Assembly (NCBI GenBank): GCA_964187785.1
Contig: OZ076419.1
Span: 39,122,001 to 39,186,000 of the forward strand
DNA length: 64,000 nt
Direction of reading: 5' to 3'
Source of the DNA: Amphiscolops sp. MND2022
Taxonomy: Eukaryota
Below, piece after piece: positions 1-64,000 of this stretch. A program made the translations under genes and the position numbers. Every line of letters begins with the position of its first letter. Within the stretch, counting starts at the first letter, position 1. The notes beneath the pieces are model-generated. The model did no database searches. It had not been told where the DNA came from and was given only the letters and a program-made list of their open reading frames with translations.

Positions 1-3000
1 TGTTCCTACAAGACAGTATAACTTAGACCACTCACTATTTGGTGTTTGTGTAGAAACTGCACAAGATAAGCAACGCTTACCATACGAGCAAACGTCGACC
101 CAAATACCTTCAGTATCACCTCGGAAAAAATTAAGCTTTAACAAAACTCAAAACTCGGAAATTATATTTAAACAGGACACCGGAACAGATGAAATATGTC
201 AAACCGGTCTATCCAGTGTCAACCTGGTACTTTAAACAAAATGACCAGGAGCAAGCAGTCCACTATGTCGGTATTCCTATCAAGACAAACAAAAATCCAC
301 AAAACTTCGAAACTTTTTGGTTTCCTACTCCAGAGAATCCCGGAAACCCTGACGAACACACGCCTATCGAGAAAACAATCCTACAAACCCTGGAGTCCCT
401 TGATCCCACAAACGACGAGGAATCCATGGCAAAATTCCTAGAAAACTTCAACTAGAAAGACTCCAATGTTGCACCTGATGGAACAGAGAGGATCGAAGGT
501 TTACTAGTGGAATTCCATGATATCTTCGCAAGACACCGCTTTGACATCGGCATGATTGAAGAATTCAAGGTGAAACTGACATCTAAGGACGATTCCCCAG
601 GTTACAGTCAAAGTCTTCCTGCATCGACCAACTTGAAAGAAGACAATCGCGTCGAACTAGCCATGCTACACAGATATGGCATAATCATAACGCTCCTGTT
701 TTCCAATTTTGCTAGTCCAATGTTTGCACAGACAAAACCAAAGAGGAAACTCCGACTACTTATTGACTTGAAGAAACAACAACTTAAAATCGGACGATTA
801 TATAGATAATAATCATCCTGTTAGCAACAAATTTGACGATGACCACCCCATGGCGGGGAAAAAACTCTTCAGTAAATTGGACTGCTCAAAAGCATCATAG
901 CCTGCAGATGGCCGACCAACGCTCCTTTGAGATGTTGGCATTCAATTTTGATAGCCGCACATTTGCAAATAGACGTTTGGCACAAGGCCTTAGCCCGGCG
1001 CTGTCCGCATTCTCAGCTCTCATGAGAGAATACCTTGACAAAGTCATAAAGGCCAACCAATGTGCTCAAAATGTGAACGACATCGGCATTGCGGTCAATG
1101 ACGCTCACCACATCATTGCCAACCTGAGAGCAACTTTCAATGCATTCAGGAGGCAGGCCTTAAATTGACAATGCACAAATGTCATTTTGGTGCGACAGAA
1201 ATTGATTTCCTCGGACGGACCATCACCCCTCAAGGCGTCAAACGCCAAAAGCAAAATGTTCAAACCTTGCTTGAGAAGACCAAACATTCGAAGTCAAAAA
1301 AGACTTTACAGCGCTATTTGGGATTCGTAAATTACTACCGAAACTATGTCCCAAAACAATCTGAACGCCTAGCCCCATTTTACAAGATGCTCAAAAGTGA
1401 CGAAAAGTTCGTAGTATCTAAAGATTTGGTTCAACAATTTGAAGAAATTAACAAAGCACTGGACAAACGTTGCGACCTAGACCTTCAGCAGCCTCTTCCC
1501 AACAAGCAAATTGTCTTGATGACAGACGCAAGTTTCGCTGCTGCAGGATAAGCAATCCTGATAGAAGATTACCCAAATCAGAACTTCACCTCACTCCGCA
1601 AATCATACGCGAAATCTTTGGTTCAAAAACCTTCTCCTCAGCACAAATCAAGATGTCTATTTATGCAAAGGCATTTCTTGCGATACACTTTGCATTCAAA
1701 AAATTCGGTCACACTTTCTGGGGAGCGCCGAAATCGGTCATTTTCCTAAGTGACAACAAAGCTGTGACTCGATTGTCCTATACAAAAATCGTACCCAGAG
1801 CCCTTTGGAACGCATGTGACTTTGTCATACAGTTTAACTTTGTCATACCTCACATCCCGGGCACCCAAAACACAGCGGCGGACAACCTATCTCGTCTAGA
1901 GGCGGATACGAAAGACAAATTAGTCAAGAAGATCCCTGAAGGCGTGCAGACTTTGCCAAAAGAAATCAACGTCCAACCAGCAGGAGTGTCTTAGGAAGAT
2001 CAAATTCTCTATACAAACGACGATGATGAAACTGAAGAACAATATTGGGCGAGGAAAGAAGCAATTCGACGAAATCCTGCCACAGCAGAACAGCCATAAC
2101 AATTCAGTCAGTTTCTACAAATCTGATAAAACAGCAACCTGAGATACAAGTCCGATTACGGAAAACTAACCCAATCAATTTCGAGCATCAATCTAAAGAT
2201 GCAGTATTACAGCAATTAAAAGCAAAACTCCTTCAATATTCAGAAAACGTACTGCAGAACGATGCCCGAAAACGACACTACACCAATAATTTAGAGCGAG
2301 TTGTAGTCAAGGAGGTTATCCTTACTAGGCAAAACTTCGATGAAACAATGAACGTGAAATACCATCAGGTTCTTCTCCCGTAACACTTACTCCAGACACT
2401 GCTTCAGTCCCTTCACGGAACAACCCATAGGCACCCTGGCATATCGAAAAGGTTACAAGAGATCAGACAGAGGTATTACTACCCCAGCATGGTGAAACAC
2501 GTTAGAAGGTGGGTAGAAGGGTGTAAACAATGGGCAAAGCATAAACGAGTCCCCTACACAATAATCACACCTGAACTACTCAACTTGCCGGAATGGGACC
2601 TTGGACCCGAAGACACCATGCAAATTGACCTATTGCTGAATCTTCCCCCAAGCGGAGGATACGAAAAAGTCCTCACACCAATTGCTGTCTTTTCGTAAAA
2701 CCTATTTGCTTCTTCTCTTACGGAGAGCATCAGCTATCAATGTAGCGAAAGTCATCATTGACATCTTGACCAAACATGCATATCTACCAACAACGCTAAA
2801 TACAGATAATAGAACTGCGTTCACTTCCACCATTTTTGCGCGAATTACGCTAAGCTTGGGAATTACACTCAAAATGTGCAACGACCAATCATCCACGGAC
2901 AATCGGGAAGCTGGAACGAACACATGCATCTCTCAAGACCAATATCAAAGTGGCATGTGGGGAACATTGCCGACAATGGCAAATACTTGCTGCTTGCAGT

Positions 3001-3495
3001 TCTGAATTACAATACTAGTTATCATGCAAGAAATAGCTGCAACCAACTCGGGTATTCCATGGACGAGTTCCATACAATATCTCAGAACACAAGCTTGGAA
3101 ACAATCCAAACGAGCAAATTATACCTGCAACGGAATTTACTGAAGAAATTCAAAAACGAACGAAATTGCTCATAGACAAAACTAAACAAAATATATTGCA
3201 CTCCTACCTCAAAGACAAGGAGTACTATGATCGCAAAGCGCGAGCAGCTCCACTCAAGGAGAAAGATTATTGTTTTGTATTACAACCCAAAGCGGATCAT
3301 CAAGGGTCGAAAATCCCATTTAGGGATTACCGTTGGGTTGGACCAAATATAGTGCAAAAAGTGTTACCTAAGGAAAACTATATAGTACGCCGGCTCAACA
3401 CGAATAGAACCCAAATATTGCACCGTATTCGACTAAAGAATTTTGTTTCCGATCAACCGCTCGAAAAATTACAGCCGGATGAGGAACTTGTTTGA
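1..3495 (+). mobile_element. pol: Ty3/Gypsy LTR retrotransposon pol region (RT-RNase H-integrase), frameshifted pseudogene, 5' part outside window
   Basis: Consecutive + ORF fragments: RT (DIFARHRFDIG, SPMFAQ..KLRLLIDL, LAQGLSPALSAFS, YVDD degenerated to NVND), RNase H (MTDASF, SDNKAVT, HIPGTQNTAADNLSRL), integrase (HPGISK, QIDLLLNLPPSGGY, TDNRTAF), C-terminal RWVGPNIVQKVL..NYIVRR; many stops and frameshifts. Confidence 0.93.
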
Positions 3496-3854
3496 AGCAC
3501 CTATTGCAACTAACTTGACGAATGGCGAGCAGAGCACGTTACGTCAAACGACGAACCAAGTGACACAGACGAGAATGAAGTTGATTATATGACAACACGA
3601 GACGGTCTGAAAGTTTTTCTTCTCAAGTCCCATGGCACTATGTTCTGAAAAACTAATGGGACATCTCGCCAAATCCCTTTCAAAATAAATACAGGGATCA
3701 ATGACAAACGGAGGCATGAATACGGGCAACAAAGAGGATGTATAAATAGAAACAAACTGGCAGGAACTAGATACAAACAGAAGAAAATTGAAAAAGTTTT
3801 GTGAGTGCACATAAATACATATGTACACTTAGAATTAGAAGAACCTGGTACTTT

Positions 3855-6800
3855 TTACCGTTTACTGTCGCTAAGCGGCTCCAGGGCAGACTCATCCACA
3901 AATGATTTTTTTTCTGTTTCACTGCGAGCAGAAGCCTTCTTTGGAGCAGCCAAAACAGCTCGATAAGGAGAATGCATGCACTTATAAATCTTGGACCGTC
4001 CGAAGGTATCAACATAGGTCCACGGGTCATAAGCCGGGGAAAGGCTGACCGACCAGCAGAAGCAGAGAAGAGTAAAACTTTCCCAAGTTGGCATCAGGGC
4101 TACAGAGCGCTACAGAGCCAGGGACTGCGGCCATGAAGCTTTGGAAAGGTAGAATCACATCAGTGAATCTACTCTGATGACCAGCCGTGGTGATGCTTCC
4201 TATCGTGACATCAGGATATGTTGGGCTGGAAGTAGTAGCACACGAACAACACAGTTTGAAGAGGTAGAGGAGTTGATCTCGCTCCTGGAGGAAATCAAGC
4301 CCTAATAGAAACTCGATCAAGTCATGGGAGGTGCTGGTCACGTCGAAATTAAGGCCATAACAAATCCGCAAGTGATCAAGGAGTTGAGTATACTGATCCC
4401 GGCATGCGGGTTCATTAACCTTGCTGACCCAAGAACGGAGGCAGAAAGTACTGTATAATAGGTCAAAGTGCCGGAGTGCCACTTCCATTGGTCGCTTGAA
4501 CATAATAAAAGTGTCAAAAGCGCCAGTCCGTTGATGATGTCCGACTGAGCCCGGTCTGCTGTAACACCTCGTTGATCGGGTATTGGAGGTAAAAGAGGCC
4601 GTCATTAATGAAATCTGCCTTGACCGTCTCAGTTGTCTTCAGGATGTCTTCCCGCTCCGACATCTTACCGAAGTGGAGGCCTTCAGCTCTGTCCTTACTG
4701 GCAGCAGTCACTTTTACTGGTCAGCTTAAGCCGGGGTAGAAACTCTTCCCCGGACATGAATGTTGCCTCCCTGTGTGGAACTTCAATAGCAGGAAGCAGG
4801 CATTTTTTAGAGGGGGCGTGTCAGGAGTGTGGCAGCGTGAACAGAGTTGATAAGGGAATCTGCTCGTTTACCTGCAAAGGAAGAAGGAAGCATCTCGTCT
4901 ACTGGAGGTTCCCGGTAAAACTGGCCCCATCGATAAACACAAAACTCAATCCGGAACAAGCACCTAGGGCTAACACTGCATTTTGTCACTAGATACTTAC
5001 AGTGATTGACGATCCTGCAGAAGAACTCAAGTTTGACAACGAAGAACTCGTCACAAATGAGGGACCATTCGAAACTTTGCACCTGGAACAGGAAGCCTTA
5101 TAACGGAATCTGAGCAACTTTCTTAAGACTGAGCAAGAAAGGGGACTAGGATTAACTCGCTTAGCTAATTTCAACACTGTGCAATCAACTAACTCAATTG
5201 CGTGACACCTGTACCTCCTGTCTGGGTGTCTGGATGGTCAAGTAGCGGACAGCCGACTTCAACTCAGTGATGAGTTCTCGGCAAAAGACAGGAAGGGCCA
5301 GAATGTCGAGTTTGCAGGAAGATATTACCTAAACAGAAAGAGGTGTGATTAACTCGGTGACGCCCTACTTCCCCACTCCCTCCGCTAACTTACTACCCTG
5401 TATAGGTTTGTAGAAAAATTTACTTACTTTAGAAAGCTCAGGACTGCGCAGGACCCAAGTTTCAGTGAGGGAGCCACCCAGGTGAACTATCAAGGCCTGT
5501 AGGACCGAGAAGAAGTCTATGCGTGCGATAAACTCTCGAAGCGGAAACAGCTCTGTACCGCACATGCAAAGTACTCAGAAATGTCGATAGTGCAAGCCAG
5601 ATCGGCGGGACATCCTGAGCAGGCACGATCTCAGTCTTTGTGGATACGACAGATAGGAGTCGGGACAGGGACCCCAATTCCCTGGCCAGTTCAGTTGAGG
5701 GAAGGGAACTTCGGCAGATGAAGACGCGACAGAGTGCAGCTCCTCTCCAGAACTTTAAGGACATGTACCGGTTGATCCCAATGTCCTCAAATTCAACCGA
5801 AAAACCCTGTTGGGCTGAAAAGGACAATCGGGAATTGTTAAAACTAGACTATTTTGCAAATGCGTGACTTACAAAATCCTACCTATTCCCAAGCGTTCTT
5901 CCCCCCAGTCGAAATCGCAGAATGTAGCCTGGTGATTAGTCAAGTAGCCCACTCGTGACCACATGTTCCTCAGGATCGAAAGATCCCAATGAGTTTGTAT
6001 GAAGTTTTCTACCAAACAGAGTTGTCTTCGTAATCGATGCTCTGGAAAGACGAGTGCGGTGGTGGACTCTTTGAAGAAACCCTCGTAAAAAGGAATTCGT
6101 TCTCTAATGTCCCCAAGCTCTGCATAGATGAAATTGGAAAGCTTTTTGGCTAGTTCTATTTTCGTTAGCACCTTCCCATTACGACCACGGAAACGGTGTT
6201 GGATCTTTCCACTGACCGGATCAACACTCTTCGTATCGCCCCCTCTGGTCCCGCCTCAAGTGTCTCCCTGTGCAGTGGCGTCGGAGAATTTCTACCGTCC
6301 CTCTCGTCTTGATAGAGAATTTCGTTTTGCATATATGGCACCACGCCATGTGAGGGTTGTGAATAGGGTCCGTAGGCCCGGATATGAATGAGCGGGTCCA
6401 GTCAATTTTTGCAAAGACTTCTTCGCGCATTGGAACTCCTCTTTGAGATACTATACTCTGTAGTCTCGCCTTCTTCTGCCATTTGTGCGGAATGAACTGT
6501 CGCTGAACTTGAAGGGACTTGATCCGACCTTGAGTTCTTTTTGAAAGACTCGGAGATTAGAGCCATTTAGGTGGCGCTGTCACTGTCACCATAAAATGAA
6601 GAGCCGTCCACGTCTCCGGACCCTTCAGTTCCAACCTCGGTGGGTGCATCGCTATCTGTCTCGGAAGAGCTTGAACCTCTATGGCCCCTGGGCCCAGGTG
6701 TTTGAGCTCGGTCACTGGAGCGGATATGGGCTGTTCTGGATGCAGCAGTTGTTGGAGTCCCCTTAACAGCATCAATGACCATCCGTTCGATGGTGGTGTA

Positions 6801-7600
6801 TGACATTCTGATTATCTCATCTGTTAGAACCCTTAACAGGTTATACACATGCGATTCCGTAAAGGCAACAGTGGGGTGCCCGACGGGAAGCCTGAAGGTA
6901 TAAGTTTCCTCAAGGTATCTTTTGAGAAGCGCTCTACTTCAATCAGACAGACGAGGGAGGTTGTCTTATTCTGTGGCGATTGTTGGGTCAGCAGTTCTTC
7001 CAGATCCAAGCTGATGAGCCCCGAAGCCCGATTCGTCACATTCATCAGTCCCTGACTTTGAACCTGCAGTCATAGAGTTCCAAGTGGTCCAATTGAAATG
7101 CCTCTTCTGAGGTTGCACCGTCACCCTGACCTTGGGCTGTCCGCCTGGTAGTGATGGGGCATCACATACGGAAGAGACGTTGTTGCCATCAGTCTCATCG
7201 GAACATGAGCTGCGCTTTCCCGGTTCGAACCAACTGTGGTTAGGAGCTCTGGTAACTGCGACTGTGGAACTATAGCCACCTTAAGAGCGGACTCTAAGGC
7301 AGAAAAATTGGCTTCAGTGTCTTCGCACCCACCAGGGAATATGGAGGTACTAGACCTTTTGGTTCCAAGAATGTTGATTACCTCAGTTGGATTCTGGGGC
7401 CCTTGGATTTTATCAGAACTCTCATGGACTCACTGATGGTCTTCTGTCTGCTCCATCTCTCGTACGACAGCTTCGGCATAAGTTGTCACATCAGGCTCAC
7501 AATCCTGGCTGTATGGTGAGAAGACAGGTAAAAGTTGGTTCTGGGACTCAATAGATGAAGTCCAAGATTCAACGAGGTTGTCAGTTTGGAACGTGGTTGG
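3855..7600 (-). pseudogene. Decayed long ORF with BED-like C2H2 zinc finger, hAT-like transposase or transposase-derived
   Basis: Collinear minus-strand ORF fragments: Ser/Thr/acidic N-terminal part, then WCHICKTKFSIKTRGTVEILRRHCTGRH (6221-6430), followed by ~800 codons of globular-looking fragments ending LLYLFKLCC; catalytic residues not identified. Confidence 0.5.
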
Positions 7601-8555
7601 TGTAGTATCATTCTCTGCTGTTTGATTATCTAAACAGAAGGGAATGAATGCTAGGGTTGTGCTTGCTTGAAAGAATTCATTTTACTGCGTTTGAAATCTT
7701 CCCAAAATTCCCGAATGAAACGTATTATTAGCACGTGTTTTGTGATGGAAACAGGAAGTGAACAAAAATAGTCCTGATCGAACTGAAGCTGTTCAAAAAG
7801 AAACCATGAAAATCCAAGGCAATCTGAATCTGACATTTTGTAGAGTTGAGCGAATATCGAGCAGTAGTGCAGTTAAAAAATCGAGCTGAGAGGAACGAAT
7901 GGATTCGGCTGAAGATTGATGAAATACTGGACTGATCCAGAAAGGAGGAAGAAGTCAGCAACAAGAGTTGAAGATAGAAAGAACAGACGACGTAAATGTG
8001 TTTTAAATAAAGAGGGCTACGATGGAAAGAATTGCAAATATAAAGAATGTAATTTGACTTGGGATGTAACAATCGATAATAAAGGAAGTTGGAGTTCGTG
8101 GCTGAAGAAAATCACCAGTCTAATATTTCGTGGTTATTTACATATTTTGAAATGTACATGGAGTCTGCCAGCAAAATGTACAAGATTATCGATATTTTTT
8201 ACAGATTAGTTAGTTAGAGCCTCTACGACTATTTTACCTTCCTTCGTTTACCGTTTTGTTCCGTTCACCCTTGTTATGTTATAGTTAGACTTTTCACCAT
8301 TTTGAATTATTTTACTCATTATTTTCCGCCATTTTATTTTTCATTTTTCATCTTATCGATGAACAATTTTGATTGGTTAAAGCCATTTTGAGAAAAGTAT
8401 GTGACGCGTGCCGTTAATTGCCTTCAAGCGACCCGTTAATTACCCATTGAGTCGGAAGTCTTTGACATTAACAACTCGATAACTTCTTACACTCCTCTTG
8501 AAGTAGATGTTGATAACGCGTGAATAGTTTATATTCAAAGGAGGCCAACAATGGG

Positions 8556-9594
8556 TGTATTAATTCTATTCCGAAAGATTAGGTTGATTCGGGGCGAATT
8601 TCTAAGTGGTAAACCGCCAAAACCAAAGTGCCGAGAAAAGGACTGATTCGGCTTGCTTCAAAAATTTCAGCAGTTTCATTCTGTCTAAAATGTTCGCCTA
8701 ACCTAGTCGCTACTTGAAGTTTCAAAAATTGCAAAGAAAATCTAGATGCAAAGATATAACTCGTCCAGAAGACACTTTGACACGGATGATTTGGACTCCG
8801 ATCTCTGTGCTGAGTCCGTAATTTACATCTCAAGGGATGACAGCGGAGAAGTGTCTGATGAATTGGAATCCGACTGTTCATAAGACACTGAACAATTGAT
8901 CGAGAGAATTGAGAAAGAGTTGCACGCGAGCCCCCTGCTGGGCGGCGGGAGAATACCGAGCGTTAAAGACGAAAAGGAGGAAATGGTGGCTAGCCCAAGT
9001 AATAGTCGGGCACACAAAGATGCCACTTCCAAAGTGGGTTTGGAGTATTCTGATGAAAACTTGTGCTATGCCCCCTAGAAAATGAATATTTTGCAAAGAA
9101 TTCAACTGTGCAAGACTAGTATTCCAGTGGCCAGTTCACCTATTTTTCCGCCCCCACACGAGAGGGGCCCGTTGACGGAAAGCCCGATCGGATTCGCCGC
9201 AAACCAAAGCTTTAGAGACAGTTACCACTTACAGAACACGAGGCCCTATCCGGATGTAAGTGAGACCCTTTACACGGGGTCTTCGGTTTGTGGCCACTCA
9301 GCAGATGCTCTCAAGAAAGAAAAGGTAGGGTTCTACATGAGAAGTTCAACACCGAGGGAAGAACCGGAGCATGTGACGAACCTCAGAACGGAAGCCTATG
9401 AAAATTGTCTAAACGCAGGTTCGTTTCTATTTTTAACACCCGCAGTGTCGCAGACTGTCGCCTGTGATGGCACGAGAAAAACTACAACCGCAGACGGTCA
9501 GGAATAAGCGCCCGGAACCCTCCCCATTTTTTAAAATACAAACAAACAAACTTTTTTATTCAATCCATTTACTTGTTAAGCTATTTTGGAAACA
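8556..9594 (+). repeat. Possible LTR (3' LTR of the first Gypsy element or a solo LTR)
   Basis: Begins TGT after a purine-rich tract (caaaggaggccaacaatggg) and ends ACA; no partner LTR or TSD in the window. Confidence 0.25.
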
Positions 9595-10614
9595 CCGTTG
9601 CTATAGTTATTTTATTAATCTGTTATCCGTTGATGAATGGTCAAAGTTGCTGTATAGGTTTTAAAAGAATGACAAATTCAAGCTGAAGTAAGTGTACTAA
9701 GCAGCGGAGAGGAAACAAGTTCAAATGCAGAAACGTAGTTTTTCGGCAACGTTGTTTACCAGCGATCATTAAACCAATCACAGTGCAGTGTTTGCAGTAC
9801 TATTTTGAAGCATTGTTAATACGGTCGATTACGGCCAATTGACCACACAGAGCTAAAAAGTAATGGAACATCAAACAAATGGCTGGTTCCGGCCATCTAG
9901 TCTTTTAATCACGTGCAGTGTGCTAACTTACTAATAATAGTAAAGACCCGTCTAAGTTGTACTTAAGTTGCTTTCTTGCATGTTTTACAGTAAATAAGTA
10001 ATGTCAAGTAATGACTTGGTAATTGGAGGTGCTATCTTTTGTGTACCGGTCCTTAGACCAAATGAGACGAAAGATATTCCCAACCTTGGATGAATATCCT
10101 ATTTTGGCCATTGCAAGATGAAGGTCAAACAAAACATGAAAATTAGTGCATTATTTAACCGGATATACATTTGTTCACATACAATAATGCGTTATTAGAA
10201 GTGCATATTTTCAATGTCATTGATGTATTGATGACAGTGATATTTGTTGCTATTTATAGTTAGATGACACATTCCTTCATAACCCTATTAGGCCAAACTC
10301 CTAAGGTGCTTTGATAGTGTTGACACCGCTAGTAAAGTGTAACACTAATAGCAGACACTCACTTTAGTAATGCGCCCTCATGGAATTTGTAAGTGAAAAC
10401 CGCATAATGTTTTGTTTGATCAAATGCAAATGGAATGTTGTTTTTGTTGATACAACAAAGTAAAAAATGAAACATGAATGTCACTCTCTCAGGGGTGTAT
10501 ATACTATTTTTTTCCTTGAGAGAGACACAATTTGATTAGTTTTACTACCATTCATACGCTTAGGGAAAATCCAAACCTGATTTCCTAATAAAATATTACA
10601 AATAGGAGTTCTTG

Positions 10615-10885
10615 ATGCCTACCACTAGAAAACAGAAGAAAGCTAAAAAAATCTAGGAGAGCAGAGATGCTATCAGACATAGGAAATCTAGATGTTATGT
10701 TGGGAGGGAGTTACCTAGAAAGGGAAGGATGTGAGCTTAGCGACTCCGTTTGTGGGCCTGAAAGTCCGAATTACGACGCACCAGAAAATAACGAGAACAG
10801 CTACCTTAATTCTAGGGAAAATAGATCAAGTAGCAGTGCCAGATATGGTTATAACTTAGCTGGTACAGTCTCTAGTGCCGAGTTT
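10615..10885 (+). pseudogene. N-terminus of a gag-like ORF, truncated by the assembly gap
   Basis: ATG at 10615 gives MPTTRKQKKAKKSRRAEMLSDIGNLDVMLGG, open up to the N run; retroelement origin is inferred from context. Confidence 0.35.
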
Positions 10886-11085
10886 NNNNNNNNNNNNNNN
10901 NNNNNNNNNNNNNNNNNNNNNNNNNNNNNNNNNNNNNNNNNNNNNNNNNNNNNNNNNNNNNNNNNNNNNNNNNNNNNNNNNNNNNNNNNNNNNNNNNNNN
11001 NNNNNNNNNNNNNNNNNNNNNNNNNNNNNNNNNNNNNNNNNNNNNNNNNNNNNNNNNNNNNNNNNNNNNNNNNNNNNNNNNNNNN
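10886..11085. other. Assembly gap (200 N)
   Basis: Run of n characters. Confidence 0.99.
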
Positions 11086-11225
11086 AACTCTTTAAATAGA
11101 CCAAGTATAGATTTTCATACCAATAATTTAGGTTATTTCCTTCAATTTGAAAAATTGTAGAAGAGGCATCTGCCAGGGCAGATTTTTTTCGAACTCTGGA
11201 CATGGAACAAAGTAACCAATAACTC
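11086..11225 (+). repeat. Possible LTR 3' end plus primer-binding site
   Basis: ...gaactctggaCA followed directly by TGGaacaaagtaacc (11203), the CA|TGG arrangement of an LTR/PBS junction; matching tRNA not identified. Confidence 0.25.
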
Positions 11226-11954
11226 GGTTTTCAGTGTCGGCGGACTGTAGATATCGGAGTTGAGCCTATGTTCTACTGTCTAAATACCGTAATCGCAAAA
11301 ATACGTACTGAAGAACCCAACAGTTTCTCGATCTACCAGGAAAATACCAAAACGAATGAAGCTTCAGGTGTCATTTTATTCAGGGATCGGCAATTGAATG
11401 TTGCAATTTATTTGCATCTGGAGAAGCAGTTTAACATTTAGTTTTTTTGTGTAACATTGCTGCACCTAAAATTCCCAGAATTGCAATTTTTGCTACGTTG
11501 AATTCTGCTGCCGGGTCTTTGAAACAAATCTGAAACAACCTGTGACAGAATCGATTTCGTATATTTTGTTCACTTTTCTTTCCTATGCTATTCAATCTTC
11601 GGATAGGTGAGCAAGTCAACTTCTCACTTTATAGTCACTGGCGAAAACTAATCTATTTGCTTCTCAAATGATGATATCAAATCTAAATTGGATGGTTTTC
11701 AAAGGAGGTTTATACACAGTTATGAACAGTGTCCGTGGTTTTTCCTTCCATTGGCAACCAGTTATGGTGTTCTAGACATGTTTATGAACTGGAGTTCGTT
11801 GCGTTTTTTTCGGTATGACTTCTTTCATGCCTTAAAGGGTCATGAAACTACCACTACAAACAAGACGGAAACGTCTAAAGTCGGCGCTATATCTAAGGCT
11901 CAAGAAGCGCAAAAAATTTTTTTCAAAAAAGTTTTTGAATATTTTTTCTTTCAA

Positions 11955-12195
11955 AAATAGTGGCATAGTGCCGAAAAATGTAAAAGGGGGAACCCTTTGG
12001 GCTTCATCAACATATATTTTGTTGCAAAATATCAAAAACTCGAAAGGGGGACTCTTTTGATACACTAAAAATTTTTTGAAAAAAAGTCGCACAATGCAGA
12101 AAAAAAAATGTAAGGGGGGACCCTTTATTCTCGTCCGGTTTTGTAGGCTACGGTAAAATAGTAAAATATGAAAAAGGGGACCCTTTTGCACTAAT
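11955..12195 (+). repeat. Dispersed modular repeat family (CA(C/T)A(G/A)TG..AAAA..AAAGGGGGACCC units)
   Basis: Four AAAGGGGG(A)ACCC/ACTC units at about 11980, 12043, 12113 and 12172; homologous to the reverse complement of 33218-33365 (ccggttt.gtaggct.cg..taaaatagtaaaa..aaaagggggac). Confidence 0.7.
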
Positions 12196-12399
12196 TTCCG
12201 CTGACCGGACTCGGCCTTATGCTAGTAGTTTTAGTAGTTTCGATTGTAAGAAAAGTGGCCCAATCAGAGTGAGATTGTAAACTGACGAAAAAAAAGAAAA
12301 AAAACTAGCCACTGTAAGAGTCGGGCACTTTTCTCTAGAAAAGCGCCGACTAAAAACAGTTCCCATAAGTGTCCAATGTTCAGCGAAAAGGCTACAGTT

Positions 12400-14400
12400 G
12401 GAAATGTTGAATCCAAGATACATTGTTTGAATAGCAGAAATTAGGAACAACACGGAATACCAGAGAAAAGATAAAGATTACTGCACCTCGATGAAGACAT
12501 AAAACATTATCAAGTCAAGATGAAAATTCATAGTTTTTTTAATATGAGTTTCTTTCTCAGAAGCAGTCTCTCCAATGAAGCATTCAGGAATGAAGGATGA
12601 ATGAAACATTGGATGAAACTGAAGTTGCCAGTGAACGCTTACTATTGACCCAAAAATTTGAGTTTTTTGATGTTTTCCAAAATCTTTTTTTTTCGATGAA
12701 ATGTTTGCGACCTACTGTTTCGGGGGTCGCATTTGCAGCAAATGTATCTGTAACTTCAGCTCGCAAGACTGATGAAACGTGCCGTTTTTCTTCTTCTCCA
12801 ACTTTGAGAAGTTTAGAGATGAGGTTTTGAACAGCATGGATGCGATGTAGAACCGAAAGTGCAAAGTCATGGATCCAATGATGCTGAAAGTTGATGTTGA
12901 TCAGGATGTTTTCCATGGTCTAATGGGTTCAGTTCTTTTTCAAGTTTGGGTGTGGGTGTCATTTGTTTTGCAATTAGTTTTGAAATGTTGACAATTTGAT
13001 TCAAATCTTTTGTCTTCGGAGCTTCGTCGAGTAATTCTCGAACATGACGGTGTGTTTCTACTCCAGCCAATGACTTTGAGTTGGAGTATGGCAATTTTTA
13101 GTTAAATCAAGTAATTCATTTGAGATGGTAAAGGACCTGGAAGTTTTATTTTTCTTCCTAAACTGATACTTGTGCACAAGTACTTAAATCACTTCGAACT
13201 TTTACTTTTGATGATATCAGTTGTTTGCTGTACGCCAATGTAAAAATACAAATGTATATCCTTTGTATGATTTAAGGTCAGTTGCTGTCGTGGCACCAAT
13301 AGTCGTTTCTCTGAACGAAAAGTATGCTGATGCTGGATCATATACCAAAAAGTAGTCATATTTTATCTCCTTGATCTAGAGCTGGTGAGAAAATTGCATC
13401 GGTCGCGCATACACAAAGAGCGTCTACGCTTGTTTCAGAAAACAAAGTAGTCAGACATGAACTGTTCCCTAGGTCTGTCGGAATCGTTTACGAAATTTTT
13501 ATAACTTCACGGTTTATATACAGGGTGAAAGCTCGAAACATTTTTGAGCATTTTTCACATGGAGGCACTTTATCTCTGGTCAATCTCCAACTCTCAGTTT
13601 AGTTTAACATTTTTGAAGCAATTGCATTTTTTCAGCTAGGGACAAAACTTTTGTCGGTAAGTGTAAAAACACTACACGTTTAACAGCACAAACCAGATGT
13701 CAAGGTCTAACTCCAGTTCACAAAGGTGCTTGTCGAGCTTCCATAATCGGATTGGAAGGCAACATGAAATCATTTCGGCAGATGTTTTGAATTTTCTAAG
13801 AACAATCTCGTACCTTCTCCAAATCTCGCCATTTTAGCAAGGGTTTCTTCTTCCTCGATTTGCAACTGACACACTGTTTCCACAGTTGAACTCCGTATTT
13901 TGCCTTGAGCAAAATCTCATCCTGTTGTCAAAGGTCTTGCTGTATTAGTTGAAGCAACGAATGATGATATAAAAAACAAGAGATACTGAAACACCAAAAC
14001 AATTGCGATAGGATGACAATTTTGACACTTTTTACGAAGAGTGAAATGGTAAAAGCAACTGTCCTTTAGGTCAAGGGTTTAAGGAATCACGACTGAGAGA
14101 GATGCAATAGACGCAAGAAAAGAGAGAAAATTGATAAAAACCATACTACCTTCGAAAAGTACAGCGAAATATTCAAAGTTCTCGTTCCATCACAAAAGTA
14201 AATACTTTTCTGACTTTGACTGTACAGTGCGTTTACTCGTGTTCGATTTGTCATTAATAGCAAAGACGTTCCAGATTCTAACGCTTTGTGATTCTGGCCT
14301 GGTGATTCTTCACCTTGCGATAATGTTTCGTCGGTTGTTTTACGTATAACAACGCTTCTCTGGATTGCCAAGAAATGTTTATTTTCAAACCACTATCGAA
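12400..14400 (-). pseudogene. Unidentified decayed coding tract
   Basis: Collinear minus-strand ORF fragments (12584-12916, 12867-13094 and protein-like stretches such as KYDYFLVYDPASAYFSFRETTIG); no recognisable family motif. Confidence 0.3.
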
Positions 14401-14981
14401 GTACAGGTGTTTTGTTGTTAGAACGATGTTCAAAAACTTTCTTACTTCCCGTCTTGCTAGGCCGTGCGTATCAACGTGCTCTTTGGAAATTACCCAAAAC
14501 GAAGAAAAGCTATCGGAACGTCTATCAGAAGAACTGTCACATAGATATTTTGTCTAGCATAATTTTGTTTTCCTGATTAGTTTTTAAAAACTTCCATAGA
14601 ATTTAATTCTATGTGTACTCTACGAAAAATGGCAAAAAAAGTACGAGAATACCAAGAAAATTTTAATCTTGAAGTCAGAGTTCGGAGAAGTTTGCTCGCT
14701 TGAGTAAGTTGATTTGTGACTGCATGGCGTAGTGATTCACTGCAAAAAAGGCCGCTTGTCTCTGTTTGACTTCATGTGCCATTCTTTTTTAGTTGGCGCT
14801 TTTCTTAAGAAAAGAGCCGGACTATTACAGTCACTCGTTTTTCTCCAAGACAGGCTCGAAGCGACGAACGTTAACGTTTTGTTCAGTTTTTCCAACTAAA
14901 GGAAACTAAACGAGTACCCGTTGCGGGAAGTTAACGCATCTAAGTACTTCCAAAGGGTTTCCCTTTGGTTTTTTTTACTAT

Positions 14982-15003
14982 CATTACAGTGCATCTGCAA
15001 GCT
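14982..15003 (+). repeat. Left terminal inverted repeat
   Basis: cattacagtgcatctgcaagct; TTTTCTG(T/A)GCGT also shared just inside both ends; subterminal TTGCGGAA/TTCGGAAT at about 15093, 15117 and 15162. Confidence 0.85.
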
Positions 15004-15539
15004 AAATCGCCACAGACACTTTTCTGTGCGTGTATGTCCTCCGATTCCGCAGACATGTCTTAAAGCGTGTAAAATTGGCAACTTAGCACTGATTTTGCGG
15101 AATCCACGCCACGAATTTTTCGGAATCCGTGGGCATGGGTTAATACGTTAGCTGGTTTCAAATTGCGGAAACTGGGACCAAAAAAATATGCCGACAAATG
15201 CCAACACGATGCCGCCAAATTCGTGTCTTGGATTCCACAAAGTGCATTACAACCAATCAGATGCCTGCAAATTTTAGCGTCTTAGTTTCCACTTACATTT
15301 AAATTAGCTGAAATCAAATTTATTAAGCCAGAGAGTAAATACAAAGTCAATTTACACAAACAAGTTACAATCAATGTCTCCCTTTCCGTAAAACTGTCGG
15401 CTTCTCTTCCTTTCATCTATACTATACTATACTACTATATTATGGTACTACAATTATACCAACTGCATTTGAATTTGAAAAAATGAAATTTGAAAATGAA
15501 TTTGAAAAAACGAAAAAGGAAAATTTCTTTCAACACTTT

Positions 15540-15966
15540 ACTATAGTGGAAAATATTTATACTGATTGTATATAGTGATATACATTAGTGAAATACATTC
15601 ATACCAGCTAGAATAAATTAAATTAAAAATAAAATTTTTAGTTTTAAAAAAAAGTGGAAATCGGGAGATTTTGGTTCCAATCGTGGATCGAATTGTGAAG
15701 TTGTTTAGATAAATAAAAATAAAAATTTGATTGAAATAGTCAATTAGAATGCAATTGAAAAGATTCAGGTTACGTGTACTATACTTAACTATAATGTTCA
15801 CTATACTACATCATATCGGAATATTTTTATACTACAGTGATACACAAGAGTGAAATACTACATTTATACTGGAATAATTTTTAATTTATACTGGAAAATT
15901 AAAAACTTATTTGAATAATTAAAGTGGAGAAACGGGGAGATTTTGGTTCCAATCGTGGGTCGAATC
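15540..15966 (+). repeat. Degenerate ~270-bp direct duplication
   Basis: Both units contain agtgatatac/agtgatacac, agtgaaatac and aaagtgga..gggagattttggttccaatcgtgg.tcgaat (15669 and 15941). Confidence 0.6.
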
Positions 15967-16282
15967 TGAGCAAAATTAATCAATATCTATTGGACGGTCA
16001 ATAAATTATTGCAAAAACTAATTTTTAGAAAGCTTTTCACTATGAATAATTTATTTATGAAGAATTTATGAAAATAATAAATAAAATAATTTATTAGTTA
16101 TGTAATATATACCTCAATTTATTTTTTAAACAAGTCTTACAATTATTTATTGGTTAGTTTTAGCAATAAAATTACCTATTGTATCGTATCAATAAATATA
16201 AATACAATATTGCGCACCCCTGATGATTGTTATTGCCTTATCGGTCATCGCTTGAAAGTTCACAGTTTCAACCGTGGCTTAC

Positions 16283-16446
16283 CAGCGTCGCGTATCAGCG
16301 GCTCGTATCAAAATCATAACTGTTACAATCGTGAGTATTTTCCTTGCTAATCAGCGGCGCGTAACAGCAACTCGTATCAAACATGACTGTTCCAACTTTG
16401 GGTGATTCCTATTGGCTAATCAGCGGCTCGTATCAGCGGCGCGTAT
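16283..16446 (+). promoter_or_regulatory. Three tandem pairs of a 13-mer CAGCGGC(T/G)CGTAT at 69-bp spacing, upstream of the ZnF-JmjC gene
   Basis: Pairs start at 16283, 16352 and 16421; about 210 bp upstream of the ATG at 16655. Confidence 0.55.
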
Positions 16447-16654
16447 CACGCATATCAACTGACCGACCGGCAGTTTTCATTGTCAACTTGTTTTCCTACC
16501 GTTCAGACTGTACTGTTAACTGACTCTCTCAATCTCATTAACAAGCCAAATCTTAGAATCTCTCATTAACAACTCAAAGTATAGCAGACACCCAACAGCC
16601 AGCAGCCGATAAAACCCTCAGCTAATCAACGGATATAACCCGGAGCCAATCATA

Positions 16655-19600
16655 ATGGTAAGTTGACTTATTCGTTTTCGGAAATAAATTTTTGGTTGAA
16701 AAAATGTCTATAAATTGATTTTGGTTATGGATTTTTTAAAGATTGGTTCCAAGCTTGGGCCAAATGGAATCCCCAAGAAGATCAGATCAAATAATATGAG
16801 AATGAAAACTTCAAAAACAAACTAGAAAGGTTTTGAATTCACAGAAAAAAAGTAGACACTTTTATGCCCAAAATCTTTCACAATCCAACAATTCTCTTGA
16901 TTTCTACTTGTTTCAATTTTAATCCCAAATTCCCAGGAACTGTTTTTGGATTTTATAAGGAAATTATCAGTTTAAAATCAACTGCCCCTTTGGGTCGTTA
17001 TAAAAGCACCGTTCTGTAATTGATTTTACAATTTAGAAACAGATTCTGGTTCAATGTTTAGGGCAGTTTTTTCTAACAGTGTCCTGATAACTTTCAAATT
17101 GTTTTACGCAGATTCTCTCCCAAAAAATGTTTGTTTAATGATATAATTTTATACTTGTTTAAAAGTTAATTTATGAAACTTTTGTTTAATAAATACTGGG
17201 GGACTTAAATCGATGGGGGGATGAACCGGAATACTTTTTTAAAAGTTAATTTATAAAACTTTTATTTAATAAATACTGGGGGATTTAAATCGATGGGGGG
17301 ATGAACCGGAATACTTTTTTAAAAGTTAATCTATAAAACTTTTGTTTAATAAATGCTGGGGGACTTAAATCGATGGGGGGATGAACCGGAAAGATCCAAA
17401 CTTTCTCGTAAACAATTTTGTCTTTGTTATTTGAACTAATATAAATTTCATGATATTTGCTCTTTTAGAACTCATATTTTCAAATTGTTACAGCCGAAAT
17501 CGAAGAAAACACCTGCAAGTACTTCTGAGCAAGCTGCCGGACCCAGCGGACCCAGCACTTCGCAGAATTTTAGATCCCGCAAGGACTCATCTGACTCATC
17601 ATCAGAACTGTTCCTTGGTAAGTTGTTAATTCCTGAGTTACTTTTTCTTGACTATCAGTGAAATAGGTCAAAAAAGTATCAAACTGCTGAAACGGGTAAC
17701 TTCAACTGCGAATGTGAAACATGTTTGAAGTTTTGATGAACGTTTCTTTACTTTGTTCTGGTTTTATTTGTATTGAAATTTTGAGGCTGTATGAACAGGG
17801 GTGTTCAAAAAAAGGCGTTTTTTATTCTTTAGAACAGATTTATTTATCTTCGTTTGCAGAATTGAAATATGCCATGGTAATTATGGTAAAAATTGGGGGC
17901 GTCTTTCAACTTTTTCCATTAACTCAGTACTTCGAATCCATTATTTGATTCCATTAATTGCCAATAATTTTCACGCAAATATGGCCCGAACACCCCTGTG
18001 TATGAGTCTTCATTTTTTGTATATATTTTCATCTTTGTTTTATTTATCAGGTCATCTCTGCACAATCGGTGCTTGCGACAATTATGCCCAAACTCGAGAA
18101 GCCCTTTCTGTTCATGCCCGCACTTGCCCTGGTTTGTCAGAAAACCAATAATGACAACTCTGCGACGAATTTCGAGATACGACTCCGCCACCTAAAAATT
18201 GTAAGACTTCCATTTACTCGTTCTTGTACTCGTTTTGACAATTCCAATTGACAAGCGACAATATCCTTTTTTGTAATTGAAAATGGATTGATAAAAAGTT
18301 TGACAAATCAAACATCACGTGGATCACTATATCATGTACACCATTTTTCAAAGTTTTGAGCAATCTAAATGAAACCTTTCAATTTTGTAACTCGTGGAAA
18401 ACGATCTGATTTTGGTATGTATTTTGTATGTATAGGTATGGTTTTTTATTTGAGTTCTTCATCTCGTATAATTCAAAAGGCTATGTTTAGGTTTCCCGTG
18501 TCCGAATTGCGACTACGTTGCTGGAAAAAAATGGCACTTAACCCGTCATCGTCCAGGATGCAAAAGTGTCAGCAAGCAGGAACAAGTTGCGCAGAATTTG
18601 ACGTGCGAGAAATGTGGTCAGATTTTCACGACCAAAAAAAGTAAAGAGCGCCATCAAAGGAAAGCCAAATACTGCACGAAACAACAAGAAAAGATTGCTG
18701 CTGGAGAAGAAGTCAGAATGTACCAATACCGTTAGTGTTCAGATTGTTTCCAGGATTTTGTTTGTTCATGTTTTGAAATATTTTACGGTCTTGAACCGAT
18801 TGTCGTATGCAATAGAAAAAAGAAGGAAAATGTTTTTCTGGTGTGAAAAGGAAGGTCTAAAAAACACAATTTTTCGGAAAGGATTTTGGTTCCAATCATG
18901 GGTCATACCATGAAAGCATTCATGAAATCTTTGGAAGATGTTTGGTTCCAACCATGGGTCATACTAAAATGGAAATTCATGAAAGAAAAGGTTTTGGAAA
19001 TTCATTTGAAAAAATGTCTTTGAAATTACAGAAGCTGCGAGAGGAAAAAGAAGAAGCCGTCACTTCTGCGTTTCGTGTGGGACCTCATTCGGGTACGGGT
19101 ACAGCCTGAGGAACCACATCGCGAGATCAGTCAAATGTCAAATTGCCCAACCACCGATGCCACTTGATTTGACATTCAATTCTGGGACTCCAGTGGCCCC
19201 ATTTGGCACCCAAGAGCACTTCGCATTCTGCGAAAACGTGCCTCTGGAATGTCGATTTTCCTACGCTGAGTGGCAGGGTCCCCATGACAATCAAACCGAA
19301 CACCTGGGTCATCTTCTTCGACATTGTGTCCCTTTGATTTGGAGAAATGGAGCCAAGCAGAGGACTGAAAGTCCTAAAAGTCTCCGCGAAAAAAGACTTC
19401 GTCGCGGAGATCAAACAGCTTCTGCGACCGGTCAACCTTGCTGAACCTGATGCTCCAATTGAAGTCAAGTCAGCCAGAATCGGAGAGGTAAAAACACTTT
19501 TTACTCGTTTGAACCATGTTTAGCATTTAGTAAAAAACAAATTTAGTTGTTCCAAAACACAAACCAATGGTATACCCCTTCAAGTGAGGTTCTGCAATGT

Positions 19601-21700
19601 ATTAGGATTTGTATTTGTTTTCACGCCATGTGTTTAAAGATATGGTCTTGTTTTCCGCATTGCATTCTTTGAGTAAGTCAATTCAAACTTAAAACCGTGG
19701 AAACTAGGACATTCATGGTAACGCGCAATAATGTGTATACCCCTTTGAGTGAAAGTTCGCTATGTATTAGGATTTGAATATGGTTTCCACGCCATGTTTT
19801 CAAAGATATAGTCTTGTTTTCCGCAATGCGTTCTTTGAGCAAGTCAAGTTATACTGAAAATCCGTGGAAACTGGGACAGTTATGTCGAGTTCGTTTTAGT
19901 ACCAATCCAGGGCCGATCTACCTGTGGTGACAAGTACACTGTTGATAACATGAATCAGAACCTTGCCTAGCATCATCATTTAATAGATGTTTTAACAGAC
20001 ACGAGAAATGACGTATGAAAAATTTTTCGGGGAGCTGGCCAACTGTCATCCAGGCAGTCGATATTACCCTTTAAACGTCATCGATGTCAGGACACTCCCC
20101 AAGGCCATATACACAGTACCCGAGATGGTGGCTGACAACTCCATCAACCATTTGGCCGACAGGGAGATCGGGAAGTCGAGAACTGAGCCTTACTCTTGTT
20201 CTACTTCCTATTATGTCCTGGTCACTCAAGATTCTGCGCACACGACGTGGCATCAGGATTTTTCTTCGACGTCTGTGTTTTACACAGTTCTAACTGGAGA
20301 GAAGATTTTCTTTTTAGTGAAACCGTCGAAGAAAAATGTCAGCATTTTTGAAAGATGGTCGAATGCTGAGAACAACACTACGTAAGTAACAAAACTTAAC
20401 TAGCACACCAACTTTATTGTCTTCAAGAACACTGTTCTATTTTCAAAAACAAACAACTATACTTTTTGACTATTATTTTTTGGTGATGGAAAACAACAAG
20501 CAAGCATTTAACATCTCTTTTCAAATAATTAAACTTTTCTTTTAGTTTTCTTCTATTAAAGTCAAAAAATTAGAAAAGCAACTTCGATGTACTTTCAGGC
20601 CAACATTCTTCGGGAACATCGACCAGCTGGAAGAGGGATGTTTGCGGTTGCATGTCACAGCTGGAGATGTTCTAGTCATGCCCGCAAACTTCCTCCACTT
20701 TGTTCTTACGAAAGGCAATGCCATTTCGTCGGGAACAAACTTCCTGGCGTTTGGGCACCTGCCCATGATAAGACACTCAATCATTGTTGAGTTCCCGAAA
20801 AGATCCGATGACAAGTTCCCTGATCTTCCAGAGATGTTGGTACTTCTGATGTACCGTATTGCCGAAAAGCTCTGCCCTCGACTCTGTCGACGCCTGGTGT
20901 CGATGTACAGCACAGTGCAATCAAAATACAATGAACACGCCGCCCGTGAAGTAAGATTGTTAAGCCTTCAGTCTTTGTTTGGTAACAAAACTTCAATTTT
21001 CCATTTTTCCATTTTCCATTTTCAATCATTTCCATTTTGGTTCCAATCGAGGGTCATTTTCTAGTTCGAAAACTTATGTTTATGAACAAGTCTTGCTTTT
21101 TTCAAGACTTCAAAACACATATTGGTCATTTTCTACATTCATGTCTGACTGATATACACGCAAGTAAAGCACAACTGAGTGAAATTTTGTGCTTCTACGT
21201 CAATAAGTTTATAATAAACAAGAACATTACCATAATAATTTCGTTTTTTTTTCAATTGAAGGTTTGCTCTCCAGGTTGAAAGTTTGATTTTTACGTTTTA
21301 CAGGTGCTACCCGATTTCAGTCCTGAAAGACTTCACATCGTATTGTGCAAAAAAAGCCTCAGTGACACTGCGTGAGCCACCAAGCAGCAGCCGCAATTAT
21401 TTGAGCGAGCATCCCGAAAAGAATACTGACCCCAGTAAGGCTCTTACTGTTCCAGAGCATGTGCCCATCGCTGTTGACCCCTACACGAAAGCGTACGAGG
21501 AAGTAATGACGACAACGGATTTACTAGAACTCGAATCAAGACCCGCAATGATGATTACCCATGTTAAAGGCAGGGGAAGAACTGTCTTGCCGGCAAAGAT
21601 GGTAGATCCATCTTTGCACCCGAAACGCTGTCCTCTTGTTGCTGCTATTACGGGAATACGCTCAATCCCCCTTGAACTAGATATTTTAGATTTAGATTAA
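16655..21700 (+). CDS. Multi-exon C2HC zinc-finger plus JmjC histone demethylase (KDM2/KDM7-like), with a few frameshifts
   Basis: ATG|gtaagt at 16655; exons with CTIGACDNYAQTREALSVHARTC (18051), CPNCDYVAGKKWHLTRHRPGC and CEKCGQIFTTKKSKERHQRKAKYC (18491), CVSCGTSFGYGYSLRNHIARSVKC (19032); JmjC TTWHQDFSSTSVFYTVLTGEKIFFLVKP spliced in frame (GT 20382, AG 20598) to GDVLVMPANFLHFVLT..SGTNFL; AATAAA near 21738. Confidence 0.85.
17161..17390 (+). repeat. 80-bp tandem repeat, ~2.9 copies, intronic
   Basis: Unit aaaagttaatttat.aaacttt..tttaataaatactgggggac/tttaaatcgatggggggatgaaccggaatactttttt starts at 17161, 17241 and 17321. Confidence 0.92.
19560..19915 (+). repeat. ~165-bp internal repeat array 1 (inside JmjC-gene intron 19488-19970)
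   Basis: Core tgtattaggatttg..tggtttccacgccatgtgtttaaagat..gtcttgttttccgcattgc..ccgtggaaact.ggaca; period 165 (19598 to 19763). Confidence 0.9.
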
Positions 21701-21944
21701 ACTGTAGATTCAGATTTAGATTTTCAGCATCATACAAATAAATGACAAAAAATTGCAAAGTACCTGACAACCTGTTTTATTCAGTGACGAGCGCAAGAAG
21801 TTTAATTTGAAAACGAAATGAAAAAAAACCTCAATTGTTCAAAACATGCCTTGAAACATTTGGACGTCTAATGCAATAAATTCCAAAAAAGAATAATAGG
21901 AGAAAAATCAGGAGTATACCTCATGAATGAATTTCCGCCAGGTA

Positions 21945-22235
21945 AAAACGCAATGGAAACCAGGACATTTATGGTAACGCACAATCATGTGTATACCCTT
22001 TTGGGAGAAAGTTCGCAATGAATGTATTAGGATTTGTATTTGGTTTCCACGCCACGTGTTTAAAGACATGATCTTGTTTTCCGCATTGCATTCTTTGAGT
22101 AAGTCAGTTCAAACTTAAAACCGTGGAAACTAGGACATTTGTGGTAATGCGCAATCAATTTCTGGAAACCAAGACAAACGAAAGTTCGCCGAAACAGCGC
22201 CCAATATTGTGTGCTTTTTGATACCAATCTATGAT
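21945..22235 (+). repeat. ~165-bp internal repeat array 2 (between the convergent JmjC and transposase 3' ends)
   Basis: Same core (ggtttccacgccacgtgtttaaagac near 22042; ccgtggaaactaggacatt near 22121). Confidence 0.88.
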
Positions 22236-22360
22236 AAGTAAAACACTTCCTTAGTTTCGTAGGATCATCACAATAAACCTAATGAAAATATTTATTTTTT
22301 GAAGAATTTGTTGAATAGTTTCAAGTTCGGGTAACATATGAATTAGAAGAGAACAGTAAA

Positions 22361-25300
22361 TCAAAACGAAAGTTGTTTAAAAATGCCATCACGGTATCTC
22401 TTGGGAGCGACAATCGCAGATACACCTTCACCCAGTGTTTTTCCACTGCATTGGTCCAAAAACAAAGGTCTTTTGTCGTTGACACGATTTTCAACAAGTT
22501 TGGATCCGGGCTGAAGAATGTATGGCTCCGGGTCAAACAGCCTTTTTTTCTCGTCAACTTCGTATACAAAATCGATGTTCAAGAATTTGAAGCCCCCAGC
22601 TGCGAACCGTTTCGCTATTTTGGAATATTATGATGGTTCATTTCCACCCTCCCGTGTTGCTGATGCCCCTCTTTTCCTTAGTTTCTTCATATCGTTAATT
22701 GCCTCTGTGGAACCGGTACCTAAGATTAGGTCTTTTTCGTCCTTGACGAGAACAAAACAATTGGGGAGCTGTGAAAGGGTGCTCATCAACACGTCAGCTT
22801 GTTCATTTTCTAGAATAGTTCTTCCCATATTGATAATCACTTGTTTCACCATGTCATGTGTTAGAGTATGTTTTTTCCAACTACCCAAGCGACCAAGCAG
22901 ACAAAATCCTAATCCACTTAAAAGATTTTCTGGACATCCAATGGCGATAGTTGTTACCGGTGGTTCTTTGCGGCAAATATCAAGGTACTCAGGTCCCGGA
23001 ACGTCAATGCCCATCACTTTTGTTGCACTATGAAGTATACTCATTACGCTGTTTGAGGTACTTTTCGAAACTGTCTGATAGTTCTTTCTGTTTCCAGTCA
23101 CAATATGGTCATCAAAGTAAACCTGTGTTGTTGCGTTTTGTTCAGGTTCCATGATAATCTTAGAAGTTGGTTCAGCGTCCGACCCTTTGTCTTCAAATTC
23201 AACTGCGAATCTTAAAAATTTGAAGAAAGAAAAAAACGACTCGAGGAATAGTGGATGCTTGTGATAAATCTTACCCCCTCCGCGCATTGTTTTCGTCTGG
23301 AAGCCACGATTAGCTTGGTGGTTCGATTTTTCAAGACCTTCACACAAATGATCAAATGGTCTTTTTATGTATCCACTCTCAACAAGTTGAGGAAACATCA
23401 GCATTTTCAATTTATAGGGTGTCAAACCAGCATGCCCGAAGATCAAGATATTGATTTGGTAATAAACTTCAGCCCAATTTTTGAACGTTTCACTGTTGAA
23501 TTCTTCTGCTCGCAGACATAAAACACATTGATTTAAACTCGATCGCAGGAGTTCGCAAGCATCAAAAGCAGATATGAATATGTCATTGGACCCTTTTTGC
23601 TTGAGGTTATCTTTATTGAAAAGTTTAGGAAACCAGTTTGTTAGGATATTAACGCAAGGGACATTTGCGTTTTCTTCACTGCCAACAATGATATCTTCGG
23701 GACCCCGAAAACCATCGTAAAAATCGCTAATTTTACCGTCCTTCACACCTGCAAGCTCCTCTTTATCAGCAATGACTGCTAGAGCACTACCACCTGCGAG
23801 GGATACTGCACCTACAGTACCGATACACGAACCACTTCTATGAGATATAATGAACTGAAAGTATAGTCTCTTCGCATCTCTTCTTGTCAAATTTTCTTCA
23901 AGCTGGCGAATTGCTACATCATGATTGGGATACTTTTCTCTGATAATTTTCTGTGCAATTCTTTGGAGGTCATTTTCAACACAACGGGTGGTCATATGCG
24001 TGGCATCAGGACAAACTGATTGTATATTTTCGTAGAAGACCAAGGAAGATTTTGGAAGATACTTTCTGAAGGGTATAATAACATCAGATCGTAGACCAGT
24101 TTCATGATGACATTTTGTTGGTGTGTAGTCAAGTTCTGTTACATAGAGTGGCATTTTCGATGGGCTAGCTGATTCATTTGTGATACCGAGCACCAATTTC
24201 ATTAAAAACGGCGAATCGCCACTGTATGTCAAAATAACTCCGCGTTTTGACAGTTCCTGGGTCTTCATAAATAGCCAACCAGACTCTTGAACTCCAGCTA
24301 TAGTTGGCCCAATGTTTTGCTCCATTGCGAACCTACTATCTTTACCCCTGTATGCAGCAAAACAGAATACTGCATCTGATGATTGACACTTTATTTTGTC
24401 GGTAAGGATCCGGAATGCAATTCGTGTTGTTTCGACACCTCCAATTTCACAACCATATCCCCAAATATCAACTCGTTGGCCACTGAGTTCTTTCGTTCCA
24501 AATGAGAAGTATGACACCGTCTCCACGCATTTTATGAGGTTGCAGCGAAAACCAGAGAAGGTTCTTTCTGGCTCACACATTGCTGTAAAGTAGGACTGAA
24601 TTTCGGATGACGACTTCTTGACCAATCGAATGCATGGGACTAAGTTGTATCCGAGTCCAACAATTGAAAGTCTTGTTCGAATAACTTTTATAACATCTTC
24701 CGTGTTACCCGTTTTCGTGACAAGAGATAAATGGTGCCTGAACTCATCAGTAGATCCTCTTTTTTTGAATAGACCTTCTACAATTTTTTTGACTAAGTTT
24801 GGTTCCTCTTTATTTGTGAATCGTTGATCGTTTCTCTTATTTGCAGAGCTTTTGATTTTTTTAATGAAACTGTTGAACCCAACTTCTGACATCAGATCTG
24901 TTCTAATTGGACCAGTTTGTTCATGTTTGACTTTTTTGGCGTCTGATATTTCTAGCTTTCTTTCTTTTGAGAGAGAATTGTCACTGACTTGACCTTCAGG
25001 GGCCGCATATTCAGGAGTCACATCTGCAGGTGTCGCAAGAGTGTCTTTCATGTAAGGATTGTGATATGGTATGACATCATTATTGAAAAACAAACTGACA
25101 AACTCTCTTCTGGCTGAGTTCCAAGGGAAGTCTTTAAATCCACGCAGTTGAAGTAGTTTTGCCAATTTTGCTGCTATAAATACAGGGGGGTTTTCTGGCC
25201 TTTAACAGCAATTCTCCGAAAGAATTCTTTTGGATTTAAATTTGTCTCCGTCAACATTTCCCCAACAAGTGTCTCGAACTTCCGAAATTTATTCGGTATT

Positions 25301-25398
25301 TCTTTTCCGGATATATCGTCAAAAAGTCGACAGTTAGCGAAGAGTTTCCCATTTTCCACTTCGATATTATTTCTTTCCAAAATTGACAGTGGAGTCAT
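22361..25398 (-). CDS. RAG1/Transib/Chapaev-like DDE transposase (~920+ aa), disrupted
   Basis: 845-aa ORF joined to the upstream 74-aa ORF by a 1-nt indel in a C6 run (25185-25190). RAG1-like motif order: RVDIWG[Y]GCEIGG (D1 position), AYRGKDS, LTYSGDSPFLMKLVLG (D2), CPDATHMTTRCVE, LTPYKLKMLMFP, CEGLEKSNH (E). Frameshifted tail at 22361-22582. Confidence 0.72.
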
Positions 25399-25819
25399 TT
25401 CTAAAGCTGGTTTTTAGGTTTATTGCAAAGTGAAATTGTATTGATTGTAGAACAGTTTTCAGACTGACAACCTTTCCATACAATAAAATGAAATGCAATT
25501 AGATACACAAACCCACAAGTAAAAAGAGTCCGGTTTTGAGTCTCTTCATTAAACTGATGAAGAACGGTTCAAAAAATTCGATAATTTGAGTTCATATCAC
25601 CCAAGGCCATTTTGTCAATAATCACAATAAGATGCAAAAGAGTCCTCCATTAAATCTTCTCACTCGTACTTAGAAGTTTTAACTTCTTAGGACTGTTTGT
25701 TTCTTCTTTGTAAAGTGTTATCTGCTTGAAAATACTCAAAAGGTGTTAAAAAAGAAAAACAAAAACTGTTTGAATTTTTTCTGAAAACCATGACTACACC
25801 CATTCGAATGAAACTGAGC

Positions 25820-26320
25820 AACGTATTAGTACTTGTGCTTGGTTTCCACGCCATGTGTTTAAAGATGTGTCCTTGTTTTCCGCAACGCTTTCTTTGAGCA
25901 AGTCAATTTTCACTTAAATACCGTGGAAACCAGGACATTTATGGTAAGGCGCAATCCGGAGTCTGCATACACACATACCCCTTCGAGTGAAAGTTCGCAA
26001 AGTATTAAGATTTGTATTTGGTTTCCACGCCATGTGTTTAAAGAGTTGGTCTTGTTTTCCGCATTGGATTCTTTAAGCAAGTCAAATTATACTGAAAATC
26101 CGTGGAAACCGAGACGAATAGAATTGAGCAATGCATTACGATTTGTGTTTGGATTTCATGCCACGTTTTTTAAGATGTGTCCTTGTTTTCCGCATTGCTT
26201 TTCGGCGCAAATCAAAGATGCTGAAAAAAAATGGAAAACACGACAAGTAAAATCCCGGAAATAGCTGAGATTGTATCATTTTTGGTACCAATCAGGGGTT
26301 AATCTATATGTGACAAATGC
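25820..26320 (+). repeat. ~165-bp internal repeat array 3 (upstream of the transposase)
   Basis: Cores near 25840, 26020 and 26148; followed by tttggtaccaatcaggggttaatcta. Confidence 0.88.
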
Positions 26321-26518
26321 CTTGTTGATCATATGCTTTCAGAATAAAGTATTTCGATAGTCTAAGACTTTTCTCATGAATTTTCAAGAATACAAGGTCA
26401 TGGAGCTCATATTGTAATAATTACTAACAATGATGAAAGATGAATTGTTGAACAAACAAAATATTATCAAACACGAATAGAAAAAGTTTTTTAAAATTTA
26501 GGTGTTTTTTAGAGTATT

Positions 26519-27929
26519 TCATGCATGTGAGACAGGTACATTCCGACTCAGATCTCTATTTTTGCTGTTTTTGTAGTGGCCTTGGCTCGTCAAAAACTGG
26601 AAACGAATCGTGAACATGCCAAATTCTCGATGTTCAGTGAACCTCATTGTCTTGATAAGAACATCTTCTCCATCGCTTGCGTGACATGGGATCATATTCC
26701 AATTTCTTCCAAGTACAGTATCCCATGTACCGTTGCACAACTTATGTCTCTCTTGGTTTGCAACACTATAATTAACGGCCTCTTTGAAATTGCCAGTTTC
26801 GAAGCCACAGAGTTTTTTTGTCATTGGGGTACAGGGAACTAATGTTGCGGTTAAGGAATGCTTCTTTCTTGAGAGTCCCGCCGTTCGTTTTATTGCAGAA
26901 AACAAAGCATAGGCTTGGTCCATTGGCTCCAGGAGCAAATTAAAATCCATTACATCGCCTTTAGAAGATGTTGTTGTGACAACACGAATTGTTGGGATGC
27001 GCACTTCAATGTCAGGGTCACTTCCGCTCTGCGTGAATGCACATGCTTTTCTCTTCTGAACATCATAGTAAACCTTCTGGATTTCAAAATCATCATTTGA
27101 GTAAGATGCAGTAGATCCCACCTGGAAATAAAATGATTGAACAAATATTAGGTGGGAAAAATACTTTGAAAAATTTGGTGCCAATCCAGGGTTATCAAAA
27201 TTCAAAACCAAAGTTTGTAAGAAAAAAGCAAGAAAACATTACCTTTATGATACCATTTTCACAGGGTGCGTATGTTAATGCAACGTCATCGTCAACATTG
27301 GGAAGCAAGGAAAGAATGTCGACTTGTGGCATCGGTTGTGTGGCGCTTGTCACACGGGCTTGCTTTTTGACGAATGGGCGATGTACGTCAGATCCTGATT
27401 CTTCATCTTGTTCAGTTTCATCAATTTCTGGTTCAGTGTCTCTTACACAAGGTTTATTTCTTAGTTGGCGATACAAAACATACTCATCATTGTCCTCCAC
27501 GTCGGTTATCAAACATTGTTGACAGAAAGGATCATTAATTTTTACCCAACCCATCACAACTGACCCGCAGCAACGGTCCTCTTGGCATCTTTCGCTATCT
27601 ACACAATTACATTCTGGTTGTCAAAAGTGAATTTGATCGTTTCTGACCAGTCGACGAGCGTTGTAGCTAAGTGGGGTTGACCGTCTTTTGTTGCTCACAG
27701 TTTCTTCGCGGACAAGATTGTGGGATTTTCTAATGTTCCAGTTATATTTTTCAGGTCTGTATACTTCGGGAACAGTGATATCTTCTTTTTTATTGTAAGA
27801 CCAATCGACCCATTTAATTCTTACACACCAATCGCTCACAAAGGAAATTCTTTTCGCTGATTCCCAAATTGATGTCGCAGGATCCAAGATTTGCACAACT
27901 TCATTTTCATAGAAGGTTTGGAGAAGCAT
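26519..27929 (-). CDS. Two-exon gene: N-terminal Tudor-like barrel, Cys-rich segment, unknown C-terminal domain (one internal stop)
   Basis: FYENEVVQILDPATSIWESAKRISFVSDWCVRIKWVDWS; in-frame TGA at 27621-27623, then CNCVDSERCQEDRCC..DPFCQQC; GT-AG intron 27122-27242 in phase 0 joins ENGIIK to VGSTASY of the 230-aa ORF. Confidence 0.6.
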
Positions 27930-28309
27930 TTTTATTTTAAAGCTCGAAACTAATAGAATGTGTAGACAACTTATGTGGTGAAAGTTGATGGGATGAGCGT
28001 TAACGAAGACGATAACGAGATTGGTTGCAATCCAAATTAATTACAGCTAATCGTCACCTAATTACCGAGCAGTTGCACTAATAAGAATAATTGCAAATTG
28101 AAGACACTAGCCTCGTTCCGAAAAAACGCTTTTTACATGCCTCATTTAAGATTGAGGTTTTTGGTTGCACAGCCGGATATGGCACTACAAGTTACCAAAT
28201 ATCAGATATTATCGTAATTCATATCAACAAATATTCGAAATATACAATCATTATCTTGAAATCGTCTCTGAAAATCAGACCGTCAAAATAGAAAATCGAA
28301 CTTTTATAA

Positions 28310-31011
28310 ATGGAACAAAACCAAACCTCGCTGCATTTGACGATGCCCCCAATTCCAACACCGGTTTCCGCGGACATGTCTACGCCTCTGACGTTAACCC
28401 AAATGCAAACTCCTTCTGGTTTGTTCACGCCCATGGTATCGCCCGTGATGTTTAGCCAAACATCCGGCGGGCAACTCAACAGCACTCCGTTCCGCCTCCA
28501 AGAGCCACCTGAATTCAGCTTCAATGAGGATGGAATAATAACGGAACAACTCCCGACTGAAGCTGAAGAGGTCATAAACGAGTTTTTAAACATTCAGAGC
28601 GAATTACCAGCTGAGATTATAATTCCTCCAAAACAGTTGAATGGACATGCAAGCTCCGATAATGTAGTAAGCAAACGTCCAATGCCCCCACCAGTTGATA
28701 TGGTAAGTGTAGTAAAACTTCTGAAAAGATATTGTTCAAATTTTGCGTTCGAAACATGGGTTACGTTTCCTAGAAACCAATGTACTTTTTAATTGCTGGA
28801 GGATGCGTTATCAGTTTTAAAGATAATAGGGACACTTTTTGAAAACTCTCCCTTTTTTAGACTGTTCCCGCCAAGAAGAAGAAGCCTGATTACAAAACGG
28901 ATACAGTGGAGTCCTTCATTAAAAGGACAAAAACAGAGAATGTATCGCGTTGCAGAAAGAGCACTCTGGCTACGAAAAAGGTCCAAATAGAGTTCTTTCG
29001 AAGTCTACTGGCGTACGTTCTAATTTTCTCGGGTTTTCTGGATCGGGAGGTCAGCAATGTGACTGTCCAAGCCGTGGCGCAGGCAGCAGTTCAGATGAAA
29101 GAATCCGACGACAAAAATTCCTCTTTCGGGCTTGAGATAAATGTAGCGGAGAGGTGCGCCAGAAAAACGTGCTACAATATCCCACGATGGTTATTGGAAG
29201 GCTTTGTGGACTACTTCGTGTTCGAAACGAGTTTCTGGACCACAGTGAGGGAACTCTTTTCGAAAGACTGCTGAGTGACACAGACAATCGGATCCTGTAC
29301 ACCGAATTGTTTTTTTGTGAACTCAGCTGGGAAATCCAACTTCCGACCTAGCCACGTTGTTGACCAATATATGGAGTCGGTATGTAAAAACAAATCATCA
29401 TCACACCCCCTTGAATAAAACAATTAGTAAGGATTTGTGTTCGGTTTTCACGCCATGTGTTCAAAGATATGGTCTTTTTTCCTCGAAGACTTTTAAAAGC
29501 GAGCCATTTTATACTCAAAAACCGTGCAAACTAGGACATTCATGGTAACGCACAATCATGTGTATACCCTTTACAGTGAAAGATCGCAATGTATTAAGAT
29601 TTGTATTTGGTTTCCACGCCATGTGTTTAAAGATATGGTCTTGTTTTCCGCATTGCAATCTTCGAGTAAGTCAATTCAAACCTAAAACCGTGGAAACTAG
29701 GACATTCATGGTAACGCGCAAAAATGTGTATACTCCTTTGAGTGAAAGTTCGCAATGTATTAAGATTTGTATCTGGTTTCCACGCCATGTGTTTAAAGAT
29801 ATGGTCTTGTTTTCCGCATTGCATTCTTTGAGCAAGTCGAATTATACTGAAAATTCGTGGAAACTGGGTCAATTTATAATGTAGAGCTAGTTTTTGGTAC
29901 CAATCGGGGGTCGATCTATAAGTGACAAGTACACTGTTGGTATCATTATTTCAGAATGCATATAGACACTATTCAATGTTTGCATCATTTCAAACAGGTA
30001 CTGAAACACTGTGATAGCCCGCTGTGGGAATTGGAACGGCACCTTCATGTTGTGTTGCCCATCGCAAACGACACTGAAGCAGTACTCCCTAAGTTGAAGG
30101 TCCAAACTAGAGCAATTTGGGCGACTCTGGACATTGCCTTGGACTACCAGGTCGTGCAGTCGGCAGTGAGAAGGCACCAGGATCGACAGAAATATGCCCG
30201 CCAATCAGCTCGTGCCCATGCTTTTTTCAAGCATATGAATGGGCAAACTGACCTTGCTTCGTTGGAAATGAGACTGAAGAGCTATTTCCAGCGACAGAAA
30301 TGGACGACGCAGAATGACGGCAAACAAGACCTGAGAAAAACTTATCTACTTGTGCTCCCAATGTTTATTACCCCAAAAGTAGAAACGAACATAGCAATTC
30401 AGAAGATTTATTACAAAGGATTGGCAAGCAATATGGAGTTTGAAGATCAAACTTTGCTTATGGAGAGATGTCGATCTCATAAATGGCCCGGAATCACGCA
30501 GGTTTTTAGCCAGTTTGGAAGAGGAATCATTGCCACCCGAGTTTTCCAGAAAAATGAAGTCGTCATTGATTACCACGGGCAGGTTTTCCTCAAGACATCA
30601 ATGGACGAAGTATCCGCCATTGAAGGTGTTAAACGGGAGTTTTGTCTGGAAGTCAAAGGACCTGGCCGAAGCATAATCAATGCCTCCGCGGAAACGTTTC
30701 CTGTCCACCCTGATAGTAGATGTGTGGGTCGCCTTGCCAATCACTCAGTTTTGGAAGCCAACATGAAGTCCACTGATGTCATTGTGTTTGCCGACAACAA
30801 TCAACGTTATGTTGACCTCCGTGCATGTAAAACAATCCATCCCTTCGAACAGTTAATGTTCGACTACGGGGATCCGATAGCTCGCTCTGAGTTTATTGAA
30901 TCACAGTCAGGAAGCAGCTCTGGAAACACCAGCGGTCGCTTCAGCGGTAGTCAAGAACCACGAAAAGAATACAGTGACAATCTTGCAGATGAATCGGAAG
31001 AGGAAAATTGA
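28310..31011 (+). CDS. SET-domain lysine methyltransferase (SETD8/PR-Set7-like) with long disrupted N-terminal region
   Basis: SET motifs GRGIIATRVFQKNEVVIDYHG (30514), GRLANHS (~30727), QLMFDYGD (30862); upstream ORF pieces 28310-29420 are separated from it by a repeat-filled GT-AG intron (~29427-29954). Confidence 0.85.
29420..29940 (+). repeat. ~165-bp internal repeat array 4 (inside SET-gene intron)
   Basis: Cores near 29443, 29609 and 29775; followed by tttttggtaccaatcggggggtcgatcta..gtgacaagtacactgttg, as in array 1. Confidence 0.9.
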
Positions 31012-32154
31012 AGAAACGAACTTTCATTCACAAACTTTTAGACTTTTGTGGCATTGGCTCTATTGTGCGTGATTGTTTAAAATGGTGTTACTCAGTTTCA
31101 ACTGGAACCTTATTGAGATTAGAGTGCTGACGAAAGCTTGAACTTGACTTTAAACCATTTCAAATTCGATTTTGGAACACTTGCAACGCTATTCAAAAAA
31201 TTATGTTTGATTTGAAGAAGTCAATTTTTTTGTAATCCTAAATCACATTTGAGTGCAACAATTGTTTCAATAAACTTCACACCAAACGTTACATCGGAAG
31301 CCCGTTGATAATTAGAGTTTAAAAAAACGTACTTCGAAAAAATACAAAATGTACAAAGTTTACAAATGAAAAATAAAAACGCAACTGTTATTGAGGTTTT
31401 GGGAAAAAAAGTAAAATTTTTGGTTCCAATCGTGGGTCGAGTTCTGATGCTTCAATTCATAAATAACAAAATCAATCGAAAAATTTGCGTTTTTGAATTT
31501 GATTTAATATAGCGAGTCTTCTCAGACATTCTCAGACAGGATGAACTGTCAGACAGAAAAAAGGGATTCAGTAGCGCAGTGGATCTTCAATTAGGCCCTC
31601 CAAAGTCTTTTACCGGATCGATCTGGTGGAAGACAGAGTTGTCTGTATAGAATCGCCCTGCAGAGTGTTTTGATGGGGATCGATCCGGTGACAGACTACG
31701 CCTCAAGCTTCACTACTCGCCTTATCAACTGCGCCACCATCTCCGTTATGCCGTTGCATAGAACACATCTATAAACTTTTGTTTGATGAACTTGATCATG
31801 AACCACTGGGTCGTCATCAAAATGGCAGATAGAATGCAAGTGAAGAGATTTTGGTTCCAATTGTGGGTCGAATCGTCATAATTCAATTGTTTAGTAGAGT
31901 TGAACTTCGGAATAGATTACTTTCAGAATAACGTAAATCTCGTAGTTACGTAATCGTTTGTCGTGACCTATCAAAAATAGTATTCTATCAACGTGATAAT
32001 TATTCAAGGCAGCATGAAGGACTGCATAAAATCGCACAACGAGCCCGGGTTGTTGAGAATGCGCATTAAAGCGCATTATCGAGCGAATATACTGCTCTAT
32101 TTGACGCAGCGAAAGCATTTAGTTTATTAGCAAATAGATATCGTTCAAAAAGAA

Positions 32155-32227
32155 GACCCGTTGGCCAAATAGGATGCGCGCTAGCTTTCCGATCGTGAGC
32201 TCGTGGGTTCAGATCCCGCTAACGGCA
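32155..32227 (+). ncRNA. tRNA-like sequence (pseudo-tRNA or SINE head)
   Basis: A-box-like TGGCCAAATAGG, T-arm GTGGG-TTCAGAT-CCCGC, partial acceptor pairing CCGTTG/TAACGG; anticodon stem poor. Confidence 0.45.
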
Positions 32228-33193
32228 ATTATTTAGAAATGAGAGATTAATTTTTTTCTATTTTTACCATTGCTTGTATTACAAATAGCCTTGAAAAAAT
32301 GCAAAAAAAATCGCCGGTTTGATACCGTTTGGTAATTTGATTAATTAATTATTGTTCTTTTCCAACCAACGCTTAATTTTGAGATCTTCCTGAGCATTAT
32401 AGCCTCTATTGAATAAAGAATTGACACCTTTGTTTCCAACCGAACTTTAGATACCGAAATCTACAGTCTTATTATATTAGAAAAGAATTAGAAAAAACGC
32501 TTACGGATCTTTTCTGTTAATTCCCCCCACCTACGTTTTCCACTTCAGTTAGGCGGTCGAGAAAAAATATCATTGAATTGATAGTAACAATCAATCAAAT
32601 AGCAGTATTTTATAATTCTACTTCATCGCTGATAGTGGTGGGGTTATAAAATTTCTGCGCATACTGCGGGGGGAAGGGTTTGCGGGAGATTTAATGGAAA
32701 AGACCATCTTAATAAAAAAGCTTACTTTTCTACCAATTGTAATTGAAAAAAATGAAAACTTTAATGAAATAATTGGTTTGAAACTTGGAGATTTTTCGGT
32801 TCCAATTGTGGGCCAAATCATGAAGCTTCATTTAACAGAAGTTTGTTTCCAAGCATTATCATTTGTAGCAATTTTCATCTGATTTCAAAAGATGAAATGC
32901 GGAAACATATTATAATTGTTCCGGAATGTAGGTGTACGAATTACTCTACTGAATAAAATTCTGGAATCTGAGACACGTTGCACTATTTGCTTTCTACATA
33001 ATTGGCGCTATTAAGGCCTGGCATAAGTGGCAATTAATTGGCCCCATTAACTTGCGAAGACACAAAATTGCGGAAAGTAAGATTTCAACTTCAAAGCAAG
33101 CTAAGGCAGTCGACATCAAAGGGGAATGAATTCAGTGCGGGCGTCTCGGTTTCCGAGATTTTGTGTCCTGATTTCCGCAAAACGCTCAGAAAA

Positions 33194-33215
33194 AGCTTGC
33201 AGATGCACTGTAATG
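33194..33215 (-). repeat. Right terminal inverted repeat
   Basis: agcttgcagatgcactgtaatg is the exact reverse complement of the left TIR; subterminal TTGCGGAAA at about 33067 (+) and 33172 (-). Confidence 0.85.
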
Positions 33216-33217
33216 GT

Positions 33218-33367
33218 CTAAACGTAACCTACAAAACCGGACCGGACTAAAGGTTCCCCCTTTTGATTTTTTTTTCGGCACTGTGTGACATTTCTCGAAA
33301 GTTTTGTTGGTCTCCAAAGCGTCCCCCTTTTAGTTTTTTACTATTTAAACGCAGCCTACTAAACCGG
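33218..33367 (-). repeat. Modular GGGGGACCC repeat family copy, interrupted by the 18.2-kb element (remainder at 14945-14981)
   Basis: aaagggtttccctttggttttttttactat (14952-14981) plus ctaaacgtaacctacaaaaccgg (33218) matches the adjacent intact unit aaagcgtcccccttttagttttttactatttaaacgcagcctactaaaccgg (33316-33367). Confidence 0.75.
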
Positions 33368-33399
33368 ATGATGGAAGTTGAGTTTTCAGATGATTTGTT

Positions 33400-35400
33400 A
33401 AGGCCATATAACGTCTCACTTTTGAGTGATATGAAGAGCTAATAGTTTCATTTCAACTGTATTAAGAGAAGCTAACAGAAAAACTCATCAGGAATTATTG
33501 ACTATATCCGAGCTATTGCAAGACTCGTTTCTTTTTCAACTGGAAAAGTTGTTCATGCATCTTAAGAATCTTTGTTTCTAGCATCGAAACATGCTATGAC
33601 CTCTGTATCTGTTAAGAAAGTTTTCCAATGAATGGCAGTACGACCCGTTTCAACGTGAAAAGTATGATTGCAAATGAAAAAATCTGCTTTTGTTATCTGA
33701 TATTAGCTGGCAAGACCGGTAACAGGTATATTCTTAGGGTTTCATCCCATACTGGGTTAAATCATTGGAGGTTCCTGATTAGTGTTTGCTGAAACACGTT
33801 CAGCGAAGCGTTAAACCTTTGAATTTCCCTTATCATCCGCTCGACAACAATATGATTGATGTATCAAAAACAGGTGTGGCCACAAACACAGAACAGCTGT
33901 GTCGGTACATTTGTTCGAAGGAGTAAAAGCTGCTACTACTAAATTCGGTGTTCTTTCCGAAATTTCTGCTGAAAACGCGCGAAGATTTTCAACACATCTA
34001 GCTGACTATGAGGTTTCAGTATGCATCGCTGATTCCTTTTCAAACTTGCTCTTTGTTTTATTCTCAATTTTTTTAAAGCGATTAGTTTGTTCCAGTTAGT
34101 TCAAATGTTTTAGTTGGGTATCCAAGTACGACTAAAGTTTTAGCTTTTTTCAGTTCCAGTAAAGTTACTGACTTATATAAGCTTTTTGTAAGTTTCAGAT
34201 AACTTGGTAACTTGCTCATGTCTTTTGGCCCTGCTTTTTAAGCGGATTGCCAAGCCTGGTGGCGAGCTCTGAGAAAATTTCCACACTATTTGGTTTTTTG
34301 ACGTTTTTTGTGAAGGAGGCTATCAACGATGGAGCTGGACTGTTTCAAATGCCTCGGTTCTCGTTACAGCGTAAGATAAAGTTTTGTCCATCACACTCGA
34401 GGTGTATGAACTTTTACGGATTGAAAGCTTTTGGTTTTGTCGTCAGTTTCCGCCGGTTTTTAACATCGCCACAATCTGAATCGACTTTGAATTCTTCGAT
34501 GTCATGAAATGTTGATTGATCGTAGAAATTCTCGCCGCGGTTCTACTAAACATTTGAGAATTGTACAAAAGCGATAACGTTGTAGAATGTTCGGATATCG
34601 ATTGGGATACCTTGTTTGACAACAAGGCTTGAAAAAGAGAAGATTCTCAATTTATTCCTCTGCACGGAAAACTTTAGTATGTAAATAATTGAATTATCTA
34701 TTGGTGGTACATGAAAGAATTAAACAAAATTTGCTGAAACTACATGAGTTCTACAAAACAAAACACTATGTAAAAGAAAAAGTTTGATGCATTGCTAGTC
34801 TGTGAATAGAGTTATCCCAGTTTTTGTCGGCTCTTGTCAGTTTCGAAGCTGGTTTTCAAATTTCAATATGAGTCGTCTTTGAATTATTCGTTGTGATGAA
34901 ACATTCGCAAAATTTCAAGGGTGCTTCAGATGAAATTAAAACGGTAATTACCTTTAGGCGAATTAATTTGAAACTCAAAGAAGTATATGCCATGGTTAGG
35001 GTTTGGGATACCTTGTTTGTCAACAAGGCTTGAAAAAGAGAAGTTTCTCAAATTATTCCTCTGCACGGAAAACTTTAGTAAAAGGCGAAAGTTTTTCACG
35101 ATTTGCAAAGAAATCAGAGGATGAAATATTCAGCATTGCACCCAAATACCTCTATTGATGTTGCGACTTCTAAAGTTTGGTGTTTGATGAACTTTTGAAA
35201 AGGCAAGGGCTTTTTCTTAAACATTTGTGAGTTTTATCCTTTTAAAGATTTCAAAAAGAAGCTTTTAGAACTGCAAAGGTTAGAAGAGCTTGGAAATTAT
35301 TTTGCATTTGACAAGATGTTGATGGAAGTGAAGAAAATTGCATTGCGAACTACGTTACGTTAAATTTCATTCAAGCTTACCATTGGTGACGTCAGCCTTA
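33400..35400 (-). pseudogene. Unidentified decayed coding tract with an internal ~75-bp direct duplication
   Basis: Protein-like minus-strand fragments with many stops; tgggataccttgtttg.caacaaggcttgaaaaagagaag..tctcaa.ttattcctctgcacggaaaactttagta at about 34603 and 35002. Confidence 0.3.
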
Positions 35401-35715
35401 CCATATTGCTGAATTCGGGTACCGTGCAATTGGCCGACTGTTCAATTGGAAGAATGTGCAACTAGCCGAATGCGTGAATAGAAAATTACGATAACGTAGT
35501 CAGATATGTTCACATACTCCTAGTGCCCTAAATGCAGGAGCGAAGCGAAGCGGAGCGACGTGCCATACGGCCATGCCTCAATGTTGCTACTTGGCGAAGG
35601 GAGCGAAGCGACCGAGCCATACAACAAATATGCTAACCACTTCAAATACAGTAACAACCTGAAATAATCGCTGATATGGAATTTTTCGACGCGTTTTTCG
35701 AACGTAGTTTATTTT

Positions 35716-35834
35716 CCGACAAGATTATGAAATTTCCGAAACCGTCTCGTATTTCCATTAACCAATCAAATTCTCCGACAAGATGATGAAATTACCGAAA
35801 CTGTCTCGTATTTCCATTAACCAATCAAATTCAA
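35716..35834 (+). repeat. 60-bp tandem duplication
   Basis: tccgacaagat.atgaaatt.ccgaaac.gtctcgtatttccattaaccaatcaaattc at 35716 and 35776. Confidence 0.9.
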
Positions 35835-36127
35835 TTTCATCATTCAATCAGTCGGTCAGTTGCGCTTTCGTTCAGTTGATCAGTCGGCCAGTTGAAGTAG
35901 ACTCGCTGAATTCATACCAACGACCGCCAACGAATCACTCCGGTGCGCTGATCGCAATGAATCATTTCAGCCAACCAATGCCGTACGAATAAGTGGGAAG
36001 AGTGAGTCGAATAAGCGAAGTGTGATATTATTTAACCTCAAAAGAGTGGACGGTCGTATCGAGACGAATCAGAGAATGTCCAAACGGAAGAGAACCAAAG
36101 TGATCCACCTGCTCCGGAAGAACGTTG

Positions 36128-36607
36128 GGACCATGTGATCTATTTCCCCACCAGGTACACCTTGTTAGGAATTTCCCCCCCCCCAAAACGAAAACGGCTT
36201 TTTCACAAGTACATTAATTATTGAATGAATAAAACAAGTTGATATGCTTACAAATATTAACAAACGCATGAATTTAAACTTCGTGGCAAAAGACCCAAAT
36301 TTTTTAAATGCTGAATGCAAAGTTCGTAGTTTTGTAAATATGGAAGTATGTCCGTTTGGAAGCACATTTCAAAGAATAATGATTGATTTTAACTGTCAAT
36401 CAATGTAAAAGATATGGTTATGTCGACATCAATTATTTTATTGGACTAAAATTTCAACGCAACGATGTCGACATATTGGCATTTGACTATTTAAAATGTT
36501 ATGTCGACATAATTAATTCATTTAAAACTAGTATTTGAACCTACTGTATTATTCCCCCCCCCGCCGCAGTTTTTTTTTGGGGGGGGGGGAAATAGATCAC
36601 ATGGTTC
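36128..36607. mobile_element. 480-bp MITE with an 8-bp TSD (hAT/Merlin-type)
   Basis: TIR G(G/A)ACCATGTGATCTATTTCCCC; TSD GAACGTTG at 36120-36127 and 36608-36615; internal palindrome ATGTCGACAT three times (~36420, 36465, 36500). Confidence 0.9.
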
Positions 36608-36649
36608 GAACGTTGAAACCCAAAGATAATATCTCGGTGATACATGGCC

Positions 36650-38101
36650 TTTCCATTATCCATACAACTACAGGGGTATCAAAAAATAATTGCAATTATT
36701 TGAAGACATGGCTTCGCAAAAAATCAATTAATTTTAATTGCAAATGTTTGCAAATCAAAGGATTTTTAGCAATTAATTGCAATAAATTTTCACTCAATTA
36801 ATTTTTGATACCCCCTGCACAAACAGCGCGCGTAAATCATGCACATGATGAACGCAGTTATCATACAAACCGAGTTTGGCAGAAGGTACCCCTGTTGGTC
36901 ATTTTTATGGGCTCGATAATTGAAGGGGTTGTGAAAAAAGTATGATGAAGCTAGCATCTCAAATAAAATACAAAATTGAAAAACAAAAAAAAACTTTTTT
37001 AATTCATAATGGTACATAAACTTGCAGACGAGTTTTTTAGTCGGCGCAGTTTGTAAAAAATGTGCCACATGATTACAATGACTAGTTAGGACCATGTTTC
37101 TTATTTCCTTTAGGTACGCCTTGTTTCTTATTTTCTCCTTACACGAAAAGAACTTTTTTGCTTCAAAAAACTTCTTGGACGAATGGAAGAAACTGATATG
37201 GCAATAAATTTTCAGAAGATTGTCTCTAGAATTGTTTCCACCCTTGCAGCAAAAAATTACCCGAATTTTTGACATGTTTCTCAGAAAAGAAGCAGAAAAT
37301 CGCCCTCGGAACAAGCGAAAATCGTCAAGCAAAGCCATTTTCTAGCGTAGGATAATGTGGATCTTTTAACTGAATCATTGTAGAGAATAGCATTACGTCT
37401 ATATCAATTTTTCCATTGGGCCGAAATTTCATCGCAAATGATGTCGAAATAATGGTATTTGAACCTCGTTTCTTATCCGCCATCTCCGCTTGGGGTGCGT
37501 GTTGGGTTGTGTAATTAGAAACATGGTCCCCTAGTTATTTTTTAACCAGAGAATGTAAAACTACAGAATGTACGCGAACGGTTCACTTTCCAACGGAATA
37601 TGTTTACGCCGCCAGTAGTTTGTTTGCAAACCCTCAAAAATTTTTCTTCAATTCGGGTAGTTTTGCTTTCCTTCATGAGAAAAGTGTTTTTTTTTGCGAC
37701 CGTGAGCCTTTCTAAAACACTTTTAAAGTGTTTCAAGAGCCACCTTGAACAACTGTACGAAACTTTTCAGTTTTTGAGTTGGGCCGACTTGTTTTTTTTT
37801 TGTAAACAACCACAAAAATGCGCAACTGTCTGAAAAAATTTTCTGTGAAAATTTTCCTTGTCACTTTAGTCGAAATTAGATCTTCTATACCTTCTATTTT
37901 GAACTTCGAGCATAAAAAACTGAAAAACTGTGCCATGTTTGAAAACATCTTCGATGTCAGAAAGTACTGTGAGTTGAAATGGAAAATATTGTCAATGATT
38001 TGAATTACGTTTGATGCTCATCACGCTCCAAAGATTTGCGCCTAGTATTTCGTCTGCAAGGTATTCCGCATTCACAAGCTTTACAACGTCCCTAGATACT
38101 A
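36650..38101. mobile_element. ~1.45-kb interspersed repeat, copy 1 (inserted in gag)
   Basis: Collinear and highly similar to 43356-44791 from tttccattatc.a.acaactacagggg to cgtccctag.tac.ac. Confidence 0.9.
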
Positions 38102-41100
38102 CCCATAGGGAACATGAAATCGACATTTCACCGTTATTGAAAGGAGACGTTTTACGTATACTGCATGGACCGGGAAAGAAATAGCAGTCCAAGAAGATTT
38201 TGTTTGGGGAGTAGGTCCAGAAACCCTATACCAAATAACCCGAGCCGAATATAAAACGGGACATAAAATGGACAGCAAAAAAATTAAAAGACCTAATTCG
38301 GTTATTTACCGAACAATGTCAACGGAAGCGTACCACATAGCACAATCGAGGCGATTTCTGTTGGTCCAAACAATCGGGAAACGAGACACCGGAAGAGTTA
38401 TGGAAAAGACTAATCAAAATTGAGAAAGAATGCCACTTTAAAACCATATGAGCCGAAGAGTTGTTGATTTAAAATATATGACGACGATCACTGACAATAT
38501 ATTACGGAACAAGATCATGAAGGAAGAAACTCTCGAAATGAAAAAAAACAATTTTCAGCTGATAAAACAAAACACATATGATAAGAAGAACAAAAAGAAC
38601 ACAATTTTCGAATCTTTTTTCAAAACAAAAGAAAAGCAACTGACAAAAGAAGAACCAATACAAAGAATAGAAAAATTCGGTACCGGACCAAAGACAAAAT
38701 TTACCGGAACCCAACCATGCAGATTTTGCAACAACCCGAGTTGGAACCCATTACATGAATGTCCGGCATCGGAGTCGAATTGTATCAACTGCGGGAAAAA
38801 GGGAAACTACGCAAGGGCATGCCGGCAAAGACGACAAAACAACAAAGGGATAGTGAAAAAACTTACCGAAGAAACAGAGGACGAACCAAATGAATCCCTG
38901 AGCGAATTGGATGAAAGTATACGCCATATTGAAGAAATGAAGAACATCGAAGAAAAACAAACATTACACAGCGAAAACAAAACTAAACGGGATGCAAAAA
39001 GAATTCGTAACTGATACTGGATCACCGGTAACAATGATGCCCTTCGACGAACAGATAGTGAAACAAATCGAAAAGCAGAAAATAATGAACCGATATCAAG
39101 ACGTTAATAAGAACGACGTGAAACTCCGGGGGAAGTTACTAGTGAACATAGAATACGAAAATAACAAATAGAAAATGGAGATCCTGATTCCCGAAAGAAC
39201 GAATATAACACCACTCTTGGGAATGCACTGGATGAAAAGATTCAAAGTAACAATCGGAAGAATTCAATTAGCCCTGATTAACCACTCAGAAACAGACAGA
39301 ATAATCAACAAATTTCCAGGCTTGTTTGAGAACAATCGAACAATAATAGAGACCAAAATAAATAGACAGCTAAAACCGGGACACTACCCGGTGAAACAAA
39401 AAGCCAGACCAATCCCGCTACACCTACGGGAAGACGTAGGGAAAGAGCTGGAGAAACTGATAAAAGCTGGACACCTCGAAAAGATAACTAACATGAATGA
39501 GGACTGTTTTGTGTCACCGGTAGTACAAACGGTTAAAAATGATTAATTGGTGGAAATAGCACTCGATTCCCGAAAATTATTCGATGGCTGTTTAAAACGG
39601 AGACCACACATGCCGAACATGAAGGAATTATTGAATCAGATATCGTAATAAATTACCCGAGACAGAAAAGCCCAATTAATCATCTCAAAAAGTGATTTAG
39701 ATTACGCCTACGGACAAATGAAATTATCAAGAGAAACAAGCCGACAATGCGTATTCGCAATCACCACGGCACAAGTTACCGGATTTTACCAATTCTCAAA
39801 AGGGTTTTACAGGCTGGCCGACATACCCAGAATGTTTCAAGAAACAAAAGACTGAACACTAGAATACTGTACACAGGCGATGCTAGATGACATAATAGTC
39901 GTAACACGCGGAGACAGACAAAAACATGCGAAAAAATTGTTCGACGTGTTAAATAGGTTAGAAAAAGCAGAGCAAGTAAAAGAAAATCGGAATTCTTTAT
40001 GAAACAAACAGAGTGGCTGGGACACGAAAGTGATGAGAACGGAATAAAACCGAATGAATGAAAAGTGGAAACAATACTGAAATTGAAGCCGCCGAACAAC
40101 ACAAAGGAATTGAAAGCATTTCTCGGTGCAATACAAAATCTGGCGAAACTTCTATTGAAGCCTTCGGAAAAGATCGACAGACTCAAAAAATTGTTGAAAA
40201 AATGAACCATGAAAATGGGAAAAGGATCATAAAGAAAACTATACGCAATTAAAATGGATGCTAACTAAAAACCAACCTTTGGACATTTCGCGGAAGACAA
40301 AAAAAACTTGGTCACAACGGACGCAAATGAAACGTGACTCTGAATTACCTTTTGGCGAAAACAAGACAACGAAGAAATAAAACCGATTGCTTTCGATAGC
40401 ACATATCCGAATGATGCCGAAAAGACATAATCTATGGGTGAAATGGAACTGCTAGCAGTAGTTTGGGGATTAGAAAAATTCCGAATAGCTATTTACGGAA
40501 AGAACGTACACTTGTACACAGGCCACCAAGCATTATAATAATTGATAAAACACAATCGAAGCAATCAACAATATAGCGCAAAGTTAACCCGGTGGCTGGA
40601 TAGATTGACACATTTTGACATTGCAGTTCAACATATCGCCGGCAGTACCTTAAAATTCACCAATTGTTTCAACAGAAATCCGGTAGGGCCAGCCTCGATA
40701 AAAAACAAATACGACGAAGAAAACGTAATTAACGTCCTTACTGAACACGCCGCAATGAACGTAAAATATGGTTCGCTGTTCGATAACCAACCACATTCAA
40801 GAAAGGAAGAGACCGGAAAGTAACGAAAGCAAAACCGAAATGAAAATGAGCGAAAGAAGAACCAACCACAAACGAATAGAACATTCCAGAACAAAAATCA
40901 CGTGAACAAATTTAGCACACATAAGAATACTACATCCGGGCAGTCCGATAATAGCACCTTAAAAAGCAGTTCAAATTCGAAAAGCGCTCTTACTGAAAAC
41001 GAAATGAACCGAGAAAGCCTATATCACTGGGGAGCCTCTCGCGAGATAATGGAAATTATTCGGAGAAGAAATGAAAACTCTGAGACCAGAAGACTGGTGG

Positions 41101-43355
41101 AAAGGTGATAAACGCTTGCTAGACCGGGCACCATGCGAAGAAGATATGACCCACAATCACAAAGGACTATATTTGCACCGTCAAGACCAAACAAGTGAAG
41201 CCGGGAAAAGATTGCTGAAATTGACACAGAACTTACACGCCGAGCGAATAGTCGGGGGCTATCATCAGACAGAAATCGTTGAAGAAGGAGAAGAACCAGA
41301 AGCTCCGGAACAAGGAGAAGTATAAGCCGACCAAAGTACGGTGGACACCGAAGAAGACAGTGTAATTATGCGGGGCGATAACCTACCGATCATCGACTTG
41401 CGCAAACACCACACTGATGAAAAATTGGCCCACTACATACAAATCAACCAATATAGTGGGCAAACCAACAGAGAACAAGAAGATAACAGAAGACAACATA
41501 AAGAAAGCCGAAATTAATGTCCTTGTTGGACTTAAATACTCTAATTTCAAAAACGGCGATCGATCCGGAGATGGCAAGAGTTCGAGCAAGCATGCGGAGA
41601 GAAGAAAGAGACACGGCACCAAAAGGATACAGACCGGCTATTCGACAAGCTATCAATCCGTTGGGGACTAGTCTTCGTAGACGACCAAATTACCGTACCA
41701 ATCGACTTGAGCAGAAGACTGATCGAGATATTACATTTCGGTCACTCCGGCACAACGAAATTGCTATCCGACGCAAAAATCGTCTGGCGGCTGGAGATGC
41801 GGAAAGATATAGAGCAGAAAGTTAAAGACTGCACCATCCCATTCCTCGCCACAGGTAAGCCCCTTAAATACCAAATTCCAAAAAATCAATATGGGAGGTT
41901 GAAAAGACTAACCGAACCGGTACAAGAACTACAATAAGATTTTACCGGAAAACTACACAACAAAAATATAAACGGAGAATCTCAAACATTAATAGCGAAA
42001 GATCGGTTTATCAAAAGGCCGCCAGCGAAAATTTGTAAAACAGCCAAAACAAAAGAAGTTTTAATTTTCATGACAAAATGTTTTATTCTATACGGAATCC
42101 CCGAGAGAATAAAACCTGACAAAGTGGGCATTCATTTCGTCCTGGTACAAATAACTTTGTAAGTCTCGGAGTATGGAAGTTTAATACTGCCCACCACGAA
42201 TGCATACCGGAAACGGTACAGAAGAAAGAGCAATACAAACTATGAAAAATGTACAATTGGCGAAAATGGAAGACTGAAATAACTTAACCGAAAGTGTAAA
42301 CCAAGCACTAAAAGTAATGCGATTCACAAAAAATACGGGATTGAAAAAAACGCCATTTGAACTACATCACGGTAGAAAACCGAGAACGGAATTACCAAAT
42401 ATAGAAAAGTTGTATATTCGTTCCTATCAAATTGGTCAGAATTGTCCATTTCAGCACCTAAAAACCAAAAATACCGATATATGTTGGAAGGGACGCCGAC
42501 GGAGAAATCACCAATTATATGGTAATGACCCGCACGAAGACCGATGAACGGCAACTGGCTTCGGGGACCAAAACACCGAAGAAGAAAATACCGGTTAGAT
42601 AACCTTTCAACTTCGTCAAAAAGAGACACAACCGAAATTTCCTAGCAGGGAGATTTCAATCAAAAATACAAACCGCAATCAGCAGGACCAAAAATACCGT
42701 AAAAACAGATACGGGAATAGTTATACACTGAAAACTATTTTCGGGACCTCTGTTTCAGAGTGGAAAAAGAGTCCGAAGAGAGACTGTACCAGCAGTATCA
42801 GCGGAGATAACCCCAAAGAACTGAGAGGACTACACCGCAAAAAAGGGAAGTGGGACTAGATACTGAGCGACATTCTGAACGGGAAGCTCCGAATCTTCCA
42901 AAACAAAAAGCGCACCGAAACAGATTCGGAAGACGATGATGATGATGAGAAGGAAGAAGATGAGATACCGGAAGAAACTGGAAGTGTGTATGATACGTCG
43001 CAAAGAGACGGCAGATACGAGCCAATCTGGACTGATCCCGAGAATGATTCCCTACAATTGCACACTGACGGAGAGAAAACAAATTCTAATATTAGACGGT
43101 CAAACCAAAACATAAACAAACCGAATAGATACAGTAGTGTACCATACAAAGGAAACTTTTACATGTTACTAGAACATTGTTGTTACAGGACTAATTTGGA
43201 GCCGCACAAAAGGCACCCCACAACTACTGTCGGAACTGGTACAAAAGCGACAGGACTTCCTCCCGGGCGACAAGACACCCGGCCCCTCATTGCAATTTTG
43301 AAGAAGCCCGAGTGAGAAGAGAAAATGTTATACGGTTCAACTGTCAAATTTCATT

Positions 43356-44791
43356 TTTCCATTATCGACACAACTACAGGGGGTATCAAAAATAAATTGC
43401 AATTATTTGAAGACATGGCTTCGCAAAAAATCAATTAATTTTAATTGCAAATGCTTGCAATCAAATAATGTTTAGCAATTAATTGCAATAAACGTTCACT
43501 CAAGTTTTGATACCCCCTGCACAAATAGGGTAAATTATGCACATGATGAACGCAGGTACGCATACAAGCCGAGTTTGGCAGAAGGTACCTCTGTTGGTCA
43601 TTTTTTTGGGCTCGATAATTGAAGGGGTTGTGAAAAAAGTATGATGAAGCTAGCATGTCAAATAAAATATAAAATTGAAAAACAAAAAAAACTTTTTTAA
43701 TTCATAATGGTACATAAAGTTGCAGACGAGTTTTTTAGTCGGCGCAGTTTGTAAAAAATGTGCCACATGATTACAATGACTAGTTAGGACCATGTTTCTT
43801 ATTTCCCTTAGGTACGCCTTGTTTCTTATTTTCTCCTTACACGGAAAGAACTTTTTTTGCTTCAAAAAACTTCTTGGACGAATGGAATAAACTGATATGG
43901 CTATAAAATTTCAGAAGATTGTCTCTAGAATTGTTTCCACCCTTGCAGCAAAAAATTACCCAAATTTTTGACATGTTTCTCAGAAAAAAAGCAGAAAATC
44001 GCCCTCGGAACAATCGAAAATCGTCAAGCAAAGCGATTTTCTAGCGTAGGATAATGTGGATCTTTCAACTGAATCATTGTACAGAATAGCATTACGTCTA
44101 TATCAATTTTTCCATTGGGCCAAAATTTCATCGCAAATGATGTCGAAATAATGGTATTTGAACCTCGTTTCTTATCCCCCATCTCCGCTTGGGGTGCGTG
44201 TTGGGTTGTTTATTAAGAAACATGGTCCCCTAGTTATTTTTTAACCAGAGAATGTAAAACCACAGAATGTACGCGAACGGTTCACTTCCCAACGGAATAT
44301 GTTTACGCCGCCAGTAGTTTGTTTGCAAACCCTCGAAAATTTTTCTTCAATTCGGGTAGTTTTGCTTTCCTTCATGAGAAAAATGTTTTTTTTTGCGACC
44401 GTGAGCCTTTCTAAAACACTTTTAAAGTGTTTCAAGAGCCACCTTGAACAACTGTATGAAACTTTTCAGTTTTTGAGTTGGGCCGACTTGTTTTTTTTGT
44501 AAACAACCACAAAAATGCGCAACTGTCTGAAAAAACTTTCTGTGAAAATTTTCCTTGTCACTTTTGTCGAAATTAGATCTTCTATACCTTCTATTTTGAA
44601 CTTCGAGCATAAAAGACTGAAGAACTGTGCCAGGTTTGAAAAAATCTTCGATGTCAGAAACTTCTGTGAGTTGAAATGCAAAATATTGTCAATGATTTGA
44701 ATTACGTTTGATGCTCATCACGCTCTAAGGATTTAAGCCTAGTTTTGCGTCTGCAAGGTATTCCGCATTAACAAGCTTTACGACGTCCCTA
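43356..44791. mobile_element. ~1.45-kb interspersed repeat, copy 2
   Basis: Same orientation as 36650-38101; the ORF track shows paired homologous ORFs (e.g. MFTPPVVCLQTL at 37600 and 44299). Confidence 0.9.
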
Positions 44792-47700
44792 GTTACCACT
44801 CGTGAACAATCTTCTTGAAACATTTGTCTACTAGCAGAACCATCGGTTGTTCTCAAGCAGTTTGAAATGGCTCTTGGGTTCATCCTAACTAACTGGTATT
44901 TTAGCCTGTATTTGACAACGTAAAATGTAGCATTAATAAAATGGAGCAATCGAAAAAAGATTGGTAAAACGTTGGTACTAGATGGAAACGATTTTCAAAC
45001 ACATTTGCAAATCTTCCTACCTCGAGATTTGTTTGACTTTAAAGACCTTTGAAAGGCGATACTTCATTCAAAAATAAATACTTTATAGAAAAAAAAACAA
45101 AAAAACTTCATACACAATAGTTCTCAAACGTGCCTCAAAGACGAAGTAGTTTTTTGTTGGAGTGCCCAAGCAAACTCGGTTCTAACCGATTTCTTAAGGC
45201 AGGCAGCTAGAAGGTTACATGTGTTGTTTATACCTACATGAAACCCTTGAAATGCGAAGATTTGTAATCAGAAATTGTAGCTTAACAGGTCTTATTGAAT
45301 TACACACTTTGTTGTTATAATGCCCATATTCAGTTGATTTTATACGCAATTTTGTTAAAACTAATCACAACCAACAAAAACGACCATGTTGTTTTTCAAA
45401 ATTTCTTGATTATCTTACCATGACTGTTGTCTCAGCTTCAAAATCGTTCCCTTTGACTCCCAGTATAACAAAACTTTCTCAATTTCCTTTGTTATATGTT
45501 GTTAAACCTGATCAAAAATACGCGGAATTAAAAGATTGCCCCACAAAAAGTAATAAACGTCTTTTCACTTCGATGTTTGCTTTTTTGTATTAGGTTGGTT
45601 TACTACTGAGGGCCGAAAAACTCCATTCATTCTAAAATCGAAGTCTGGGCCTTTCATGAGTTTCGTTAGGATTTGATTTCGAAACACCGTCTCCCTTTTT
45701 GTGCCTTGAAATTGTCTAGCCAGCTTGTAAAGCCAGCTTTTCTTATTTTGTTTTCGATGAATCTGCATTTCTTATCTGCATCTCAAAATTGAATGCTTTC
45801 TTTTTTATATCTGATTTTTGTACATAATAGAACTTTTCAACCCCTTGTTCTAGCTGATTGCAAAAAACATGCTTTGAAAAGAACAAACATACAGACTTTG
45901 GCACTATTCGAAGAAAAAAATCAATCTTATGTGTCTTCAATTTCACAGAACCATCGATTAACAGGTCATCGAATTTATAGAAACGACAACGTTTGGTTGG
46001 AAGTTCTTGTTGTCCGACTTCTCACTTTTGCTAACAACTCCTGTAATAACTGCTTATGGAACGAAATCTTACTCATGACGGTAGAGGCCATTCAAGAGCT
46101 CTATCTCCGAGTCTTTATCATTGTGGACGCAACTTCGCTCATTTCCAATGTTCCTGGGATAATACTTCAAAATTTCCCAGCATGATTTTTCCAAAAACTT
46201 CACATGTTTTCTTTTTTTTAACGATTCATAGTACCGTGTATTACGTTTTCCTTATATGGAATGTTGGTATGAATGAATAAAATGGCCTAATTCCAACGTC
46301 TTAACATGAACGGTTGATCTATGGCAGATGATTTGGAGCCTATACAAAGGCGACATAAGCTATTTATGAAAGGTTCAACGTATTAGTATTTCCCAATAAA
46401 TGACGTACTTCTAATTCCAATAAATCAATCGTGATTTGTATACGTCATCCACACAGCATCGAAAATAATATCATCAAAATGACGTTTTCCTTTTTAATGG
46501 ACATTTCAGTAGCTCATTGATGCCACATGGATGTTTTATATGCGTGCCTTTGATTGAAGGAGGACTGTTTTGAAGGAATGACTCACTCGTACTGTGAAAA
46601 AATTTCAATTCAATTGCGTCAATTTTCTCCATGTAATAGCAGGAAACGCAATTTGTTACCATCGGAAAAATTGGGAACGAACCAACGGACCATTTGGATG
46701 GTAACAAGACCAACCATGTTTTGTTAGAAGTGGTACCAATTCCGTTGTGGCCAACTTTATCTAGGCCTAACTATCTGTTACATTAACTGCCACACGAAGC
46801 GGTTAAATTTAAAGGGCAGATTTAGTCCCGCAAAATTTCACGCCGTGTGATGGAAAATACTGGAATGAAAAGACTTCTTTTTTGTTGTTGAAAAAAATTA
46901 CCTATCTTCGGACGTGCGTTCTACATTCATCACAGGTACTGGTGACGAAGTTAAACAAAGACACAGACAGCGTGAGCAAACATCTAGGGAATAGAAACTA
47001 TATTGTTGCATCGTTTTATCGAATTTTCGTTGCATCGCCTGTGGAATAACCTCGATTGTTTCCTAATATATAGGAACAGTAGTCTCTGATTACTATGTTC
47101 TTACCAATGCTACATATATGTCTACAGTTTTTCACCATTTTTTGCATTTTTTGCTTTTTTTTCACCGTTCACGTCAGGCGAAGATTTCTTTTTCCTGATT
47201 TTTTCTTCGTCTTGTCTTCAGCTCTCATTGTATGAAGAAAAAATTTCGACAGTGGCCATTTTTAAAGCCCCAAGATTGTGGGTTTGAATGCTAATGCCTG
47301 CTGTAATTGAATTTCCACGAGGGACTATTTAGAAATACATGTGCACGTCAAAGTGCTGCTATTGCTGCAGCCTGTGCTAAACGCTGCAATACATTAGTCT
47401 TTATATACACAACATAATTTATGGACATGGTATAAAGTGCGCAGCCTGTAAAACGTGTAAAATTCACAAGTACTTGGTGACTTCGGGAACGGCTGCCTAG
47501 AGCCCACGTGGATTAATTGGCCGGTATCTATTGCAGTCTCCATAGACTGGTTAGTCTTCTTTTCCCGCCGGAAAATTAGGCAGACAAATTCAAGACCAAT
47601 TTCCCTTTACTCCCAAAAATTTTTTCCTCAGGAAAAAGATGGGACTACAAGAGCATCATGAAGCTGAATGTTAAGCCCATTTTTGAATGAGCTCAAGTAT

Positions 47701-49568
47701 TGGCTGGTATTACATCACACCAGAACAGGTATAAGAATCATTTTCCCGCCAAAAATGTTTCTCGCTATAGAAAACATACCATTTGTCCCAACGTCATACC
47801 ATCATAGAACACACCATCGTAACGTACCATCTAATTCAGTTGCTACCTATGCTTGCTTACCTATGTTCTACTTCTACAAACTGAAAAATACAGACACCTT
47901 TTGCCTTATATGGTAATATATGCATTTATTTCGTTTATTCACCCACGGACATCTTTGTCACGCCGCAGATTATTACGTAATATGGCTTCAGGTGTCTTAT
48001 TCCGCACTACAATTCTACCTTTTCAACACAAGTAAGTTTTTTGCGTAACTTTTACTACCGCTTTATTGAGTTAAAATTATAAATTATACCACAGGGCGTT
48101 TAATATTCTCCGACTTCAAAAATACACCTAAACAACATTTTACTGAAAATAATCCCTTTATGGTCGTAGTCTTTGATATTTCATGCTCTGATTGGTGCCA
48201 TGCTTACATGTAAATGCATGCGCTGCGGTATCTCATAACACGGTGCCCAAAGACTTTTACTTAGACTTATACAACCTCAAAAATAACAGGAATTGATTCC
48301 CAAAAGTCGTCGTTGGCAGCATGTTGAGATGAAAAGACTTCCTCTAATGTTATATGAATAGTGCATGTACTTGTAAGGTTCTTGCATCTATCGAAGTCGG
48401 CCATTACGTCATTTGGTGGAACAAAAAAGACAGGAAAACGAGATTGTTCACGCTATTTTTCCAGACAGTCCTATTTTTAATTTTGTCTGCCTGATGAAAG
48501 TATTTTGTCCTCAAATCCGCACAATTTTTCTCCAACTCTGCAAAAAGTGCTTGCTCATATGTTCAACTTTGTACATTGATTTGTTCATTTTGTTGCATCA
48601 TGCTTTCTTCAGGACCGAGGTTACCATCTATGTCATAGCACGCTTTACTTACCAAGTGGATCCGACTCAAAAATGGTGGCCACTTTATTAAGGTTAGTTT
48701 TTAGTTTTTTCTGTTGCGTATTGAAAGAATACTGAGGCTAAGTGATGGGGATCTTAATAAACATATCTGTAAACCGATTCACGACATTTCAGATTGGAAA
48801 ATTCAAGACTGGAAATTGGCCAAGAAGCTATAATGAAACTCTCAAAAATGCTCCAGAAGAAAGTTTGCTGTAGACGCCGAATAAACAGTTCTGCTTTTCT
48901 AAGTCGGCGCCCTATCGTATACATTCTCTCCATACTTTCGTATCTCTTGACTCTCACTTTGGTTCCATTTTTGCAGCCTAGTCGTCAAGCAATGGTTGGC
49001 TTAGAGTGTGAAACGTAACGTATACTGCTCAGTATATCGAAGGCATCAAGTGTTTCTTTGAACAAGAAGATAGCCTACTTTTTCCATTCATTTCCAGATA
49101 AATATTTGCACCTTTGTTAAAATGTCTCGAAATGTTTTGTATTACTTTCATAGTTTCTTCAACATTTCTAGTGATGAACAAATTTGAAAATACAATGCAT
49201 CGTAGATTGTTTTAAAAATTTGGCTTGAAAATTTTATATTCTGTTGATGCAAACATTTTGAGTCAATGAACGGTCGGTTGCACTAGAATGCACGTCATTT
49301 CCTTGTCAGTTTGCTTTGTTTGCACTTGAATTTTTCAGAATATGAAAACGAGCGAAGACAAAGTAGTGTTTTGTTTACTCGTTATGTCTTATCAGCTGCA
49401 TTCATTGGTTCGAAGGCTAATGACAAAAGAAAAAATGAGCCTGTCAAACACAACGGAATGTTTTCAAAATGAGTTTTCAAAATTTGTTTTGTCAGATGAC
49501 AATCTCATACTGAACGGTCCACATCTGCAATTTCCACCACATTCCTGCGGCTGCCGTGGCCCAGCACC

Positions 49569-49684
49569 CTATATCTGAATTTTTGAAGTTGTTCCGAAAT
49601 TTTGGCGTTATATCCGAAGTGATTGCGTTTCACTAAGGAGGAGGCGGAGGTTGCGCTATATCTAAGATGCGCTATATCCGAATT
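49569..49684 (-). repeat. Possible pogo/Tigger-like MITE end fragment
   Basis: TATATC(C/T)(G/A)A(A/G) motif four times in about 115 bp. Confidence 0.3.
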
Positions 49685-50694
49685 TCGTTTTTTTTTTCAA
49701 GACCGATGAACTGAAAAACTTCTATGAGGATTTCTTTAAGTTAACTTGGTACCATCTAACTGCCACTTGGCCTAGGCGTTAACTCAGATTTCCAGGCCTG
49801 GTGACGGAGACTACGAATCAAAATTTCGAGGGATCCAGTCTCGGACTAAACCATTTTTTCAATGTTTGCGAAAGTAGAGGGGATACAAAAGGCTCCCTCT
49901 TCAGGATATTTTCGTCGATATGCAACTTTTTTTCCAGCAGTTTTTTGACCGAAGTGGCCTTTTTTACTTTTAGCAGGACCGAAGCGTTTTTCCAGAATAG
50001 AAGGCCTCCTTAGGTTTTGTCGGCATAATCCGACTCACAGAAGATTGTTAATAAATTTTTTGCTGCAAAAACCGTTTCGTAATTTATTTCCTTTTTTTGA
50101 AAGTTTTTTATAACGAAAACACTTTTTCCAAGACATGAGGGATACAAATTGATTAGTTTTTAGTCATACGGAAGTGCTGAAAGTTATCTCGTTTAATTTG
50201 CCTAAAAATCATAAACAACCTCAGAATTTTTATTCTCGTTTTCCAGCGTGAAAAAAGTTTTGGCACTTTTCCTTTCATGAACTTTCTCCCGAAAATTGCC
50301 TAAAAATCTTTTTAAGGTTGCTGGCATGAGAAATCGATGGAGCTGAGATGTAGTTGAGGATTTAAAGAAACGTTAGTTGACCAAAAACGATGTTTTTAGT
50401 CAGCACTTTTTTTGTTGGAAAAATTTCCACTCTTAGAGAGACTCTTTTTTTCTCCAGATCACAGAATCTTACATAACTTCTCAAGGCCTTCCTACCGTAC
50501 TAGCAAGCAGTGACTGATGATTCCAAAGGGTACCACTTTAGATTACCATAGTTTTGAAAGCTTTTGTTGTTACTAGACACTCAGAAATTTTACTAGTTTT
50601 TTCGGCATTGTGAGACTCTATTCCCAAAATTTCTGGATGTCGCCAAAGAATCCCCTCTTTGGTTGTTTTGAGTTTCTGCAACAAACTGGATGAT

Positions 50695-50900
50695 CAAAAA
50701 GCCCAAAGGGTCCCCTTCATTGCGTTTTTCGGCTCTGTGACGTTTTCTCCGAAAAGATTTTTGTTCATGTGGAACTGATGAGTTTTCGCGTTGATAGTGG
50801 AAAAGACCCCAGGTTTTTTTCTACACTATGTGACTTTTTTTCGATGCAATTTTCAGTTAGTCAAAACGTCCCCACCTTCACATTCATAAATTTTTCGGCC
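50695..50900 (-). repeat. Further degenerate copy of the GGGGGACCC modular repeat
   Basis: aaagggtccccttcattgcgtttttcggctctgtgac, cactatgtgactttttttcg, aaaacgtcccaccttc. Confidence 0.55.
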
Positions 50901-52705
50901 TGAAAAAAGCCTTCGACAAGTAGTTTTTAGTTTCTTTTACGACACTATGAGATTTTTGCCCTAGGAAAAAGTTTTTTTTTCGAATTTTTTAAAGTCTGTT
51001 TTTCGATGTTTCGTTTTGGGGGAAAATGGTCTCCGAGCCTCATGCGTATCCCATCAGGTGTTTTTCGGCGTCTTAAGTTTGATAAATTTTCACGATAGTG
51101 TCCCTCCGCATATTTAGGAAAACCTAACTGGGAGTTATAATCTTCCACGGATTATCCTCCTTTAATTCTTTCATACGTTTTAAATAAAATATTGTATAAC
51201 AGGAAAAAAATATGCGCGTGACGTTTTTTTTCCAAAATTATCCTATATCATCAAATTTCTATTAGAGAGTACTGTTGAGAGATAAAATTAGCCGTTGGTA
51301 GGGTTCGAAACCACAAGCCCTGATATCAATGATATCTAGAACCCAATTTATCAGAAAAACCAATTAGTTTCAGTTTGTATCGACCCGCATATACGTTATA
51401 TTCGAATTTTTTTAAACATTAAATCACAAAAAATTGTTAATATAGTTTAACACAGAAAACTTTTCAAAAGACGCCCGCTAAGCACGGGGATACTTTGGCT
51501 CCAGCCCGGGTTCGATTTCAACGAATTCCTGCCTGCCAGGCGGACGCGCTACCAACTGTAACTGCAAACAATGGCCACGGTGATTAAATAATGCCATTAC
51601 TAAACAGAGTAACAAAGTGGAGATTTGGCAGAATCCTTGAAAAAATTTTCCTGGTAGAGGGGCTCGAGCATAGCCAATAATCTTATCCAAACAAAAACGT
51701 TCGAAAACTTCAGACACTTTTTGACTTTTTTAGTTCATTTCAGGCGCTTTTTGCAAATAATATGCAGGTTTCCTAATCAAGGGGCAAGCTGAAAAGCCCA
51801 TTTTTTATTTTCTTGAGCGTCGAGGATATCAAAGCCAATAAGAACATTCAGACATTCTGCAAAACGCTCAATAAAAAATAAAACAAAGTTATGAAATGGT
51901 TTGTATTTTACGTATTTTTGGCACTGTTTGATTTTACGTGTTTTTCAAGTTCAGTTATCTCCACAAGTGCTAATGCTGCAGACTCTTAAATATAAAACGA
52001 CCATAAAATATATCAAAAATCCTATATACTGAAATGGAAATTTGAAATATTGGCATTGGTCAGATTGGAACACACAATATGCATTCTAGAACGTTCGCGA
52101 GATAACCACACACTCAATTGTGAGTGATTTCGGCTATTGTCTGGGTTCAAAATCAAAACCACTTGCTGAAAAACGGGATACTGTAATCACTGGACCAATC
52201 GGCCTCCATTAGAAAACTCCGCCACAATTAGCCAGTAAAATCCAATCCATCTTAAAAGGCCGGAAAGTATCCAAAAGTGAGCCCCATTATGAATTGATTA
52301 CATTTTTCCCTAAGGAGAAGTAAAAAAACAGAGAAGGGACCCTTTGATAAAATGATATACTTTTTTGAAGAGAAAATGGTATGTATTTTCGAAAGCCATC
52401 AATTAAAAGCTGTCAGAACGTTTCCTCGAGCGGTTAGAACTGTTTTCTAATCGTTAATTCAAATCTCTGAGCTGTAACTTTTATCAGTCATGTCATTATC
52501 TTGTTTACAGTATAAATATAGTTACTTATTATTAATAGCAACTTCAACTTTAACGAAATTTTGGTAATATTTCTTATATCATGATTTCAGGTCATGACAC
52601 TACCTGCAATTCAGAAGAAAGTTTACTGCATGATTATAATGAGTTTTGAGAAGCACGATGAGTAAATGTTGCATGAGCATGTTTGAGTTTTGTATATATT
52701 TCAGA

Positions 52706-53709
52706 TAAAATGATGAAACAACAGATGTCCACGAGAACTGGCGAGCTGCAGCAGACGGCTGATGTCGTTGTGGAGGAGCTGCTGGGCTGGCTGGGAGAGG
52801 GTTCCAAGGGTCTACCAGTGGGGGAAAGTGGGCTGCTGAGTTTGACCCGAACTCACTGGAAGTTCAGATCTTCCGGGAGCCTTGATACACTATGCCAGCA
52901 CCAGTATTCAAGTAAGCTGAATGTGAGGCGAAGATACGGGCATTGAAAAAGGGTTCATCAGTGGTTGATTCCATTTAGGAAGTAGCAGAACGAGCCTCAG
53001 TTGTGGAGGAGTTTGGTCCAGAGCTGGTGACGAATGAGGTGCCTTATTTCGATCCAGTGTTCCCTTCCTCCGTAGTGGCAGAGGGGCTCTATCCGGCGGG
53101 CCGGACTGGACAACCGAGCAGCAATATCCGTCACTTTGGAGCCCATCATTTTGTGGAGAAGCGGCTGTTGCTGGACCTCAGTCTACTGGCCATCAGTGGA
53201 CGTGGAATGCGGGGATTCCATGTGGACGAGGATCCAGCTCGAGCGTATCCGACTGTGGCGGTGCTGTTGAAAGGGTGGAAGGTCTGGTTCGTCAGTAGAC
53301 AGTCCCAGACTGCAGTGCTATACCTCGTGAGGAGGGGCTGGACCATCCAAGAACTTGTTGATCATGTGAAGGTATTATACAGTGTAAAAAAAGTCATCAC
53401 TAGAGGATCGTGGATGTGGATCAGCATGGAGAACTATTTCAGGATAACGTAGGTGAATTCCAGGTGGTCATCCAGAACAGGGGCGACACCATTTTTCTGC
53501 CAGCTATACTCGCCGACGCAGTTAGTAGTGTAAATGTTGGTGGGTCGAACCTGTTGTCTTCCTGGATCAACGTGGAGGTGAGGCCAGCCAACAGGACTGA
53601 ACAACTGTCGTGGGTGCTGCCCACTGGAAGCAGGGAAGCCAGTAACCCTGTCCCACGGCAAAAGTGCAAGCGGAAACGAAAGTTCACGCGCCAGCTCAAG
53701 AAGAATTGA
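52706..53709 (+). pseudogene. Second, divergent JmjC-domain gene, frameshifted
   Basis: RGFHVDEDPARAYPTVAVLLKGWKVWFV (HxD at ~53218) and, in another frame, VVIQNRGDTIFLPAILADAVSSVN (the H-A-V position reads D-A-V); splice acceptor tttcag at 52705. Confidence 0.7.
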
Positions 53710-54626
53710 GTTAGTCCAGTGTACAATCAGAAGTGTACAAACCAAAAAAAATGAAAAGAAAAAAGCGAAAATATGAATTGTTGCGTCATAATTGGGGGTG
53801 GAGATATATACATTTTCATATTTCGTGGGTGGATTGCGTCAGAGGGTAGTCCATATAGTCAGCTTTTTTGGGTGAAAATATGAGCATCCAGAAACGCTCT
53901 GAGGCCGAGAGCGAGTAATTTTTGTGATTTTTTTCACTTTTGGGCGAAAATGCTAAAAAATTCTTAGAATAATTTCAGAGGAATTTTTTTCCGGATCGGA
54001 TTAAAGGGTCTCCTGACACGGGGAATGGTATATAGTTTCCGAATTACATAGGTTTATGGGGGTGGAAATGAAAATATAAATCAGGATTTTGGCGTAACTG
54101 AAATTTCAGGGGTGGTAAAAGGGCTAGGAGGAGGAGGCCGAAAGTGCCTGAAAAGCAATTTTATTTTTGTTTAGGGGATCAAGCGGATAGTCTCAAGACA
54201 CAAGGGAGGTTATTCTTTAGTGGTTCGTAATGAGCAAGAGCGTTCAAATGTTTTCGTCTTTGCGGGATTTTGGCGGAACTCAGATTTGCAATAAAATAGT
54301 GTTGAAGTACAAACTTTGAAAACTTTTACTGAAATGAAACGTTACTAGGGTGAAAATGGAAGATCTCATGACCTGAGCCATACTGCTGGGCTTACAGGGA
54401 TTTTAATTTGGTCGCGGAAAACTTCGTCATTTTTTGGGATTTTGGTTTTTCGTCAGCACTGAATTGTTTAATTGGAAACTTTGGCCATGTTAGCTCCATT
54501 TTGTGGATCTAATTTTGTTCCATTTATCGCGTTCGCGTTTTGTGCTACCGCTGCACCGTCATTACGTTCTGTGCAAAATCTGAGCAGGGTATTCAATTAT
54601 TTCAGGAAGAAATTGTTGATCAAAAG

Positions 54627-54953
54627 ATGAAGTCGTTCTTTGTAACTGCACTAGTTGTGTTGTGTGTGGCAATCACTTGTACAAGAAGCTGCCACGAGAT
54701 GACCAAACAAAACAAGAGGGAAAAGGTGCTTGCAATTGAATGTTGCCAAGATAAGGCTCTCCTGAAGGAGAACGGAAAAATTACAGCGGATATGACGCTA
54801 AAAGAAGCAGGTTGTGCAGATATTAAAAAGCCGCAAAAAGATGAAAAGCAGCCTATGAGAGACTGGCAGATCATGATTTCTTTTTTGCTTGTCGCTATTT
54901 TCGTCGGGATCGTGGCACTCATTGTGAGAGCTTTGCTACGCTTGTTCGAGTGA
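54627..54953 (+). CDS. Small single-pass membrane protein (108 aa; signal peptide, 4 Cys, C-terminal TM)
   Basis: Intact ORF MKSFFVTALVVLCVAITCTRS...IMISFLLVAIFVGIVALIVRALLRLFE. Confidence 0.55.
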   Translation: MKSFFVTALVVLCVAITCTRSCHEMTKQNKREKVLAIECCQDKALLKENGKITADMTLKEAGCADIKKPQKDEKQPMRDWQIMISFLLVAIFVGIVALIVRALLRLFE

Positions 54954-55123
54954 AACAAATGAGCTTCAGACAACAAATGGAAATCGGGACAGTTTGAAAA
55001 GTTTTTTCATTTGTTTTCGCTAGATACTGTTGTTAGCCAGTTGTTTTACCCTGTAGTTTGTATTTTAAACTAGTGTACCGATGATGTAGCGATTTCATTT
55101 GTTTGAAGCTCGGTCTTTTTCTT

Positions 55124-57519
55124 TTACTGAACTTTTTTCTTATTTAAGCCACAAAAAGTGGTCAAAAGGCGATCACTATTTTCTGGAATAGCGGTTACCT
55201 TATTATTTTCGAATGGAACTGACGGAAGGGTGTTAAAAGGTTGACCTACCTTTTCTGAAACAAACAAAAACGTTTTTATATGCAAGGGGTGGTTTGGGTG
55301 TAAGCGGAGATACTCAAAATCTTCAGGAGTAACTGCTGTTACCGGGAAAGTTTTGATTTCGCGGCCAAAGTGCGTCAACCGAAATGGGAAACGACGGTGT
55401 ATTCTCTGATATTTTGACAGAAGGTAGGAAATGAGAAAATGTATAGCAAACGAAAAAATGAGTGAAACCAGCGCGCACGTTAAGTATGTTCTCCATCCAA
55501 CTGTTGCATCCAGTCTGGAAGAGAGTTGCGGGTGAAAAGTTGCCATGCGGCTGAATATTGGGCCAGCAATGTCGTCTAGTTCTTCTAGATCACGTCGTTT
55601 GAAATCAGGCAGTTGTGCCAATTCAACTTGTACTTGTTCCAATAGTTCCACTTTTGCAGTTTCCTCACTAATATTTCAAGGGAGATCATTCAAAGGCGGC
55701 AATTTTGAAAACAAATAACTCAAAGGTGCTGGTAATTTAACGTCGATAACCTGAGGAGATTTTGAGGCACAGGTTGCCAAATCAGAACGGAGATCAATAT
55801 TCGGGATTTGCAGTTCACTACCACAGGGTAATGTAATTATGCAAACACAGCAACCTTTTTTGCGAGTGGTAGTAACTTCGCTTGTAGTTTGATTCTGATC
55901 AGTTTGAGTTAGAAGGTAATTATGAGTTGCACTGGTGATGAGCCAATTGCCATCACCAACGTTTTTCGCTTTTTCACGCATAGGTAAATGAATGTAATTC
56001 ACAGTGCAAGACTGTGAAGCTGCCAAGGATTCTTTGAAAAACAATACCGATAGGCAAGAATCCTTTGATGTTTCCATTGCGAAGCCTGAGTAGCAAATCG
56101 AAAAGGCCGTGGAACCGATGCATTAGTTGAGGTCATGTGCTGTTAGTAGCGCTGATTCATGGCCGGTTAAAGTAACTGCCAGATAGTCCGTTTCGATGTC
56201 TCCAACTGAGGCTTTGGGGGTGTTAGGATCAGGCATCGAAACTTGTACTGCGTGGTACCCTCTTAGGACTGTTGCCTGTGACGAAAATGTGATCTCCATC
56301 GTGAAAATGAGGCCGAAATCCAAAGACACTACTTGCCGTAATAGTTTCGTTTCGTAGTAGGTCATGCAACTGGTCATTGGAATTGCGAGGTTGAGGCGAG
56401 AGCCTTGTTAATTTTCGTTGAGAACAACTTCTAGAAGAATGCTGTGAAGTGTTGATTTTGGAATGACAGAAAGTTGCAGGAAACCATTGACTATCGGGGC
56501 AAAAGCATTGAGAAGATTAGTGCGAAAGGTATAGAGAGAGCTGCGAAAAATTTTCAACGTTGAATAAAGTCAAGATAGTATGGAATTCAAAACTGCGACG
56601 TTGTGATTCAATTCTTCGCGAATGAACATTTCTTGATAGCAACTTCGCATCAAATTGATGCTTTGTTAGAAGATTTCAAAATGAGCGGTCATTTGTCGAG
56701 CATTTTGGCTGGCGGCTATTTGTCCTGGATGCGATGGAGTTCTTGTAACTCATGACCCACCGCATAAAATTTCTCATTGGTGAGATTTTCAACACGAATC
56801 CACTCTGTTTGTAGTTTATTCGTGTAATCAATGGCAGAATTTATTGCTTTACGGTTTTCCTTCGGAATTTTGTCACAACCGCCAAAAGTACCATTCAAAA
56901 AACAAGAAGAACCAAGGCCGATGCCTGCAGCGGCAGAGCCAATCAAACCTGCTGTAATGATGGGCAGTCCCCGTTTGGAGCGAGACCTGTCGGCTGGTTT
57001 CATTGCGGGAAAGAGTGCGGCGAGCTCTGTTTTTATTCTAAGTAAATCAGAACGAGCACGCCTATGTTCATCGCGAGTTTCTTCGTAAATCCAACGATTT
57101 GTAGAGTTGGATTTTGTGATGTTAGAATATTTCAAGTTACAGCCAAAGTTAGGATAGTGCCAGAGTTCTTGCAGTTTTGCGGCAATATCGGTGAGATATT
57201 GAGAAATTGAGTCGTCAAAGCGCGGAAAAGGCAAAACAAACTGAATGTTAACGAATTTTTCCGCTAGCAAAGTTGTTTGTTGATAGTTGAATAGAATTCT
57301 TCAGTCGGATTAGCACTTGGAATAGCTTGGAGGCTATAATGGCAGAAAACGACAAAAAGTGTTTGACGGAATAGCATGTTGACTAGTGTGTTCAACTTTA
57401 GCAGGCTGAATGAGATGTTCAAGATGTCAAGAAAAGTTCGAATTGTCAGTGAATCATGTAAGCGATTGATGTAATAAATTCGACAAGTAATTAATTACAA
57501 TGCTAAACAGAAATCTCAT
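55124..57519 (-). pseudogene. env: env-like class I fusion glycoprotein of the Gypsy element, frameshifted
   Basis: Furin site RSKR (56971-56982) followed by the hydrophobic GLPIITAGLIGSAAAGIGLG fusion peptide, a heptad-like helix, a Cys-rich ectodomain (GCCVCIITLPCG) and TM TYLTCALVSLIFSFAIHFLISYLL. Confidence 0.85.
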
Positions 57520-58512
57520 GTTTTTAGAATCTGCTTGCCCGAAAGGGTAATGAGATTAGGAAATGCCACGATTACGTTAGGACAAAGAAAAGGAATTGAG
57601 ACCGGATCTTTGCCACCAATTAGAGATTAAGATGGTGATTTAGAATAATGAATGACCTGGAGGTGACAGGAAGCGATTAAGCATGTCAAAAAGGTAATTA
57701 GCTAATTGAACTTTGGGCGAGGAATGCGTGAAGCAAATGATCGAGAGGTCATTGTGGACATGGTCGTGGTAGCAGTGTTCGAATTAATACCACTTACTGA
57801 ATGATGGGGGGATGCATTGTCATACTTCGCAAGTTCAGCTGAAGACCCAGTAATTGAACCATGGAAAAAAGTACGTCCTCTTTGGATGGAGGATCGCTGT
57901 TGTCTGCGAGAACGCTAAAGGTTTCCTAAAATCGTGCAAAGTGTAGGCGGAGGTTCCTGGGGATTTTGAACTTGTGAACACAAAGATGACGCAACAGAAA
58001 AACTATGCAGAACAATATAGTCTGCCACAGCAAAACTTGAAGGCTGTGTGTCAGTGTGAGTTGTGAAAAAGTCAGGTGTTTGATATTTTAAAATGAGTTC
58101 TCAGCGAGAATATCCAATTCTCGTTCAGTGAACACTTCGAAACTTTCAACTGATGAGTCCGTAGTTAAAGGCTCATTGTTTCTCGAAGTAGTTTGGATTC
58201 TAGTTGTCGTTCGAAAGTCATTATCTACAGGGTTATGACTTGTAGAGCTGAAATTACTACACGAGGGATAAAATCCCATGTTATCACTGGCGAAAAGATC
58301 AAAACCATGGTTCTGATTTTGAGAGCCAGCGCTTTGACCTTGTCCTGAGACGTTTATTGGAGATGAAAGTCTAAAAGGATTGTTGAGACTCAGTGAAAAA
58401 TCACTGTTTTCGGAAGATTCAGTTTGTGACAACACTAATTGGCTATGTAAATTATTCTCGTCGGTTGGAGCTTCCGCCTCAACGAGGGGAGCTTCGTCCG
58501 GTGGGGTAGGTG

Positions 58513-61500
58513 CTACTGGGGTTGCACGTTCTTGCACTTCTGGGGGTGCAAGGTTAGCTGGTGGAGCCATGGTGGTATTAGCGGCCTGGCTGCTGGAGCA
58601 GCACGGCAAGTGAGACAAAGAAATATATTGGGTGCGTCTTTGTCTCTGTTGTTCGTCGCACGTTGTTCCGAAAGTGGTCGGAGAATATCAGTTTTGTCGA
58701 AAAGACTTGGCTCAGCATAGTTTCGAGTCATTGGGTCAGGTGTGAATTGTTGCGGATCAACTTCCTCCAAATCTTTTACATCGAAGTTTGGCTCAATTGG
58801 TCCCAATCGAATTCTATGCACACATTCTGTGTGATTGGTGCCTACTTTGCGCACGATATACTTTGAATTCGTTAACACTTGCTCAACTCTGTACAATGGT
58901 AGCCATTTTTGCAAAGATTTTCCCATTTGATCAGTTGAATTGACCAGTTTTGGATTCAAAAGGAGACGAAAACTCAATTTTTTCAATGGATGAGCTGCCG
59001 CTTTTTGATCGTAATACTGCCTATACTGATACTAGGCACAAAGAGTTGAGTCTCGGACTTCTGTAAAACGCTCATTCAAGTCATCTTGGATTTGTGTTGT
59101 GAAATCATACATGGTTGTCATCTTCTTCATTTCTTTATTTCGAAAACACAGATCCAAGGCAGTTCGCGGTTGTCTGCCGTGGAAAAGGAGTGATGGCGTG
59201 CAACCAATCGTACGATGAAAGGGGGTTTTATGAACGAAAACAGCAGAATCAACATGTTTATGCCAGTTATTGGTCGCACTCTGATCATACAATTTCAAGT
59301 GGTTTTTCAAGCCAGAGTGGCTGAGTTCAATAACACCCATCGTTTGCGGATGCTTGAAAGTGGCAAAAACTAATTTTATTTCCAGAAGCTGGCACATTTC
59401 TTTCATGAGCTTTGTTGTAAAATTTGTTCCCAAATCTGACAAAATTGTTGTCGGCAAGTATGAGTGTTTCTTGAAAATTTCAGAAAGCGCTTTAGCCACT
59501 GTCTCCGCTGAAGCAGAGCGTAATGGAACAGCAAACATGTATTTACTGAACACGTCTATTGCCGTTAAAATGAATTTATATCCTCCTGACGTTGGTAGTT
59601 GACCAACCATATCGACTTGGAGAAGATCTCCGGGAAACGCTTGTTGTGTGGCTACTGACTGCAATGGTGGTTTCAAGGAAGCGTTGTTGGGTGGCTTCAC
59701 TTGGAGACAAGACGGGCAATTGCGTAGGTAATCTTCCAAAAAATCCAGAAAGTTTCAAAAATAGAACAATTGCCTTAATTTTTCTACTGTTTTCATTATT
59801 ACAAGATGACCAGCAAATTTGCTGTTATGCAGACGGAAAATCAATTTTTTGCGCAAATGGCTGGGAACAACAAACCGGCGTGTAAATTTTGGTCCCGTAT
59901 GGTGGAAAAATTTTCTGTACAGTACGCCATTTTGGATTCCTAGTCTCTCGACTTGTTTGCAGAGTTTTTGGAGTTCGATGTTCAAATAACTGAGGTCGTT
60001 AGGTCATTTTGTTTGTAGCCACTGCACTATTTTACGAATGTTCGGATCTTTTTGCTGTTCTTGTTTCAGGTTCAGCGGGTCAACTGAATTAGCCATTTCG
60101 AATGTATCCAATGGGTTCACAAATTCTAGTGCATTGATAGAAAACTGATCTTGGTTCAAAAGTTGATGAAAGTTTTGATCTTCACAGACAATGTTGAGGG
60201 AATTGTCTGGAGATTCTAGGGCCAACTTGAAATCAACTTCACACGCGGGAATTTTGGAGGCAACTTTCAATTCTAATTTGGTGTGCGGATTATTATGCAT
60301 TCTCGATAGATAGTCTGCTGCTAAGTTTGCTTTTCCAGGTATGTGTCTCAATATGAAATCGAAATTTAGGACATGGTCAACACAAGACCACAAGCTAGAC
60401 GGGATAGTTTTCGCCTGGACGAATCTTGTGAGACTTCTATTTGCAGTCAGTACAATGGTCGGTTTTGAACTTTCCCACAAAATGTGTGCGAATGAGTCGA
60501 ACGCAAAATGAACTGCCAAAAACTCTTTAGCATAAATTGACAGTTTCAAGTGAGTGGGGTTGAAAATTTTGGAGCCGAATGATACCGGTGCATACTTTTT
60601 GACTGTTTTTCCCGCCTGATCTTCCAAAAAATCCTCAATCAATAAAACAAAGCCCACTTTGTAAAAACTTGCATCAGCCTTAATTACATATTGTTTATCG
60701 GGCTGAGGCAATCGGAGGGCCGTGCCACATGATTTGGTCAAATCCGTTTTCATAGTTTCAAATGTATCATGATGCTCTTTTGTGAACTGGATTTCTTGAT
60801 TGTTGCGTAGAAGAGTGTAAAACGGTAATAACCTTTCGCTCAGTTTCGGTAAAAATGCTCTGAAGTATTGGAAAAAGCCGATTAAACGCCAAATTTGTTT
60901 CGGTGTTTTGGGCATTTTTAGACTTTTCAGATATTTCTTAACTTTTTCTCGATTATGGGACATTCCTTGGGTTGCGATGGAACTTCCCAAGAATTGTATT
61001 TCGGACAAACCAAATTCACACTTGTGAACGGTCAGTTTTATTCCCGATTTACGGATACACTCAAAAATACGTCGCAAATTGTCCAATAATTCTTCAAAAG
61101 TATGGGCTGCAGTACCCAATTCATCAACATATTGAAAGCATTTGTCTTCCGCTATGCAAGCGTCAAGGTACTTTCGCATGAAGGAACTAAAGGCGCTCAC
61201 AGACCTGCTCAGGTCTTGTGCTAGCCGAGTAAAAACAAAGGTTCTGGAGAAAAAGTCAAACGAAAGCAATTGTACTGATTGTGCTCCAAGCTTACTGCAA
61301 AATAAGCTTGGCTGCAGTCTAATTCCGCAAAAAGTTTTTTTCCTGCCAAATGGGCGCTGGCGTCTGCCAATCTTGTTATGGGAAAATTGTGTGAATCATG
61401 GTCAAGGTGGATAAGGTGATTCACGCGGCTAAGATCAATCAGAAGGCGCAGCGCACCTGAAGGTATTCTTTGAGCAAACAACGGACTCGAGTATTTGGAA

Positions 61501-62896
61501 TACAGCAAAGTTGTTATGACACCGTAATATTGCATCAGGGCCAATTCAACAATTAAATCCTCACGTAAAAGGATTGGAGTTGGAGGTCCCTGTGTATACA
61601 TCGGTTTTTCATGCTCAGGGGTTAGTTTTACAGTAAAATCAGTATTTCCTCCAATATCCAAGCGATGTCTCGAGAAAATATCATTGAATTCATTTAAAAG
61701 TTTTTCAACTTCACTTTTTTCCTTTTCCGATAGAACTGATTGATCCCATTTAAAATTGCTCAAAAATTTTGCTCGCGATTCTGGGTCCTTCAAAGGATCC
61801 AGCTTTTCCTTGTGTTTTAGCTGAGATGTTTCATCAAAAATGCGTTTGGCTATTCCTGTTAAAGCTTCGGGATTTTCACAGGTTTCCGGAGTTAGAAACC
61901 AGAAAGTGTCCGGAGATGGAAAAACCATCTCAGGGTAGCCTGAGGTGGCAATATGTTCGTTAATACTCTCATTGACGTGTTCGTTTATTAGTTCTAGACT
62001 AATCGGTTGCAAAAACTGGGCTTGCTGTGGTGATAAAAGAGAAACTTTCGCTATCAAAATTCATCTGGGAACTGTTATTACTGTGGATTGCACATTCAGA
62101 AACCCTATGGGAGTTTTACGTTCTGATCAAGGCAGCCTATGCTGTCAGTTAAGCATAGGCCTGTTTTGCGTTCGAAGTTTGGTAGCATTTCGACAATGGC
62201 ATTAGTACCAATCGGTAAATCATCAGAAGTTAGTTGACAGGAGGACACCTCCTGACAATTTGGACGAATAACGAGTTTTTCTGTTGTTTTCAGATAAAAC
62301 TTTTTCTTGGAGTAAGTTTTCTTGATATTACCGGTCGGTGACGATGTTTCATTAGGCTGTAAGGTCATATCAGGCAACGATAATGTTCTAGTTTTGGGAT
62401 GTAATGTGATATTGTTACGCTCAAATAAAGGGAGACCCAGAATGGGGCGGTTCATTCGAGGTAAAATCAGAAAAGATTCTGTAAAAATTTGTCCACCGAG
62501 AAAAAATGAGAGTTCCACTTTACCAAGTGTGGATACTATATTTCCGTTATCGTCTTTAACTTTAGTTTTTTCTGCAGACTTGGAAAGTATCGCGGTAGGA
62601 CTTTTCGATTCAATAAATGAAATAAAATGAGGGGTTATAGCACTGGAAAATGCAACGGTATCGACAAGTGCGGTTATTTTAGTGTCGTTAAAGGCTATGG
62701 GGACGCAGAAAAGGAAACAAGAAAAAGAAGAAGAAAAATAATTAGGAGAATGATACTGGTGTGGCTCACCTAGTTTTTTGGCTGCTGTTGATAGGGCAGC
62801 TGTGCTCCATTGTGGACTAGGCTTCGTGGGGCACTGTTGTGCTGTATGGCCAAAAGAATTGCAGTTCCGGCAATGGCGTTGATTGGAGTAGGTCAT
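58513..62896 (-). pseudogene. pol: Ty3/Gypsy pol (protease-RT-RNase H-integrase), frameshifted
   Basis: CRNCNSFGHTAQQC knuckle, ALVDTVAFSS protease, ELDCSQAYF and FQYVDEL RT, ADASF RNase H, HNSKFAGH..CPSC, LQVDMVG, SDLGTNF integrase. Confidence 0.93.
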
Positions 62897-63777
62897 AACT
62901 TCATTGGGGGTTGGGCCTCTGTAGTTGCCTCGGTTGCCTCGGTTGCCTCGCCAACCTCGATTGTTGCCTCGATAGCCTCGATTGTTTCCTCGATAGCTTC
63001 GATTGTTGCCATACCATCCTCTATTGTTCCCATGGGATGGCTGCTAAGTTTGCCAGGGGTAAAAATACCAGTGACGGGGAGGTCCTTGAGCGAGAGCTGC
63101 TATCTGCTTCGTCATGTTGTTCACGTGTTGTTGAAGAGTTGTCTGCGCTTTGTTTAAACTATTCAAAGCCGTGGCGACTGAATCCATTTGAGTAGACGAA
63201 ACCTCATTGAAAGCTGTATCTGGATCATTTTCTGGATACAGCCTATCCAAAACATTGCGCCTTGACACTTTTTCGCACAACTGACCAACTGGCATGTGTT
63301 GTGGTTGTGTCAAAAGATAGCGTTTGAGTTTGTTTGGTGGGCCATTAATAAACGCTTCTCGCACTCGACGCGTGCGTTCATTTGCGCGATTTTCTGCAGG
63401 GACTGCTGGTGGCCCTCCTGCAGCTGCCACTGCGGCCATGTCTGGAAAACTTTCGCCTGCAAGTCGTTGAAGTTCCGTCAGAAAATGACTCGCTGTTTCT
63501 TCCTCTGGTTTGAATTTGCGTGAATGAAAAACAATTCTTTTCAGCTCTTGTCTCTGTGGGTTAACGTATCTTAATCATGGCGAGTTGCTGCTGGCATTTG
63601 GTCAAAATAGGCAAGAGCTCCGCGTTTGAGATGAAGGTGTAAATAGAGATGCTGATCTGCATCAGCAATGCCAGCAACTCCAATTGAGCTGGTTAATTGT
63701 CGCTCGAACTCATCGAAATTCTCAGTTTCTAGACCCTTAAAGGGTTGAATGTTCACAATCGGTTGAATATGTGCCAT
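62897..63777 (-). pseudogene. gag: gag of the env-bearing Gypsy element
   Basis: MAHIQPIVNIQPFKGLETENFDEFERQL..LHLKRGALAYFDQ; RG/RGN-encoding 9-nt repeats (gttgcctcg) at 62925-63010, just before the zinc knuckle. Confidence 0.8.
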
Positions 63778-64000
63778 TTGTGGAGAGTGGCTATTTTATG
63801 TTTATTTCAGATTGCAGGTATGAGGAGAGATTTGCAGTTTCAAAACTATCGAAATTTTTATCCAATCGACTCCAGAAAAGTCTTAGGACTCGAAGAATGC
63901 TGTCATGGAGACTGTGTGAAATTTTCAGGTTTGTAGCTACAATAGTCTTGTCAGGATTTTGGTTTTCCCGACCCAAGATGCGAATTTTGAGAATTATCAA

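Follow-up and report, generated by a model that had tools for sequence, protein, structure and literature searches.

A family of terminal inverted repeat transposons joining a RAG1-fold transposase to SET, zinc-finger–JmjC and fourth conserved genes

The 18.2 kb segment at positions 14982–33215 of the window (the whole 64,000-nucleotide stretch of DNA that was analysed) is a real but defective copy of a transposon bounded by terminal inverted repeats (TIRs). The explanation that we regard as probable is that it represents a decayed member of a cut-and-paste, autonomous-type class II TIR family in which four genes are inherited together, namely those for a transposase, a SET-domain methyltransferase, a C2H2 zinc-finger and JmjC protein (ZnF–JmjC) and a fourth conserved protein, and in which the preferred mechanism is chromatin control that the element directs at itself.

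Ends, repeats, copies and selection

An earlier note on this DNA had described a perfect 22 bp TIR pair around four genes, with element-specific repeats stopping at the TIRs, and both observations held. The two TIRs are perfectly complementary, four genes lie between them, and the pair is unique in the window, with two matches in 64 kb at up to three mismatches and none in 100 shuffles (no chance matches expected). The ends and the internal repeats are as follows.

14982–15003, + strand: left TIR, 22 bp, 5'-CATTACAGTGCATCTGCAAGCT; the same end bounds L003, L004, L005, L007 and L008
33194–33215, − strand: right TIR, 22 bp, perfect reverse complement of the left TIR
15004–15200, + strand: left subterminal region, with short TTGCGGAAW / TCCACGCCACG motifs at 15095, 15118 and 15163
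33060–33193, − strand: right subterminal region, with TTGCGGAAA motifs at 33068 and 33172
15670–32814, + strand: dispersed 20-nt motif TTTGGTTCCAATCRTGGGTY, 10–12 occurrences, all on the + strand, with starts at 15670, 15942, 16742, 18885, 18941, 21036, 26281, 27174, 29893, 31419, 31850 and 32795
19566–19884, 21954–22155, 25785–26345 and 29405–29957, + strand: four arrays of a ~166 bp internal repeat
17151–17391, + strand: three tandem copies of an 80 bp unit, inside the element

All copies begin and end with CATTAC...GTAATG, that is, with the 5'-CA...TG-3' termini of the CMCT group of transposons. The terminus reads CATTAC[A/T]GTG, so that a sequence resembling the RSS heptamer, TACAGTG, occupies TIR positions 4–10, displaced from the tip; a TIR starting with the heptamer-like CACAGTG was not found. 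Positions 14–16 of the TIR vary by subfamily, yet they agree between both ends of each element. The subterminal motifs are candidate transposase-binding sites, and the TCCACGCCAYG core of those on the left reappears within the ~166 bp internal repeats.

The 20-nt motif is absent from the remaining 45.8 kb of the window, and the ~166 bp repeat is confined within the window to its four arrays inside the element. Related copies hold 9–15 of the 20-nt motifs each, the exceptions being L002 (five) and L006 (none), no flank has any, and the motif is kept where the remaining non-coding DNA has ceased to align between copies. The core of the ~166 bp repeat, GGTTTCCACGCCATG...TTTTCCGCA, has been kept in the divergent lineage L002 as well, and aligned blocks suggest that the copy number of the 80 bp unit differs in other copies of the element.

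No target-site duplication was found in any of the five complete copies (window, L004, L005, L007 and L008), the sole flank match of at least 2 bp among them being a 2 bp 'aa' at L007. For a DDE transposase the lack of a duplication is unusual; Transib and RAG give 5 bp. When the two flanks of the window copy were joined, they aligned without a break to a pair of paralogous repeat units, which form a quasi-empty site; about two bases are unmatched at the junction and none is duplicated, at just 76–78% identity, so that small differences at the junction may be ordinary divergence.

The proposal of a multicopy, TIR-bounded family carrying its cargo along was borne out by four further complete copies (L004, 18,054 bp; L005, 18,321 bp; L007, 17,696 bp; L008, 13,111 bp) and two partial ones, with the same genes and the same ends. 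The complete copies terminate at the same TIR and have unrelated flanks, the partial copy L003 shows one TIR end, and L008 derives from another sample than the remaining complete copies. Among transposase clusters at a minimum of 90% identity, that of P0001 has 128 members and that of P0004 has 72, the contigs of those listed differing in length. Gene order is identical in L001, L003–L005, L007 and L008. All four genes are present in a different order in L006, the transposase of which is 38% identical, and the SET gene, the fourth gene and the transposase are present in L002 (transposase 53% identical) and L009 (~26% identical). The identities of all genes drop in step from lineage to lineage.

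Between subfamilies, dN/dS was 0.06–0.18 wherever dS, which is near saturation, could be estimated; for L008 against L007 or L003, pN was 0.11–0.20 in five of six segments and 0.33 in one ZnF segment, with pS of 0.55–0.80. It could be argued that the SET, JmjC and fourth genes are recent host passengers, or that the locus arose by segmental duplication of a host gene cluster, with no role in a transposon life cycle: DNA transposons are known to capture host fragments, dN/dS is relaxed (0.15–0.85) within the youngest subfamily and broken copies are numerous. However, the strong purifying selection between subfamilies speaks against passengers, as do the occurrence of the same genes, in rearranged order, beside transposases that are 38% and ~26% identical and the exact stop of the copies at the TIRs within unrelated flanks. 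Furthermore, the proteins returned by searches with the SET and fourth genes were unnamed ones in ENA metagenome assemblies and Logan assemblies, several belonging to multi-member clusters, and no named or annotated cellular homologue was among the matches. Neither single-copy host genes as cargo nor other TIR pairs devoid of it were found. The host-passenger reading is largely refuted and highly improbable, and the three genes are genes of the element that are under selection.

Fold and domains of the transposase

The transposase gene of the window is a defective copy with the following parts.

22364–25413, − strand: transposase gene (N-terminal segment 25177–25413, main open reading frame 22631–25201, tail 22364–22627)
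22652–22924, − strand: BRCT-like C-terminal region (approximate, placed by homology only)

The main open reading frame has 857 codons; the gene has a frameshift from a 1 nt deletion near 25191 and a premature TAA stop at 22628–22630, ahead of the C-terminal tail. Many copies are broken, the window copy among them. Judging from longer relatives, the intact protein probably has about 1,000–1,100 residues. Relatives comprise 24 close homologues and 506 representative clusters, and none of these clusters is named or in Pfam.

The earlier description of this protein as RAG1/Transib-like stands with regard to its fold. In the AlphaFold (AF2) model (pLDDT 84.1, pTM 0.84), the fold of the catalytic core is that of RAG1/Transib: the top 48 Foldseek matches against the PDB were all RAG1, BbRAGL or HzTransib (probability 0.99–1.00), the best being 6oes_A (E 5.6e-6 over ~630 columns) and the next after these 48 being Hermes (E 0.013), with modest TM-scores of 0.28–0.54. 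The acidic positions conserved across the family are D245, D249, D329, D399, E409, E621 and E624 in the numbering of the open reading frame. Near-invariant among them are D249 (33 of 35 relatives, with Tyr in the window copy), D399 (56 of 57) and E621/E624 (57 of 57). A putative catalytic triad was assigned by motif resemblance and conservation; as a lead only, we take the motifs WGDG, PDxxH and ExxExxNH to resemble the surroundings of RAG1 D600, D708 and E962.

It is nevertheless quite improbable that the element belongs to canonical Transib or to the RAG-like transposons of the ProtoRAG type. Strong structural matches are limited to RAG1, BbRAGL and HzTransib, and the 5'-CA...TG-3' termini and the heptamer-like sequence within the TIR would suit such an identity. 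However, the 5 bp duplication is missing and the heptamer-like sequence lies inward of the terminus; Pfam RAG1 gave no match at E ≤ 10 in 66 family members, no PDB sequence was matched by phmmer or by profiles of 20 and 66 sequences, and no RAG2-like gene was seen. A conserved C(2)C zinc motif was not found either, the CVLC of the window having its first Cys in 37 of 62 sequences and its second in 5 of 61, and a stretch that resembles the H(4)H region of RAG1 by eye has a conserved Lys (53 and 56 of 57–58) and not His. Membership of Transib proper was therefore not supported. Relative to RAG1, ProtoRAG (BbRAGL) and Transib, the likeness lies in the fold of the catalytic core over ~620–640 columns, the termini and the short TIRs, whereas the transposase is 10–13% identical with no detectable link at the sequence level, and the element further differs in its BRCT region, in its three accessory chromatin-type genes and in its size of 13–18 kb.

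[quoted passage not shown] Large multi-gene elements and epigenetic enzymes aboard them (TET/JBP) both have precedents in the group (PMC12730594). Compared with this group by description only, the element shares a RAG1-related transposase and CA...TG termini, but lacks a target-site duplication and conservation of the C(2)C and H(3–4)H motifs. Because, of the CMCT superfamilies, the matched solved structures include only RAG1 and Transib, the fold cannot distinguish between Transib and the superfamilies that are its sisters.

From profile matches, a BRCT domain was assigned to the C-terminal part of the transposase family; like the defects of the window copy, it is not in the earlier note. Of 66 family members, 23 match BRCT_2 (best 1.6e-6) and ten match BRCT (best 1.2e-7), and in four distant members the matches fall at equivalent C-terminal positions; the window copy itself has no significant Pfam match. 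The model has a beta–alpha repeat in this region, and the best PDB profile match, which is weak, is the BRCT domain of DNA ligase IV.

The SET, ZnF–JmjC and fourth genes

The three genes that accompany the transposase are listed below.

28310–31008, + strand: SET-domain methyltransferase gene (segments 28310–28789, 28861–29271 and 29956–31008; SET domain at ~30517–30870)
18472–21697, + strand: C2H2 zinc-finger and JmjC gene (KDM7/PHF8-like)
18472–18732, 19010–19441, 19996–20382, 20546–20970 and 21260–21697, + strand: approximate coding segments of the ZnF–JmjC gene
26522–27929, − strand: fourth conserved gene, earlier called Tudor-like, a pseudogene in the window

The SET gene adjoins the transposase in all of the loci fetched (L001–L009) and matches Pfam SET over its full length (1–105, 3.1e-10). 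Its best solved relative is SETD8/KMT5A (E 2.4e-5), in agreement with the earlier note; the similarity is distant, and the catalytic motifs are common to both, RLANHS and FDYGD being aligned. FDYGD stands in both sequences when the SET domain is aligned to 3f9w, which we take to be the Y334F mutant, wild-type SETD8 presumably having Tyr at this position.

The KDM7-type assignment of the ZnF–JmjC gene was likewise upheld. The exon at 19996–20382 has PHF8 (1.1e-11), KDM7A (1.6e-10) and PHF2 (5.4e-10) as its best solved relatives, and the iron-binding and cofactor motifs are common to the element and this family: WHQDF lies opposite FHIDF (the HxD iron ligands) in the alignment to PHF8 149–204, and LHFVLT of the second JmjC exon (20546–~20970) lies opposite IHAVLT of ceKDM7, which includes the downstream His. 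Pfam gave nothing for the JmjC region beyond a sub-threshold Cupin_8. KDM7 proteins carry a PHD finger, a reader of H3K4me3, where the element gene has C2H2 fingers; no N-terminal PHD finger was matched in the ZnF–JmjC gene, and the upstream exons hold C2H2 fingers instead (18472–18732, Pfam zf-C2H2, 4.4e-6). The segments of the gene recur in identical order in L001 and L003–L008.

The fourth gene, when intact, is a single open reading frame of 424 residues, for example in L008 (P0054); in the window it is broken by a stop at 27621–27623 and a change of frame around 27198–27238. The earlier identification as a Tudor-type reader found no support: no Tudor, Agenet, chromo or MBT-type family matched nine members at E ≤ 10, and neither Pfam as a whole nor the PDB, searched with the family profile, gave a match at E ≤ 10. 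A 452-residue open reading frame beside the ~26% identical transposase has the C-terminal domain in common with it (hhalign probability 93.6%).

Proposed chromatin control and comparison with known systems

In the mechanism that we prefer, the transposase would recognize the 22 bp TIR together with the subterminal and internal TCCACGCCAYG and TTGCGGAAW motifs, and would excise the element by DDE chemistry, by analogy with RAG1 and Transib. The zinc fingers may bring the demethylase to TTTGGTTCCAATCRTGGGTY, with its 9–15 sites per element in non-coding DNA, and the JmjC domain at these sites could then strip repressive lysine methylation, which by analogy with KDM7 might be H3K9me1/2, H3K27me2 or H4K20me1. 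For the SET and fourth proteins, the role would be to place or interpret a second mark. It is inferred which substrates the enzymes act on, which DNA the fingers bind and that the outcome is anti-silencing. Pairing the fingers with the 20-nt motif is conjecture; the motif might be of use to the transposase, or to something else, instead.

An unlikely alternative keeps the same transposon, but has the accessory module handle DNA breaks rather than counter silencing. The KMT5A-like SET protein would methylate H4K20 where transposition breaks the DNA, and the BRCT domain and the fourth protein would engage host end-joining factors; excised elements ligated into breaks would lack target-site duplications. 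This is consistent with the five of five complete copies without a duplication, the ~2 unmatched junction bases relative to the paralogous units, the BRCT domain with its weak ligase IV match and the closeness of the SET gene to KMT5A. In addition, 53BP1 reads H4K20 methylation during end joining, and the SET–transposase fusion SETMAR/Metnase promotes end joining. However, the quasi-empty site is divergent enough that its junction differences may be ordinary, and a zinc-finger demethylase with a dispersed cis motif better fits chromatin control directed at a locus. An unlikely and more far-reaching proposal is that the element founds a new superfamily-level lineage with the RAG1 fold that makes no staggered cut, its transposition being tied to host end joining through the BRCT domain and a self-encoded lysine-methylation module of SET writer, JmjC eraser and fourth protein; it would then be akin to the V(D)J recombinase, but work by 'cut-and-ligate' and bring a chromatin toolkit of its own.

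Self-directed chromatin control, the preferred reading, has partial parallels. SETMAR/Metnase is a fusion with a mariner transposase that was domesticated by a primate host; it resembles the element in functionally joining a SET methyltransferase to a DDE transposase and in its proposed link to end joining, whereas the SET gene of the element is separate and belongs to a multicopy family that bears the marks of earlier mobility. VANC acts on short motifs of the element that encodes it, and the dispersed TTTGGTTCCAATCRTGGGTY resembles that arrangement. According to PMC12730594, SET genes in HarbingerS and Phytophthora MuDR, TET/JBP in fungal DNA transposons and VANC in VANDAL likewise represent accessory genes that act on epigenetic marks and are maintained by their elements. 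The present element instead joins three accessory genes (SET, ZnF–JmjC and the fourth gene) to a BRCT-bearing transposase with the RAG1 fold. No paper on a JmjC demethylase, or on this set of genes, in a transposon turned up in the literature search.

If the preferred reading is true, a natural mobile element keeps a histone methyltransferase and a histone demethylase beside its transposase, under selection over deep divergence. The manner in which transposons fight or exploit host chromatin silencing would thereby become testable, with both the likely DNA-targeting part (the zinc fingers) and the candidate target sites (the conserved 20-nt motif) defined. Furthermore, the transposase would widen the diversity of the RAG1 fold through its BRCT fusion, the lack of detectable sequence similarity to RAG1 and Transib and the apparent lack of a target-site duplication, and would bear on the evolution of the V(D)J recombinase lineage and on the hand-over of broken ends to repair pathways.

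Termini, genes and copies of the element

The two terminal inverted repeats (TIRs) of the element are exact reverse complements of each other, as had been claimed in the earlier note. When up to three mismatches were allowed, the sequence occurred only twice in the 64-kb window, at the two element ends, and none of 100 dinucleotide-preserving shuffles contained any match, which bears out the perfect 22-bp pair. The coding segments between the TIRs fall into four sets, and the features are as follows.

14982-15003: left TIR, CATTACAGTGCATCTGCAAGCT, exact reverse complement of 33194-33215
18472-18732, + strand: C2H2 zinc fingers (Pfam zf-C2H2, 4.4e-6), followed by JmjC exons
19996-20382, + strand: JmjC exon (PHF8 1.1e-11, KDM7A 1.6e-10, PHF2 5.4e-10)
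22631-25201, - strand: transposase open frame, 857 codons
26522-27929, - strand: fourth gene
28310-31008, + strand: SET gene (Pfam SET, 3.1e-10; best solved relative SETD8/KMT5A, 2.4e-5)

The JmjC exon after 19996-20382 matches the C. elegans KDM7 homologue, and both iron-ligand positions, HxD and the distal His, are present in the alignments. The NHS and FDYGD motifs line up when the SET gene is aligned with SETD8/KMT5A. Gene calls in the fetched loci were made without intron models. A run of N occupies 10886-11085 of the window.

The transposase open frame has 24 close homologues, all from metagenome-type assemblies. Among clusters of transposases at 90% identity, one holds 128 distinct sequences and another 72, and the cluster members listed sit on contigs of differing size. 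Four loci from ENA assembly ERZ25074608 (L001, L003, L004 and L005) match window 14982-33215 in collinear order, with 88-94% identity; both TIRs are present in L004 (18,054 bp) and L005 (18,321 bp), and one in L003. Gene content and gene order are also unchanged in two further complete elements, L007 (17.7 kb, transposase ~70% identical) and L008, from a different sample (ERZ1742291; 13.1 kb, transposase ~69% identical). Homology among the copies ends exactly at the TIRs, beyond which the flanks differ and are unrelated from copy to copy. Furthermore, TIR positions 14-16 vary among subfamilies, yet are matched between both ends of each element, as would be the behaviour of functional ends. The proposal of a cargo-carrying, TIR-bounded transposon family is thus upheld by additional complete copies with the same genes, the same ends and unrelated flanks. 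As a separate observation, a ~2.9-kb tandem duplication at 3521-12416 of L001 places two transposase genes in a row (6477-8678 and 9331-11526).

A scan of JGI metagenomes with the TIR pattern, in which roughly one exact match was expected by chance according to our estimate, returned a single exact match on a 1.8-kb contig with 52% GC (L010, Ga0307404_10030939). The match lies at 32-53, and a looser TIR-like string is found 1.7 kb away (~1707-1727) in the same orientation; a 543-aa ORF on this contig matched no protein of the family. The match could be due to chance or could be a distant element end, and the CGGAAAC / CGCTCAG context adjoining it could indicate that such an end is genuine.

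Transposase fold and insertion site

Searches of Pfam and the PDB gave no sequence match for the transposase, whether the query was the ORF alone, any of six long relatives or a profile built from 20 or 66 sequences. A HMMER scan of 1.84 billion representatives returned 506 clusters with E<=1e-3, and the family is therefore large and unannotated. A first AlphaFold2 model built from a shallow alignment (pLDDT 45) gave only hints of RAG1/Transib in Foldseek, all with E > 0.3. It was superseded by a model of residues 165-857 of the window ORF based on the 66-sequence transposase alignment (A3), with a mean pLDDT of 84.1 and a pTM of 0.84. The top 48 Foldseek matches of this model in the PDB were mouse and zebrafish RAG1, amphioxus BbRAGL (6b40_A) and Helicoverpa Transib (6pqx_A and others), each with a probability of 0.99-1.00 and with E down to 5.6e-6; the alignments spanned ~620-640 columns, with a maximum target-normalised TM of 0.54. 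The hit after these was Hermes (hAT), with E 0.013. The description of the transposase as RAG1/Transib-like therefore stands at the level of fold, but not at the level of sequence.

Near-invariant Asp or Glu residues of the family are located at ORF positions 245, 249, 329, 399, 409, 621 and 624. WGDG, PDxxH and ExxExxNH look, by eye, similar to the surroundings of RAG1 D600, D708 and E962, to which they may correspond. BRCT_2 was matched in 23 of the 66 family members (best 1.6e-6) and BRCT in ten (best 1.2e-7); a C-terminal BRCT domain is thus a feature of the transposase family.

The C(2)C and H(3-4)H motifs are common to EnSpm, Mirage, Chapaev, Transib and RAG1 (PMC12730594). In contrast to this CMCT group, which has C(2)C, the present transposase family is without a conserved C(2)C. 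The string TACAGTG recalls the heptamer of the recombination signal sequence (RSS), but here it starts at TIR position 4, away from the tip. Because the matched solved structures are those of RAG1 and Transib only, the fold match is compatible with a position of the family either inside or outside Transib, and the family is treated here as a distinct RAG1-fold lineage.

Target-site duplications were searched for at lengths of 1-10 bp, both at the element ends and with the ends moved inward, and none of 2-10 bp was found in any of the five complete copies. Joining the two flanks of the window copy gives a sequence that matches, over the junction, two paralogues of a local repeat unit (12027-12188, reverse strand, and 33313-33368), an approximate 'empty site'. 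These units have ACTAT-T-TAAACG where the occupied site has ACTAT[element]GTC-TAAACG, so that the junction shows about two unmatched bases and no duplicated ones. Another reading, in which TA is duplicated at a CATTAATG target much as in the ESTA lineage of PMC12730594, was considered less likely: CATTA/TAATG is invariant at 12 of 12 ends sampled, including those of the 53%-identity lineage, and, judged by the two empty-like paralogues, eight extra bases would be needed. As the leading alternative to the self-targeted chromatin module proposed below, the accessory genes, together with the BRCT domain, might handle the DNA breaks of transposition through H4K20 methylation and recruitment of end joining. 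Such a role would also account for the missing duplications, and SETMAR (PMC2847698) gives a precedent linking a SET-transposase to end joining; it is nonetheless judged unlikely.

The 18.2-kb element is surrounded by repeat-rich DNA. It is inserted in a local repeat whose units are short and diverged and contain AAAGGGTCCCCCTTTT-like blocks (11900-12360, 14850-14981 and 33216-33400). A full-length U5 spliceosomal snRNA gene lies at 35010-35121 on the - strand (Rfam RF00020, 77.2 bits, E 2.1e-11). It is overlapped by an 87-nt repeat with 92% identical copies (34593-34679 and 34994-35080), which recurs ~400 bp upstream and may mark a second, partial U5 copy there. Direct repeats of at least ~1.4 kb at 36673-38093 and 43380-44790, 93-96% identical and with a spacing of ~6.7 kb, resemble retroelement LTRs. 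Between them, at 38-44 kb, the AT skew is strong (0.23-0.38), and the two longest ORFs of this interior gave no Pfam match. Gene fragments of Ty3/gypsy-type retrotransposons are present at 55000-63000 (- strand) and 1470-1994 (+ strand), as follows.

62105-62896, - strand: zinc knuckle and a weak aspartyl-protease match
60004-61269, - strand: reverse transcriptase (RT) and RNase H
59032-59739, - strand: integrase core
1470-1994, + strand: separate RT-RNase H fragment

Co-inheritance, selection and decay of the genes

Used as queries for homologues, the transposase, the fourth gene and the SET gene matched only unnamed proteins, from ENA metagenome and Logan assemblies and one JGI copy, and no named cellular proteins were among the matches of the latter two genes. 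All four genes are present in a different order in L006, the transposase of which is 38% identical. L002, with a 53% identical transposase, keeps the head-to-head arrangement of the fourth gene and the SET gene, the pair being turned round with respect to the transposase, and no JmjC gene was found up to a TIR-like end. In L009, a Logan contig with a ~26% identical transposase, the SET gene adjoins the transposase divergently, and the fourth gene has its C-terminal domain in common with a 452-aa ORF there (hhalign probability 93.6%, E 2e-7). This contig ends in ...CTGTCATTAATG after three CAC[T/G]TAGCAGAA repeats (10400-10457), the other element end lying off the contig, which hints that the TAATG-3' terminus may be conserved very deeply. 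The amino-acid identities of all of the genes drop together, lineage by lineage.

Between subfamilies, pN is 0.11-0.20 in five of six segments (SET, fourth gene, transposase and two JmjC exons) and 0.20-0.33 in the zinc-finger exon, compared with a pS of 0.55-0.80. The corresponding dN/dS is 0.06-0.18 where dS could be estimated; with dS near saturation and only aligned blocks used, these values are soft, whereas the contrast between pN and pS is clear and points to a cargo that is ancient and under selection. Inside the youngest subfamily dN/dS is 0.15-0.85, as expected for copies that decay after insertion. The cargo could alternatively consist of passenger genes, or the locus could be a segmental duplication; both are essentially excluded, as the copies end at TIRs with unrelated flanks and the cargo is ancient and selected. 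Given copies with unrelated flanks, co-inheritance and selection, the cargo does not behave as single-copy, syntenic host genes, and other TIR pairs do enclose it.

The fourth gene was described in the earlier note as Tudor-like and a probable reader. It is a single intact ORF of 424 aa in L008 (P0054) and has 11 homologues, all unannotated; nine members matched no Pfam family and the family profile matched no PDB entry, even at E<=10, so that the assignment as a reader is unsupported. The fourth protein is conserved and selected. At the 5' end of this gene, an 80-bp unit adjoins the divergent promoter region shared with the SET gene (window 27931-28010); it is present once in the window and L003, twice in L005 (7497-7577) and three times in L001 (3359-3519) and L004 (6420-6580).

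The transposase of L003 is intact, with an ORF of 939 aa (P0036), and that of the window copy is defective in three places: one nucleotide is missing near 25191, a TAA stands at 22628-22630 where L003 has Gln, and residue 249 is Tyr, a position held by Asp in 33 of 35 relatives. Past the TAA, the frame stays open as far as 22364, and this stretch corresponds to the tail conserved in longer relatives. In the fourth gene, a stop at 27621-27623 and a change of frame around 27198-27238 break a frame that is open in L008, and the SET and JmjC segments are still open. The window copy is predicted to be no longer able to mobilise itself.

Internal repeats and proposed function

Two repeats were confined to the element, in agreement with the element-specific repeats reported previously. 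The first, a 20-nt motif, TTTGGTTCCAATCRTGGGTY, has ten copies at <=2 mismatches and 12 at <=4 (0 expected by chance), all on the + strand and within 15670-32814. It occurs 9-15 times per copy in the three nearer subfamilies and five times in L002; none was found in L006 and none that was convincing in L009. It is absent from all flanks, nearly always has one orientation per element and persists where the adjacent non-coding DNA cannot be aligned between subfamilies. The second, a ~166-bp repeat, forms four arrays in the element interior only. Its conserved core, GGTTTCCACGCCATG...TTTTCCGCA, is also kept in L002 and echoes the TIR-adjacent subterminal motifs TCCACGCCACG and TTGCGGAAW. We infer that the transposase may use one of these motif classes, and the zinc-finger demethylase the other. 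The core of the 20-nt motif, GGTTCCAATC, resembles the pol III B-box, GGTTCGANNCC; a B-box role was unsupported, with no ARAGORN tRNA in the window and no tRNA-like Rfam match on the element (E<=1).

Epigenetic cargo in transposons is already known: SET genes are carried by HarbingerS and Phytophthora MuDR elements, TET/JBP genes by fungal DNA transposons and VANC by VANDAL (PMC12730594). No description of a JmjC-carrying transposon, of this three-gene set or of a BRCT-bearing RAG1-like transposase was found in the full-text literature, a search that did not cover Repbase.

Beyond the identities of the domains, the functions proposed here are inferences. Most probably, a RAG1-fold DDE enzyme drives cut-and-paste transposition of the element, which would bear its own chromatin module, targeted to itself. 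The zinc fingers would bring the KDM7-type demethylase to the dispersed 20-nt motif, where repressive lysine methylation would be removed, and the KMT5A-like SET protein and the fourth protein may add or interpret another mark.

Follow-up and report, generated by a model that had tools for sequence, protein, structure and literature searches.

A transposon-borne gene joining zinc fingers to a KDM2/KDM7-like JmjC domain in Amphiscolops, with a candidate target motif in the element's own non-coding DNA

It is much clearer how hosts silence animal transposons through chromatin than how the transposons resist. Among JmjC proteins, KDM2 enzymes carry CXXC, PHD and F-box domains and host KDM7 enzymes an N-terminal PHD finger, which directs the enzyme to H3K4me3, and neither type has a C2HC array; in Arabidopsis REF6, the fingers are C-terminal and the enzyme is KDM4-like. 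REF6 provides a described case of a JmjC enzyme aimed at a DNA sequence by zinc fingers, of which it has four (PMC12264921, in the part used here). For transposons, the closest described system is VANC of the Arabidopsis VANDAL elements, a transposon-encoded factor whose targets are family-specific short motifs in non-coding DNA (introns, intergenic stretches and termini) that vary together with the protein; it has been shown experimentally in plants to remove DNA methylation by an unknown route, and the available part of the study leaves open both the sequence-reading part and the mark-removal step (PMC5735166). Finally, endogenised giant viruses of Amoebidium carry a KDM4-like JmjC gene that is parasite-borne, contains introns, lacks host reader domains and was proposed to act in counter-silencing (PMC11244446, cited portion).

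We analysed a window of 64,000 nucleotides from Amphiscolops sp. MND2022 (contig OZ076419.1), in which comparison with other copies delimited one element:

14982..33215, no strand assigned: whole DNA transposon copy of family A, decayed, 18,234 bp (~18.2 kb)
14982..15003, + strand: left terminal inverted repeat, 22 bp, starting CATTACAGTG, from end comparison and matches of its 19-bp core
33194..33215, - strand: right terminal inverted repeat, 22 bp, from end comparison

Similarity to other copies begins and ends at these boundaries, and the flanks differ between copies. The 19-bp core of the left inverted repeat has 351 exact matches in the genome (control, 0), a 2-bp target duplication accompanies 17 of 20 end pairs, and the flanks of the window copy (at/gt) are one mismatch away from such a duplication. 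Matches to the element were found on all 13 large contigs, with pairs of copies up to 99.8-99.9% identical. The genome holds at least ten diverged families, and the same four genes (fingers-JmjC, transposase, a third gene and SET) recur in families A, B, C, H and I. The element is a cut-and-paste DNA transposon, and the fingers-JmjC gene is its cargo, laid out in the window as follows:

16277..16453, + strand: 13-mer repeat cluster upstream of the start codon, its core in families A and B only
16655..16657, + strand: exon 1, ATG only, with a GT donor kept in A copies; predicted from sequence
17494..17617, + strand: exon 2, low-complexity N-terminus, from the splice model
18051..18200, + strand: exon 3, finger 1 (family A only), with two in-frame stops at 18149-18154 in the window copy
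18491..18730, + strand: exon 4, fingers 2 and 3 (Pfam zf-C2H2, E 3.5e-6)
19032..19487, + strand: exon 5, finger 4 and the first portion of the JmjC module, with a 5-base deletion near 19358 in the window copy
19999..20381, + strand: exon 6, the core of the JmjC domain, holding T-x-x-H-x-D, Tyr and G-x-K (PHF8, KDM7A and KDM2A matches)
20599..20950, + strand: exon 7, distal His, conserved Asn and helical extension (KDM7 homologue E 0.0026, KDM2A 0.006)
21304..21700, + strand: exon 8, C-terminal tail, with a 2-base deletion near 21348 in the window copy
about 18059-18127, 18499-18561, 18604-18675 and 19067-19138, + strand: fingers 1-4, by pattern

The preliminary description had reported four C2HC fingers in successive exons, spliced in frame through GT-AG introns to a JmjC domain. 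Four fingers are indeed present, in three exons rather than four, and all seven introns are GT-AG, but "in-frame" was wrong for the window copy because, spliced at the sites conserved in sister copies, its frame is broken by two stops and two frameshifts. Owing to the deletion in exon 5, its entire JmjC domain is out of frame with the fingers; the bases missing near 19358 are present at 19/19 other loci. Cryptic splice sites able to bypass these lesions exist on paper and differ from the conserved ones. We tried to model nine sister copies, of which one was not projected and eight were modelled; a single open frame was found in four of the eight (one of these with GA at the first donor) and also in one family B copy and one family C copy. 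The predicted protein ends ~160 residues past the helical extension in a tail with no Pfam match. The eight-exon fusion is genuine for the family, and the window copy is dead. The preliminary description had named separate transcripts for the finger and JmjC exons as a case against itself. The broken frame of the window copy might suggest such an arrangement, but in 15/19 loci exon 5 encodes both finger 4 and the beginning of the JmjC module in a single frame, and intron positions and phases are conserved across A, B and C, leaving this explanation scarcely credible.

Searches with the JmjC core matched PHF8 (E 1.1e-11), KDM7A (1.6e-10) and KDM2A (1.1e-6). The T-x-x-H-x-D, G-x-K and distal His noted earlier were borne out residue for residue against PHF8 and KDM7/KDM2A: the H-x-D..H triad, Thr, Tyr, Lys and Asn, which in JmjC enzymes serve the Fe(II) and 2-oxoglutarate cofactors, lie at the aligned places of PHF8 and a KDM7 homologue and are kept in A, B and C. 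Alignment to PHF8/KDM7B, KDM7A, PHF2 and KDM2A covers both the catalytic core and the helical extension. Unlike these, the transposon protein lacks the KDM7-type N-terminal PHD, having three or four CCHC fingers there instead, and lacks the CXXC, PHD, F-box and LRR that follow JmjC in KDM2; the Pfam JHD profile gave no match on the transposon copies. In a quick tree of 117 rows with long branches, for which 38 of 149 hits were left out as too short or motif-less, 58 canonical rows and the host gene formed one branch (SH-aLRT 99), with the transposon rows outside both KDM2 and KDM7. Because of this placement, any substrate is borrowed by likeness only.

Outside this genome, searching longer proteins for homologues of the JmjC exon yielded a single mis-called fragment among 36 candidates, and of the viral contigs searched, eight stretches fitted a pattern and none was related. 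Relatives were encoded by 7 of 55 metagenome stretches, all on contigs of 1.1-2.7 kb without readable neighbours, so that these relatives are only putatively mobile. A cluster look-up of 10 relatives returned no names, and no close family turned up at E 1e-28.

Could the gene be passive cargo, either a captured piece of host KDM2/7 or a host gene, useless to the element? The broken window copy and four broken copies of the eight modelled speak for such a reading. However, the fingers-JmjC gene is under purifying selection across families, judging from substitution patterns: between A, B and C the JmjC core is 76-82% identical, with differences at 7-9% of second against 52-65% of third codon positions, while the fingers are 53-74% identical. 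This already largely refutes the passive reading, and catalytic residues are retained in all aligned families. Judged by its helical domain, the host's own KDM2/7-type gene exists in one copy, and it lies in the canonical clade, apart from all transposon copies; of its introns, one nearly matches an intron of the transposon gene and one is a codon off. The other case raised against the preliminary description, a conserved host gene, thereby fell away, the architecture being transposon cargo. We regard the passive reading as very improbable.

All four fingers follow C-x2/4-C-x12-H-x3/6-C, and in 4/4 the second Cys and the His are 12 residues apart, as in DNA-binding beta-beta-alpha zinc fingers. 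Finger 1 is missing in family B and degenerate in family C, and families H and I have different fingers. The earlier suggestion that the element's own repeats are what the fingers recognise gained indirect support only for TTGGTTCCAATC, which proved to be part of a longer TTTG-N11-triplet site that covaries with finger 2, and not for the 13-mer or the 166-bp repeat. These features lie in the window as follows:

15670 (GGA), 15942, 18885, 18941, 19895, 21036, 26281, 27174, 29893, 31419, 31850 and 32795 (span 15670..32812), + strand: candidate target sites TTTG-N11-GGG, all outside coding sequence
19566..29884, + strand: 166-bp repeat, present nine times in intronic and intergenic DNA

Picked on positions 1-12, the window element has 14 sites, 14/14 non-coding, 13 on the + strand and 11 with GGG at the end, and the 45.8 kb of the window outside the element contain three matches, none with GGG. 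Eight families (A, B, C, L, M, N, O and P) have the dispersed non-coding motif, and coding matches hold 3 of 103 sites against ~24 expected from coding shares. In family C, sites also occur as pairs arranged head to head. The motif was absent from families H and I, was not recovered around the decayed copy Q1 and was not the top motif in R2 and S1. As for the rejected candidates, the 13-mer core occurs at only one place in A and B and not at all in eight other families, its cluster probably being a promoter distinct from the dispersed motif; the 166-bp repeat contains no TTTG-N11-triplet site, and one copy of the unit (+ strand) has no more tendency to fold than shuffled sequence (z -0.13).

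The last triplet of the sites picked on positions 1-12 differs between families, being GGG in A (10/14) and B (13/19), GAG in C (11/14), M (17/18), N (5/5), O (12/12) and P (5/6), and GAT in L (14/15). Finger 2, at +6, +3 and -1, is Arg-His-Arg in A and B, Arg-Asn-Arg in C, Arg-Asn-Lys in M, N, O and P and Arg-Asn-Val in L, so that the triplet tracks the finger as the zinc-finger code predicts (G by Arg/Lys/His, A by Asn/Gln; PMC12264921, relevant part). The best of 46 placements of motif against code scored 0.86 and the next 0.54. Permutation gave 120/5040 for finger 2 (the minimum possible), 40/5040 for finger 3, 2/5040 for both together and 1236/5040, not significant, for finger 4, where family O is off its pattern; these figures overstate independence because the family tree, a small one leaving out B, O and P, has no more than two changes of finger 2. 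The motif register and the placement of finger 3 were picked after the data were seen. With each of the two changes of finger 2, the base that the code points to changes, and in the direction it calls for, and the prediction for family P was made before its motif was searched for. A single P copy carries Asp at +3, which the code would pair with GCG, yet its sites are GAG; 7/7 further readable P copies have Asn. Finger 3 fits the strand opposite to finger 2, an unusual geometry with a linker of 14-17 residues, and base-relabelled codes fit it equally well or better. The covariation of fingers and motif in the manner of the zinc-finger code, as read from sequence, is the new part of the finding.

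FOG-type CCHC fingers bind proteins, and the fingers here might likewise bind protein or RNA, with the motif bound by a host factor or by another protein of the element (transposase, SET N-terminus or third gene), and the code match a coincidence among related families. Compatible with this are the linkers, which at 14-17 and 30 residues are long and unlike the short canonical ones of tandem arrays, the small number of independent finger 2 changes and the best PDB match of the exon 4 fingers, the spaced finger pair of the R2 retrotransposon protein (E 4.6e-4). Nevertheless, both changes go the way of the code, the best placement stands far above the runner-up, families N and O retain fingers and motif where no transposase was found nearby, and CCHC fingers of like spacing occur in the DNA-binding proteins CTCF and ZBTB7A (PMC12264921, in the part cited). 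We consider protein or RNA binding improbable and DNA binding by the fingers quite likely.

The three other genes of the element occupy its right half:

22628..25201, - strand: transposase with a RAG1/Transib fold and a C-terminal BRCT-like domain, truncated in the window
26519..27941, - strand: third gene, with an N-terminal Tudor-like barrel (candidate) and unknown domains, homologue in five families
28310..31011, + strand: SET-domain gene (Pfam SET, E 3.2e-10)

The transposase frame has 1017 codons in intact copies, and in the window a Tyr replaces a conserved Asp at 24455-24457. The transposase profile matched no PDB sequence, and with a structural model (pLDDT 55) all ten Foldseek hits under E 0.001 were RAG1, followed by Transib and ProtoRAG. 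Its acidic residues are conserved, and 21 homologues show neither a conserved C-x2-C nor an H-x3/4-H pair ahead of the last Glu. The third gene had no Pfam match; for its family I homologue, Tudor domains topped the model search, the best at E 0.059 and none under 0.001. All 14 PDB matches of the SET gene were SETD8 (SETD8/KMT5A), the best at E 2.6e-5.

These neighbours raise an alternative in which the fingers address the element's own motif and the JmjC enzyme is the eraser in a private circuit whose writer and reader are the SET and Tudor-like proteins, with H4K20 or a non-histone protein such as the transposase as substrate; the circuit would time transposition or repair instead of countering host silencing. 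Five families carry the SET, Tudor-like and JmjC genes together, the transposase ends with a BRCT domain, the SET domain is nearest SETD8, and PHF8 erases H4K20me1 (PMC11417953, relevant portion). Yet the Tudor assignment is weak at its best E value, nothing ties the JmjC domain to H4K20, and around the N and O copies neither SET nor transposase was found within 20-40 kb, so that the JmjC gene can exist without either. Such a circuit seems to us possible but unlikely.

We lean towards the reading in which the fingers bind the dispersed motif in the element's own non-coding DNA and the JmjC enzyme of intact copies, like PHF8/KDM7, would take repressive histone methyl marks off that element, leaving it active. 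With a sequence address in place of the PHD, the effect would stay within one transposon family. Demethylase activity on histones appears likely; by analogy, it is rather likely that the enzyme takes off a repressive mark, for instance H3K9me1/2, H3K27me2 or H4K20me1, the substrates of PHF8. We hold evenly balanced the broader proposal of a self-addressed epigenome editor on animal DNA transposons, comprising a zinc finger-JmjC protein, fingers and motif co-evolving in each family by the finger code and its own methyl writer and reader, with a wide unnoticed radiation on mobile elements of other eukaryotes. It would be a transposon-side mirror of the host KRAB zinc-finger strategy, and the hundreds of motif sites spread by the elements could also steer the enzyme to host genes. 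With reader, enzyme and target sites within one element, eight natural variants and a predicted residue-to-base key, the idea is testable.

DNA transposons with chromatin-mark enzymes have been described, among them TET/JBP-carrying fungal elements, SET-carrying HarbingerS/MuDR and the CMCT clade (Kojima 2025, PMC12730594); in the available part of that paper JmjC is nowhere mentioned and TET cargo comes without a described sequence address. Like CMCT elements such as ESTA and Plavaka, the present element has CA..TG ends with inverted repeats, a duplication within their 2-5 bp range and a transposase of the RAG1/Transib DDE fold by predicted structure. It differs from the CMCT transposases of that account, which have C(2)C and H(3-4)H motifs placed after the second D and ahead of the last E, in lacking both, for which reason we describe it as working like, without filing it in, a named superfamily, and in having an extra BRCT domain; the group may already be named in Repbase Reports or the supplements of PMC12730594. 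The Amoebidium giant-virus genes, in the portion of PMC11244446 cited, are of KDM4 type with JmjC only, lacking the fingers and target motif of the transposon gene. Whereas REF6 is a host gene with C2H2 fingers (PMC12264921, part cited), the transposon gene has N-terminal spaced CCHC fingers and a KDM2/7-type core and is carried together with its candidate target sites. Closest is VANC, in that these families too carry family-specific non-coding motifs varying with the factor; compared with VANC as described in the cited part of PMC5735166, the protein here, which belongs to an animal and to a RAG1/Transib-fold element, would combine zinc fingers with a histone-demethylase-type enzyme of its own.

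The finger-JmjC gene is carried by a transposon, a copy of which (family A) occupies the following interval:

14982-33215, 18,234 bp: transposon, family A copy; likeness to other copies begins and ends at identical bases, with unrelated flanks

The inverted ends are 22 bp long and start with CATTACA. Of 20 end pairs, 17 show a 2-bp target duplication; in the other three, the window copy included, the duplication is one base off. Searched against the 1.07-Gb genome, the end core matches exactly at 351 places (control, 0), and the JmjC exon yields at least 150 matches (150/150 scored, of 1407 candidates), at least 52 of them at ≥80% identity. Copy pairs of families H, I and M are 99.8-99.9% identical over 19-20 kb (G000:C1:6284-6304 kb, C1:26450-26469 kb, C3:76825-76845 kb), and therefore these families moved recently; family M has more than 100 JmjC matches in the genome. 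Short non-autonomous derivatives (loci L069-L081), from 178 to 8,545 bp in length, still have the two ends and the 2-bp duplication.

The preliminary description reported four fingers in successive exons; there are indeed four, of the form C-x2/4-C-x12-H-x3/6-C, upstream of the JmjC domain, but they are spread over three exons. Fingers 2-4 form the conserved set, finger 1 being peculiar to family A. The JmjC core aligns with PHF8 (E 1.1e-11), KDM7A (1.6e-10) and KDM2A (1.1e-6), and keeps Thr, His, Asp, Tyr and Lys at the aligned places, the distal His and Asn lying in the next exon, so that the cofactor residues are intact as described. In our eight-exon model all seven introns are GT-AG, although splicing of the window copy is not in frame as had been proposed: it carries two stops (18149-18154), a 5-base deletion near 19358 (the five bases are present in 19/19 other loci examined) and a 2-base deletion near 21348. 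We took nine full sister copies and modelled eight, of which four have open frames of 706-709 residues, one of these with a GA first donor. Hence the fusion exists in the family, but the window copy is dead. Finger 4 and the first part of JmjC share a single exon and frame in 15 of 19 loci, which argues against separate transcripts. Intron 1 contains three 80-bp tandem copies (17151-17391), fewer in sister copies.

The gene is neither a host gene nor a passive one. A Pfam helical-domain profile search of the genome returned one locus, of five candidates, that is a canonical KDM2/7-type gene. A quick 117-row tree (38 of 149 matches dropped; long branches make its deeper shape unsure) places this separate locus with 57 canonical proteins (SH-aLRT 99). 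Outside that branch lie all the transposon rows and also about 50 divergent JmjC proteins taken from other records (among P0039-P0151 and P0175). Among the divergent proteins we noted P0175 and P0049, the latter starting with the same CCHC finger type. Comparison of families A, B and C gives 76-82% identity for the JmjC core, where 7-9% of second and 52-65% of third codon positions differ, and 53-74% for fingers 2-4; dN/dS between A and B is 0.09-0.15.

The earlier suggestion that the fingers read the element's own repeats gains indirect support for the TTGGTTCCAATC motif, whose triplet tracks finger 2, but not for the 13-mer of the probable promoter clusters of families A and B or the 166-bp repeat, rejected as targets since their pattern is unlike that of the motif. 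TTGGTTCCAATC is the middle portion of a longer site, TTTG-N11-triplet, a register common to the family-specific versions recovered by motif search. Picked on positions 1-12, the 14 sites of the window element are all non-coding, 13 on one strand, and 11 have GGG at positions 16-18; outside the element (45.8 kb) there are three matches, none with GGG. The 17-base form has 522 genome matches (control, 0).

Motif triplets and finger 2 helix residues (+6, +3, -1) by family
A, B: GGG (10/14, 13/19); R-H-R
C: GAG (11/14); R-N-R
M, N, O, P: GAG (17/18, 5/5, 12/12, 5/6); R-N-K
L: GAT (14/15); R-N-V

According to the available text of PMC12264921, helix positions +6, +3 and -1 read the 5', middle and 3' base, G being read by Arg, Lys or His and A by Asn or Gln. 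Consistent with this code, the middle base is G where finger 2 has His at +3 and A where it has Asn, and the 3' G disappears where the -1 residue is no longer basic. The finger 2 placement scores 0.86, the best of 46 (next, 0.54), and is reached by 120 of 5040 family permutations, the fewest possible, with only two independent changes behind the test. Finger 3 fits opposite-strand positions 9-7 (40/5040; jointly with finger 2, 2/5040), its placement and the register having been fixed after the data were viewed and relabelled codes fitting equally well; the placement of finger 4 is not significant (1236/5040). Before the motif search in family P we had fixed a prediction of GAG from one copy and of GCG from another, with Asp at +3; the motif found was GAG, and all seven further readable P copies have Asn at +3. 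The motif is absent from families H and I, and none was recovered in the surroundings of Q1, a decayed copy. Of the 103 sites, just 3 overlap coding matches, where about 24 would be expected, coding shares being underestimated for distant families. Family C motifs (L098, L255-L257) frequently form head-to-head pairs 42-46 bases apart, and the same loci include one decayed region with 30 sites in tandem blocks.

We infer that an intact copy would produce the finger-JmjC protein, that fingers 2-4 would bind the family's own motif, and that JmjC would take a repressive mono- or dimethyl mark off nucleosomes close by, so that its own family would stay transcribed and mobile, with other families and most host genes left unaffected. 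A sequence reader would thus replace the PHD finger that aims PHF8, an eraser of H3K9me1/2, H3K27 methyl and H4K20me1 in the portion of PMC11417953 consulted. We regard this self-addressed anti-silencing mechanism as reasonably probable.

Its main rival keeps the address and places the JmjC enzyme in a private circuit with SET and Tudor-like proteins. The element's SET gene is nearest to SETD8, and the N-terminus of the third gene may be a Tudor barrel, a lead from a structural model (best E 0.059); transposase, SET and third gene all keep long open frames in two sister copies. The four-gene set recurs in families B, C, H and I (transposase identity 33-70%), and L, M and P have JmjC, SET and transposase; in N and O, neither SET nor transposase was found beside the finger-JmjC gene within 20-40 kb around copies. 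We consider such a circuit rather unlikely and prefer the self-addressed eraser; none of our results links this JmjC to H4K20. In the SET F-D-Y motif (30850-30870), families A, H and I have Phe, as does the top PDB match; a Phe change in this motif of SETD8 allows higher methylation states. The predicted transposase model (pLDDT 55) matches RAG1 and Transib, with RAG1 accounting for 10/10 matches under E 0.001; the window gene (22628-25201) is shortened and has lost a conserved Asp. A C-terminal BRCT domain is present (Pfam BRCT_2, E 3.7e-6 in family H, L188:8159-8830; 3e-4 in family I).

The window also holds decayed Ty3/Gypsy remains (135-3500, 55100-63600), another such element bounded by long direct repeats with a spacing of about 6.7 kb (36673-38093 and 43380-44790), and a run of N (10890-11090). 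Antisense to gag-pol, envelope-bearing Ty3/Gypsy elements contain another kind of JmjC-like frame (window 52979-53452 (+), L204:430-1194, L205-L206 region), which, as observed, makes them a second class of mobile element carrying a JmjC. The L204 frame matches Pfam JmjC (E 3.6e-7); that in the window has H-x-D and G-x-K, with no Pfam match.

Transposons with TET or SET enzymes (PMC12730594, in part) and KDM4-like genes in endogenised giant viruses (PMC11244446, in part) are already published; our search of literature other than Repbase Reports, subscription journals and supplements found no transposon-borne JmjC. Should binding and activity hold, this would be an animal transposon equipped with a sequence-addressed chromatin eraser of its own, a reading to whose full form we give about an even chance and for which finger-motif co-variation provides a testable key. 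The element agrees with the CMCT clade in ends, target duplication and fold but lacks the C(2)C and H(3-4)H zinc motifs of the named CMCT groups, and its transposase lineage is possibly unnamed. Its JmjC differs from KDM7 and KDM2, being a member neither by domains nor by tree. It resembles REF6 in joining zinc fingers and JmjC in one protein (PMC12264921, available text), and VANC, as far as the available part of PMC5735166 describes it, in that the motifs are family-specific, lie in non-coding DNA and evolve with the factor.
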